Assembly: GCA_963611895.1 (NCBI GenBank)
Contig: CAVDTO010000002.1
Coordinates: 1 to 38,814 of the forward strand
Source of the DNA: a bacterium
GTDB lineage: Bacteria; Actinomycetota; Coriobacteriia; Coriobacteriales; Coriobacteriaceae
Direction: 5' to 3'
DNA: 38,814 nt
Part shown: piece after piece, positions 1-38,814 of the stretch
Layout: each line of letters opens with the position of its first letter
Position numbering within the stretch: the first letter of the stretch is position 1
Program-made: the position numbers and the translations under genes
The notes under the pieces: model-generated
What the model saw: only the letters and a program-made list of their open reading frames with translations
Told to the model about the DNA's origin: nothing
Databases searched by the model: none

Positions 1-7
1 CCGGAAA

Positions 8-63
8 CAGAAGAACCCCTCGCGCGATTCTGCGAAGCAGCCTGAGCGCGAGGGGCTCTTCTG
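8..63 (-). terminator. Probable intrinsic terminator of the ABC/cytidylate-kinase-like operon
   Basis: 18-bp inverted repeat with 1 mismatch (cagaagaacccctcgcgc / gcgcgaggggctcttctg); T-rich 3' side on the minus strand; ~40 nt past the stop at 103. Confidence 0.6.
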
Positions 64-102
64 TCTCCGGCCCAACAGGGCCGAAGGGGATGCAGCGACG
101 CG

Positions 103-783
103 CTATTCAAGGTCGGCAACCTTGCGGCGGTACGCGGCCGCGATCACGTCCATGCACCCTTCGCGCCCGAGCTTGGCGCGGTTCACCACGATGTCCTTGC
201 CGCTAGCGAGCGTCCACTTGCCGCCCGAGTAGCGCTTGTAGAACGCCTCGCGCGCCTTCTGCTGCTTCTTCACGAGCTTGAGACCCTGCTTCTTGTTGAG
301 GCCGCGCTTGTTGCGCACGATCTCCACGCGGTCCTCGAGCGGGGCGGTCACCAGCACCGAGATGCAGTTGGGGTTGTTGCGCAGCAGGTAGTCCGAAAGG
401 CGTCCCTCGATGATGCAGCTCTCGGTCTCGCCCAGGTCGAGGATAACCTGGCTCATCTTCTGGAACAGCTTGTCGGAGTACGAGCGCGAGTCGTAGCGGT
501 CGGGCAAGAACGCCAGGTTCTCGGCGGCGAGGCTCTCGTCGTAGGCGGCCATCTTGTCGATGGACTCGCCCGAGCGCAGCGACGCACGCACCAACAGCTC
601 GTTGTCGTACAGCGGAATGCCCAGCTCGTTGGCGAGCATGCGGCCGATCTCGTGCCCCTCGGCGCCGAAGTCGCGCGCGATGGTGATGACGACCGGGCCC
701 TCGGCGGCGGCGTCGGCGGCAGCCTTGGCGGCAGCGTCGGCAACGGCGCCCTTCAGGAGGTTGATGCTCTTCTTTCCGATCAT
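103..783 (-). CDS. Cytidylate kinase-like family protein (Cytidylate_kin2 type)
   Basis: ITIARDFGAEGHEIGRMLANELGIPLYD and CIIEGR motifs typical of the family; RBS gaggag upstream. Confidence 0.85.
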   Translation of the reverse strand: MIGKKSINLLKGAVADAAAKAAADAAAEGPVVITIARDFGAEGHEIGRMLANELGIPLYDNELLVRASLRSGESIDKMAAYDESLAAENLAFLPDRYDSRSYSDKLFQKMSQVILDLGETESCIIEGRLSDYLLRNNPNCISVLVTAPLEDRVEIVRNKRGLNKKQGLKLVKKQQKAREAFYKRYSGGKWTLASGKDIVVNRAKLGREGCMDVIAAAYRRKVADLE

Positions 784-889
784 GAGTAAGCTCCTCTCGC
801 GCGGGCGCGCGGCCCACCGCAGTCAATTCTCCTCGATAATAACGACGCCCGCCGCCCATGCGGGCCGCAGGCGCCATCTTGCCTCAACT

Positions 890-1528
890 CTATGCGGCGA
901 CCACACGCCGCTGGTATGCGCGCACGATGAGCGAGATGCCAAAGTTCAGCGCAAAGTACATGGCGAACACCAAGCCGTAGAGCATGAGCACCTGGTTGAG
1001 CTCGAGCGCGTGCGCCATGACCACGTTGGAGGTGTACATGAGCTCGGCCACGTTGATGCCCGAAAGGTACGAGCTATCCTTGATCACCGTGGTGCACTGG
1101 CTAAAGAGCGCCGGGATGATCGCCTTGAAGGTCTGCGGCAGGATGATGTAGCCCATGGTGGCAAAGAAGCCAAAACCCTGGCTGCGCGCGGCCTCGAACT
1201 GCCCGTTGGGCACGCCGTTGAGGCCGCCGCGGACGATCTCGGCCATGACGGCGCTCGTGAACAGCGTGAACGCGATCGTGGAGATCACGATGTCGAGCCC
1301 CTGCACCGTAAAGTAGATGAACAGGATCCACAGCAGGTTGGGCGTGCAGCGGAAGAGCTCGATGTAGGCGCTCACGATGAGGCGGAACGGGCGCGGCGCG
1401 TACGACTTGACGAGCGCCAGGACCGTGCCCAGGATCAGCGAGAAGAAGATCGACAGCGCCGAGATCTGAATGGTCTTTACAAAGCCCCACCAAATGTAGA
1501 GCAGGTTGGTTGCGGAGAAGATTTCCAT
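890..1528 (-). CDS. Polar amino acid ABC transporter permease
   Basis: YIELFRCTP, EAA loop GQFEAARSQG, ILPQ, IKDSS. Confidence 0.95.
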   Translation of the reverse strand: MEIFSATNLLYIWWGFVKTIQISALSIFFSLILGTVLALVKSYAPRPFRLIVSAYIELFRCTPNLLWILFIYFTVQGLDIVISTIAFTLFTSAVMAEIVRGGLNGVPNGQFEAARSQGFGFFATMGYIILPQTFKAIIPALFSQCTTVIKDSSYLSGINVAELMYTSNVVMAHALELNQVLMLYGLVFAMYFALNFGISLIVRAYQRRVVAA

Positions 1529-1532
1529 GGCC

Positions 1533-2279
1533 TTAAGCCTCCTCTACGTTCAGCTGCTCGAGCTCGGGCAGGGCCTTGGCGCGCGGGCGCTCCTTGGAGC
1601 GCTTCTCGAGCCACTGGACCAGCATCGCCAGCGGGAAGCAGATGATGAAGTACATGAGACAGCACACGATGTAGCCCTGCAGGTAGCCGTAGAGCGACAC
1701 GAAGTTGTCGGAGCGGTACATGAGGTCGCCGCCCGCCACGAGGGCGAGCACCGAGGTGTTCTTGACCAGGTTGAGCGCCTGGTTGCAGAGCGGCGGCAGG
1801 ATGATCTTGAACGTCTGCGGCAGCACGATGTAGGCATACGACTGCACGCGCGTGAAGCCCTGGCTCTGCGCCGCCTCCATCTGGCCGCGCGGCACGGCCT
1901 CGATGCCGGTGCGGATGACCTCCGAGATGTAGGCCGCATGGTAGAGGCCCACGCCAAGGAAGCCCAGCACGAACGGCGCGATGCGCACCGGCTCGGCGGC
2001 GCCGGTCAGCGCCTGGAGCGCCTGCGGGCCGGCCATGTACATGAAGAGCACCTGCACGGGCAGCGGGGTGTTCTGGTAGAACTCAACGTACACGCGGCTG
2101 ATGGCGCGCAGGACGCGGCTGCGCGTGGTGGAGAACACGCCGAGCAGCGTGCCGAGCACGAGCGAGAGCAAGAGACCCGCCACCACGACTTCGAGCGTGA
2201 CGGCAAAGCCCTCCCAGAACGGGCCCATGTTGGCGAATGTCGCCGACCAGCGATCGGCGTCGAACAATCCTTCGAGCAT
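1533..2279 (-). CDS. Polar amino acid ABC transporter permease
   Basis: YVEFYQNTP, GQMEAAQSQG, VLPQ, VKNTS. Confidence 0.95.
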   Translation of the reverse strand: MLEGLFDADRWSATFANMGPFWEGFAVTLEVVVAGLLLSLVLGTLLGVFSTTRSRVLRAISRVYVEFYQNTPLPVQVLFMYMAGPQALQALTGAAEPVRIAPFVLGFLGVGLYHAAYISEVIRTGIEAVPRGQMEAAQSQGFTRVQSYAYIVLPQTFKIILPPLCNQALNLVKNTSVLALVAGGDLMYRSDNFVSLYGYLQGYIVCCLMYFIICFPLAMLVQWLEKRSKERPRAKALPELEQLNVEEA

Positions 2280-2303
2280 ATCGATTCCTTCCGGTGGCGG
2301 CGC

Positions 2304-3182
2304 CTACACAAGGCCCCAGGTCTTGACCTCTTTGTCGAGCCAGCCGTCGGCCAGGCGGTCCTGGACCACCTGATCGACCACGGCCGAGAGGTCGCAACCC
2401 TTCTTGGTGGCGACGCCGTAGCCCTGCTCGCCGAACTTGACCTCGGGCTGCAGCAGCTCGACGGTCTCGTTCATGTAGCCGGCGAGCGTGGAGCGGTCCA
2501 TGGCGAACACGTCGATGTTGCCGGCGTCGAGCGAGCTCTTGATGATGGGGTAGCCGCTGAAGGCGCGGAACTCCGGCTTGCAGCTAAAGCCCTCGTCCTT
2601 GATCATCTGCTCGATCAGGCCCTGCGTGGTGGCGCCCTGGCTCACGCCGATGACCCTGCCGTCGAGGTCCTCGATCGTCTTGAAGCCGGAGCGCTTCTTG
2701 ACCATGAGGCCCACGTAGTCGGTGCGGTAGGGCGTGGAGAAGTCCCAGCTGAGCTTGCGCTCGTCGGTGATGGTGTAGGTGGCGGCCACGAGGTCGAGCT
2801 GGTCGTTGTCGATCAGCGGCCCGCGCGTCTTGGGCGTGACGTCGGTGAACTCAACGAGGTCCTTCTTCTTGGCCTCCTTGTAGCTCACGCCGAACACAGC
2901 GGCGGCGATCTGGTAGCACAGGTCGATCTCCATGCCCTGGAACTTGCCGGTGGCCGTGTCGAGGTAGCCGTAGCCCGGGACGTCCTTCTTGACGCCGCAG
3001 TTGAGGTGGCCGCGGCTCTTGATCAGGTCGAGCTTGGAGCCCGACGAACCCGAGCTCGAGCTCGTGCTCGAGGAGCTGGAGTCGCATCCGGCAAGGGCGC
3101 CTGCCCCGCCGAGCGCGAGCGCGCCCAGGCCGCAAAGCTCCAAGAAGCGGCGACGCGAGATTTCGGTGCGAACGTTCTGCAT
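2304..3182 (-). CDS. Amino acid ABC substrate-binding lipoprotein (family 3, Peb1A/Glu-Asp-like) with Tat signal
   Basis: SRRRFL twin-arginine motif, LAGC lipobox, GVKKDVPGYG and ATYTITDER; ATG at 3182 follows GGAGGTG. Confidence 0.9.
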   Translation of the reverse strand: MQNVRTEISRRRFLELCGLGALALGGAGALAGCDSSSSSTSSSSGSSGSKLDLIKSRGHLNCGVKKDVPGYGYLDTATGKFQGMEIDLCYQIAAAVFGVSYKEAKKKDLVEFTDVTPKTRGPLIDNDQLDLVAATYTITDERKLSWDFSTPYRTDYVGLMVKKRSGFKTIEDLDGRVIGVSQGATTQGLIEQMIKDEGFSCKPEFRAFSGYPIIKSSLDAGNIDVFAMDRSTLAGYMNETVELLQPEVKFGEQGYGVATKKGCDLSAVVDQVVQDRLADGWLDKEVKTWGLV

Positions 3183-3197
3183 GCGCAACACCTCCGC

Positions 3198-3929
3198 CTA
3201 GTGCAGGATCTTGGAGAGGAACTCGCGGCAACGCTCGTTCTCGGGGTTATCGAAGAAGTGGTCGGGCGTGCCCTCCTCGAGGATGCGGCCGTCCTCCATG
3301 AAGATCACGCGGTCGGCCACCTGGCGGGCAAAGCCCATCTCGTGGGTCACGCAGATCATGGTGATGTCCTCCTGGGCGAGCTCGATCATGACGTCGAGCA
3401 CCTCCTGGACCATCTCGGGGTCGAGGGCCGAGGTCGGCTCGTCAAAGAGGATGATCGGCTGCTTGGTGCAGAGTGCCCGCGCGATGGCGATGCGCTGCTG
3501 CTGGCCGCCCGAGAGGTTCTGCGGGTACTCGCCGGCCTTGTGAGCCATGCCGACGCGCTTGAGCGAAGCCATGGCGATCTCGGTGGCCTCCTCCTTGCTC
3601 TTCTTCTGCAGCTTGATGGGCGCGAGCGTGAGGTTGCCGAGCACCGTCATGTTGGGGTACAGGTTGAACTGCTGGAACACCATCGAGGAGTACTTGCGCG
3701 CCATCTCGAGGTGGTTCTTCTTGGTGAGCGGGGTTCCGTCGATGATGACGTCGCCCGCCGTGGGCTCCTCGAGGTAGTCGACGCAGCGGATGAGCGTGGA
3801 CTTACCCGAGCCGGACGGCCCGATGATGACGACCTTCTCGCCCTTCTTGACGGTGAGGTCGATGTCTTTGAGCACGTGCAGGTCGCCAAAATACTTGTTG
3901 AGACCCTTGATCTCGATCATATCGGCCAT
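3198..3929 (-). CDS. glnQ: Polar amino acid ABC ATP-binding protein
   Basis: [37 protein letters not shown]. Confidence 0.93.
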
Positions 3930-4196
3930 GGACGGCTTCCTTCCTTACGTTCGTTCGCGGACCATATTGTATGGGCACCATGAACCGGCCACGGTGCGCA
4001 AGGCGGGGCGGCAACAGGGCTGAAACCGTTTTGTTACATTTAGCTTTTCTGCGTGAGCCGCGCGATTTATTCGATAAATATGCCCGCTAACTGGACGATT
4101 AGTCAAATCCATGCGGGCTTATCGACGTTCTATGCACGTTATCACACTAAAGCGCGTGCAGGCCTTTTTCCACACGAAGGCCAGGGGGCGCGACGC

Positions 4197-5831
4197 TCAG
4201 CAGGGCTCAGAAGCCTTGTGGAAGGTCGTCAGAATGGCGGCGCCGGCCAGCACGGCGACCGTGCCGAACGCGAGGGCCGCGGCGTCTTGGCGCACGGCGG
4301 CGTTGTCCTGCGCGAGTTCCTCGGCAGCCGCGCCCTCAACGCCCGCCGCGCTCATGCGCGCCGCGAACGAGGCATCGCCCTCGTAGGTGTAGACGACCTG
4401 CTCGAGCTGCTCACGCGTGGCCTCGCTCACCGCGGTGTTCGCCGAGATGCGCGCATCGAGACCGCTATTCATGGCGATGAGCAAAACCGAGCCCATGGCG
4501 GCCGAGCCGAGCGCCAGCCCGAGGTTGCGCGCGGCTCCCTGGATGCCGCCCGACTGCTGCGCGTCGCGGGCGGGCACGGCGCTCGCCACGATGTTGTTGG
4601 CCTGCGAGTTCACGAGACCCACGCCCACGCCGCCAAAGAGCGTGCCCGCGATCATGACCGGCGTGAGCGCGGTCGCCCGCACGCCGAAGGCCATGCAGAC
4701 GCAGGCCGCGGCGATGCACGCGTAGCCCGCGCGCACGACCGCCCAAGGCTTGAGCTGCGGGAACTTGCGCGGCACGAACATGGCGAGAACGAGCATGGGC
4801 ACGCCCGAGACGATCCCTAAGAGCGCCGTCTGCGCTCCCCCGAGGCCGATCACCAGCTGATAGAACGAAGTGGCCACGATCCCCTGCGCGCCCATGTAGA
4901 AGAACGGCAGCGCGATGGAGACCACACCTGCGCGCACTTGCGCGTTACACGTGAAACTCGAGGGCAGGATCGCTACGCCGCGCGTGCGCTCGCTCGAGCG
5001 CTCGAGCGGGATGAGCACCGCGAGCAGCACGAGGCCCGCGCCGACGATCGGCAGGGCCGGAGAGATGCCGAGCACCGTGAACGGCGCCTGCGGGAGCGGG
5101 TCGAGCACGCCCCACACCGAGATTCGCGAGAGACCGCACATCACGGCAAAGAGGCCGAGCGAGGCCATGGCCGCGCCGGCAAAGTCGAACTTGGCAACGC
5201 GCACGCCGCCCCCGCGCGGCAGCACGGAACTGCCCGCGAGCAGCACGGCAAAGTAGGCCGCCAGCACGCCGAACGTGACCCTAAAGCCGAATGCGTCCAC
5301 GAGCAAGCCGAGCGGGATCGGGATGATGGTGGCGAGTGCCGCCGAGGCCGCGATCACGCCGTAGGCCTGTTTGCGCTTCTCGCCCTCGTAGAGCATGGAG
5401 ACCATGCCGAGCACCGAGGGGATGATCAGGCTCGCGCCCAGGCCAACGGCCAGGCGGCCCACCCAGATGAGCAGCGTGATGTTCGGCGCGAACACGCACA
5501 CGAGCTCGCCCGCGCAGGCGAGCACGAGGCCCGCGCGGAAGTTGCGCACCCAGCCCACGACCATGCCCACCAGGCCGCTCGCCAGCATGAACGTTCCGGC
5601 CATGAGGGAATAGACGGTGCTCGCCATCTGCACGTCGGCGAGCGAGCACGAGAACACGCGCATCATGTCGGCCATCGCAACGGAGAAGGCCCCGTTGTCG
5701 GCCGAGGTGCCGAGCTGCGTGGCCGCCAGCACGAGCAAGGGCAAGAGTCCGGCCGAGGCTCCCGCGGCAGCGCCGTGAGCACCCGCCGAGCCTTTCGAAG
5801 CAGTAACGTTCGCGCTCTTTGCCTCGCTCAC
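4197..5831 (-). CDS. MFS transporter (14-TMS DHA2-like), paralog of 9694-11310
   Basis: Many TM segments; start probably GTG 5831 (or 5840) after gggag; the N-terminal extension in the ORF track looks non-coding. Confidence 0.85.
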   Translation of the reverse strand: MSEAKSANVTASKGSAGAHGAAAGASAGLLPLLVLAATQLGTSADNGAFSVAMADMMRVFSCSLADVQMASTVYSLMAGTFMLASGLVGMVVGWVRNFRAGLVLACAGELVCVFAPNITLLIWVGRLAVGLGASLIIPSVLGMVSMLYEGEKRKQAYGVIAASAALATIIPIPLGLLVDAFGFRVTFGVLAAYFAVLLAGSSVLPRGGGVRVAKFDFAGAAMASLGLFAVMCGLSRISVWGVLDPLPQAPFTVLGISPALPIVGAGLVLLAVLIPLERSSERTRGVAILPSSFTCNAQVRAGVVSIALPFFYMGAQGIVATSFYQLVIGLGGAQTALLGIVSGVPMLVLAMFVPRKFPQLKPWAVVRAGYACIAAACVCMAFGVRATALTPVMIAGTLFGGVGVGLVNSQANNIVASAVPARDAQQSGGIQGAARNLGLALGSAAMGSVLLIAMNSGLDARISANTAVSEATREQLEQVVYTYEGDASFAARMSAAGVEGAAAEELAQDNAAVRQDAAALAFGTVAVLAGAAILTTFHKASEPC

Positions 5832-6013
5832 GTGAATCACCGTCTCCCTATCACGTGGTTGCCGCATATACGGCAAGGAATAATCAAATAACCCCACGTT
5901 CCAATCATAGAAAGACCTTAAGATTGGCTGCATCAGGTCATTTTCCTTATATGCGGCAAAACGCCCGAGCGCGCCCTATCGGCGCGTGAGCGGCACGCCG
6001 GCGGGAGGCACCC

Positions 6014-7855
6014 ATGAGCATCAACCAGCGCCAGGCACAGCTCCTCAAGACCCTGCTCGACGAGCCCTCCTATAGCCCCACGCCCGATGTCGCCCGCGAG
6101 CTCTCGTGCTCGGAGCGCACCGTCCGCAACGACATGCGCGCCACCAACGCCTTCCTCGAGCAGATGGGCATCGCCGCGCGCGTGGAGTCCAAGCGCGGCA
6201 ACGGCATCCGCCTTGCCGGCGACGCCACGCAGCGCGAGCGGATCGGCAGCATCATCAAGGAGCGCGCGCTCGCCATGGACGGCGCGCTCGACCGCTTCTA
6301 CCGCGGCATGCTGCTGCTCACCTGTGACTATCGCCAGAGCTACACCACCGAATCGCTCGCCCGCGCCATACTCACCAACAAGCAGCAGGCCCAAGACGAC
6401 CTGCGCCGCTGGAACGAGCTGCTCACGCCCTTTGGGGCGCAGATCGTGCGCGGCCGCAAGATCAGCATCGAGGGCCCCGAGGAGTACATCCGCTTCTTTG
6501 TGGTCTACTACCTGTTCGAACTCGCCTCCACGGCCATGCGCCGGCGCATCGAGCCGCAGCTCTTTGGCGACAACTGGTCGTTCTTCGAGGAGCTCATCAA
6601 CGATACCGAGGCCGCAACGGGCATCCCCTACACCGACAACGCGCGCCACCAGATAGCCGTCTACCTGCAGCTTTCGGTGCTGCGCGTGCTCAAGGGCCGC
6701 ACCATCACGGGCTATGCCGACGCCGTCCCCGCGCCGTACGAGGCGCTCGCCGACCGGCTGGAGGAGCGCTTTTCGATCGAGCTCTCGGCAAACGAGCGGA
6801 GCGTCATCCGCGACCTGTTCACCGTCTCCACGCGCCGCTGGACGCCCGACTTTCAGCGCGCGTTCGTCCCGACGAGCGAGGCCGCGCAGCTCTCGAGCGC
6901 GCTCTTCGACGCACTTGCCGAGCGCTTTGGCGTGCGGCCCGCGCCCGACCTGGAAAAGCCGGCCGCCGCGCTCATCGAGGCAGGGCTCACGCACCGGCGC
7001 TTCGAGCGGGCCATCGCGCTCCCGCAGGAGAACACCTGGGCCGTGCGCTACGAGAACATGCCGGCGTTCCTGCGCCTCACCGAGGTGTTGCACGACACGC
7101 CGCAGCTCGCGCGGCTCGGCTTTTACCAAACCGACGTCACGCGCCTGGCCATGCTCCTGCTCTCGTACATGGACGGGCTCTCCAACCACGAGCGCTGGAG
7201 CGTGGGCCTTGTGGTCAATTGCGGCATTGAGCAGGTATTTTATGCGCGCAACCGGCTTGAGCGGCTCATGACGTGCATCCGCGTGGAGCGCGTGCTCACC
7301 GACCGCGAGGCCACGGCCGCCGACGCCGTGGCGCTCGAAGGGCTCGACTTCTTGATCTCGTTCGACCCGGTCAAGGTCGACAAGCCGCTCTGCGTGATCG
7401 GCAGCGGCATCGACGAGACCGATCGTGCGCACATCGAGGCGCTCATCATGCGCCTCGGGCGGCCGCGCGCGAGCGAGGGCGAGGCCGCGCTCGAGAACGG
7501 CATGCCCGAGCGCGCGCTCCAGATCGCGCACCCGCGCATGCTCTGCCGGGCGCTCTTTACGGCGCTTGCCGAGGAGGGGCTCTGGAGCGGCTCGCTCGAC
7601 GCGTTCTCCCCCGTCTTTGAGGCGCAGGCGTTCATGCACGGCGACTGGATGATCCTCCCCCTGCACGTGCGGGGCGTGGCCAAAACGGGGGCCGTGCACT
7701 ACAAGACGAGCACCCGCTTTGGATTCACGAGCGAAAAGCTCACCCACGTACTCGTGCTCTGCATCTCGCTCGAAGACGAGCGCGTGCTCACCCCCGTGAC
7801 GCAGCGATTCAGGCTGCTCGCCGAAGAGGCGGGGCTGAGGGCGAGCACGCGCTAG
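6014..7855 (+). CDS. BglG/LicR/MtlR-like multidomain regulator (HTH + Mga-HTH + degenerate PRD/EIIB/EIIA-like)
   Basis: RQAQLLKTLL, VARELSCSERTVRNDM and SKRGNGIRL N-terminal HTH; second HTH ending IEGPEEYIR; RBS ggagg. Confidence 0.8.
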   Translation: MSINQRQAQLLKTLLDEPSYSPTPDVARELSCSERTVRNDMRATNAFLEQMGIAARVESKRGNGIRLAGDATQRERIGSIIKERALAMDGALDRFYRGMLLLTCDYRQSYTTESLARAILTNKQQAQDDLRRWNELLTPFGAQIVRGRKISIEGPEEYIRFFVVYYLFELASTAMRRRIEPQLFGDNWSFFEELINDTEAATGIPYTDNARHQIAVYLQLSVLRVLKGRTITGYADAVPAPYEALADRLEERFSIELSANERSVIRDLFTVSTRRWTPDFQRAFVPTSEAAQLSSALFDALAERFGVRPAPDLEKPAAALIEAGLTHRRFERAIALPQENTWAVRYENMPAFLRLTEVLHDTPQLARLGFYQTDVTRLAMLLLSYMDGLSNHERWSVGLVVNCGIEQVFYARNRLERLMTCIRVERVLTDREATAADAVALEGLDFLISFDPVKVDKPLCVIGSGIDETDRAHIEALIMRLGRPRASEGEAALENGMPERALQIAHPRMLCRALFTALAEEGLWSGSLDAFSPVFEAQAFMHGDWMILPLHVRGVAKTGAVHYKTSTRFGFTSEKLTHVLVLCISLEDERVLTPVTQRFRLLAEEAGLRASTR

Positions 7856-7923
7856 CGGGGCTTGCGTGCGAACAGGTCGAAGCAGCTTCATCACTCTCCC
7901 GCTCCCCTTGCATCCAACTCAAC

Positions 7924-7965
7924 AGAAAAGCCGCGGCCACCACTCCAACGTGGTCGCCGCGGCCT
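7924..7965 (-). terminator. Intrinsic terminator between convergent regulator and amidohydrolase genes
   Basis: Hairpin gccgcggc-accac / gtggt-gccgcggc followed by ttttctgtt on the minus strand. Confidence 0.6.
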
Positions 7966-8067
7966 ATTGAACGTGGTTTGCGAACACAAACGCGATCGGC
8001 ACCTGAGCGCGCTTTCGCACGGCACGAGTCGCCATGCCGTACGGGCCTTGCGCACAACGGTACACGC

Positions 8068-9690
8068 CTACGCGCGGGTCCAGACGGTCTCGCCCTCCTT
8101 GATCGTCTCGAGAACGCGCAGGTCGCGCACCTCGTCGAGCTCGATCTTGAGCGGGTTCTTCTCCAAAATGCAGAGGTCGGCAAGCTTGCCGGCCTCGAGC
8201 GTGCCCTTGCGGTCGAGCTCGCCGTACTGGCTGGCGCCGTTGACGGTGATCGCCTTGAGGCCCTCGTACACGCTGATCTTCTGGTCCTCGTCGAGCTGCT
8301 GGCCGCCCTTGGTCACGCGCTTGGCGGCGCACCACACGGCCTCAAAGAAGTTCGGGCGCAGCACCGGCGTGTCGGTGTGGAACGTGAACGGCAGCCCGCA
8401 CTCGAGCGCGTCGTGGCAGGCCGACACGCGGCCGCCGCGCACCGGGCCGAAATTCTTGAGGTGCACGTCGGCCCAGTACCAGATGTGGCTCGCGAAGATC
8501 GAGGGGATCATGCCGATCTCGGCCATCTGCTCGTACTGGTCGCGGCGCGCGGTCTGGCAGTGGATCATCACCGGGTGCAGCTCGTGCTTGGCCGGGTTGG
8601 GCGAGTCCTCCAGCGCGCGCTTGTACACGCGCAGGTACTGGTCGGCCGCGGCGTCGCCGTTGGTGTGCGCGAGCAGCTGGTGGTTGCCGTCGATCGCCTT
8701 GCGCATGTAGTCGTAGGCGGCCTTGTCGGTCACGGTGCCGTAGCCGCAGTAGCCCTCGCCCTCGTCGCCGGGGGTGTAGGGCTCGGTCATCCAAGCCGTG
8801 CGGCCCTGGGGCGAGCCGTCGAAGAACATCTTGAGCCCGCCGATGCGGAAGTGCCCGGTGTAATCCCGCGACACGAACTCCGCGTGGTCGGTCAGGATCT
8901 TGTCCACGTCCTCGCCGTACATCGGGTAGCTCACCACGTCCATCTTGAGCAGGCCCTTCTTGGCCAGGCCGCAGAACAGCGCGGCGAAGTCGGCCGTGGT
9001 GGCGCCCTCCTGGCAGGTGGTGATGCCGTGCTCCAGATAGACGTCCTGCATCTCGCCGATCATGACGTCCATGTCCATCTTCTGGCGCGGCTGCGTCACG
9101 GCAAAGACGGGCCACATGGCGCCCGGCTCCTCGCAGTAGCCGCTCGGCGTGCCATCGGCCTCGCGGCCATAGCGGCTGCCCTCGGGGTCGGGGGTCTCGG
9201 CGGTGATGCCGGCGAGCTCGAGCAGCTTGGTGTTCGCAACGATCATGTGGCTCGAGGCGTGCACGGCGATGACCGGCGCGGTCTCGCTCACGCGATCGAG
9301 CACGTGGCGGTCGGGATGCTCGTGCTCGGCCAGGGAGTTCTGGTCGTACGAGACGCCCATGATCACGCCGTCGTCGCCGATGCCGCGCTGTGCGGCAAAG
9401 TCGGAGAGGCGCGCAACGATCTCGTCGAAGTCCGCGGCGCCGTTGAGGTCGGCGGCCACGATGTACTGCGTGCAACCCGAGATGTGGCTGTGCGGGTCGA
9501 TGAGGCCGGGCATGAGGCAGTGGCCCTCGAGGTCGATCTCCTCGGCGCCGGCGGCCGCAGCCTGGGTGCGGGCCTCCTCAAGCGATCCGGCGTAGGCGAT
9601 GGTGCCGTCGTCGGCCACAAGCAGGGCCTCGAGCTCGTCGTGCTCGCCCGTCATGGGAACGATGTCGCCGTTGAAGTAGAGCTTGCTCAT
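8068..9690 (-). CDS. Metal-dependent amidohydrolase (YtcJ/Amidohydro_3 type)
   Basis: PGLIDPHSH, LKMFFDGS, AHTNGD, IHCQ, HTD, GTLEAGKLADL motifs. Confidence 0.92.
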   Translation of the reverse strand: MSKLYFNGDIVPMTGEHDELEALLVADDGTIAYAGSLEEARTQAAAAGAEEIDLEGHCLMPGLIDPHSHISGCTQYIVAADLNGAADFDEIVARLSDFAAQRGIGDDGVIMGVSYDQNSLAEHEHPDRHVLDRVSETAPVIAVHASSHMIVANTKLLELAGITAETPDPEGSRYGREADGTPSGYCEEPGAMWPVFAVTQPRQKMDMDVMIGEMQDVYLEHGITTCQEGATTADFAALFCGLAKKGLLKMDVVSYPMYGEDVDKILTDHAEFVSRDYTGHFRIGGLKMFFDGSPQGRTAWMTEPYTPGDEGEGYCGYGTVTDKAAYDYMRKAIDGNHQLLAHTNGDAAADQYLRVYKRALEDSPNPAKHELHPVMIHCQTARRDQYEQMAEIGMIPSIFASHIWYWADVHLKNFGPVRGGRVSACHDALECGLPFTFHTDTPVLRPNFFEAVWCAAKRVTKGGQQLDEDQKISVYEGLKAITVNGASQYGELDRKGTLEAGKLADLCILEKNPLKIELDEVRDLRVLETIKEGETVWTRA

Positions 9691-9693
9691 GGC

Positions 9694-11310
9694 TTACTCC
9701 TCCTCCTTGGAGAACTTCTTGATTGCCGGGGTGGTGGCGAGGCCCACCACGATGATCGCCGCGCCCACATAATAGGCAAAGCGCGTGGAGCTGAAGCGCG
9801 ACTGCGCGTTGATCTCCACGAGGGCGTCGCGCTCCTCGTCGCTCATATCGATGTCCTTGATGGACTCGCGGAAGTTGTCGTCCGAGACGAGGTCGATGGT
9901 GCGCTCCGAGAGGGCGGCCACGGTGGTGTCGGAGATGCGCGAATCGTTGGCGGCGGCATCCTTGACGGAGTTGGTGATGCCAAAGAGCAGCACGGCGCCG
10001 AGCAGCGCGATGCCCACGGCCTGGCCGACGTTGCGCATGGTGGTCTGAATGCCGCCGGACTGCGAGGCGTCGCGCTCGTTGACGGCGAGCGCCACGACGT
10101 TGTTGGCCTGCGACGAGACGATGCCCGCGCCGGAGCCGGCTACGACGCAGCCGATCATGATGCCCGTCATGGAGGCGGAGTCGAGCGTGACGGAGAAGGC
10201 CATCACGATGAGCGCGGCGGCAAGGGTGAGGTAGCCGAGCTGGATCACGTGGCGCGGGTTGGCCTTGGGCAGGAACTTGGGGATGCCGATGGAGAAGGCG
10301 AAGGTGGGCACGCCCACGACGATGGAGAGCACGCCGACGATGGCCGGGGTCCAGCCGGCGACGAGCTGCAGGTAGGGGGCCATGAGGATGGACTGCACGC
10401 CCATGAAGAAGAACGTGATGGCCGAGGCGGCGAGGCCGGCGAGGACCTGCGGGGTCTTGAGGAAGGACTGCGGGAGCAGGGCAAAGCCGTTCTTCTCCTC
10501 GACCTTCTTCTCGACCTTGACCATGACGATGAGGATGATCACGCCGAGCGCGGCCATGGGCAGGCAGGGCGAGATGCCGCCGATGGTGAACGGGCAGGCG
10601 GCGAAGGGCTCGATGAGGCCCCAGGCCGAAATGCGCGAGACGCCCACGAGGAAGAGGAACAGGCCCGAGGCGGCGAGGGCCACGCCGACGCCGTCGAACT
10701 TGAGCTTCTCGTCGGACTGCTCGATGGCGGGCAGCTTGAACGAGAGGGCAAAGACCATCACGAAGTAGGCGGCGAGCACGAAGAACGTCACGCGCATGCC
10801 GGCGGCCATGAGCACGATGGAGAGCAGCAGCGGCAGCAGGGCCGAGAGACCCGAGGCGGCGCCGATGCAGCCGAAGGCGAGCACGCGGTTCTTGCCGTGG
10901 TAGATCTTAGGCACGAGGCCCAGGACCGAGGGGATCATGAACGAGGCGCCGAAGCCCACGAGGGTGCGACCGCCCCAGATGAAGACCGCCATGTTGGGCG
11001 CGATGGCGAGCACGACCTCGCCGGCCGCGCAGAGCAGCGCGCCCATGCGGAAGTTCTTCTTCCAGCCGATGATGGTGCCCATCATGCCGCCGGCGATCAT
11101 GAACGCGCCGGCCATGAGGGAGTAGACCATGTTGGCGAGCTGGATGTCGGCGGTGGTGGCGCCGAGGTCCTGCGTGAGGGCGGTGGCGGCGAGCGAGAGC
11201 GCACCGTTGTCGCCCGAGGTGCCCATCTGGGCGAGGATCAGAACGAGAACGGGGAGAAGCATGAACTTCTCGGCGCCCTTCTCTTCTGCCATAGCTTTAG
11301 CTTGAGCCAT
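9694..11310 (-). CDS. MFS transporter (14-TMS DHA2-like)
   Basis: ATG at 11310 after gaaagga; ends 3 nt before the amidohydrolase start; collinear with the 4197-5831 protein. Confidence 0.9.
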   Translation of the reverse strand: MAQAKAMAEEKGAEKFMLLPVLVLILAQMGTSGDNGALSLAATALTQDLGATTADIQLANMVYSLMAGAFMIAGGMMGTIIGWKKNFRMGALLCAAGEVVLAIAPNMAVFIWGGRTLVGFGASFMIPSVLGLVPKIYHGKNRVLAFGCIGAASGLSALLPLLLSIVLMAAGMRVTFFVLAAYFVMVFALSFKLPAIEQSDEKLKFDGVGVALAASGLFLFLVGVSRISAWGLIEPFAACPFTIGGISPCLPMAALGVIILIVMVKVEKKVEEKNGFALLPQSFLKTPQVLAGLAASAITFFFMGVQSILMAPYLQLVAGWTPAIVGVLSIVVGVPTFAFSIGIPKFLPKANPRHVIQLGYLTLAAALIVMAFSVTLDSASMTGIMIGCVVAGSGAGIVSSQANNVVALAVNERDASQSGGIQTTMRNVGQAVGIALLGAVLLFGITNSVKDAAANDSRISDTTVAALSERTIDLVSDDNFRESIKDIDMSDEERDALVEINAQSRFSSTRFAYYVGAAIIVVGLATTPAIKKFSKEEE

Positions 11311-11454
11311 GTCGGGTTTCCTTTCTTTGCGTGTGCGCGGCGGCTTGCACCCTTTTCTTTGCGCCGCGCCGATCGAGAACGATATTGCGGCGCGCGCAAG
11401 TGGCGGGCGTTCAGAGCGCTTGCCGCAGCTCCGGCAAAGTGCAAACGCGGCAAG

Positions 11455-11479
11455 AAAAAACCGGGCACGCGGCCCGGTT
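11455..11479 (-). terminator. Intrinsic terminator downstream of the 167-aa membrane protein gene
   Basis: aaccgggc-cgcgt-gcccggtt running into a T6 tract on the minus strand. Confidence 0.6.
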
Positions 11480-11635
11480 CCAGTGTGGAAACGCTGAGTG
11501 GAAAACGCTCGGCGGAGTTTGATGTTGGACGGTTTGGCCAGCGAGCCATGCGGCGCGGCTGCATAAGCGCAACGTCGCGTTGCCGCGACACGCACGCACG
11601 GCCGCAGCGCAGGCAAACGCGTCCCTGACCTCGTA

Positions 11636-12139
11636 CTATGCTGCAGTCGCGGCGCTCTTCTCAAAGCCTGCCGTGGTGGCACCGATGACCACGCAACCCG
11701 AGACGCACCCGGCAACGGCGCACATGCAGCCCTTGAAGACCATCATGCCCGTGCGCGAGAGCGGCAGCGGCAGCGCGAGGGTGCAGAGCCAGGCGAGCGG
11801 CGTGGCCACCGCAAGGGCGATGACGCCCACGACGATCGACATCGGAACGGCCTTGTACGGCAGCTTGGCAAGCCAACCATAGCCGGCGGAATTGCCCTGG
11901 TAAACGCCCTTTTTGAGGTCGATCTTGGTGAGCGGCACCACGCACCAGGTAAGGATGAGGCCCAGCAGCGCGCCGGTGAGGGCGATCTCTTCCACGACCT
12001 TGCCGGCCGCAAAGGTGATGTCCGGCTCGCCCGCATGCATGCCCAGGAAGATGAGCGCGTTGATGACGCCGTTCACGATGCCATAGCCGACGATGCACTT
12101 GTTCTTGAGATAGCTCGCGTAATCCTTGGGCGCCGCCAT
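11636..12139 (-). CDS. Hypothetical 4-TM membrane protein
   Basis: RBS aaggag, high GC3, four hydrophobic segments. Confidence 0.8.
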   Translation of the reverse strand: MAAPKDYASYLKNKCIVGYGIVNGVINALIFLGMHAGEPDITFAAGKVVEEIALTGALLGLILTWCVVPLTKIDLKKGVYQGNSAGYGWLAKLPYKAVPMSIVVGVIALAVATPLAWLCTLALPLPLSRTGMMVFKGCMCAVAGCVSGCVVIGATTAGFEKSAATAA

Positions 12140-12309
12140 GAGGTCTCCTTCTGGTTTGAGAGGTGGGATTTAAGCGGGGCACAGTGTATGCGCGCACAAG
12201 ACACGCGCCGACCAGAAGGATTGCCGCATGTACGGCAGAGAGCAACCGGCTCGCCAAGCAAATTGGCGCCCAACAGCTAAACTGCCGGGGCACTCGTACG
12301 GCTATTCAA

Positions 12310-12626
12310 TTTCCAAAACGCAGTTCAGACTAGAACAGCTCCAACCACGGAGTCATCCCAGGTCGAACCAACGTCAGCGAGCGGGACCCAAGTGCCGCAG
12401 GTTGCCGCGAAAGAGGAGCGCCGCGTACTTCGGTACGCAAGCGACGGTTTGAGCGGCAAGATGCGGTGCTTGGGCCCCGCGCAGCGTCGGCAGGTCCGCC
12501 GTTCGTTAGAACGGCGGAACCAAATTCGCACCGACCTGCGGCACCTGGAGTCCGCTCGCTGACGTTGGTTCAACCTGGGGCGGTTTTGCGGCAGCGGCAG
12601 CCTTATCCCAAAGGTCGATTTGGAAA
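12310..12626. repeat. MITE/REPIN-like element with long imperfect inverted arms
   Basis: 12357-12402 vs 12534-12579 inverted, 41/46 matching; degenerate extension out to tttccaaa (12310) / tttggaaa (12626). Confidence 0.7.
12373..12520. repeat. Structured dispersed element, copy 1
   Basis: Collinear with 33606-33751; shared core cgcgaaagaggagcgccgcgt...acgcaagcgacggtttgagcg and terminal hairpin tccgccgttc-gtta-gaacggcgga. Confidence 0.85.
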
Positions 12627-12660
12627 ACAAACGGTCCTGCAGGGCACCCACAGGACCGTT
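12624..12660 (-). terminator. Terminator of the rha-like operon
   Basis: 10-bp stem aacggtcctg / caggaccgtt then tgtttt on the minus strand, ~45 nt after the isomerase stop. Confidence 0.6.
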
Positions 12661-12703
12661 CGACTCCCGGTACGAGCACCGGGCTGAACCTTATCTCAAC
12701 CTA

Positions 12704-14131
12704 TTACCTGCAGACGACCTCGCAGGGGACGTTCAGGATCTTGGCGACCTTGAGGATCGTGTCGGTCTGGGAGCCCAGGCAGGCGGCCATATGATGCGTG
12801 GGGCCGGTCTCGTTCCAGCGGTTCATGAACTCGCGGGCGCCGCAGGAGAACTTCATGCGCATGTTGGTGTCGCCAAAGGTGAAGATCGGGCCGTCGACGT
12901 TCTCGCCCTCGGCCACCACGAACTTGAAGTTGCCGTCGCCGTCCTGGGTGATGCCCAGGTAGGTCACGGTGCCCAGGCCCGGGTAGAACTGGGTGAGGTA
13001 GCCGCCGCCGGTCTTGCCGTGGAACACGGGCACAACCTTCAGCGTGGGCTTCTTGGCGGTGGAGATGTCGGCGTCACCGGAACCGGAATGGCCGATGATC
13101 ACGATGTCCTCGGGGAAGTCGATAGAGTACATCTCGGAGAGCTGACCGGTGCCCGAGATCGTCTTGAGGATGCTCATGGCCATGGCGACCTTCATGTCGC
13201 CCTCGACGGCGCAGCTCGTGCCCTGCTTGATGAGCATCGAGAACGCCGGGATCAGCATGGAGTCGAGCACGCCGGCCTGGCCCTTGGCGTAGCCGTCGTA
13301 GTGGCTCGCCACGAGGCCGATCTCCTCGTCCTTGACCCACTGCTCAAAGGCCACCACGTACTTGGCCATCTCCTGGATGGGCTCGTCGGAGACCCTGGCG
13401 CCGCCCTCAACATCGAAGGTGTCGAGGATCTCGGCGGCCTTGGCGTCCACCGCGGCCTGGTCGTCGATGTTGTCGGCGATAGCCCACATCTTCTCCCAGT
13501 CGAACTGCTTGGTGTAGAGGCCCAGGCGGTTGTAGAGGTTGGTCTCGTCGATGTAGAGGTCCATCATGCCGGGGTACGGGCGGCCGATCTGCGCGATGTT
13601 CGTGCGGCGCAGGCGACGACGCACGTTGGCGGCGCGGCACCACTCGTCGAGCTGCTTGGCGACCTCGGGGTCGCCGCCCTCCACCACGCCGGTCACCACG
13701 GCATGGCGCTTGCCGGCGCGGTTGAGGTCGGCCACGACCTCGCCCGGGGCGCCGCATGCATAGAGGTCGCCGAGCCACGTGGGGATGTCGGTCGCGGCGT
13801 AGTCGGGCTGGGCCTTCTTCTGCACGTTGACCACGACCACCGGCACGTCGAGGTCGCGGATGGCCGGCAGCACGTTGTAGCTCGTGGCGTAGGTGAGCAT
13901 CTGGAGGATCACCAGGTCAACATCCTCGGCACGGAACTTGTCGCCCGCGGCCTGGGCGGCCTCCTTGGTGGTGACCATGCCGCCGTCAACGAGCTCGACG
14001 GTCGTGGGCAGGGTCGCCTTAAAGGCCTCGTACTGCTCCTCAAAATTGGGAACGAGCTGCGGGAACTGCGGCAGATACGCGCCCAGCGCGATCGAGAAGA
14101 CGCCGACTTTTGCCTTGGTGTTTACAAGCAT
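12704..14131 (-). CDS. L-arabinose/L-fucose isomerase family sugar isomerase
   Basis: AVEGD, LSEMY, IGHSG and THH match the AraA-type Glu/Glu/His/His metal ligands; ATG at 14131 after aggagg. Confidence 0.85.
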   Translation of the reverse strand: MLVNTKAKVGVFSIALGAYLPQFPQLVPNFEEQYEAFKATLPTTVELVDGGMVTTKEAAQAAGDKFRAEDVDLVILQMLTYATSYNVLPAIRDLDVPVVVVNVQKKAQPDYAATDIPTWLGDLYACGAPGEVVADLNRAGKRHAVVTGVVEGGDPEVAKQLDEWCRAANVRRRLRRTNIAQIGRPYPGMMDLYIDETNLYNRLGLYTKQFDWEKMWAIADNIDDQAAVDAKAAEILDTFDVEGGARVSDEPIQEMAKYVVAFEQWVKDEEIGLVASHYDGYAKGQAGVLDSMLIPAFSMLIKQGTSCAVEGDMKVAMAMSILKTISGTGQLSEMYSIDFPEDIVIIGHSGSGDADISTAKKPTLKVVPVFHGKTGGGYLTQFYPGLGTVTYLGITQDGDGNFKFVVAEGENVDGPIFTFGDTNMRMKFSCGAREFMNRWNETGPTHHMAACLGSQTDTILKVAKILNVPCEVVCR

Positions 14132-14316
14132 GACTCCTCCTAAAGAAGAAAACGGATAGCAGGCGGAGGGCGCGGTTTTATCCTTCAGCGCAACAGAGAA
14201 CATGTGCCGCGCCCGCCGCGGATGCACGGGATACAGGCGAGCGGCCTTACAGGCGACCGCTCGCCCGGCCCTGTTGCCGCGCAAATTCGGCAGCAGGGCG
14301 AGAAAGAGAGGACTCG

Positions 14317-15564
14317 CTACTCGGCGTCTTCGAACGCGTTATAACGCTTGCCATGGAAGGCCCAGATGGCCGCCGCAAAGCCGATGGCGCAGAGCAGGGA
14401 GAGAACGAGGAACGCAGCCTTGTAGCCCGCAGTCGCGATGAAGGTCGCGGTGAACGAGCCGGCCACGGCGCACAAAAAGCGCGACGAGAACACGATGGCG
14501 CCGTTCGCGGTGGTGCGCAGAAGCGTCGGGAAGCACTCCTGCATCCAGACCTTGAGGATGCCCTCGAAGGCAAAGGCGGCGCCGACGCAGTAGAGAAGCT
14601 GGGTGGCGATGTAGGTATAGGTGGACGCGCCGAAGATCGGGAACATGAGGAAGCCGATGAGGTAGAGCGCGGCGCCCATGTAGAAGAGCGGCATGCGCTT
14701 GTCGGTATCGACGAACTTCATGAACACGAAGTCGAGGATGGCGCGGATCGGGTAGCAGATAAGGCCGATGGCGGACACGACGGAGATGGGCAGCGACACC
14801 ACGTTCGCGCCGATCCAGGTAGAGAACTGGCCGAGCGAGTTGGCCGGGATGTTCGTGCCGATGTAGAAGATCGCGAGCGCGATGAACGGCTTGGCGTACG
14901 GACTCTTGAACAGGTCGCTGACCTTGCCCTGAGCCTCCTCGCTCACCTTGCCGGCAAGACGGTCCTCGTGAGCCTTGACCCAGACGGGAGACTCAGGAAT
15001 GGTCTGGCGGGCGACGAGCACCAGGATGGAGACCACGGCGAGCTGGGTGAACATGATCTGGCCGCCCAGGTAGCCCCAGTCGCCCACGAGGGCGCCGATG
15101 CCCTGCGCCACGACGATGCCGACGACCCAGAGGATGTCGGAGAAGAGCAGCATCTTGCCGCGCTTGTCGTCGGGCGCCTCCTCGGCGATCGTCGCGAGCG
15201 AGACCGGCAGGTCGGCACCCACGCCGAGGCCCATGAGGATCTCGCCGAGCAGAAGCAGCGGGAACGTGGTTGCAAAGATCATGGTCACGGCGCCGACGAT
15301 CAGCATGGCCATGGTGACCGAGAAGACCGGCTTGCGGCCGAACCTGTCGCCCAGGCTTCCGCCCAAGATCGAGCCGATGGCGATGCAGAACGTCAGAGCG
15401 GCCGAAATGAGGCCGAACTGACCGTTATCGAGGCCGAACGTCGTCTGGTAGATGACGAGCGCGGTGCCCGACGAGATGATCGCGCACGAGTCGATGTAGG
15501 ACGCCATGCCCGAGACGACGGCCACCCACCACGGATTCACGTGGCGTTCGCGATTATTTCCCAT
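14317..15564 (-). CDS. MFS sugar transporter
   Basis: GSLGDRFGRK motif A, IPESP and ECFPTLLR sugar-porter-like motifs. Confidence 0.9.
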   Translation of the reverse strand: MGNNRERHVNPWWVAVVSGMASYIDSCAIISSGTALVIYQTTFGLDNGQFGLISAALTFCIAIGSILGGSLGDRFGRKPVFSVTMAMLIVGAVTMIFATTFPLLLLGEILMGLGVGADLPVSLATIAEEAPDDKRGKMLLFSDILWVVGIVVAQGIGALVGDWGYLGGQIMFTQLAVVSILVLVARQTIPESPVWVKAHEDRLAGKVSEEAQGKVSDLFKSPYAKPFIALAIFYIGTNIPANSLGQFSTWIGANVVSLPISVVSAIGLICYPIRAILDFVFMKFVDTDKRMPLFYMGAALYLIGFLMFPIFGASTYTYIATQLLYCVGAAFAFEGILKVWMQECFPTLLRTTANGAIVFSSRFLCAVAGSFTATFIATAGYKAAFLVLSLLCAIGFAAAIWAFHGKRYNAFEDAE

Positions 15565-15720
15565 ACTTTCCCCTTAGAATGAATGCGTTCGCCGCCCTTT
15601 TGAGCGACGAGATTCCGAGGCGGTCCCTTAATGCTCCCCAGCAGCAGGGCCGCCTTTTCTTCCCTATTGGCCCTCGGTTTAGAGGACGCACCGCCGCGAA
15701 CGGGCGCGGCGCCAACTCGG

Positions 15721-16551
15721 CTAGTCGACGAAGGCCTCGTTGATCTGGATGCCGAAGTCGCGGCAGGTGTCCTTGAGGCCCTGGTCCGAGATGACGTTCA
15801 GGAACTTGTCGCTGCCACCGTTGGCGGCACGCGCGGCCACGTAGAGCTGGGCAGCCTTCTCCACGGTATGCGCAAGGCCGAAGGTGGTGTCGAAGTCGGG
15901 GCCGGTGGCAAAGAGGCCGTGGTGCGCCCAGACGATGGCGTCATAGGTCTTCATGAGCTCGGAGCTGGCCTCGGCGATGGCGGGGCCGCCCGGGACCATC
16001 CAGGGCACGACGCCCACGCCGGTCGGGTACACGACGACGCACTCGGTCATCATCTGCCAGAGCACGCGCGTGAAGGCGCGGTCCTCGAGCGGCACGATGA
16101 AGCTCATCTCGATGATGCCCGGGGTGTGGGCGTGGTAGATCACGCGGTTCGCGCCGTCGGTGCGGGCGGCGGTCACGCAGTGGTTCATGTAGTGGCTCTC
16201 GAACTCGGAGGTCGGGCGGGCGCCGTTGGCGAGGCCCCACACGATGCGGAACGCGTCGCCGGTCTCGTTGATCTCGACGATGCCGATGTTCGCGTACGGG
16301 TCGCCGGCGACGTTGCGCATGTACTTGCCCGAGCCGGTGCTCACGAAGTACTGCCCGGCGAGGTTCTCGCCCTTAACGCCCATCTTGACCCACTCGCGCG
16401 GCTCCTCAAAGAAGGGCTTTGCGGCGGCGACCTCCTCGTCGGTCATGCGGTAGGTGAGGTTTCCGCCGTTGCGCTCGTGCCAGCCCTGCTTGAAGCCGTC
16501 GTCGCACAGTCGGCAGAAGCCCTTGATGAATTCCAGATCTTCCATTGCCAT
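15721..16551 (-). CDS. rhaD: Rhamnulose-1-phosphate aldolase
   Basis: GWHERNGGNLT, TGSGKY, PTSE, HAHT, WQMMTEC, VPWMVPG, WAHHG; ATG at 16551 after gaggag. Confidence 0.93.
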   Translation of the reverse strand: MAMEDLEFIKGFCRLCDDGFKQGWHERNGGNLTYRMTDEEVAAAKPFFEEPREWVKMGVKGENLAGQYFVSTGSGKYMRNVAGDPYANIGIVEINETGDAFRIVWGLANGARPTSEFESHYMNHCVTAARTDGANRVIYHAHTPGIIEMSFIVPLEDRAFTRVLWQMMTECVVVYPTGVGVVPWMVPGGPAIAEASSELMKTYDAIVWAHHGLFATGPDFDTTFGLAHTVEKAAQLYVAARAANGGSDKFLNVISDQGLKDTCRDFGIQINEAFVD

Positions 16552-16742
16552 GTTTCTCTCCTCTCCGGGGCCCGCAGGCCCAATGAACAACAGGTGGTAC
16601 TTCCGATACGGCCGGGCGCGGGCTTGGTGATGTAGGGACCCCGCGCCACTGCCGTCGGAGAGAGCCGCTCGCGCGCCGACGGGAGTCGATCGCCGCGCAC
16701 GGGGCTGGGAATAGTCGTGTGGCCGAATGGTCGGCCGCGAGT

Positions 16743-18230
16743 CTAGGCGGCCGCGCCCTCCGAGGGGTCGATCCGCTTGACGTCAAAGGAACGGGCCACG
16801 CAGGAGCGGGCGTCCGCGAGGTCGGCGAAGTCGCCGCCGGAGATCATCTGAACGATGAAGTTGCCGATGCACGTGCCCTCGATGGGCCCGGCGAAGACGG
16901 GCAGGCCGCAGGTGTCGGCCGTCATCTGGTTGAGGTAGTAGTCCTGGCAGCCGCCGCCCACGATGTTGATGCTCGTGTAGGAGCGGCCCGTGATCTCGGT
17001 AAGCCCCTCGATCGCCTTCTTGTAGGAACGCGTGAGGCTGCAGTAGTTGGTGCGCATGACCTGGCCGATGGTCTCGGGAACGGGCTGGCCGCCCTCGGCG
17101 CACGCGGCCTTGAGCTCGTCGATCATGGAATCGGGCGCAAGGAACCGCTCGTCGTCCACGTCGACGTAGGCGCAGAAGGGCTCGGCCTCGCGGCAGAGCG
17201 CGCGCAGCTCGTCGAACCCGACCTTGTGGTCCATGAGCGCCTTGTGCGCGGTCTTGCCCTCAACGTAGTTGACGCCGTTGACCTCGCGGCGCACGGACTG
17301 GTTCATCCACAGGCCCATGATGTTCTTGAGGAACCGGAAGCGCTTGAGGTAGCCGCCCTCGTTGGTGAAGTTCTCCTCGCGGGCGGCGTCCGTGGTGATG
17401 GGCTCGGCGTTCTCCACGCCGAGCAGGCTCCACGTGCCGCTCGAGATGTAGGCCGCGTTCTCGTCGCGCGCGGGCACGGCGAGGAAAGCCGAGCCGGTGT
17501 CGTGCGTGGCGGGAAGCACCACGGTGGCCGCGTAGCCGATGCGCTCGGCGATCTCGGGCAGGGTCTCGCCCAGCTCGGCGCTCGGCATCGTGGGCTTGAG
17601 GAACATGCCCACCGGAATGCCGAAGGTGAGGAGGAGCTGCTGGTCCCAGTCGCAGGTGCGGGCGTTGACCAGGCCCGTGGTGGTGGCGTTGGTGTACTCG
17701 TTGGCCTTTTTGCCGGTGAGGCGCCAGTTGAGGTAATCGGGAATCATGAGGAAGCTGCGGGCCGCCTCGAGCTGTTCCGGATGCTCGGCCTTGAGCGCGA
17801 GCAGCTGGTAGATGGTGTTGAAGGGCTGGCGCTGGATACCCGTGCGGGCGTAGACGTCGGCCGGGTCCATGATGGCGTCCGCCACCTCGAAGATGCCCTC
17901 GGTGCGCGCGTCGCGGTAGGCGACGGTGTCGCCCACGATTTGGTCGTTCTCGTCGAGCAGGACGAAGTCCACGCCCCAGGTGTCGATGCCGATGCTCGCG
18001 GGAGCCTCGCCCGTCTTCTCCTTGACGGCGGCAAGACCGGCGACCACGTGCTCGAACAGTGCCTCGACGTCCCAGCAGTCGTGACCGTTGCGGCGGACCT
18101 GCTCGTTATCGAAGCGGTAGACCTCGTCGTAGTGCATGGTGCCGTCCGCGACCCAGCCGGCGAGAACGCGCCCGCTCGAAGCGCCGATGTCGACCGCCGC
18201 GTAATGCTTAGTGTTGATGCGCTGCGCCAT
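16743..18230 (-). CDS. rhaB: Rhamnulokinase (FGGY family)
   Basis: AVDIGASSGR, IGIDTWGVD, YRDART, THDTGSA, SSGTWSLLG, FTNEGG, FLKNIMGLW. Confidence 0.93.
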   Translation of the reverse strand: MAQRINTKHYAAVDIGASSGRVLAGWVADGTMHYDEVYRFDNEQVRRNGHDCWDVEALFEHVVAGLAAVKEKTGEAPASIGIDTWGVDFVLLDENDQIVGDTVAYRDARTEGIFEVADAIMDPADVYARTGIQRQPFNTIYQLLALKAEHPEQLEAARSFLMIPDYLNWRLTGKKANEYTNATTTGLVNARTCDWDQQLLLTFGIPVGMFLKPTMPSAELGETLPEIAERIGYAATVVLPATHDTGSAFLAVPARDENAAYISSGTWSLLGVENAEPITTDAAREENFTNEGGYLKRFRFLKNIMGLWMNQSVRREVNGVNYVEGKTAHKALMDHKVGFDELRALCREAEPFCAYVDVDDERFLAPDSMIDELKAACAEGGQPVPETIGQVMRTNYCSLTRSYKKAIEGLTEITGRSYTSINIVGGGCQDYYLNQMTADTCGLPVFAGPIEGTCIGNFIVQMISGGDFADLADARSCVARSFDVKRIDPSEGAAA

Positions 18231-18266
18231 GTGATCCCCTAACTCGACGAACGCCCTGCCATTAGT

Positions 18267-18318
18267 TGAAGCGTTTCATTTGCAGTTGGTACTATACTCT
18301 GAAGCGCTTCAATTTCAA
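18267..18318 (-). promoter_or_regulatory. rhaB promoter (TTGAAA-N16-TATAGT) with two LacI-type operators
   Basis: Perfect palindrome TGAAGCGCTTCA at 18300-18311 in the spacer; TGAAGCGTTTCA at 18267-18278 downstream of the -10. Confidence 0.75.
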
Positions 18319-18662
18319 GCACGGATTCAGCGTTCAGCGACGCTTCCGGTGAACGGTCGATTTTTCGGGTGAACGGTCGGCGGCGGCGATGGAGCCGGCG
18401 ATGCCACTTAGGCCGGCAACAGGCCCAGCAACGGGCCCTTTGGCGGTCATGCCCGATCGCTTGCAGCTAGGCCACCCCGATGCCGATCGCGGGCAGCATC
18501 CCAGCTCAGGACTTTGGGGCTATCGCATTCGTCGAGCCCAGAGGACCTGCGTCTCGCCGGCCCTCGACGAAGGCATCGTCGGCCTCAACCGGCAACGCTC
18601 GCGGGCTTCCTTACTCGTCTCAAACAGCGGCGCTCACGGGAGCCCATCGGCTCGGTGCTAGA

Positions 18663-18693
18663 ATTGAAACCGTTTCAATCGCGGTCGTATGCT
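18663..18693 (+). promoter_or_regulatory. lacI-family gene promoter (TTGAAA-N18-TATGCT) overlapped by an operator-like palindrome
   Basis: attgaaac-c-gtttcaat at 18663-18679 covers the -35; probably autoregulatory. Confidence 0.6.
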
Positions 18694-18705
18694 CGGAGTT
18701 CAGTT

Positions 18706-19824
18706 ATGGCAAAGGTCAAGATCATCGACGTTGCGCGCGAGGCGGGAGTCTCGCTCGGCACCGTCTCGAACGCGCTCAACCACCCCGAGAAGGTCCGGCC
18801 CGACACCCTCAAGCTCATCCAAGAGACCATCGATCGGCTCGGCTACCTCCCCAACCAGAGCGCGCGCCAGCTCGCCGGCGGCCACACCAAGGCGTTCGGC
18901 CTCGTGCTCCCCCGCCTCGACCACGGCTTCTCGCTGCAGATCGCGAGCGGCGCGCACAACGAGGCGCGCAAGAACGGCTACGACCTGCTCATCGCCAACG
19001 CCGACAACGACGACATCCTCGAGGACCACTACCTGCGCTACTTCATGGGAACGCAGATGTCGGGCGTGCTCGTGCAGCCCATGGCCGCAACCGATTGGAA
19101 GCCCCCGGTGAACAGCACCCACACGCCAACGGTCTTCCTCGACATCCACTCCACCGAGCCCGGCTACTTCGTTGCCGCGAACAACGAGGCCCAGGGGCGC
19201 ATCGTCGCCGAGCACGCCGTGCAATGCGGGGCCACGCGCCTGGCGGTCATCGGGCGCGCGGCGTTCATGCAGCTCACTCTGCGCGTGAAGGGTATCAAGC
19301 TGGCGCTCGCGCAGCACCCCGAGATCAAGCTCGAGATCATCGACGCGGGTGAGTGGAACACCGCGGCCGACGGCTACAGCCTGGGCGCGCAGCTCGCCCA
19401 GCGCGCGAGCGACGAGCGGCCCGACTTCGTGATCGGGCTCACCGACGTTTTGGCCGCGGGCGCAATCGCGGGCCTCTGCCAGAACGGCGTGCTCGTGCCG
19501 TACAACACCCGCGTTGCGGGCTGCGACGGCAACCCCCTCGCCTGGAGCGGCTTTATGCCCATGACCACCGTGGCGCCCCCGGGCTACGAGATCGGCCGCC
19601 GCGGCGTGCAGATGCTCATGCGCCAGATCGAGAAGGACGAGCGTCCCGCGTCGACGCGCGTGCAGGTGGGCGCGCGCGGGAACATCATCCCGCCAGCGCC
19701 CGACAGCTCCTCGCCCGACAACCACCAGGAGCTCGTGCGGCCCTTCCTTTTGGAGCGCGCGAGCACGGCCGGCGCGGTCGCCGACGGCGTCTCGCCCGAG
19801 CTCAACCTGGGTGCGTACCTGTAA
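18706..19824 (+). CDS. LacI family transcriptional regulator
   Basis: IIDVAREAGVSLGTVSNALN HTH and LGYLPNQSARQL hinge; ATG at 18706. Confidence 0.95.
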   Translation: MAKVKIIDVAREAGVSLGTVSNALNHPEKVRPDTLKLIQETIDRLGYLPNQSARQLAGGHTKAFGLVLPRLDHGFSLQIASGAHNEARKNGYDLLIANADNDDILEDHYLRYFMGTQMSGVLVQPMAATDWKPPVNSTHTPTVFLDIHSTEPGYFVAANNEAQGRIVAEHAVQCGATRLAVIGRAAFMQLTLRVKGIKLALAQHPEIKLEIIDAGEWNTAADGYSLGAQLAQRASDERPDFVIGLTDVLAAGAIAGLCQNGVLVPYNTRVAGCDGNPLAWSGFMPMTTVAPPGYEIGRRGVQMLMRQIEKDERPASTRVQVGARGNIIPPAPDSSSPDNHQELVRPFLLERASTAGAVADGVSPELNLGAYL

Positions 19825-19846
19825 AACGGGGCCACCCCGTGGCTAT

Positions 19847-19911
19847 AGCCGGATTGCGCACACATCCAAACGTACACAGCGCACCAAATCAGCGCCGATA
19901 GCGCCTCAAGC
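19847..19911 (+). repeat. Diverged direct repeat, left of TM2-Fic islet
   Basis: 51/66 aligned positions identical to 21942-22007. Confidence 0.7.
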
Positions 19912-19960
19912 AAAAAAGCCGCCTACTGAGCCGGGGCAAGGGCAAGGAGCAACACCTGAC

Positions 19961-20044
19961 CTTCCCTATCGTTAGATAGAGAAGGTTGACCCTAGGGTCA
20001 AGCTTCCCTATCGTTAGATAGAGAAGGTTGACCCTAGGGTCAAG
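19961..20044. repeat. Exact 42-bp tandem duplication of a double-palindrome unit
   Basis: cttccctatcgttagatagagaaggttgaccctagggtcaag twice (19961-20002, 20003-20044). Confidence 0.95.
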
Positions 20045-20072
20045 CTAAATTGTTTAAGGAAAGCAGGTCAAC

Positions 20073-20408
20073 ATGTATTGCCCTAAATGTGGCTCAGCAA
20101 TCGACGACAACGCGACGTCATGCCCCAACTGCGGGGCCCAGCCGAGCCCAACCGCGGCCCCCGCGACGACCGTTAACGTCACCGTCCAGGCACCCGCAGG
20201 CGCACGGCCAGTGAACAAGGTGGCCTATGTCCTTCTCGCCTTCTTCCTTGGCGGGCTGGGAATTCATCATTTCTATGCGGGGAAAACCGCAGCTGGCGTC
20301 CTCTCTATCCTCTTCTGCTGGACCTTTATCCCAGCAATCGTCGCCTTTATCCAGGCGATCATCGCCCTTTGCAAGAGCGCAGACACTGCTGGCAACATCT
20401 ACATTTAA
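20073..20408 (+). CDS. Zinc-ribbon + TM2 (NINE) domain membrane protein
   Basis: CPKCG/CPNCG pair; NKVAYVLLAFFLGGLGIHHFYAG TM2 signature; lower GC than flanks. Confidence 0.9.
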   Translation: MYCPKCGSAIDDNATSCPNCGAQPSPTAAPATTVNVTVQAPAGARPVNKVAYVLLAFFLGGLGIHHFYAGKTAAGVLSILFCWTFIPAIVAFIQAIIALCKSADTAGNIYI

Positions 20409-20597
20409 ACCAGCGAGAAACTTCTGTCTTCGATCTAAGCCCCTACCCGAATCTCCGGATGTACGGGACCACATAAACATGCGAGCACCCGTTGCGCACG
20501 CCATCATCGGATACGCGCAACGGGTGCTCGCCTCTGTCCATGGCTAATCGTGTCGGTCCCGGCACTGGCGCGCCTTTGCCACCAGACTCCGTATCGA

Positions 20598-21644
20598 CTA
20601 CCAAACCCTTCGGTATGCCGTCGACCTGGCCGCACCCACTTTCTCAACCACACCCTCCGCCTGCAGTTTCTTGAGAATTCGCTCCACGGTTCGCTGACTC
20701 ATAGAGGGGTTGGCATCCATGATCTCGAGCTTTGTGGCAGTGCCCACCAACCGATTGAAATATGCGCGCAAAGTGCCCTCATTGCCGCCCGGGACTCCGG
20801 CGATCGCGATGCGCTGGTCCAGCTCCTTATAGCAGGCGCCGATCACGCCGAGCATGTACGTCACGAACGGCAGATAGTCGTTCTCGCCTGCGTGCCAGCC
20901 CGCGGAGCTAGCCGCCAGCGCCTCGTAATAGGTGGCCTTCGTGCGCTCAATCTCCTTCTCAATGGAGACGTACTTCCCGACCGTATAGCCGCAGCGATAT
21001 AGCAGCAGCAACGTTAGGAGTCTGCTCATGCGCCCGTTTCCGTCGTTGAACGGGTGGATACTCACGAAGTCGAAGACGAATAGCAGCGAGACGAGCAGCG
21101 GGTCGTAAAGTCCCAAATCAAGTTGGGCGTGATATTCCTCGCAGATCTTGGCAACGGCATCGGGCGTAGCGACGGCGCTCGTCGGCCTGAAGCGCGCGAC
21201 CATCTCCCCCGAGGCCGAGTACTCCGCAATCAGGTTATCCGTGTCCTTCCACCGGCCCGCAAAGGAATCGTTGTCATAACGATACAGATCACGGTGCAGC
21301 TGCAAAATCACGCCAGGAGTCACAGGAATGGCGTCGTGACTCTCGTGGATCATGTCGAGCACATATCGGTACCCGGCGATCTCGCGCTCGTCTCGGTTTT
21401 TCGGCGCGACCTTTTTGGCCATGAGCTCTCGCAGGCGCCTATCCGTAGTCGAGATGTTCTCGATTCGGTTTGAGGTGTCTGTGCTTTGAATCCTCGCCAC
21501 CTCGACAAGAGTCCTCAGTATCTCAGCGTAAGCGTTCTCATAGAGCACCTGCCTGCCGCGATGCTCCCTAATATCGGCAACGGCAGCAACAACCTGCGGG
21601 GTCATAAGAGACGCCAGCTGCCTTGCGTAATCGAACTGAGCCAA
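20598..21644 (-). CDS. Fic family protein (class II) with C-terminal winged HTH
   Basis: HPFNDGNGRMSR catalytic motif; SNRIEN inhibitory motif; SQRTVERILKKLQAEG HTH; probable TTG start at 21644 after gagg. Confidence 0.9.
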   Translation of the reverse strand: MAQFDYARQLASLMTPQVVAAVADIREHRGRQVLYENAYAEILRTLVEVARIQSTDTSNRIENISTTDRRLRELMAKKVAPKNRDEREIAGYRYVLDMIHESHDAIPVTPGVILQLHRDLYRYDNDSFAGRWKDTDNLIAEYSASGEMVARFRPTSAVATPDAVAKICEEYHAQLDLGLYDPLLVSLLFVFDFVSIHPFNDGNGRMSRLLTLLLLYRCGYTVGKYVSIEKEIERTKATYYEALAASSAGWHAGENDYLPFVTYMLGVIGACYKELDQRIAIAGVPGGNEGTLRAYFNRLVGTATKLEIMDANPSMSQRTVERILKKLQAEGVVEKVGAARSTAYRRVW

Positions 21645-21721
21645 GTATCCTCGCCACCCTTCAAGTACCCTCGCCATTTTACAGTATTTGGCGATGATAT
21701 TACCCAAGTGGCGAGGATACT
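21644..21721. promoter_or_regulatory. Four-copy 13-bp operator-like array over the fic promoter/RBS
   Basis: AGTATCCTCGCCA (21644), AGTACCCTCGCCA (21664), inverted copies at 21689-21701 and 21709-21721. Confidence 0.7.
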
Positions 21722-21772
21722 CATGCTCAAAGCGACGAGCTCAATCCGGGCGAGCGCCGCTCAAACAGACCG

Positions 21773-21908
21773 CCCCTTGCGTTTCGCACTTTAAAACTGG
21801 ATTCGCCGAGTAGTCGAGCGGCCGCCAGCCACGTTTGCCCAGTTGGCGGCTTGTACCACTTTTCCGGCTACTCGCCCATCCCAGTTTTAAAATGCGAAAC
21901 GCAAGGGG
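21773..21908. repeat. 136-bp MITE-like element with 28-bp inverted ends
   Basis: ccccttgcgtttcgcactttaaaactgg (21773-21800) vs ccagttttaaaatgcgaaacgcaagggg (21881-21908), 1 mismatch. Confidence 0.75.
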
Positions 21909-21941
21909 TAGGCTCCCGCGCGACCCCAACACCACAGCCGC

Positions 21942-22007
21942 AGCCGGATTGTGTACATACCGGGACGTACACAACACGCCGAATCGGCGCCGATAAGCGC
22001 TTAAAGC
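21942..22007 (+). repeat. Diverged direct repeat, right of TM2-Fic islet
   Basis: Matches 19847-19911. Confidence 0.7.
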
Positions 22008-22047
22008 CCCCGTTATGTACATGGTTAGGTGTACACAACGGGGGCTT
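22004..22047 (-). terminator. 18-bp stem hairpin, possible terminator of the HAD gene
   Basis: aagcccccgttatgtaca / tgtacacaacgggggctt, 1 mismatch. Confidence 0.5.
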
Positions 22048-22158
22048 GTTCACGACGAGAAGTGCAAACTCAGGATTCTGCGCAGGCGGGTTGGACCACA
22101 GCAGCCAGTAGTTGGTGCGCATGACCTGTAAGGGGCGCCGCGCCGGCCGCCCTCTGCC

Positions 22159-22809
22159 CTACCCGAGCCTCTTCACCTCGGCGGGAACCTCGTGGAGCGT
22201 GTCGAGCACGGCGGCGCAGGCATCCACGACGTCCTCGGGCAGCACGACCATGTCGGGGATGGCAAGCACCTGCATGCCCGCGCTGATGCCCGCGCGGGCG
22301 CCGTTGGTGGAATCCTCCACGACCACGCACTCCGCGGGATCCACGCCGAACTTACTCGCGGCCTTGAGGTAGATGTCGGGCTGGGGCTTGCCGCGCTCGG
22401 CCTCCTCGCCGCAGGTGGTGAGCTCAAAATACTTGCGCAGGTCAAACTGCCCCAAGCGGCGCTCGGCGGTCTCGGTGCGCGACGAGGTCACAAGGCCCAG
22501 GCGATAGCCGGCGTCGAGCAGCTCCTGCAGGCACTCGTTCACGCCCGGCTTGGTCTCGAGCTGGGTCGGCGCCCACTCGGTCTCGTAGACGGCATGGCGG
22601 TCGTAGACGTCCTGCGCGAGCTCCTCGGAGCCCACGCACTGGGCGCAAAGTGCCAGCACGTCGGTCTTGTTGTGGCCGATGAACGATTTGCTCACCTCGT
22701 GCGGGATCTCGATGCCGAGGTCCACGGCAACCTGGTCCCAGGCCTTGATCCCCAGCCGCTCGGTGTCTACGAGCGTTCCGTCCATATCGAACAACACGAC
22801 CTTGATCAT
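22159..22809 (-). CDS. HAD-IA family phosphatase (beta-phosphoglucomutase/CbbY-like)
   Basis: FDMDGTLVDTE, LVTSS, KPQPDIY, VEDSTNG; ATG at 22809 after gggaga. Confidence 0.92.
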   Translation of the reverse strand: MIKVVLFDMDGTLVDTERLGIKAWDQVAVDLGIEIPHEVSKSFIGHNKTDVLALCAQCVGSEELAQDVYDRHAVYETEWAPTQLETKPGVNECLQELLDAGYRLGLVTSSRTETAERRLGQFDLRKYFELTTCGEEAERGKPQPDIYLKAASKFGVDPAECVVVEDSTNGARAGISAGMQVLAIPDMVVLPEDVVDACAAVLDTLHEVPAEVKRLG

Positions 22810-22935
22810 GGGCACTCTCCCTCTGCGCGACCGATTCAACACCTGTATTTTGCCAGATTGAGACCTCAGTAGAGCCCGCCCCGCGCCCGCCGCGCGGCTT
22901 GCTATAGTGAACGGCAACCAAAACCGGGAGGTCTC

Positions 22936-23841
22936 ATGCCCAGCCAAGCAACCGAAGACAAGCTCATGCAGCTCGAGAACCTGCTCGAGTCGTACGGCCG
23001 TGTTGCCATCGGCTTTTCCGGCGGAGTCGACAGTACCTTCCTCGCTGCCGTCTGCCAGGCCGTCATGCCCTACGACACCCTGCTCGTACACCTCACCACG
23101 CCGTTCATCGGCACACCTGAACAGGCGTCGTTCAAGTCGGCCGTCAAGGGGGCCGGAAGGCGCGCCGAGCGCCACGTCTTCTACGACAAGGGCGGCGCGG
23201 CGCACCTGGACCTCAAGGTGCTCGAGCTCAAGATAAGCCAGCTGCAGAGCGCCGATGTGGTAAAGAACGACCCCGATCGCTGCTACCACTGCAAAAAGCT
23301 CGGCTTTGCGCGCATCGTAGAGGAGGCGCGCAAGCGCGGTTTTGACACGGTAATCGACGGCAGCAATGCGAGCGACGCGGGCGATTATCGCCCCGGCATG
23401 CGCGCGGTGGAGGAACTCGGCGTGAAGTCGCCCCTCATGGAGGTGGGCTTTACCAAAGACGAGGAGCGCGAATACCTGCGCGAGTGGGGGTTCGACGTGT
23501 GGAACATGCCCTCGGGAGCCTGCCTTGCCACGCGCATTCCCACGGGCGAGCCGCTCACGCGCAAGAAGCTCGACCTCGTGCGCAGCATCGAGGACGAGCT
23601 GCACAAGCTCGGGCTCGTTCAGGTCCGCGCGCGGCTCGTGGGCGGCAGGCTGAACATCGAGGCAAGCCCGAGCGACCTTGCGACCCTGCGCACGCTCGGG
23701 GGCACCGAGACCGAGGGCGGCGCCGTTGCGCTGCCGGCAAACCTGCAGCGCAAGCTCGATCTGCTCGGCGCGCACGACCTCGACCCCATCGCACGCCCGT
23801 ACGGCAAAGGCAACATGAACGCCCCCGAGAACAGGACGTAG
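22936..23841 (+). CDS. larE: LarE-family ATP-dependent sulfur transferase (PP-loop)
   Basis: FSGGVDS PP-loop, DRCYHCK, DGSNASD, DYRPG, ACLATRIP; RBS ggagg. Confidence 0.85.
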   Translation: MPSQATEDKLMQLENLLESYGRVAIGFSGGVDSTFLAAVCQAVMPYDTLLVHLTTPFIGTPEQASFKSAVKGAGRRAERHVFYDKGGAAHLDLKVLELKISQLQSADVVKNDPDRCYHCKKLGFARIVEEARKRGFDTVIDGSNASDAGDYRPGMRAVEELGVKSPLMEVGFTKDEEREYLREWGFDVWNMPSGACLATRIPTGEPLTRKKLDLVRSIEDELHKLGLVQVRARLVGGRLNIEASPSDLATLRTLGGTETEGGAVALPANLQRKLDLLGAHDLDPIARPYGKGNMNAPENRT

Positions 23842-24101
23842 GGCCGGTCCGGCCGGTCGTTGGCGGGTGCAGTGATCGATAGCGACCGGCAGCCGGGATC
23901 CCAGACTGCCGTCCGGCTGCCCGAGCGCCAAGCCGAAGGACCGGTCGACCGCGACGCCTTCGCGCCCTCGCCCGATCGTCCGCTCAACCAGCCACCCGCC
24001 CGGGCAACCATGGCGTCGTTTGCGCCCTGCGTGCTCGCTCGGCCGTTCAGCCGGCCACCGGCCCGGGGCCCGCGCATCTACCCAAAGAAAGGAATCCCCG
24101 C

Positions 24102-25001
24102 ATGCCCAAGCGCCCGATGAACAAACGCTCGCCAAAGCGCGGCGCCGGCTCCCGCCAGGCACAGGCGGTCGGCGCATGCATCGCGCTCGTCGTCGCGCTC
24201 GCAGCGGGAGTCGCGGGCCAGCTCACGGGCAACGTTGAGCTCACGAACCTCGGCCAGCAGATCGAGCAGACAGTCCTCGGCGGCGAGAACGGCACGGGCG
24301 CCAGCCCCTCGAAGGGCAACTCAACCTCAAGCTCATCCGCCGCCTCGAGCACGCGCGACGAGACCGCCGACTACGCCGCGAGCGTCGCGGACCTCGGCAG
24401 CGTTCCCGAATACACAAGCTCGCCTTACGCGGTCATCGCCGCAAGCGGCGAGCACGAACTCGGCACGCCCTCGTTCACCAAAAGTGAAATCAAGCGCGCA
24501 AAGGCGGGCACGTTCAAGCAGTTCAGCGACCTCGACCGGCTCGGGCGCTGCGGAACGGCTTTTGCATGCCTCGGCACTGAGACTCAGCCTACTGGCGAGC
24601 GCAAATCAATCAGCAGCGTCAAGCCCACCGGGTGGCGCCAAGCCTTCTATAGCAACGTCGACCAAGAGGCGCTCTACAACCGCTGCCACCTCATTGCTTG
24701 GTCGCTCTCGGGCGAGAACGCCAACCCCAAGAACCTCGTCACGGGCACGCGCTACCTCAACGTGAGCGGCATGCTGCCGTTTGAGGAACGGCTCTGCCGC
24801 TACATCGAGAACACGGGCAACCACGTGCTCTACCGCGTGACCCCGATCTTCGAGGGCGAGGAGCTCGTCTGCCGCGGCGTGCACCTGGAGGCGCAGTCGG
24901 TCGAGGATAACGGCGCAAGCATCTGCTTCAACGTCTACTGCTACAACGTGCAGCCGAACATCCAGATCGACTACGCCACAGGCGCCAGCCAGGAGGCATA
25001 A
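24102..25001 (+). CDS. Secreted/membrane-anchored DNA/RNA non-specific endonuclease (EndA-like)
   Basis: N-terminal basic+hydrophobic segment; LDRLGRCG, YNRCHLIA, NLVTGTRYLN, VLYRVTP, VYCYNVQP. Confidence 0.9.
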   Translation: MPKRPMNKRSPKRGAGSRQAQAVGACIALVVALAAGVAGQLTGNVELTNLGQQIEQTVLGGENGTGASPSKGNSTSSSSAASSTRDETADYAASVADLGSVPEYTSSPYAVIAASGEHELGTPSFTKSEIKRAKAGTFKQFSDLDRLGRCGTAFACLGTETQPTGERKSISSVKPTGWRQAFYSNVDQEALYNRCHLIAWSLSGENANPKNLVTGTRYLNVSGMLPFEERLCRYIENTGNHVLYRVTPIFEGEELVCRGVHLEAQSVEDNGASICFNVYCYNVQPNIQIDYATGASQEA

Positions 25002-25034
25002 AAATGGCGGGGCGCTCTGGGGAAGCGCCCCGCC
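25000..25034 (-). terminator. Intrinsic terminator (GH78 operon; possibly bidirectional)
   Basis: 11-bp stem ggcggggcgct / agcgccccgcc followed by attttt on the minus strand. Confidence 0.7.
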
Positions 25035-25181
25035 TGGGGGAAGAGGGAAAATCGATTGTTAGGTGCGGCTGCCGACAACCGGCGTCGCGCAGCACCGAAA
25101 GGCACGGACCCGGGCGGCCCGACTGCCCGAGCGACCAGGCATCGGGCAGTCAGGCACCGTCCGTACCGCTCCGCCGCTCGC

Positions 25182-27566
25182 CTACTCGCCGCTCACGTCC
25201 ACGCGGCAGCTCAGCTCGTAGTCGCCGGGGCCGAGCTCGCGCTCGTCCTGGCCGGGGAGCGCAACGTGCGCAACGCAGCCCTCGGGCACGCAGACGCTCA
25301 CCTTGACGAGGCCGTCCTCCGCGCGATGCCACGCAACCGAGATGCGCCCGCACGGCGTCTCGTGCTCGAGCTCGGCAAAGTCGAGCCCCGCCGGGAACAG
25401 CGGCGCAACGTCGAACTCCTTGTAGCCCGGCTGCCTGATCGCCAGGCCGCCGATCTTGCGGACCATCCAGTCGCCCACGCAGCCGAAGGCGTAGTGGTTG
25501 AACGAATGGGCGCCCACCGTGCCGTCGGGAGCGACGCCGGCCCAGTTCTCCCAGATCGTCGTGGCGCCGCGGTCGACCTCGTAGAGCCAGCCGGGGCAGT
25601 CCTTTTGCCAAAAGACCTTCTCGGCCACGTCTCCGTAGCCCCAATCGCCCAGCACGTCGAGCAGGTACGGGATGGAGAGGAATCCGGTGTCGAGCCGGTA
25701 GCCGTTGTCGGCGATCATCTGAACGAGGTGCGCGGCCGCGGCCGGGCGCTCCTCCTCGGGCAGCATGTCAAACGCCAGCGCGAGCACATAGCAGCCCTGG
25801 TACTCAACCGAGAGCTTGCCGCACCCGTCAGAGAACCGGCGCGCAAAGGCGCTGCGCACGCACCGGGCGTAGGCGCGCTCCTGCGCCGCGCGCTCGGTGT
25901 GGCCGAGCAGCTCCGACACACGCGAGAGCACCTCGCTCGTGTGGGCCAAAAAGCAGGTGGCCACGAGCGGGCCCGTAACCTGGGCGGCCGCGATCGGGCC
26001 CTTGGCGTTGGGCCCCATCAAGAAGCTCGGCAGCATCCAGTCGCCGTAATGGAACTTGGTGTCCCAGATGAACGGCGACTCGTCCTGCGCGTCGGCCTTG
26101 CCCTCGGCGGCGCTCTTCACGCAGAAGTCGCTCCAGCGGATCATCGCGTCGTAGCAGCGCTTGAGCGGCTCGAGGTCGCCGTACTCGCGGTAGAGCGCCC
26201 ACGGCACGAGCACGATGGCGTCGCCCCAGCCGGCCGACGAGATGGCACCCAAGAACTCACCCGAATCGAACTCGTCCTTGGTGGCCGGCGAGTAGTCGAT
26301 GACCTGGCCGTCGGGCAGCTGGTCGGCCATGACCTGGTCGAGCCAGCGCATGAGGAACCCCTTGAGGCCCATAAAGAAGCAGCCCGTGGGCGCGTAGACC
26401 TGAATATCGCCCGTCCAACCCGAGCGCTCGCGCTGCGGACAGTCCGTGGGGATGGAGAGCATGTTGCCGCGCTGGCTCCACTCGATGTTAGAGAGCAGGC
26501 GGTTCACGCGCTCATCGGAGGTCACGAGCGAGCCCGTCTTGGGCAGCTCGGAGTAGATGACCACGGCGTGCACGGCGGCGGGGTCGAGCGGGGCTGTGAG
26601 TCCCGAGATGCGCACGTAGCGGAACCCGTGGAACGTGAACTCCGGCTCGAGCACCTCGTGGCGCCCGCGGCCCACGAACACGTCGCGGGCGTCTTTGTTG
26701 CGCCCGATGATGTTGTTAAAGAACCTGCCCTCGGCGTCGAGCACCTCGGAATGCTCAAGCACGACCTCTTGCCCCTCGGCGAGGTCGAGCTCCAAGCGCA
26801 CGCGGCCGGCGATGACCTGGCCAAAGTCCACGACCGTCGATGCACCCTCCTGCCAGCAGGAACAGGCGTCGAGCAGGCACATGCGCTTTACGAGCGGGCC
26901 CTCCTGCTCGATGATCTGCGCCGCGGGCGGGGCGACAACCGTCACCCGGTCCCAGCCGTCCGTCTCGGGCACGGTGGCCCAAGCGTCATCGGCCAGGCGC
27001 AAGTCCTGCTTCTCGCCGATCTGGATGTCGGAGTACACGTAGCGCTCCGTCGTCGAGCGCCACGAGCCGTCAGTTCCCACGAGCTCGCTCGAGCCGTCAG
27101 CGTAAACGAGCTCGATCTCGCCCAAGAGCGAAAGGCGGTCGCCGTACTGGGCGCTGTTGCCCTGCGTGGAGATGCGCCCGGCGAACCAGCCGTCGGCGAG
27201 CGTGGCGCCCCACACGTTGACGCCCTCGCGCAGAAGGCCCGTGACGTCGTAGACCTGGTACATGATGATGTGCTCGTACGAGGTGTAGTCGGGCGTGAAA
27301 ATCGCATCGGTCACGGCCGCACCATTGAGCGTGGAGCCGTAGAGGCCGCGGGCGCTCATGTAGAGCGTGGCCTTGGCGAGCGGCTTTTCCACCTTGAACG
27401 CGCGCTTAAGGATGTGCACGGGCCACAGGCGCGTCTCGGGCGCGCCAGGCTCGGGCGGCTGCTTGCCCTCGATGAACATCTCGCGCAGGGAGTACGACGC
27501 CTCGCGGCTCACGGTCTCTTGCGCCGGCTCGATCCAGTGAGCCGTCCAAGAACGCTGGGTATGCAT
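25182..27566 (-). CDS. Alpha-L-rhamnosidase, glycoside hydrolase family 78 (no signal peptide)
   Basis: DFGQ, FTFHGFRYV, PTDCPQRERSGWTGD, GATTIWENW, SFNHYAFG. Confidence 0.93.
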   Translation of the reverse strand: MHTQRSWTAHWIEPAQETVSREASYSLREMFIEGKQPPEPGAPETRLWPVHILKRAFKVEKPLAKATLYMSARGLYGSTLNGAAVTDAIFTPDYTSYEHIIMYQVYDVTGLLREGVNVWGATLADGWFAGRISTQGNSAQYGDRLSLLGEIELVYADGSSELVGTDGSWRSTTERYVYSDIQIGEKQDLRLADDAWATVPETDGWDRVTVVAPPAAQIIEQEGPLVKRMCLLDACSCWQEGASTVVDFGQVIAGRVRLELDLAEGQEVVLEHSEVLDAEGRFFNNIIGRNKDARDVFVGRGRHEVLEPEFTFHGFRYVRISGLTAPLDPAAVHAVVIYSELPKTGSLVTSDERVNRLLSNIEWSQRGNMLSIPTDCPQRERSGWTGDIQVYAPTGCFFMGLKGFLMRWLDQVMADQLPDGQVIDYSPATKDEFDSGEFLGAISSAGWGDAIVLVPWALYREYGDLEPLKRCYDAMIRWSDFCVKSAAEGKADAQDESPFIWDTKFHYGDWMLPSFLMGPNAKGPIAAAQVTGPLVATCFLAHTSEVLSRVSELLGHTERAAQERAYARCVRSAFARRFSDGCGKLSVEYQGCYVLALAFDMLPEEERPAAAAHLVQMIADNGYRLDTGFLSIPYLLDVLGDWGYGDVAEKVFWQKDCPGWLYEVDRGATTIWENWAGVAPDGTVGAHSFNHYAFGCVGDWMVRKIGGLAIRQPGYKEFDVAPLFPAGLDFAELEHETPCGRISVAWHRAEDGLVKVSVCVPEGCVAHVALPGQDERELGPGDYELSCRVDVSGE

Positions 27567-27569
27567 GGG

Positions 27570-28769
27570 CTACTTCTCCTCCTTGGGCGCCATCGCGTTG
27601 TCGACAACGCGGGCCTGGAAGCGCGTGGCCAAAAGGACGACGCAGCCAACGAGGGCGATCGTGCCGGCAACCATGCAGCAGCCCGAGCCGGTGGCGCCGG
27701 CCGTGGCGCCCGCGATGGCGTTGACGAGCGTGGGGCTCACCGTGCCGCCGAGCGAGGAGCCGATGGAGTACATGGCCATCGCTGTGGGGATCAGCGCGGG
27801 AGCGGCGCTGATGGAGATGATGAACGGGCACTGGGCAAAGCCGATGGAGAGCGCAAAACCGATGAAGAACGCGGCCACGAGCGCCACGGCGATGTTGCCG
27901 GCAAGGGCGAAGGCGAACATCGCAGCACCCATGAGGGCGAGGCCCGCGGGCAGCGACACGCGCTGGATGTACTTGAGGAGCTTACCGAGCACGAGGCCCG
28001 CAACGAGGCCGCCGAGCGTGCCCACGGCGTTCACGAGACCGGCCATCGAGGCGTCGCCGAGGCCGTTTTGCTGCAGCACGAGCGCAGCGTTGTTGGGGAA
28101 CGCGCTGTAGACGCAGTTAAACACGAGAATAACGATAGCGGCCACGATGGCGGTGGAGCCGAGACGCTGCTTGCCGTCCTCGGTCTTGGACTCGATCTTG
28201 GTGTCGGCGGCCTCGCCGCGATACATCGGAATGAACAGGGCAGCGAGGATCAAAACGGGAACGGCGATGAGGTAGACAAGGTAGTTCTGCTGCCAGCCGC
28301 CGGCGGCGAGCACGCCGCCCACCATCGTCATGAAGATTGCGCCCACGTTGACGAAGATGACGTTCTGGGCCATGACCGTCTGGCGGTTCTCGGGCGAGAT
28401 GAGCTCGGTGATGAGCACCTGGGTGATGTTGGAGATGAGGCCCACGCCCATACCGACGATGCCCGAGCAGACGAGCAGGAACTCCATGCCGCCGTTAACG
28501 AACGCCGGCAGTAGGCCACCGACGGCCACGCAGAGCGGGCCGCACAGGGCAACGACCTTGCGCGGAACCTTGTTGGCGATCAGCGAGAAGACGACCGCGA
28601 CGACGATCGCCATCAGGCTCGGGATCGCGGTGAGCTGCTGGACCTCGGTTGCGCTCGACTGCGGGAACGCCTGCATGATGAGCGCGATAGACGGCGTGAT
28701 GCCGAGCGATGCCATGGAGAGCAGCGTGAGGGAGAAGATGCCGATTTTGGCCCTCGTGTCCTTTGACAT
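27570..28769 (-). CDS. MFS transporter (12 TMS)
   Basis: Hydrophobic profile; ATG at 28769 after taggag; 3 nt upstream of the GH78 start. Confidence 0.88.
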   Translation of the reverse strand: MSKDTRAKIGIFSLTLLSMASLGITPSIALIMQAFPQSSATEVQQLTAIPSLMAIVVAVVFSLIANKVPRKVVALCGPLCVAVGGLLPAFVNGGMEFLLVCSGIVGMGVGLISNITQVLITELISPENRQTVMAQNVIFVNVGAIFMTMVGGVLAAGGWQQNYLVYLIAVPVLILAALFIPMYRGEAADTKIESKTEDGKQRLGSTAIVAAIVILVFNCVYSAFPNNAALVLQQNGLGDASMAGLVNAVGTLGGLVAGLVLGKLLKYIQRVSLPAGLALMGAAMFAFALAGNIAVALVAAFFIGFALSIGFAQCPFIISISAAPALIPTAMAMYSIGSSLGGTVSPTLVNAIAGATAGATGSGCCMVAGTIALVGCVVLLATRFQARVVDNAMAPKEEK

Positions 28770-29074
28770 GGGAACTCCTAACTTCCGGGTCATAAGAATC
28801 CGGATACAGATGAATCGAGCCGACGGTTTTAGGCAAAGCTCCGCCCTGGCGCCTTTGGGCCCCACTTTTTGAGTTAAGTTGTTTAACCTGGCCTTTTATT
28901 CCGTCTGGCTCTGAACGGTTACTATTTCACCGCAGGCCGTCAAGCTCGACAATTCCGTTAAATCGCTTCAATATTCCCGATTCTTATATTCCGCTGGTAA
29001 ATCGCGGTATACTTCTGCCGGCACTTTGGCGGAACCGCCGCGCCGCAAACCGTTCACCGCCGCTAGGAGGCCCT

Positions 29075-30028
29075 ATGGACGCGCCCTCGTGGAGCAAACG
29101 CCTGCTCACGGAACTCGGCATCCTGCTCTCGGCCGAGCCCGGCGAGGTGCAGAGCGCCATCGAGGAGAACGAGGCGAGCGGCCTCTCCCCCAACCGACTC
29201 TCCTCGTGGACCAAGCACGTCACCGAAAGCCAGATCTTCCTCATCGCGCACGGCATGGACTTCTCCACGCCGGTCCACACGCACGACTACTTTGAGTTCA
29301 GCTACGTGGTCGACGGCTCCATCCTCAACGTCGTCGGCGACAAGCGGCTCTATATGCTCCCCGGGTCGCTCTGCGTCATGAACCTCAACAGCAGCCACGC
29401 GCTGCAGGTCGTCGACAAGAGCGCGATCATCGTGAACCTCTGCCTGCGCAAAGAACTGTTCGACGAGGGGTTCTACCGGCAGTTCCTCGCCATGGACAAT
29501 CCGCTCTCGGCCTTCTTGCGCGGCGACGGCTCCAAGGGCTACCTGTTCTTTGCCGACTCCGGCAACATGGCGCTGCAGCGCGCGTTCTCCGACATCATGG
29601 AGGCCTACAGCTCCGGCGGCTTCAAAACGACCTGCGAGCTCGCGGCCCGCGTGCTCCTGCTGCTCGACCGCCTCTCCAAGACGTCGACCTACAGCTACTA
29701 CGGCATCGACGCCAAGACGGCCACGATCATGGCCTACATCCGCGACAACTGCGATAAGGCGAGCATCCGGCACCTCGCGCGCGAGTTCGGCTACAGCGAG
29801 AACTACTTCACGCAGTACGTGCGCAACCGCACGGGCCGCACGGTCTCGGAGCTCATCGCCGAGGCGCGCGTGGCGCGCGCCGAACTCCTGCTGCGCACGA
29901 CCGACATGAGTGTTGCGGCGATTGCCGAGGCCGTGGGCTACAAGAGCACCGGCCACTTTAACGAGCTGTTCCGCACGCACCACAACATGACGCCCGGCGA
30001 CTACCGCAAGCTCGCGCGGTCTCTCTAG
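29075..30028 (+). CDS. AraC family regulator with cupin sensor domain
   Basis: HTHDYFEFSYV cupin; C-terminal IAEAVGYKSTGHFNELFR and TPGDYRK; RBS aggagg. Confidence 0.93.
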   Translation: MDAPSWSKRLLTELGILLSAEPGEVQSAIEENEASGLSPNRLSSWTKHVTESQIFLIAHGMDFSTPVHTHDYFEFSYVVDGSILNVVGDKRLYMLPGSLCVMNLNSSHALQVVDKSAIIVNLCLRKELFDEGFYRQFLAMDNPLSAFLRGDGSKGYLFFADSGNMALQRAFSDIMEAYSSGGFKTTCELAARVLLLLDRLSKTSTYSYYGIDAKTATIMAYIRDNCDKASIRHLAREFGYSENYFTQYVRNRTGRTVSELIAEARVARAELLLRTTDMSVAAIAEAVGYKSTGHFNELFRTHHNMTPGDYRKLARSL

Positions 30029-30097
30029 CTGACCGTTCGCTCTGGCTGGCCGCGTGATTCAGTCGCTCGCCTGACCCGGTCACTTCCCCGCCACAGC

Positions 30098-30140
30098 AAA
30101 AAGGGCGGCACCGGCAACCTTCTCGTCGCCGGTGCCGCCC
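30098..30140 (-). terminator. Intrinsic terminator of the EF-G paralog
   Basis: 13-bp stem gggcggcaccggc / gccggtgccgccc followed by T5 on the minus strand. Confidence 0.75.
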
Positions 30141-30313
30141 CGTCGCGCTTGGGAGCTATATCTGAACGCTTGCGCGTCCGCTCCTCGAGCGTCCGCAGCT
30201 CGAAGCCGAGCGGCGTGCGCCTACGTGCTCGCGGTCTGCGGCCCACTGAACCGCTGGTCCGCCAGCCGAATCCTCACGCACCGCGCAGCCCTCAGCCCGC
30301 GCTCTCCCGCCGC

Positions 30314-32392
30314 CTACTTGCCGGCGGCGCGGGTCTCCTCGTAGCGCGCCACGAGCTTGGCCTGCACGTCGTGCGGCACCTGCTCGTAGCCGGCCGGCTC
30401 CATGGTGAAGTCGCCCGTGCCGCGCGTGATGCTGCGCAGGCGCGTCGAGTAGTCCGTGAGCTCGGCGAGCGGCGCCACGGCCACCACCACGGTGTTGCCG
30501 CGCGCGTCGGTATCCATACCGGTCACGCGCCCGCGCGAGGCCGAGACGTCGCCCATCACGGCGCCCGCATAGGCCTCGGGGATCGTCACGGTGATCTCTT
30601 CCATGGGCTCGAGCACCACCGGGTCGGCGTCGGCGCAGGCCTTGCGCAGCGCAATGCGCGCGGCTGCGCGGAACGCCATCTCGTTGGAGTCCACGCTGTG
30701 GTACGACCCGTCGTAGACCACCGCGCGGATGCCCGTGAGCGGGTAGCCGGCGATGATGCCGTCCTTCATGGTCTCCTGCACGCCCTTGTCCACAGCAGGG
30801 ATCAGCGAGCGCGGAATGCGGCCGCCCACGACCTCGTCGCCGAACTCGTAGCCCTCGCTCGTGCCGTTCGCACTGAACAGCGGCTCCACGCGCAGCCAGC
30901 AGTCGCCGTACTGGCCGGCGCCGCCCGTCTGCTTCTTGTGGCGCCCCTGCGCGCTCGCGGTGCGGCGGATGGTCTCGCGGTACGGAATGCGGATCGGCAC
31001 GATGTGCGCCGCCACCTTGGTGCGCTCCTCGAGCCTGTTGAGCAGCACCGACACCTGCGCCTCGCCCACCGCCGAGATCACGGTCTGGCCGGTCTCCTCG
31101 TTGCGGTCGATGCTCATGGTCGGGTCGGCCTTGCACGCCTTCTCGATGAACGTGTAGAGCTTCTCCTCGTCGCCGCGGTTCTCGGCCTCGATGGCGATCC
31201 GGTACTGCGAGTTGGGGAACGCGAACGCCGCGGCCTCCACCTTGCCGGTGGCCGAGAGCGTGTCGCCGGTCTCGGCGGCGAGCTTGGGCACCACGATGAT
31301 GTCGCCCGCGTAGGCGTGCTCCACCTCGGTGGTGTCGCGGCCGCACATCACGTAGAGGTGCGCCAGGCGCTCGGCCTTGCGCGTGCGTGCGTTCACGAGC
31401 TCGAGGCCCGCCTGCAGCGTGCCCGTGAGCACCTTGATGAAGCTGATGCGCCCCTGCGCGGAGTCGCCGAGCGTTTTGAACACGAACGCCACGGGGCGCT
31501 CGTCGTCGGAGCTGATCTTGAGCGAGTCGCCGTCGATGAGCGGCATCTCGCCGTAGTCCGTCGGCGCGGGGAAGTACGTGGCGATGTCGTCCATGAGGGA
31601 GTTCACGCCCTGCTCGCGGATGCAGTCGCCCGCGAACACCGGCACGAAGATGCGCTCGGCGATGGCGCGCGCGAGCAGGCCCTCGAGCTCCTCTTGCGTG
31701 AGCTGTCCGCCCTCGAGGTACTTCATCATGAGCTCGTCGTCGGCCTCGGCCACGAGCTCGCAGAGCTTGTCGTGCGCCTCCTCGGCCTGGGCGCGCAGCT
31801 CCTCGGGGATCTCGGACTCAGTCTGGTCGGTGCCGCTGCAGTGGCGCGCCTTCATGCGCACGAGGTCGATGATGCCGTCGAACTTCTCGCCCTCGCCCCA
31901 CGGCAGCGTCACGGCGCCCAGGCGGTTGCCGAACCGCTCCTGCAAAAGGTCCATGGTGGTGGCAAAGTTCGCCTCGGGACGCGAGAGGCGGTTCACGAAC
32001 ACGGCGCGCGCCAGGCGCAGGTCCTCGGCCGCGTACCAGAGCTTGACCGTGGTCGGCTGCGGGCCTGCCTCGGCGTCGACCACGAAGAGCGCGGTCTCGC
32101 ACACGCTCATGGCGGCGTACGCGTCGCCGATGAAGTCGGGGTAGCAGGGGGCGTCGAGCACGTTCACGCGCACGCCCTTCCAGTCGATGGGCGCGATGGT
32201 GGTCGAGATGGAAAACTCGCGTTTGACCTCTTCGGGGTCGTAGTCGAGCGTGGGCTTGGTGCCGTCGTGGCCGCCCAGGCGCTGCGTCTTTCCAGATAGG
32301 TGGAGCATGGCCTCCGCGAGCGAGGTCTTGCCCACCCCGCCTTGGCCTACGAGCACCACGTTCCTCACATTGCCGGTCTTGGGAGCACCCAT
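30314..32392 (-). CDS. fusA: Elongation factor G-like protein (EF-G2 paralog, outside the str operon)
   Basis: Full 692-aa EF-G architecture: IPYRETI, KKQTGGAGQYG, YDGSYHSVDSNEMAF, VLEPM; deviant G motifs, so this is a paralog and not the housekeeping copy. Confidence 0.9.
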   Translation of the reverse strand: MGAPKTGNVRNVVLVGQGGVGKTSLAEAMLHLSGKTQRLGGHDGTKPTLDYDPEEVKREFSISTTIAPIDWKGVRVNVLDAPCYPDFIGDAYAAMSVCETALFVVDAEAGPQPTTVKLWYAAEDLRLARAVFVNRLSRPEANFATTMDLLQERFGNRLGAVTLPWGEGEKFDGIIDLVRMKARHCSGTDQTESEIPEELRAQAEEAHDKLCELVAEADDELMMKYLEGGQLTQEELEGLLARAIAERIFVPVFAGDCIREQGVNSLMDDIATYFPAPTDYGEMPLIDGDSLKISSDDERPVAFVFKTLGDSAQGRISFIKVLTGTLQAGLELVNARTRKAERLAHLYVMCGRDTTEVEHAYAGDIIVVPKLAAETGDTLSATGKVEAAAFAFPNSQYRIAIEAENRGDEEKLYTFIEKACKADPTMSIDRNEETGQTVISAVGEAQVSVLLNRLEERTKVAAHIVPIRIPYRETIRRTASAQGRHKKQTGGAGQYGDCWLRVEPLFSANGTSEGYEFGDEVVGGRIPRSLIPAVDKGVQETMKDGIIAGYPLTGIRAVVYDGSYHSVDSNEMAFRAAARIALRKACADADPVVLEPMEEITVTIPEAYAGAVMGDVSASRGRVTGMDTDARGNTVVVAVAPLAELTDYSTRLRSITRGTGDFTMEPAGYEQVPHDVQAKLVARYEETRAAGK

Positions 32393-32602
32393 GACAGCCT
32401 CCTATCCGCGCAAGCGCCATGCTCGCGCGCTCGAGGAGGGCGCGGGGCGGATGGCTGAGGGAGCAGGCTGAGCGGACTCGCGCCGCCGCGCCATCCGGTA
32501 TCCATGGCCTCACCCTACCCATGGGCCCGGCCGGGCTTGCAGACCTTTCGGCCAGCGCGGCGATTCGGCTTGCGGGGCGGATGCCGGACGGCGGATGGCG
32601 CG

Positions 32603-32722
32603 GGCGTCTCCCCTGCCGAACCGGAACGACGCAAGCAGCCCGGCGAGGGCTACGGCGACGCGCGAAGACCACGGCAAGGCGACTCCCCCGCCGAGCCAGA
32701 CCGCCGCAAACAGCTCGGCAAG
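32603..32722. repeat. Degenerate 45-bp direct repeat pair, 75-bp period
   Basis: 32603-32647 vs 32678-32722, 36/45 identical. Confidence 0.65.
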
Positions 32723-32817
32723 CCCTCGCCCCAAACAAACGACGCCCGCCAGCCCGCTCATCAGCAAGCCGGCGGGCGCATCCCGCAACCAAAAACGCGA
32801 GCAGGAGCGAAAGACGC

Positions 32818-33582
32818 CTACCCGTCCACGCGGGCGAGGAACTCGCGGGTGCGGGCCTCACGCGGATGGTCGATCACCTCGCGGGCCGGGCCCTCCTCCG
32901 CAATGCGTCCGCCGTCCATGAACACCACGCGGTCGGCCACGTCGCGCGCGAACTGCATGGCGTGGGTCACGATCACCATCGTCATGTTCTCGGCCGCAAG
33001 GCCCTTGATCACGCGGAGCACCTCGGCCGTGAGTTCCGGGTCGAGCGCCGAGGTCGGCTCGTCAAAGAACAGCACCTCGGGGTTGAGGGCGAGCGCGCGG
33101 GCGATGCTCACGCGCTGCTGCTGCCCGCCCGAAAGCTCGCAGGGCACCTTGTTCTCGTTGCCCTCAAGGCCCATCTTGGCAATCAGCTCGCGGGCGCGCT
33201 CCTCCGCCTCGGCGCGTGGCTTCTTCTGCACGCGCACGAGCGGGTCGGCGATGTTGCGCAGCACGCTGTAATGCGGGAACAGGTTGTAGTTCTGGAACAC
33301 GAGGCCAAAGTGCGAGCGAGCGCGGGCCGCGGCGTCGCCCTTGGCGTAGACCGCACGGCCGTCCTCGTCGCTCGCCACGGCAACCTCGCCAAACGAGAGC
33401 GAGCCGCCGTCGAGCGTCTCGAGCATCGTGGCGCAGCGCAAGAGCGTCGACTTGCCGCCGCCCGAGGGGCCGATGATCGCCACGACCTCGCCGCGCTCGA
33501 CCTCGAGCGTGATGCCCTTGAGCACCTCGTTCTCACCGAACGCCTTGCGAGCGTTCTCGAGTTTCATAACGTAATCAGCCAT
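32818..33582 (-). CDS. Polar amino acid ABC ATP-binding protein
   Basis: [29 protein letters not shown]. Confidence 0.93.
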
Positions 33583-33605
33583 GGGAACCTCCCAGTACAG
33601 GTAAT

Positions 33606-33751
33606 GTCAGCGAGCGCGCAGCTGTTGAGGCAAGGTGACGCGAAAGAGGAGCGCCGCGTGCTTCGCACGCAAGCGACGGTTTGAGCGCCATATTGGCCAA
33701 CAGATGCGGGCGCAGCGTCGGCCGGTCCGCCGTTCGCTAGAACGGCGGAAC
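33606..33751. repeat. Structured dispersed element, copy 2, filling an intra-operon gap
   Basis: Collinear with 12373-12520, with compensatory changes. Confidence 0.85.
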
Positions 33752-33755
33752 ACCC

Positions 33756-34409
33756 TTAGTCGTGGTAATAATCGAGCTTCTTCTCGCACTGCGCGAGCAC
33801 CAGCTCGACCACAAAGTTGAACACCCAGTAGATCGCGGCGGCGATGGCGAACGGCACCATGCTCACCTGCGAGGCCACGAGCGCCTTGGCCGTGGAGAAC
33901 ATCTCGGCCACGCCGATCGCAAAGGCCAGCGAGGTGTCCTTCACCAGCGTGATGATCTCGTTGCCCATGGCCGGCAGAATGCGCTTGAACACCTGCGGTA
34001 GCACGATGTAGAAGAACGTCTGCCCCTTGGTGTAGCCGAGCACCTCGGCGGCCTCGTACTGGCCGCGCGGAATCGACTGCAGGCCCGAGCGGTAGATCTC
34101 GGCAAAGTACGCTGCGTAGTTGATGATGAACGCCACGATGCACGCATACCACTTGGAGTCGGTGGTCAGCTGAATGCCGAACACGTAGTAGGGCGCAAAG
34201 TAGATGGCAAACATCTGCAGCATGAGCGGGGTGCCGCGCATGATGGAGATGTACACGCGCGCGATCCAGCGCAGCGGCGGGAACTTGCTCATGCGCAAGA
34301 ACGCGAGCGGGATCCCAAGCGGCACGGAGCCGAGCAGCGTCAGGGCAAATACCTGCAGCGATACCCAAAAGCCCTGGATGAGCATCTGCATCATGACCTG
34401 TATGGACAC
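33756..34409 (-). CDS. Polar amino acid ABC transporter permease
   Basis: MRGTP, GQYEAAEVLG, VLPQ, VKDTSL; GTG start after gaggga. Confidence 0.95.
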   Translation of the reverse strand: MSIQVMMQMLIQGFWVSLQVFALTLLGSVPLGIPLAFLRMSKFPPLRWIARVYISIMRGTPLMLQMFAIYFAPYYVFGIQLTTDSKWYACIVAFIINYAAYFAEIYRSGLQSIPRGQYEAAEVLGYTKGQTFFYIVLPQVFKRILPAMGNEIITLVKDTSLAFAIGVAEMFSTAKALVASQVSMVPFAIAAAIYWVFNFVVELVLAQCEKKLDYYHD

Positions 34410-34528
34410 GCGTCCCTCACTTTCAAGCGCGCGCCCGGAGCCGCCATCGCGGCCCCGGGCATCACATGCAATCTTGCGCTTTGTCGCACATTCGGCTGGT
34501 GCTCAAACGCGCCGACCGCATCGTTGTT

Positions 34529-35389
34529 CTATTTGAGAATCCAGTTGTCGAAGCTCATGCCGTAGCTCGCGTACTTCTCGCAGAGCTCCTTGACGGTGCC
34601 GTCGGCATAGAGCTCCTTGAGGCTTTCGTTCACGGCCTTGGCGGTCTTGGTGTCGCCCTTCTTAAAGCCGACCGCGTAGTGCTCCTCCGAGAGCGGCTTC
34701 TCGAGCTGCGTGTACGCATCGGGCTTGGCGGCAAGCTGGTAGGCCGCGATCGAGAGGTCGCAGGCCACGGCGTCGACCGCGCCCGACTCGAGCTGCATGA
34801 AGGCGGTGTTGTAGTCGCCGATGGTCTGAACGGCACCGCCCGCAAAGGTGGCGGTGAGCTTCTTCTGGTCGCCCTCGAGCACGTCCTGCGCGGCGGAGTC
34901 GGTCTGGGTCACGACCGTCTTGTCGGCAAGGCCCTTCCAGTTGGAGATGCCGCTGTCCTTCTTTACCACGATGACCTGCTCGTTGAGCATGTAGGGCTCG
35001 GAGAAGGTGTACTGGCCCTCGCGGCCCTCCTTGGTAAAGCCGTTCCAGATGCAGTTGATGGCGCCCGAGTTGAGCAGCGTGTCCTTGGCGTCCCAGTCGA
35101 TGGCCTCGAGCTTGACCTTCCAGCCCTGCTTGTCGGCAACAGCCTGGGCGAGGTCGAGGTCAAAGCCGGTGAACTCGCCGTCGTCGCCCTTAAAGCCGTA
35201 GGGCGGGTACTCCTGGTCAAAGCCCACCACGAGCTTCTTGGTCTTGGCAGCGCCCTCGACCTTCTTGGACGAGCTGGCAGCAGAGCCGGCGCTCCCGGAG
35301 CCGCCGCAGCCCGTAAGGCCGAGGCCCGCCACAGCGGCGAGGCTTCCGGCGAGTCCGATGAATCCGCGACGAGAGATGTTCGCGTTCAT
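34529..35389 (-). CDS. Amino acid ABC substrate-binding lipoprotein (family 3) with Tat signal
   Basis: SRRGFI, LTGC lipobox, GFDQEYPPYGF, IDWDAKD, IWNGFT. Confidence 0.92.
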   Translation of the reverse strand: MNANISRRGFIGLAGSLAAVAGLGLTGCGGSGSAGSAASSSKKVEGAAKTKKLVVGFDQEYPPYGFKGDDGEFTGFDLDLAQAVADKQGWKVKLEAIDWDAKDTLLNSGAINCIWNGFTKEGREGQYTFSEPYMLNEQVIVVKKDSGISNWKGLADKTVVTQTDSAAQDVLEGDQKKLTATFAGGAVQTIGDYNTAFMQLESGAVDAVACDLSIAAYQLAAKPDAYTQLEKPLSEEHYAVGFKKGDTKTAKAVNESLKELYADGTVKELCEKYASYGMSFDNWILK

Positions 35390-35580
35390 GATGTTCCTTC
35401 CCGAGTACTTTAGTTTGCTAAAGTGGCGTGTTCAACGGTCAGAATCATACACTTTAGCCAAGTGGAGTACAAGGCGCGCAACAAAGGCTTCTTATGACCG
35501 TCCGGCCCGAGAGATAGGGCGAGACCCACTGCTCGGGCAGTCCTGCTCGCCGGCGGCGGGGGCCCGTCCGGCCCGAGCGT

Positions 35581-35705
35581 CCGGAATAAAGATCTGCTGC
35601 TCGAACAGTCCTGCTCGCACGGAGAGCACATTAAGTGCTCTCCGGCTCGTGCGGAACTCGCGACAGACCTTTATTCCGGCCACTCGCGCCTACCGCGACT
35701 CGATT
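35581..35705. repeat. REP/REPIN-like structured element, left copy
   Basis: Core palindrome ggagagcac-attaa-gtgctctcc inside outer stem ccggaataaagatctg / cagacctttattccgg; 35606-35663 is the exact reverse complement of 38757-38814. Confidence 0.9.
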
Positions 35706-35790
35706 AGCAGCGGGGACCCAGCGAAGGCGTCCTACGCTTAACCGCCTACGGCCCTCGGACCAACCGCATATCACGGACAGCATCCCCCTG

Positions 35791-35828
35791 AAAAAGAGCG
35801 GCCAACCCGTTTGGATTGGCTGCTCTTT
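35791..35828 (-). terminator. Intrinsic terminator of the surface protein gene
   Basis: aaagagcagccaatcc-aaac-gggttggccgctcttt extending into a T run on the minus strand. Confidence 0.75.
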
Positions 35829-35890
35829 CTACGCTGACATGACTTCGTTCGAATGGTGGTCGCGTTTTACGTTCGCTATGGGCTATGGAA

Positions 35891-38476
35891 TTACATGGAG
35901 AAGGCGGGGACAACACTGCAGGCATTGCAGACGTGACTGACGCCCGGACGGCCGTCCGAGTTCACACCGCCGAAGAGGTAGGAGATGCCGACATACGGCG
36001 AGCGGAGCCACCAAAACGTGGAGTAGTAGCCCGCGGGACGCGAACCAGACCGCGTCTTCCACATGTCCTCGATGGCGGAGTTGACGGTGCTCCAGTCGTC
36101 CTTCGCGTTGACGCCCTTAGCCTTGAACCAGTCATACTGGGGGCCCTCGACCTTGAAGGAGCCATCGCCTATGAGCGTGTTGGCCTCGGAGCTGTCCCCG
36201 AAGACCTCGCTATTCGACAGCAGCCAGAACTTGTCGGAGGTGGCGGAGACCTTCCACTGGCCGGTGCTGTCCGAGGCGGCCGCCTTGCTCACTTCGATAG
36301 CCGCATCTTTAAGGCCGGAGAGGCCCGCCTGCACGTAGCCGTCGTCGCCGAACACCGTTTTGCGCATAGCCGACGAGGCCCAGCCGCCAGCGTTTGTCCG
36401 CTCGGAGTTCATCTGCTGGGCGGTGGGCAGCGAATGAGTCGCCGCGAAGGTCAGCGCGGAGCCGTCCTTGTCGTGGGCGCCCACCTGGATGATGCGGAAC
36501 TCGACGTACTTGTCCTTGCTGTTCGCGTCGGTCACGTCGGACCCGTTCCACTTGGTGTACAGGTGGTACTCGCCCTTCTCCATGATCTTCTCGTACTCGC
36601 CGATGACCGCCGCGTCCCCGGCTTTAATCTTGGCGACGTCGGCCTTGATCTCGGCCTCGCTCTTGTAGACGACGTCGGCCTTGGTCCCACCCTTGCCGTC
36701 AGAGACGGCGTTGTCCAAATCAGAATAGCTGGCATCCGCTGCAGCAAACCAGAAGCCGCCCAGCTCGAACTTAATGGTGAAGGACTTGGAGAGCCCGACA
36801 TCGAGCTCGGTCGGCAGCGCGTAGTTGGAGGCTGCGTCGCCCTTACTCGAAAAGCCCTCCACCGTGACGGTGTAGGCGCCGGCATCGGTCGGGGCCCCTT
36901 CCAGGCCCTCACCCTCAGACACCTTGTAGGCGTACACGGGGGCGAGCTCGTCGCTCCCGACAGCCCCGCCGATGGTTGCGGTCGGGGAATGTTTTTCGCC
37001 GTCATAGGTGTACTCGGCGTCGCCCTTGGGCTTCCAGGTCACCGTCACCGTCTTGGGGCCGATCTTGAAGTTGCCGGCGGCGTAGGAGACCTCGTAGTTG
37101 CCCTGGACGGCGTCGCCTGCCGGGACGATGGCGGCCTCGTACTCGCCGGCATCTTCCACGTCGACGTTGCTGCGGGAGACGGCGTACTCGACGAGGCCCT
37201 CGTCCTCGCCGGCCACCAGGCCGGAGACGGTCGCGGTGAAGGTCGGGTCCTTCTCGCCGTAGACCTTGGTCGCATCGTTGGCGGCGACGGAGACCTTGGC
37301 ACGCTCGACCTCGAAGCTCAAGGTCGCGGAACCCGTGTAGTTGCCCTTGAACTTCACGGTTGCCTTGGCGGTGCCGGCGTTCACGCTGTCGGAGTAGGTG
37401 ACGTCGTAGTCGGTGCCCTGCTCGAGGCCCTCGGGGACGCCCTCGACGGCGGGCTCGTGGGCCTCGCCGTCGTAGGTGAGCATGTCTTCGGCCAGCTTGA
37501 GCGCGCCCGCGTCGATCGCCTGCGGGTCGATGGTGAACTCGAGCGTCTTGAAGCCGGTGTGGCTGCCGATGCCCGTGACGGTCGCGGTCGCGGTGCCGGC
37601 GTCCACGTTGTCCCTGTACTCGACCTTGTAGTCGGTACCCTCCACCAGGCCGTCCAGGCCGGTGATGGCGGGCGTCTTGGCCTTGCCGTCGTAGGTGAAC
37701 TCGGTCGTGCTGAGCCCGACCTTGGAAAAGTCGATGGCCTTGGCGGAACCGTCGCCCTTGTCGTCGGCGTCGTCGGTCTTGCCGTCGGCTTTGTCGTCGG
37801 CGCCGCCCTTGTCGGTGTCCTTGGCGGAGTCATCGGTCACGTAACTATAGGCGACGGTGCCCACGCGGACCTTCTCGCCCTTCTTCCAGTCGGCGGGCAG
37901 CTTGGAGTTTGCGGCCCACTTGATCGTGAGCGTCTTGCCGGGCTCGACGGTCTTGCCGGCCGCGTCGCTGGTCCAGCCGCTGACGAAGCCGTAATCGGAG
38001 ACGACCTTGGCGCCCTCGAGGACGACCGCGGAGCCCGTCTCATTCTTGAGCTCCACGTCGGGAACGGAGATGCTGCCGTCGGCGTCGTAGGTCGCGGTGA
38101 TCTCGGACGTGGCGGTGAAGACACCGTTCTCGCCGCCCGCAAAGGCAAGCGACGTGCCGGCGAAAAGCGTCGCCGCGACGCCCAGGACGGCGACCGCGAG
38201 CGCGAGCGAGGACCTCATCGGCGAGCGCTTGCCCCTGAGACCGACGGCTGCCGCGACGGCGAAGAGCGCGACGCCGGCGACGGCGAGCAGCGCGGCGGAA
38301 GCCCCGTCGCCCGTCCCGGGCAGCGAGACGCCCAGGGCAGCGGCGGCCTTGCCGGGAGCCAGGTAGACGGCGGTGGCCGCCGAGTCCGTCAGCACCCCGG
38401 CCAGAGCATGGTTAACGGGCAGGGCGAGCGTCAGCGCCGCAGCGAGCACGGCCGCAGCGCAGGCCAGCGGCCTCAA
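35891..38476 (-). CDS. Large surface protein: N-terminal LPxTG plus second signal peptide, YDG/MBG-like stalk repeats, C-terminal DUF6273-like domain; natural start probably ATG 38511, out of frame through a G7 tract
   Basis: LPGTG+TM+RGKR at aa 52-84; two TYDG...GTDY...NAGTA-type repeats; MBG-like KVYGEKDP...GNY; C-terminal GGWASSAMR, DKFWLLS, WWLRSP...VVPAF. Confidence 0.85.
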   Translation of the reverse strand: MRPLACAAAVLAAALTLALPVNHALAGVLTDSAATAVYLAPGKAAAALGVSLPGTGDGASAALLAVAGVALFAVAAAVGLRGKRSPMRSSLALAVAVLGVAATLFAGTSLAFAGGENGVFTATSEITATYDADGSISVPDVELKNETGSAVVLEGAKVVSDYGFVSGWTSDAAGKTVEPGKTLTIKWAANSKLPADWKKGEKVRVGTVAYSYVTDDSAKDTDKGGADDKADGKTDDADDKGDGSAKAIDFSKVGLSTTEFTYDGKAKTPAITGLDGLVEGTDYKVEYRDNVDAGTATATVTGIGSHTGFKTLEFTIDPQAIDAGALKLAEDMLTYDGEAHEPAVEGVPEGLEQGTDYDVTYSDSVNAGTAKATVKFKGNYTGSATLSFEVERAKVSVAANDATKVYGEKDPTFTATVSGLVAGEDEGLVEYAVSRSNVDVEDAGEYEAAIVPAGDAVQGNYEVSYAAGNFKIGPKTVTVTWKPKGDAEYTYDGEKHSPTATIGGAVGSDELAPVYAYKVSEGEGLEGAPTDAGAYTVTVEGFSSKGDAASNYALPTELDVGLSKSFTIKFELGGFWFAAADASYSDLDNAVSDGKGGTKADVVYKSEAEIKADVAKIKAGDAAVIGEYEKIMEKGEYHLYTKWNGSDVTDANSKDKYVEFRIIQVGAHDKDGSALTFAATHSLPTAQQMNSERTNAGGWASSAMRKTVFGDDGYVQAGLSGLKDAAIEVSKAAASDSTGQWKVSATSDKFWLLSNSEVFGDSSEANTLIGDGSFKVEGPQYDWFKAKGVNAKDDWSTVNSAIEDMWKTRSGSRPAGYYSTFWWLRSPYVGISYLFGGVNSDGRPGVSHVCNACSVVPAFSM

Positions 38477-38478
38477 CG

Positions 38479-38485
38479 CCCCCCC
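38479..38485 (-). other. Poly-G7 tract between RBS+ATG (38511) and the main ORF; candidate translational phase-variation switch
   Basis: taaggagaaatccATG...gag ggg ggg cgt TGA; G8 or G5 would fuse this start in frame to the 861-aa ORF. Confidence 0.75.
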
Positions 38486-38592
38486 TCAAGCGTTTTCAAG
38501 ATAGATCGCATGGATTTCTCCTTACCCCTTAGCCCGGCTCCGCACGCAAACGCCGAACCCGACACGACTCGACAGAACAGTCTTAAGGTTCA

Positions 38593-38621
38593 ACTTTAAT
38601 CTATGCTGCAGGGGGGGTCAA
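38593..38621 (-). promoter_or_regulatory. Sigma70-type promoter TTGACC-N17-TAAAGT with a C7 tract running from the -35 into the spacer
   Basis: Minus strand ttgaccccccctgcagcatagattaaagt. Confidence 0.6.
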
Positions 38622-38715
38622 TAATGAGCACAAGGCCAAACGTTCAGCACAAGGCCTCAAGCAAAAAAGCCAAACATCCCAAGCAACGCCCCAACCCGAA
38701 CTACGGAATCCCAGC

Positions 38716-38814
38716 AACCGAGTCACGGTAGGCCGGAGGTCCGGAGCAAAGGTCCATCGCGAGTTCCGCACGAGCCGGAGAGCACTTAATGTGCTCTCCG
38801 TGCGAGCAGGACTG
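38716..38814. repeat. REP/REPIN-like structured element, right copy (inverted, truncated by window end)
   Basis: 58-bp exact inverted match to 35606-35663 plus a diverged extension. Confidence 0.9.

Follow-up and report, generated by a model that had tools for sequence, protein, structure and literature searches.

Organization of the adhesin locus

At the right-hand end of the 38,814-nt stretch of DNA analysed here (the window), a long open frame of 861 aa starts from a TTG on the minus strand (35891..38476) and fuses a short N-terminal unit, the mini-anchor, to an adhesin; all gene features described below lie on this strand. The source assembly is a fragmented draft (1.9 Mb in 274 contigs, 87% complete) with a GC content of 65%. 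The frame is undisrupted, with a GC3 of 0.90, and its product is a singleton among a 5.8-billion-cluster protein collection, in which its best relatives are at most 41% identical. Upstream, an AAGGAG ribosome-binding site with an ATG at 38511 (38509..38523) was read from the sequence, and a promoter-like site (38593..38621; TTGACC-17-TAAAGT, with the -35 hexamer at 38621..38616 and the -10 ending at 38593) is located 190 nt from the contig end. One such site was found, compared with 0.3 expected from shuffles; the promoter is a consensus match only. Two homopolymer runs mark this region, namely, a C7 run (38611-38617 in plus-strand numbering) that covers the last bases of the -35 hexamer and the first of the spacer, and a G7 run (38479..38485) that separates the ATG leader from the signal peptide. 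Downstream of the frame, an intrinsic terminator (35791..35820) consists of an eight-pair stem (hairpin 35820..35801) followed by a T run.

The encoded protein begins with the mini-anchor (aa 1-86; 38219..38476), followed by a second signal peptide (M87-A113; 38138..38218) and, as the first domain of the mature adhesin, an Ig-like domain (aa 114-217; 37826..38137; pLDDT 85-94). An acidic Asp/Lys/Gly-rich linker, read from the translation (aa 218-250; 37727..37825), connects this domain to a stalk of MBG-type repeats (aa 251-570; 36767..37726), which encompasses matches to MBG_3 (aa 333-393; 26.7 bits) and MBG_2 (aa 396-470; 58.2 bits), each against a gathering score of 25, and the DNA repeats D1 and D2. 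The protein ends in a head (aa 571-861; 35894..36766) that contains a DUF6273 domain. All the features that an earlier, sequence-only reading of this DNA had listed (promoter, runs, anchor module, stalk, tip, flanking repeats and terminator) are present in the sequence.

A putative sortase-linked anchor fused to the adhesin

The mini-anchor comprises a signal peptide, a TAVYLAP strand (38354-38374), an LPGTG motif (38309-38323), a membrane helix and an RGKRS tail. LPGTG, a 20-residue hydrophobic helix and RGKRS occupy aa 51-84, such that the sorting-signal region (aa 52-84 of 861) lies near the N-terminus of the frame rather than at its C-terminus, where it is found in the two-gene relatives L016 and L045. 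The LPXTG profiles score just under or below their cut-offs (NCBIfam, 15.3 bits vs 15.9; Pfam, 15.0 vs 20), and the genome holds four sortase-domain (PF04203) matches above the cut-off. All homologues in the protein collection start at the second signal peptide (10/10 at M87 in alignment A1). The adhesin genes of relatives are nevertheless accompanied by a unit of the same kind, with a signal peptide, a T(A/E)(V/I)YL strand, an LPXTG-like motif, a helix and a basic tail, which is fused to the adhesin in L026 and L015, forms a separate small gene with an ATGA overlap with the adhesin start in L016 and L045, and takes the form of a larger upstream gene in L082. T9, T14, Y17 and L18 are invariant in 4/4 rows of anchor alignment A2, which has four rows only, the relatives being 27-54% identical. 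Ahead of the junction lies a short G run in which altering a single base would convert the fusion to the two-gene form, so that the fused state in this draft is not certain.

The Ig-like domain is predicted to be the acceptor of the anchor strand. In a fold search, this domain matched beta-sandwiches of generic type only (Z up to 6.1; WxLIP, Z = 4.6), and no WxL domain hit was obtained for four such N-terminal domains at E up to 10. A model of the complex between the anchor strand and the domain reached a score of 0.65, compared with 0.00 for the best of three controls. This score was attained by 116/157 solved complexes and 2/215 mismatched pairs, counts that hold only roughly here, since the model was built from alignments of our own. 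The runs agreed in at least 63% of contacts, with a partner pLDDT of at least 52, and the predicted contacts connect D31-K43 of the anchor with domain residues 122-131 and 199-212. In the single-chain AF2 model of aa 1-222, the anchor segment remained undocked at pLDDT <50, and the docking in the complex model may stem from the predictor's general familiarity with Ig folds that are complemented by a strand. Taken as modelled, the TAVYLAP strand is predicted to be donated into the adhesin's N-terminal domain and would act as a peg that holds the adhesin to the wall.

Under such a scheme, the precursor would insert as a hairpin with both hydrophobic segments in the membrane. Sortase would cut LPGT/G and link an N-terminal peptide of about 30 residues to the wall, signal peptidase would free the adhesin by cutting after AFA113, and the first domain of the adhesin would clamp TAVYLAP between its first and last strands.

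Alternatively, the first 86 codons could be the remnant of a decayed upstream LPXTG gene, fused by accident and without docking, in which case the adhesin would be held by a membrane hairpin or released. The LPXTG scores below the curated cut-offs would fit such decay, as would the degenerate sorting motifs of two relatives (ITSKTDD and AGKTADN), the disrupted 5' end in the relative L037 and the undocked segment of the single-chain model. A remnant is harder to reconcile with the preserved order of the unit, with a strand motif conserved at the identities given above, and with the direct coupling of the unit to the adhesin start in every case, by ATGA overlap or in-frame fusion. Moreover, it is this exact strand motif that the complex model sets between the terminal strands of the domain, with a score that no control approached. 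We consider accidental fusion unlikely, although not far-fetched, and favor a functional peg.

Small strand-donating wall proteins have been proposed elsewhere. According to the available text of a recent preprint, the Elr/WxL pilus of Enterococcus faecalis has as its base subunit a small LPxTG protein, ElrB, whose predicted role is to complement an acceptor domain of Ig-like fold and to fasten that domain to the wall through sortase, and the WxL donor-strand system is reported as confined to Bacillota (bioRxiv 10.64898/2026.10.17.759780). As described there, ElrB resembles the mini-anchor in being a small protein with an N-terminal donor strand, an LPXTG motif, a membrane helix and a basic tail, with the docking in our case being model-based. 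Unlike in the Elr/WxL pilus so described, the acceptor domain here is N-terminal and gave no WxL hit in searches that allowed E values up to 10, a polymer subunit was not observed, the anchor has only about 30 mature residues and can share a single reading frame with its partner, and the host genome, in contrast to the Bacillota setting of the Elr system, has a GC content of 65%. In Bacillus subtilis, the cell-associated minor protein TapA is likewise reported, in the accessible parts of two papers, to complement the secreted beta-sandwich protein TasA by strand donation (PMC10151520, PMC9674648). Strand complementation of a secreted beta-sandwich protein by a cell-associated partner is what the two cases share, whereas TasA, in those accounts, forms fibres. 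Membership of the adhesin domain in the TasA family was not supported, the atlas giving only a 0.76 lead to Peptidase_M73.

Homopolymer runs in the promoter and leader

From the strong ATG at 38511, translation reads through the G7 run to a TGA after 12 codons, and one added G (G8) would place this ATG in the long frame. As assembled, the promoter would be spaced optimally, at 17 nt, and the strong ATG would be switched off for translation; G8 would give MRSILKTLEGGA, with the signal peptide restored. Because the assembly is a fragmented draft, the difference between G7 and G8 could represent a consensus or sequencing error. A second possible start, the TTG at 38476, lies 7 nt past a GAGG inside the run and still encodes a usable signal peptide, so that the leader run may tune expression rather than switch it.

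Runs of this kind are scarce in the genome. The whole 1.9-Mb assembly contains 18 G/C runs of at least 7 nt, two of which sit 126 nt apart in the adhesin promoter and leader, and by our own arithmetic two pairs no more than 200 nt apart were seen where about 0.03 would be expected. Each pair marks the 5' end of a gene whose product is a large secreted protein. The second of these genes, on contig C64, encodes a protein with 11 ChW repeats and NlpC/P60. A G8 run lies upstream of it and a G7 run within its 5' coding part, so that the two-run layout of the adhesin is repeated at another surface-protein gene of the same genome. The leader position of the run is also matched in four relatives, giving, with the adhesin listed first, lengths of G7, G7, G11, G10 and G11, a comparison among distant relatives that differ in GC content rather than among strains. 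The frame of the upstream ATG ends after the run in L016 (G7), is out of frame in L026 (G11) and L024 (G10), and is in frame in L060 (G11). In L045, the mini-anchor is present and the run is absent. The expression switching proposed in the sequence-only reading gains support from these relatives, whose runs occupy the corresponding place in the leader and vary in length and frame state, and from the similar layout at C64.

It appears improbable that the runs have no switching role, with constitutive production of the adhesin from either M87 or the TTG at 38476 and with runs that reflect chance, assembly error or decay. Both starts are possible, the TTG having a GAGG ahead of it and M87 a signal peptide of its own, and decay would also fit the observation that the runs of the adhesin and of three of the four relatives are out of frame for the upstream ATG. 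Yet, the genome strongly avoids homopolymers, and nonetheless two occur here and two at C64 in a like arrangement; the leader run recurs among relatives of differing GC content with differing lengths, one of them in frame; a strong AAGGAG-ATG has been retained ahead of the run; and the long frame is intact, at the high GC3 noted above. Slippage therefore remains the reading that we prefer: expression of the adhesin is likely switched by strand slippage at the promoter C7 and the leader G7.

Homopolymers at these two positions have counterparts in Neisseria, where poly-G reportedly occurs in the signal-peptide region of pilC and between the -35 and -10 of porA, that is, at one translational (leader or signal peptide) and one transcriptional (spacer) position, as in the adhesin. 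The difference is that pilC and porA are separate genes of a Gram-negative, whereas both runs here belong to one gene. In the high-GC gut Gram-positive Bifidobacterium breve UCC2003, replication slippage in intragenic G tracts is reported, in the text available, to control sortase-dependent pili (PMC9187656). The likeness extends to a 5' poly-G run in a surface-structure gene whose length sets the productive frame (PMC9187656). In comparison with that account, the locus described here has a second run in the promoter spacer and a single adhesin rather than a pilus cluster, and slippage is a prediction from the sequence.

The DUF6273 head and its variable tip

The head was modelled by AF2 at pLDDT 82.9. 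In the PDB, the head is closest to 9qa6 (E = 5.6e-6), with C-type lectins next as weak matches, and DUF6273 occupies aa 722-860 (Pfam, 39.9 bits vs a cut-off of 23.5). The available texts of three reports describe DUF6273 as a C-lectin-like DGR-target domain with a C-terminal variable region (PMC10743442, PMC11792537, bioRxiv 10.1101/2024.10.15.618418), found in tentaclins and Mtd-like proteins of gut phages (PMC10743442), in Faecalibacterium prophages (PMC11792537) and at the Toutatisvirus hotspot (bioRxiv 10.1101/2024.10.15.618418). Remote DGR targets are also on record in such accounts, one of them 17 kb from its template. The suggestion of a tip fold resembling a DGR variable region was thus well placed.

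In the adhesin, the corresponding tip segment (aa 828-854; 35915..35995) lies between the conserved WWLRSP and VVPAF motifs, varies among distant relatives and is NNY-biased, NNY making up 24 of its 27 codons, compared with 154 of 251 in the remaining parts of the head (Fisher p = 0.005). The bias extends across 19 family members (442/536 in tips vs 2603/4387) and to four-fold codons (208/274 vs 1248/2055, p = 7.6e-7, for relatives that are not independent).

A mutator acting on this tip in trans was not detected. There was no RVT_1 match in the 87%-complete source assembly, where the enzyme was not found rather than proven absent, and a permissive blastn search of 35880-36400 against all 274 contigs returned only noise over the tip, with no template-like copy; the proposed DGR locus was therefore found in neither of its parts, reverse transcriptase or template. 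Of five further genomes that encode family members, in some cases more than 12 paralogues, four likewise gave no RVT_1 match, and the fifth has a DGR-like reverse transcriptase but no second copy of its adhesin tip. Among four close relatives (six pairs), tips differ at 0-2 of 36 positions, compared with 3.1-6.8% elsewhere in the protein, with no excess variation of the kind that ongoing hypermutation was supposed to generate.

Compared with the phage DUF6273 targets of the cited accounts, the adhesin shares the Pfam domain and has an NNY-biased C-terminal stretch. It differs in being a chromosomal bacterial adhesin for which the analysis turned up neither a reverse transcriptase nor a template repeat nor an accessory gene, and in having close relatives without excess tip variation. 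The DUF6273 tip is, from sequence comparison, a C-lectin-like, putatively ligand-binding head that carries a codon-bias trace only, with no mutator found.

A genus-wide hairpin repeat flanks the gene

The adhesin gene lies between two copies of a hairpin repeat. The left copy (35570..35690) is a 121-nt hairpin between the adhesin terminator and the promoter of an ABC operon, folding at -65.5 kcal/mol (z = -6.8); the right copy (38716..38814) is inverted and cut by the contig end. Positions 35606-35679 and 38741-38814 form an inverted match of 74 nt that is 95% complementary and extends to 100 nt at 90%. At least 12 copies are present in the source genome. When 80 other genomes of the genus were examined, 78 proved to carry the repeat, most with 16-38 first-look candidates and a few with fewer than 10. 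By our own arithmetic, a repeat pair within 3.2 kb is expected in about 1/4 to 3/4 of genomes, so that the bracketing of the gene does not exceed chance given this copy number. No Rfam family matched the repeat.

ERIC, REP and Correia-type elements are dispersed palindromic repeat classes, and the repeat described here is likewise an imperfect palindrome (about 120 nt), occurs in multiple intergenic copies, is conserved across species of the genus and is a common break point of draft assemblies; it differs from them in lacking an Rfam match. The hairpins were rejected as ends of a mobile unit, given that the repeat is dispersed genus-wide and the left copy is ancestral. A comparison of the empty site beside the ABC operon, which the sequence-only reading had proposed, found the left-copy site, upstream of the ABC binding-protein gene, occupied in 6/6 relatives fetched, all without the adhesin, and the two flanking copies (90-95% alike) are no more similar to each other than unrelated copies are. 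The N-terminal 215 aa of the adhesin matched none of 144 other genomes of the genus. Judging from these comparisons, the adhesin gene is a rare accessory gene, inserted beside one pre-existing repeat copy.

These results bear on the proposed layered diversification system, in which a mobile or exchangeable inverted-repeat unit would combine two slippage switches with a tip hypermutated in trans by a remote DGR. Only its expression-switching component is supported; hypermutation in trans and repeat-mediated movement are not. The full combination is highly improbable: a documented DGR-target domain with a C-terminal variable region, the existence of remote targets, the NNY bias across the family, the placement of an accessory gene between two repeat copies, and the chance that a prophage DGR is missing from an incomplete assembly in 274 contigs speak for it, but no RVT_1 was found in the genome itself or in four of five other family-bearing genomes, no template-like tip DNA appeared even at permissive settings, the one genome with a DGR-like reverse transcriptase has no second tip copy, the tips of close relatives differ no more than the remainder of the protein, and the repeat is genus-wide, precedes the adhesin at its left site and is no closer between the flanking copies than elsewhere.

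An adhesin that may carry its own wall peg

On balance, we read the locus with moderate confidence as encoding a secreted adhesin whose stalk is made of MBG repeats and whose head contains DUF6273; its expression is likely switched by slippage, and the first 86 codons of the frame specify a predicted sortase-linked holding peptide. A more specific proposal, which we advance tentatively as a possibility, is that of a self-splitting precursor: one frame would yield both wall peg and adhesin, in fused and ATGA-coupled forms, under a double homopolymer switch and with tips that bear the codon footprint of a past DGR. If true, this precursor would correspond to the base of the enterococcal Elr pilus in a minimal form without WxL, and would do so outside Bacillota.

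That surface proteins can be phase-switched through homopolymers is long established, and in this respect the adhesin is a likely further case, from poorly studied high-GC bacteria. Sortase-linked donor-strand anchoring, by contrast, has been proposed for Bacillota WxL pili only in the October 2026 preprint, as far as its available text goes (bioRxiv 10.64898/2026.10.17.759780). A self-splitting precursor, if confirmed, would provide a second, unrelated and much smaller anchor system, with one peptide, one acceptor domain and sometimes a single precursor, making the principle general; it would explain how adhesins without a C-terminal LPXTG are retained at the wall, and would offer a compact natural peptide-domain pair. 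Finally, DUF6273 tips encoded on bacterial chromosomes show this codon bias, which suggests that there has been traffic between the DGR targets of phages and the adhesins of bacteria.

A rare accessory gene that likely encodes a phase-variable adhesin

The gene lies on the minus strand at 35891..38476, near the right end of contig C2, which the window covers in full, in a draft assembly of 1,906,326 bases in 274 contigs (87% complete, 65% GC). Its long frame comprises 861 aa counted from a TTG, within which Pfam places MBG_3 (aa 333-393), MBG_2 (aa 396-470) and DUF6273 (aa 722-860), all above cut-off. On the same strand, a terminator consisting of a hairpin and a T run (35820..35801) lies 3' of the stop codon, and upstream there is a promoter-like site, TTGACC-17 nt-TAAAGT (38621..38593), with one such site found compared to 0.3 expected from shuffles. 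In a collection of 5.8 billion clusters, the protein is a singleton, and its N-terminal 215 aa matched none of 144 other genomes of the genus, for which 144 or more species representatives exist, each of about 2 Mb. Within its own genome, there is no other DUF6273 gene, and a search for paralogues showed that the MBG repeats alone recur, on contigs C148 and C221. Judged from its sequence, the locus is a rare accessory gene that likely codes for a phase-variable adhesin. The sequence-only reading had described it as a layered diversification system, and the items it listed, namely, the homopolymer runs, flanking repeats, anchor, stalk and biased tip codons, are all present; of the proposed layers, expression switching stands, whereas hypermutation by a diversity-generating retroelement (DGR) and repeat-mediated movement do not.

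Paired homopolymer runs and expression switching

On the minus strand, a perfect AAGGAG precedes an ATG at 38511, and the frame opened by this ATG runs through a G7 run (38479-38485), located before the signal peptide, and then stops after 12 codons. Addition of one G would yield MRSILKTLEGGA joined to the signal peptide. A second run, C7 (plus-strand positions 38611-38617), covers the last bases of the -35 hexamer and the first of the promoter spacer. Only 18 G/C runs of at least 7 nt exist in the whole assembly, and these two lie 126 nt apart. Another pair, 176 nt apart, is found on contig C64 (1541-1548 and 1724-1730; locus L095), where a G8 precedes the start of a gene by about 50 nt and a G7 falls within its 5' coding part. 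The product of this gene is a secreted protein of 971 aa that combines 11 ChW repeats with an NlpC/P60 domain. By our own arithmetic, about 0.03 pairs this close are expected, compared to the two seen. Promoter contexts of the TTGAC type also contain runs ahead of genes for large secreted proteins on contigs C4 (CAP domain), C274 and C74 (DUF4012); among the runs with no role in switching, one forms a terminator loop and several lie deep within coding regions.

The relatives' adhesin genes carry poly-G at the matching position, between a strong start, about 8-12 codons upstream of the run, and the signal peptide. At locus L016, the run is G7 and the ATG frame stops directly after it, as in the gene described here; the ATG is out of frame at L026 (G11) and L024 (G10) and in frame at L060 (G11), and the adhesin leader at L045 has no run. 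The presence of two of the 18 rare runs at this locus, together with leader runs of other lengths in relatives, argues for the proposed expression switching. The leader run follows the design that is reported to have been demonstrated experimentally for the pilus genes of Bifidobacterium breve (PMC9187656). A TTG start behind GAGG inside the G7 run might bypass the leader switch.

C8-C9 and G9 runs occur between a TTGAC-type -35 and a possible -10 at C4:21284-21292, C106:6768-6775, C118:1381-1389 and C274:1576-1584, and the downstream genes include one for a CAP-domain protein of 1217 aa and one for a small secreted protein. These runs look like a set of contingency promoters.

A predicted mini-anchor encoded ahead of a second signal peptide

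The part of the locus most deserving of experiment, which the sequence-only reading had not noticed, is the first 86 codons of the frame, here termed the mini-anchor. In an alignment of homologues, 10 of 10 start at M87, which opens a normal signal peptide. Codons 1-86 specify a signal peptide, followed by a short stretch with TAVYLAP, then LPGTG, a hydrophobic helix and finally RGKRS, that is, a complete, if tiny, predicted sortase-substrate layout, in which the sortase signal scores just under curated cut-offs. Four sortase-domain matches are present in the same genome. The mini-anchor is no accident of this draft because it accompanies the relatives' adhesin genes as well: at L026, it is fused in frame and 61% identical, with TAVYLAP and LPKTGDG; in Bifidobacterium panos (L015), it is fused in frame, with LPRTG; at L016 and L045, it is a separate small gene, the stop of which overlaps the adhesin start (ATGA); and at L082, it is a larger upstream gene with a tail like the one here. 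The 5' end of a further relative, L037, is broken.

Modeling of a complex between the anchor peptide and the first domain of the adhesin gave a score of 0.65, compared to 0.00 for the best of 3 controls, and passed a mark that 116 of 157 solved complexes attain, as do 2 of 215 mismatched pairs; these counts are approximate here because our own alignments were fed to the model. The runs shared at least 63% of contacts, with a partner pLDDT of at least 52. On the anchor side, the contacts coincide with the conserved motif (D31-K43) and are tightest at V37-A40; on the domain side, they fall on its first and last strands (aa 122-131 and 199-212). In a single-chain AF2 model of aa 1-222, the anchor segment was undocked, with pLDDT below 50. 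The complex model supports a putative binding of the anchor peptide to the adhesin's first domain. This domain is, as modeled, a generic beta-sandwich: the matches of a fold search, which include MSP, PapD-like chaperone domains and WSSV envelope proteins, are all common beta-sandwich folds with Z of 6.1 at most, too low for a family to be named, and no WxL signature was found in the domain. The nearest named ESM Atlas cluster, Peptidase_M73 (0.76, compared to a best score of 0.84), was not accepted as an assignment and serves as a lead only.

Under the mechanism we propose, transcription would start at the C7-containing promoter, and translation from the strong ATG would be limited to the correct length of the leader run. 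The precursor would be exported with its two hydrophobic segments forming a hairpin; sortase would cleave LPGT/G, joining a peptide of about 30 residues to the wall, and signal peptidase would cleave after A113. The freed adhesin could then grip the wall-linked strand, such that the MBG stalk and the lectin-like head would face outward. The closest published parallel to the mini-anchor is ElrB of the enterococcal WxL pilus, a small protein which combines an N-terminal donor strand with a C-terminal LPXTG tether; its position at the pilus base is an AlphaFold prediction by its authors, who report the pilus system as confined to Bacillota (bioRxiv 10.64898/2026.10.17.759780).

The DUF6273 head and hypermutation

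According to three papers, DUF6273 is a C-lectin-like domain targeted by gut-phage DGRs, and its C-terminal end contains the variable region (PMC10743442, PMC11792537, bioRxiv 10.1101/2024.10.15.618418). A model of the head (aa 571-861; pLDDT 82.9) best matched the Thomasclavelia ramosa IgA peptidase (PDB 9qa6, E = 5.6e-6), the N-terminal domain of which is reportedly annotated as DUF6273 (PMC12402451), and behind it gave weak C-type-lectin matches. In the family, variation is high between the conserved WWLRSP and VVPAF motifs, which delimit the tip (aa 828-854 here). NNY codons make up 24 of 27 tip codons in this gene compared to 154 of 251 in the rest of the head (Fisher p 0.005). Across 19 members, which are relatives and hence not independent, the counts are 442/536 and 2603/4387 for all codons and 208/274 and 1248/2055 for four-fold codons (Fisher p 7.6e-7).

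Thus, the suggestion of a DGR-like tip holds insofar as the fold is that of a known DGR target and the codons are NNY-biased, but neither a reverse transcriptase, nor a template, nor excess variation of the tip was found. In its own genome, which is 87% complete, the reverse transcriptase profile RVT_1 had no match, and a search for a template-like copy of the adhesin 3' end returned only noise; no DGR locus was found there. RVT_1 also had no match in four of the five other genomes with family members. Among four close relatives (93-97% identical), 0-2 of the 36 tip positions differ, a level not above that of the rest of the protein. Hypermutation in trans is therefore not upheld, and in our reading the bias is a relic of ancestry or a consequence of binding-site composition rather than a sign of active mutagenesis.

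The fifth family genome, the one holding the closest mini-anchor relative, L026, carries a DGR-like reverse transcriptase on a 2.2-kb contig (L080, G044:C144:1-2245), with an LGxxxSQ motif that we take to be a DGR hallmark; its template repeat would fall outside the contig. As a mutator of the L026 tip, this element was rejected: the two share no sequence, and a genome-wide search with the tip recovered only itself. Three draft genomes (loci L017-L060) carry 12 to 17 DUF6273-tipped genes each, with very different tips, and RVT_1 had no match in any of the three.

The flanking repeat and the insertion site

The inverted arms flanking the gene (35606-35679 and 38741-38814) are 95% complementary over 74 nt and belong to a near-perfect 121-nt hairpin (-65.5 kcal/mol, z = -6.8); no Rfam family was found over 35300-38814 at E up to 1. 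This genome has at least 12 copies, three of them at contig ends. Of 80 other genomes of the genus, 78 carry the repeat, most of them with 16-38 first-look candidates. All 6 relatives that were fetched have a copy upstream of the ABC binding-protein gene, in the same position and orientation as here, and an rRNA methyltransferase gene follows 125 nt past it, with the adhesin missing. Because these adhesin-less relatives all have a copy there, the left copy is ancestral, and the adhesin came in next to it. Similarity between the two flanking copies does not exceed that between unrelated ones. Repeat-mediated movement, the remaining proposed layer, is disfavored by these observations; bracketing of the gene by chance is plausible, and recombination at the repeats is conceivable.

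In this genome, the methyltransferase neighborhood is on contig C5, at the end of which lie an ABC gene of the MacB type and another copy of the repeat. Contigs C2 and C5 probably abut: judged by synteny with relatives, C5 would follow C2, and their ends, which have no exact overlap, share 54 identical bases before a one-base difference. The ABC gene (C5:22378-25154; locus L094, 2979-5755), between the methyltransferase gene and the contig-end repeat, encodes an ABC ATPase fused to an FtsX-type permease (888 aa) and is probably part of the adhesin's insertion region because it is absent at the site in the relatives fetched.

To the left of the full left copy, there is a partial second copy (35480-35565; 35522-35550 is 83% identical to 35590-35618), and the site therefore holds a tandem remnant. 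A fragment of the hairpin is also present on contig C274. At least 5 relatives (G010, G013, G017, G022, G024) have a contig that breaks off at the position of the repeat, about 180-210 nt ahead of the ABC binding-protein gene, so that assemblies across the genus frequently break at this repeat.

What the first reader, a model, noticed from the sequence alone, without database searches (positions are those of the whole stretch)
35891..36040. C-terminal end looks like a remote DGR variable region
Seen: of the 27 codons after WWLRSP (35995-35915, YVGISYLFGGVNSDGRPGVSHVCNACS), 24 end in a pyrimidine. The other three are scaffold-like GTG, TCG and CCG. Six end in T despite the very high GC3 elsewhere, and Q/E/K/M/W are absent. 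Known: DGR adenine mutagenesis converts template AAY codons to NNY, which cannot encode those five residues, and VRs typically lie at the C-terminus of CLec-like domains. No RT, Avd or TR is visible in the window, so this would be a trans target (inference).
Basis: partly seen in the sequence, partly recalled or inferred. Interest (0 to 1): 0.8.

Follow-up and report, generated by a model that had tools for sequence, protein, structure and literature searches.

The report
Orphan DGR tip on surface adhesin
The tip of this gut-bacterial surface protein was once rewritten by a diversity-generating retroelement, but no template or enzyme for it was found, so it is most likely a frozen leftover, one of many in a family of look-alike adhesins.

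Summary
The codon pattern is as described (24 of 27 pyrimidine-ending, 6 T, no Q/E/K/M/W), though alone it is only moderately rare (10 of 1034 ORFs; 2 at a C-terminus). It ends an 861-aa membrane-anchored MBG-repeat protein whose last domain is DUF6273, a C-type-lectin-like fold (best match IgA peptidase N-terminal domain, Z 13.5) and a known DGR target. Sixty homologues show a DGR footprint. Against its closest relative the tip differs at codon positions 1/2/3 in 12/11/4 of 17 variable codons, versus 26/36/41 of 147 upstream. A column-specific T/C third base is kept across genomes. The variable codons sit on the AAY codons of real templates from the same order. No reverse transcriptase, Avd or template was found in this genome (87% complete) or in four homologue-rich genomes with 15-38 DUF6273 matches each. 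No template found anywhere fits (best about 24% non-adenine mismatches, against 0-1% for true pairs). In nine strain clusters of homologues the tips are near-invariant. Verdict: a genuine DGR-written variable repeat, most likely an orphan relic (0.65), as described for Treponema denticola; an active trans target is not excluded (0.2).

The parts
35891..38476 (-). 861-aa surface protein gene: hydrophobic N-terminus, MBG repeats, C-terminal DUF6273 (CLec-like) domain; start codon chosen mechanically
38132..38476 (-). three hydrophobic segments (aa about 1-29, 56-82, 87-115): signal and/or membrane anchor (inferred)
   Evidence: Kyte-Doolittle windows >1.6
37067..37480 (-). MBG_3 (aa 333-393) and MBG_2 (aa 396-470) stalk domains; a related direct repeat lies at 37323-37661
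35894..36757 (-). extended DUF6273 / C-type-lectin-like domain (aa about 574-861; Pfam core aa 722-860)
   Evidence: Pfam E 5e-10; profile span; model pLDDT 93; match to 9qa6 Z 13.5, rmsd 2.7, 176 aligned
35897..36030 (-). variable repeat (VR): 17 NNY variable codons between fixed scaffold codons (WWLRSP, FG, V, G, P, VVPAF); 5' boundary approximate
35790..35828 (-). terminator-like hairpin starting about 63 nt after the stop codon
35606..35705 (.). copy of a genus-wide palindromic REP-like repeat, inverted relative to the upstream copy
38716..38814 (.). second REP-like copy upstream; the contig ends in it
38593..38621 (-). sigma-70-like promoter match (9 of 12), consensus only

Best explanation
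The gene encodes a membrane-tethered adhesin-like protein: MBG repeats hold out a C-type-lectin-like DUF6273 domain whose last ~40 residues form the binding face (function inferred from fold and architecture). Those codons were written by DGR mutagenic retrohoming from a template with AAC/AAT codons at about 17 positions. Adenines at codon positions 1-2 were randomised and the third base was kept (footprint shown; the enzyme and template are inferred). The writer was probably a chromosomal Coriobacteriales DGR of the kind found in G322 and G307, serving dispersed targets. It has since been lost, or the gene reached this genus by lateral transfer without it. The tip is now a fixed variant kept by ordinary selection.
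For: Footprint: window vs closest homologue L032 differs at positions 1/2/3 in 12/11/4 of 17 variable codons, 2/1/4 of 22 scaffold codons and 26/36/41 of 147 upstream codons. Versus low-GC L034, third-position identity is 0.39 upstream and 0.77 in the VR. The window has T in 5 of 7 family T-columns and 1 of 10 C-columns (Fisher p=0.018; upstream T-columns 2 of 20). 14 AAY codons of the real G322 template fall on variable codons. Paralog pairs L036/L039 (14/11/4 vs 17/14/26 of 142) and L034/L052 (14/12/1 vs 23/28/31 of 147) show rewriting after duplication. Relic: no RT by PF00078, three single queries or an 8-RT profile in G000; no TR in an adenine-tolerant scan; no RT match in G251, G252, G253 or G781 (only); no RT/Avd or TR-VR pair in the homologue loci. 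Tips differ by 0-3 of the last 45 residues in nine strain clusters whose bodies differ by up to about 8-10%. Tips grade from fresh (16/17) to decayed (2/17). The domain DNA is absent from 250 other genomes of the genus. The tip shares 6 of 13 variable codons with L034 of another family, the top value of 190 pairs.
Against: All RT-negative genomes are draft assemblies (G000 87% complete, 274 contigs), and DGR loci break assemblies. The window's tip is among the fresher ones (14 of 17 columns concordant, no purine third base) and keeps T's against a 7% T3 background, so rewriting was not very ancient. The window's own protein cluster has one member, so its freezing is inferred from homologues, not shown. 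DGR RTs are common in the genus (41 of 144). The variable columns were picked by eye from the same alignment, and rows are related, so the p-values overstate. In G251 and G252 as wholes there is no VR excess of third-position identity.
Confidence: 0.65

Rival explanations
1. Active remote target: a chromosomal DGR exists in this organism but fell into the missing 13% or unbinned contigs, and still rewrites this tip in trans.
For: Fresh signature. Chromosomal-looking DGRs with surface DUF6273 targets and same-register templates exist in the order: G307 (L236) and G322 (L225). Remote targets are documented (PMC5758913, PMC4891356, PMC10907252 passages).
Against: It needs the same cassette to be missed in G000, G251, G252, G253 and G781. 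Template patterns found nothing in 401 class and 251 family genomes. Nine strain clusters are frozen. G253 paralogs disagree at non-adenine sites and in length, so one current template cannot explain them.
Confidence: 0.2
2. Hit-and-run writer: a mobile DGR (prophage or other element) visits these lineages now and then and rewrites resident adhesin tips in trans, leaving repertoires of fixed variants.
For: Fresh tips are scattered over the tree of the upstream domain (15 changes, shuffled mean 17.2; at least 7 forced by supported branches). Tips in low-GC genes are C-rich and alike across genomes. Prophage-type DGRs are common in the order.
Against: No mobile template matches. Wu et al. found remote targets almost only for non-phage DGRs (PMC5758913 passage). 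Tip swapping by recombination between paralogs and species would give the same scatter.
Confidence: 0.1
3. No DGR origin: a binding face under positive selection, rich in small polar and aromatic residues with pyrimidine-ending codons.
For: P(Y>=24 given the amino acids)=0.12, and 69 of 1034 ORFs have a similar window. In close pairs third positions differ at about the upstream rate, which selection alone also predicts. The IgA peptidase DUF6273 domain is described with no mention of a DGR in the passages read.
Against: Selection on protein cannot keep third bases across genomes whose upstream synonymous sites are saturated (0.39 vs 0.77), fix T or C by column, or place variable codons on template AAY codons.
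Confidence: 0.05

Closest known systems
Orphan DGR target genes of Treponema denticola isolates lacking RT and TR (PMC4891356, passages)
   Same: Surface proteins with a CLec tip and VR footprint, dispersed on the chromosome, no RT or TR in the genome; read there as leftovers of a lost core DGR
   Different: There the cognate TR is known from sister strains; here none was found. Domain is DUF6273 on MBG stalks in Coriobacteriales, with 15-38 domain matches in some genomes
DUF6273 DGR targets of gut phages: tentaclins, Faecalibacterium phages Taranis and Roos (PMC10743442, PMC11792537, passages)
   Same: Same Pfam domain, VR at its C-terminus, same WWLRSP...VVP frame
   Different: Phage structural genes with RT, Avd and TR in cis; about 30% identity; this one is chromosomal, membrane-anchored, flanked by REP-like repeats and an ABC transporter operon
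Chromosomal-looking DGRs of G307 (L236) and G322 (L225)
   Same: Same order; surface or membrane DUF6273 target aligning over the whole extended domain (27-29%); template in the same register
   Different: Complete cassettes; templates differ from this VR (G322: 23 of 83 non-adenine sites), so not cognate
N-terminal domain of Thomasclavelia ramosa IgA peptidase, PDB 9qa6 (PMC12402451, PMC12237041, passages)
   Same: DUF6273, enlarged C-type-lectin-like fold; Z 13.5, rmsd 2.7 over 176 residues
   Different: 15% identity; N-terminal and fused to an M64 protease; this protein has no protease domain

Membership tests
DGR target gene (VR-bearing) | CLec-like or Ig domain with the variable segment at its C-terminus | tested here: met
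   PF19789 E 5e-10; fold matches 9qa6 Z 13.5, weaker to Lcl 6.2 and TvpA 5.5
DGR target gene (VR-bearing) | Variation among relatives at codon positions 1-2 with third base retained (AAY to NNY) | tested here: met
   columns chosen from the same alignment
DGR target gene (VR-bearing) | Variable codons in register with AAY codons of real templates | tested here: met
   G322 template, 14 AAY codons, with one codon gap
Active DGR (cis or trans) | Cognate template repeat differing only at adenines | tested here: not met
   none in G000 (assembly 87% complete); best foreign templates 15/63, 20/83, 23/83 non-A mismatches vs 0-1 of 92-110 for true pairs
Active DGR (cis or trans) | DGR reverse transcriptase in the genome | tested here: not met
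   incomplete assembly, so absence is not proven
Active DGR (cis or trans) | Avd or other accessory gene | tested here: inconclusive
   4-sequence Avd profile found nothing in G000; Avd is divergent and not universal
Active DGR (cis or trans) | IMH and hairpin just 3' of the VR | tested here: inconclusive
   only a terminator-like hairpin about 63 nt downstream; 3' flanks shared within genomes, not between; IMH cannot be defined without the template
Active DGR (cis or trans) | Population variation at the VR | not testable with these tools
   no run listed for this locus; cluster of one; homologue clusters near-invariant
Prophage-borne DGR target | Location among phage structural genes | tested here: not met
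   25 window ORFs scanned gave transporters, sugar enzymes, EF-G-like and Fic families, no phage family; the contig ends about 340 nt upstream of the gene

The most novel reading that the evidence does not exclude
Coriobacteriales gut bacteria carry repertoires of up to dozens of lectin-tipped surface proteins whose tips were each rewritten after duplication by a DGR that is not a stable resident. A visiting or periodically regained retroelement would stock an RT-less genome with a fixed, antibody-like adhesin library, and finished tips also move between families.
Probability: 0.2. Interest if true: 0.7.

Novelty: new member of a known kind. Interest (0 to 1): 0.38.

Why it matters
DGR surveys anchor on the RT and miss remote or orphan targets (stated in PMC8144416, passage), so families like this are invisible to them. 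The single gene is an ordinary relic. The wider family (15-38 DUF6273 matches in three genomes and 30 profile matches in a fourth, all without an RT match, with tips from fresh to decayed) is a natural record of DGR gain and loss and a testable case for episodic trans diversification of host-facing adhesins. I found no paper on it in five library searches; the library is partial and supplements of the DGR surveys were not read.

Tried and rejected
Template search in G000: blastn word 7, adenine-tolerant scan, two patterns: nothing. Patterns in 401 class genomes and 251 genomes of G253's family: 0; these patterns were guesses and had no true positive control beyond one VR hit. Viral contigs: 0 for three patterns; two searches returned 6 and 3 loci that are unrelated phage DGR templates. 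Phage and plasmid collections by DNA: only short chance hits; plasmids by protein: none. Metagenome contigs: no relative confirmed in two scans. Sequencing runs: none was listed, so no read test. The RT in G255 is a 514-aa non-DGR-looking RT that the G307 DGR RT did not match. 18 of 50 RT loci gave no template by my motif and were not scored. Single-sequence fold failed (pLDDT 33). The careful tree did not finish; the quick tree leaves the real DGR targets on long branches, so their placement is not claimed. Rfam: no match. The inverted REP-like flanks were considered as an invertible or transposon unit and rejected as unsupported: the repeat is genus-wide with about 11 copies in G000. Record titles of homologue loci (Prevotella, Oribacterium and others) disagree with the genome grouping and were not relied on.

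Full report
Observation. The finding lies at the 3' end of a minus-strand ORF, 35891-38476, 861 aa. The 27 codons at 35995-35915 have third bases C 18, T 6, G 3 and no Q/E/K/M/W, exactly as reported. As a stand-alone statistic it is modest. In a crude set of 1034 ORFs, 69 have a window with >=24 pyrimidine endings and no QEKMW, 10 also have >=6 T, and 2 of those do so at the C-terminus. Given the amino acids, P(Y>=24)=0.12 and P(T>=6)=0.03. Codons 541-600 of the same gene are as T-rich.

The protein. It has three N-terminal hydrophobic segments, two MBG domains and a C-terminal DUF6273 (E 5e-10), the only DUF6273 in the assembly. A model built on 61 sequences has pLDDT 93. Its best structural match is the N-terminal domain of T. 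ramosa IgA peptidase (9qa6, Z 13.5, rmsd 2.7, 176 aligned), followed by weaker C-type-lectin-like domains including the Treponema DGR protein TvpA (Z 5.5). Passages of PMC12402451 and PMC12237041 call that domain DUF6273 and C-type-lectin-like. Passages of PMC11792537 and PMC10743442 show DUF6273 is a DGR target with the VR at its C-terminus. The gene is chromosomal, upstream of an amino-acid ABC operon and between two inverted copies of a genus-wide REP-like repeat. The genome is in Coriobacteriales by inference: homologue genomes titled Senegalimassilia group with a family that the class search lists as the same order. The very large genus suggests Collinsella (recalled, not shown).

Is the tip DGR-written? 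A genome scan gave 78 homologue loci; 60 with an intact standard C-terminus were codon-aligned with the window. Against the closest homologue L032, the window differs at codon positions 1/2/3 in 26/36/41 of 147 upstream codons, 12/11/4 of 17 variable codons and 2/1/4 of 22 scaffold codons. Against L034, from a gene with GC3 0.47, third-position identity is 0.39 upstream but 0.77 in the tip. Third bases are column-specific. With columns defined from the other 60, the window has T in 5 of 7 T-columns and 1 of 10 C-columns (p=0.018), against 2 of 20 upstream T-columns. I chose the 17 columns by eye and the rows are related, so these values overstate. Upstream columns also show some T/C heterogeneity (chi-square 82 on 26 df, against 148 on 16 in the tip). 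An independent check is the register: the 14 AAY codons of a real template from G322 fall on the variable codons, with one codon gap. Paralog pairs within one genome show the same pattern (L036/L039, L034/L052), so rewriting happened after duplication at dispersed loci. G251 and G252 as wholes show no excess, because many of their tips are decayed; concordance runs from 16 of 17 down to 2 of 17, and the window scores 14. I put the DGR origin at about 0.93.

Is there a writer? In G000: no PF00078, no match to the Taranis RT, none to eight RTs singly or as a profile, none to an Avd profile, and no template by blastn or an adenine-tolerant scan. G000 is 87.2% complete in 274 contigs. G251, G252 and G253 hold 27, 38 and 15 DUF6273 matches and G781 holds 30 profile matches. 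None gave an RT match (G781 tested with one query only). No TR-VR pair was found in 78 loci and no RT or Avd in those and 30 further loci. The queries work: RTs were found in 50 of 401 class genomes (41 of 144 in the genus) and 52 of 301 genomes of G253's family. I recovered TR-VR pairs in 19 of 20 loci examined; their own VRs have 0-1 non-adenine mismatches in 92-110 sites, whereas the window VR has at best 15 of 63 and 23 of 83. In 50 further RT loci (some repeats), 32 gave a template and the best was 20 of 83; 18 were not scored. Two cassettes look chromosomal and target surface or membrane DUF6273 proteins: G307 (LRR plus DUF6273, beside carotenoid genes) and G322. They show that such targets are real in this order, but they are not cognate.

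Is it active? No reads were listed and the protein is a cluster of one. In nine clusters of homologues (15 of 48 members seen for the largest, plus five near relatives; all members for the others) the last 45 residues differ by 0-3 while bodies differ by up to about 8-10%. The tips are frozen between strains. The domain DNA is absent from 250 other genomes of the genus, and the window tip shares 6 of 13 variable codons with L034 from another family, the highest of 190 pairs. Both point to import of an already written gene or tip. Against an old relic: the tip is fresh-looking and keeps T's that the genome's bias would erode. Fresh tips are scattered over a quick tree of the upstream domain (15 changes, shuffled mean 17.2), which fits repeated rewriting or tip swapping.

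Mechanism. Shown: architecture, fold, AAY-to-NNY footprint, rewriting after duplication in relatives, absence of RT and TR in the assemblies searched, frozen tips in homologue clusters. Inferred: adhesin function, a chromosomal DGR as writer, its loss or the gene's transfer without it. Odds: relic 0.65, active target with unassembled cassette 0.2, hit-and-run mobile writer 0.1, no DGR origin 0.05.

Comparison with what is known. It works like a DGR target and meets the target features tested; it fails the tests for an active system (template, RT) within an incomplete assembly. Orphan targets in RT-less T. denticola isolates are described as leftovers of lost cassettes (PMC4891356, passages). 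Remote targets are known and nearly confined to non-phage DGRs (PMC5758913, passages), trans activity is reported in Thiohalocapsa (PMC10907252, passages), and prophage DGRs are known in Eggerthella lenta (PMC8778435, passages). All nine papers were seen as keyword passages only; no supplements were read, and survey tables may already list cassettes like those of G307 and G322. Earlier notes of this scan report similar orphan DUF6273 tips in other genomes (unchecked).

Verdict. A real DGR footprint, most likely an orphan: a new member of a known kind, interest 0.38. The part worth following is the large RT-less paralog repertoires in related genomes.

Noticed in passing
G251, G252, G253; G781: Genomes of 1.5-1.9 Mb with 27, 38, 15 and 30 DUF6273-family matches, some proteins with several tandem domains (up to 8 of this subfamily in P0088), and no RT match; tips range from fresh to decayed.
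   Followed up: partly
L236:5381-11944 (G307:C14): Complete chromosomal-looking DGR: LRR plus DUF6273 target, a repeat-rich surface protein gene, Avd, TR and RT, next to carotenoid-like genes; TR-VR 16 differences, all at adenines.
   Followed up: partly
L225:6925-10206 (G322:C15; same template in G789): DGR with a zinc-ribbon, membrane-anchored DUF6273 target among other zinc-ribbon membrane proteins; 26 TR-VR differences, all at adenines.
   Followed up: partly
window 35606-35705 and 38716-38814: Palindromic REP-like repeat, about 11 copies in G000 and matched in 24 of 24 genus genomes; often at contig ends; no Rfam match.
   Followed up: partly
L116-L145, L146-L148: DGR RTs in 41 of 144 genomes of the window's genus, most with one near-identical template; G001's lies among phage tail and lysis-like genes; G161 and G084 share another template with DUF6273 targets.
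   Followed up: partly
L164:424-578: VR with a partial internal duplication that shifts the frame, a likely retrohoming error.
   Followed up: no
L034, L058, L062, L064, L069, L072, L083 3' flanks: G253 paralogs share a ~30-nt sequence right after the stop codon; G252 paralogs share a different one. Could be a homing signal or a trace of duplication.
   Followed up: no
L032-L109 record titles: Titles such as Prevotella, Oribacterium and Eubacteriales conflict with the genome grouping that places G252, G253 and G255 in one family of the window's order.
   Followed up: partly
window 12704-27566: Sugar catabolism cluster (isomerase, MFS, aldolase, FGGY kinase, alpha-L-rhamnosidase) interrupted by a Fic protein and a non-specific endonuclease gene.
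   Followed up: no
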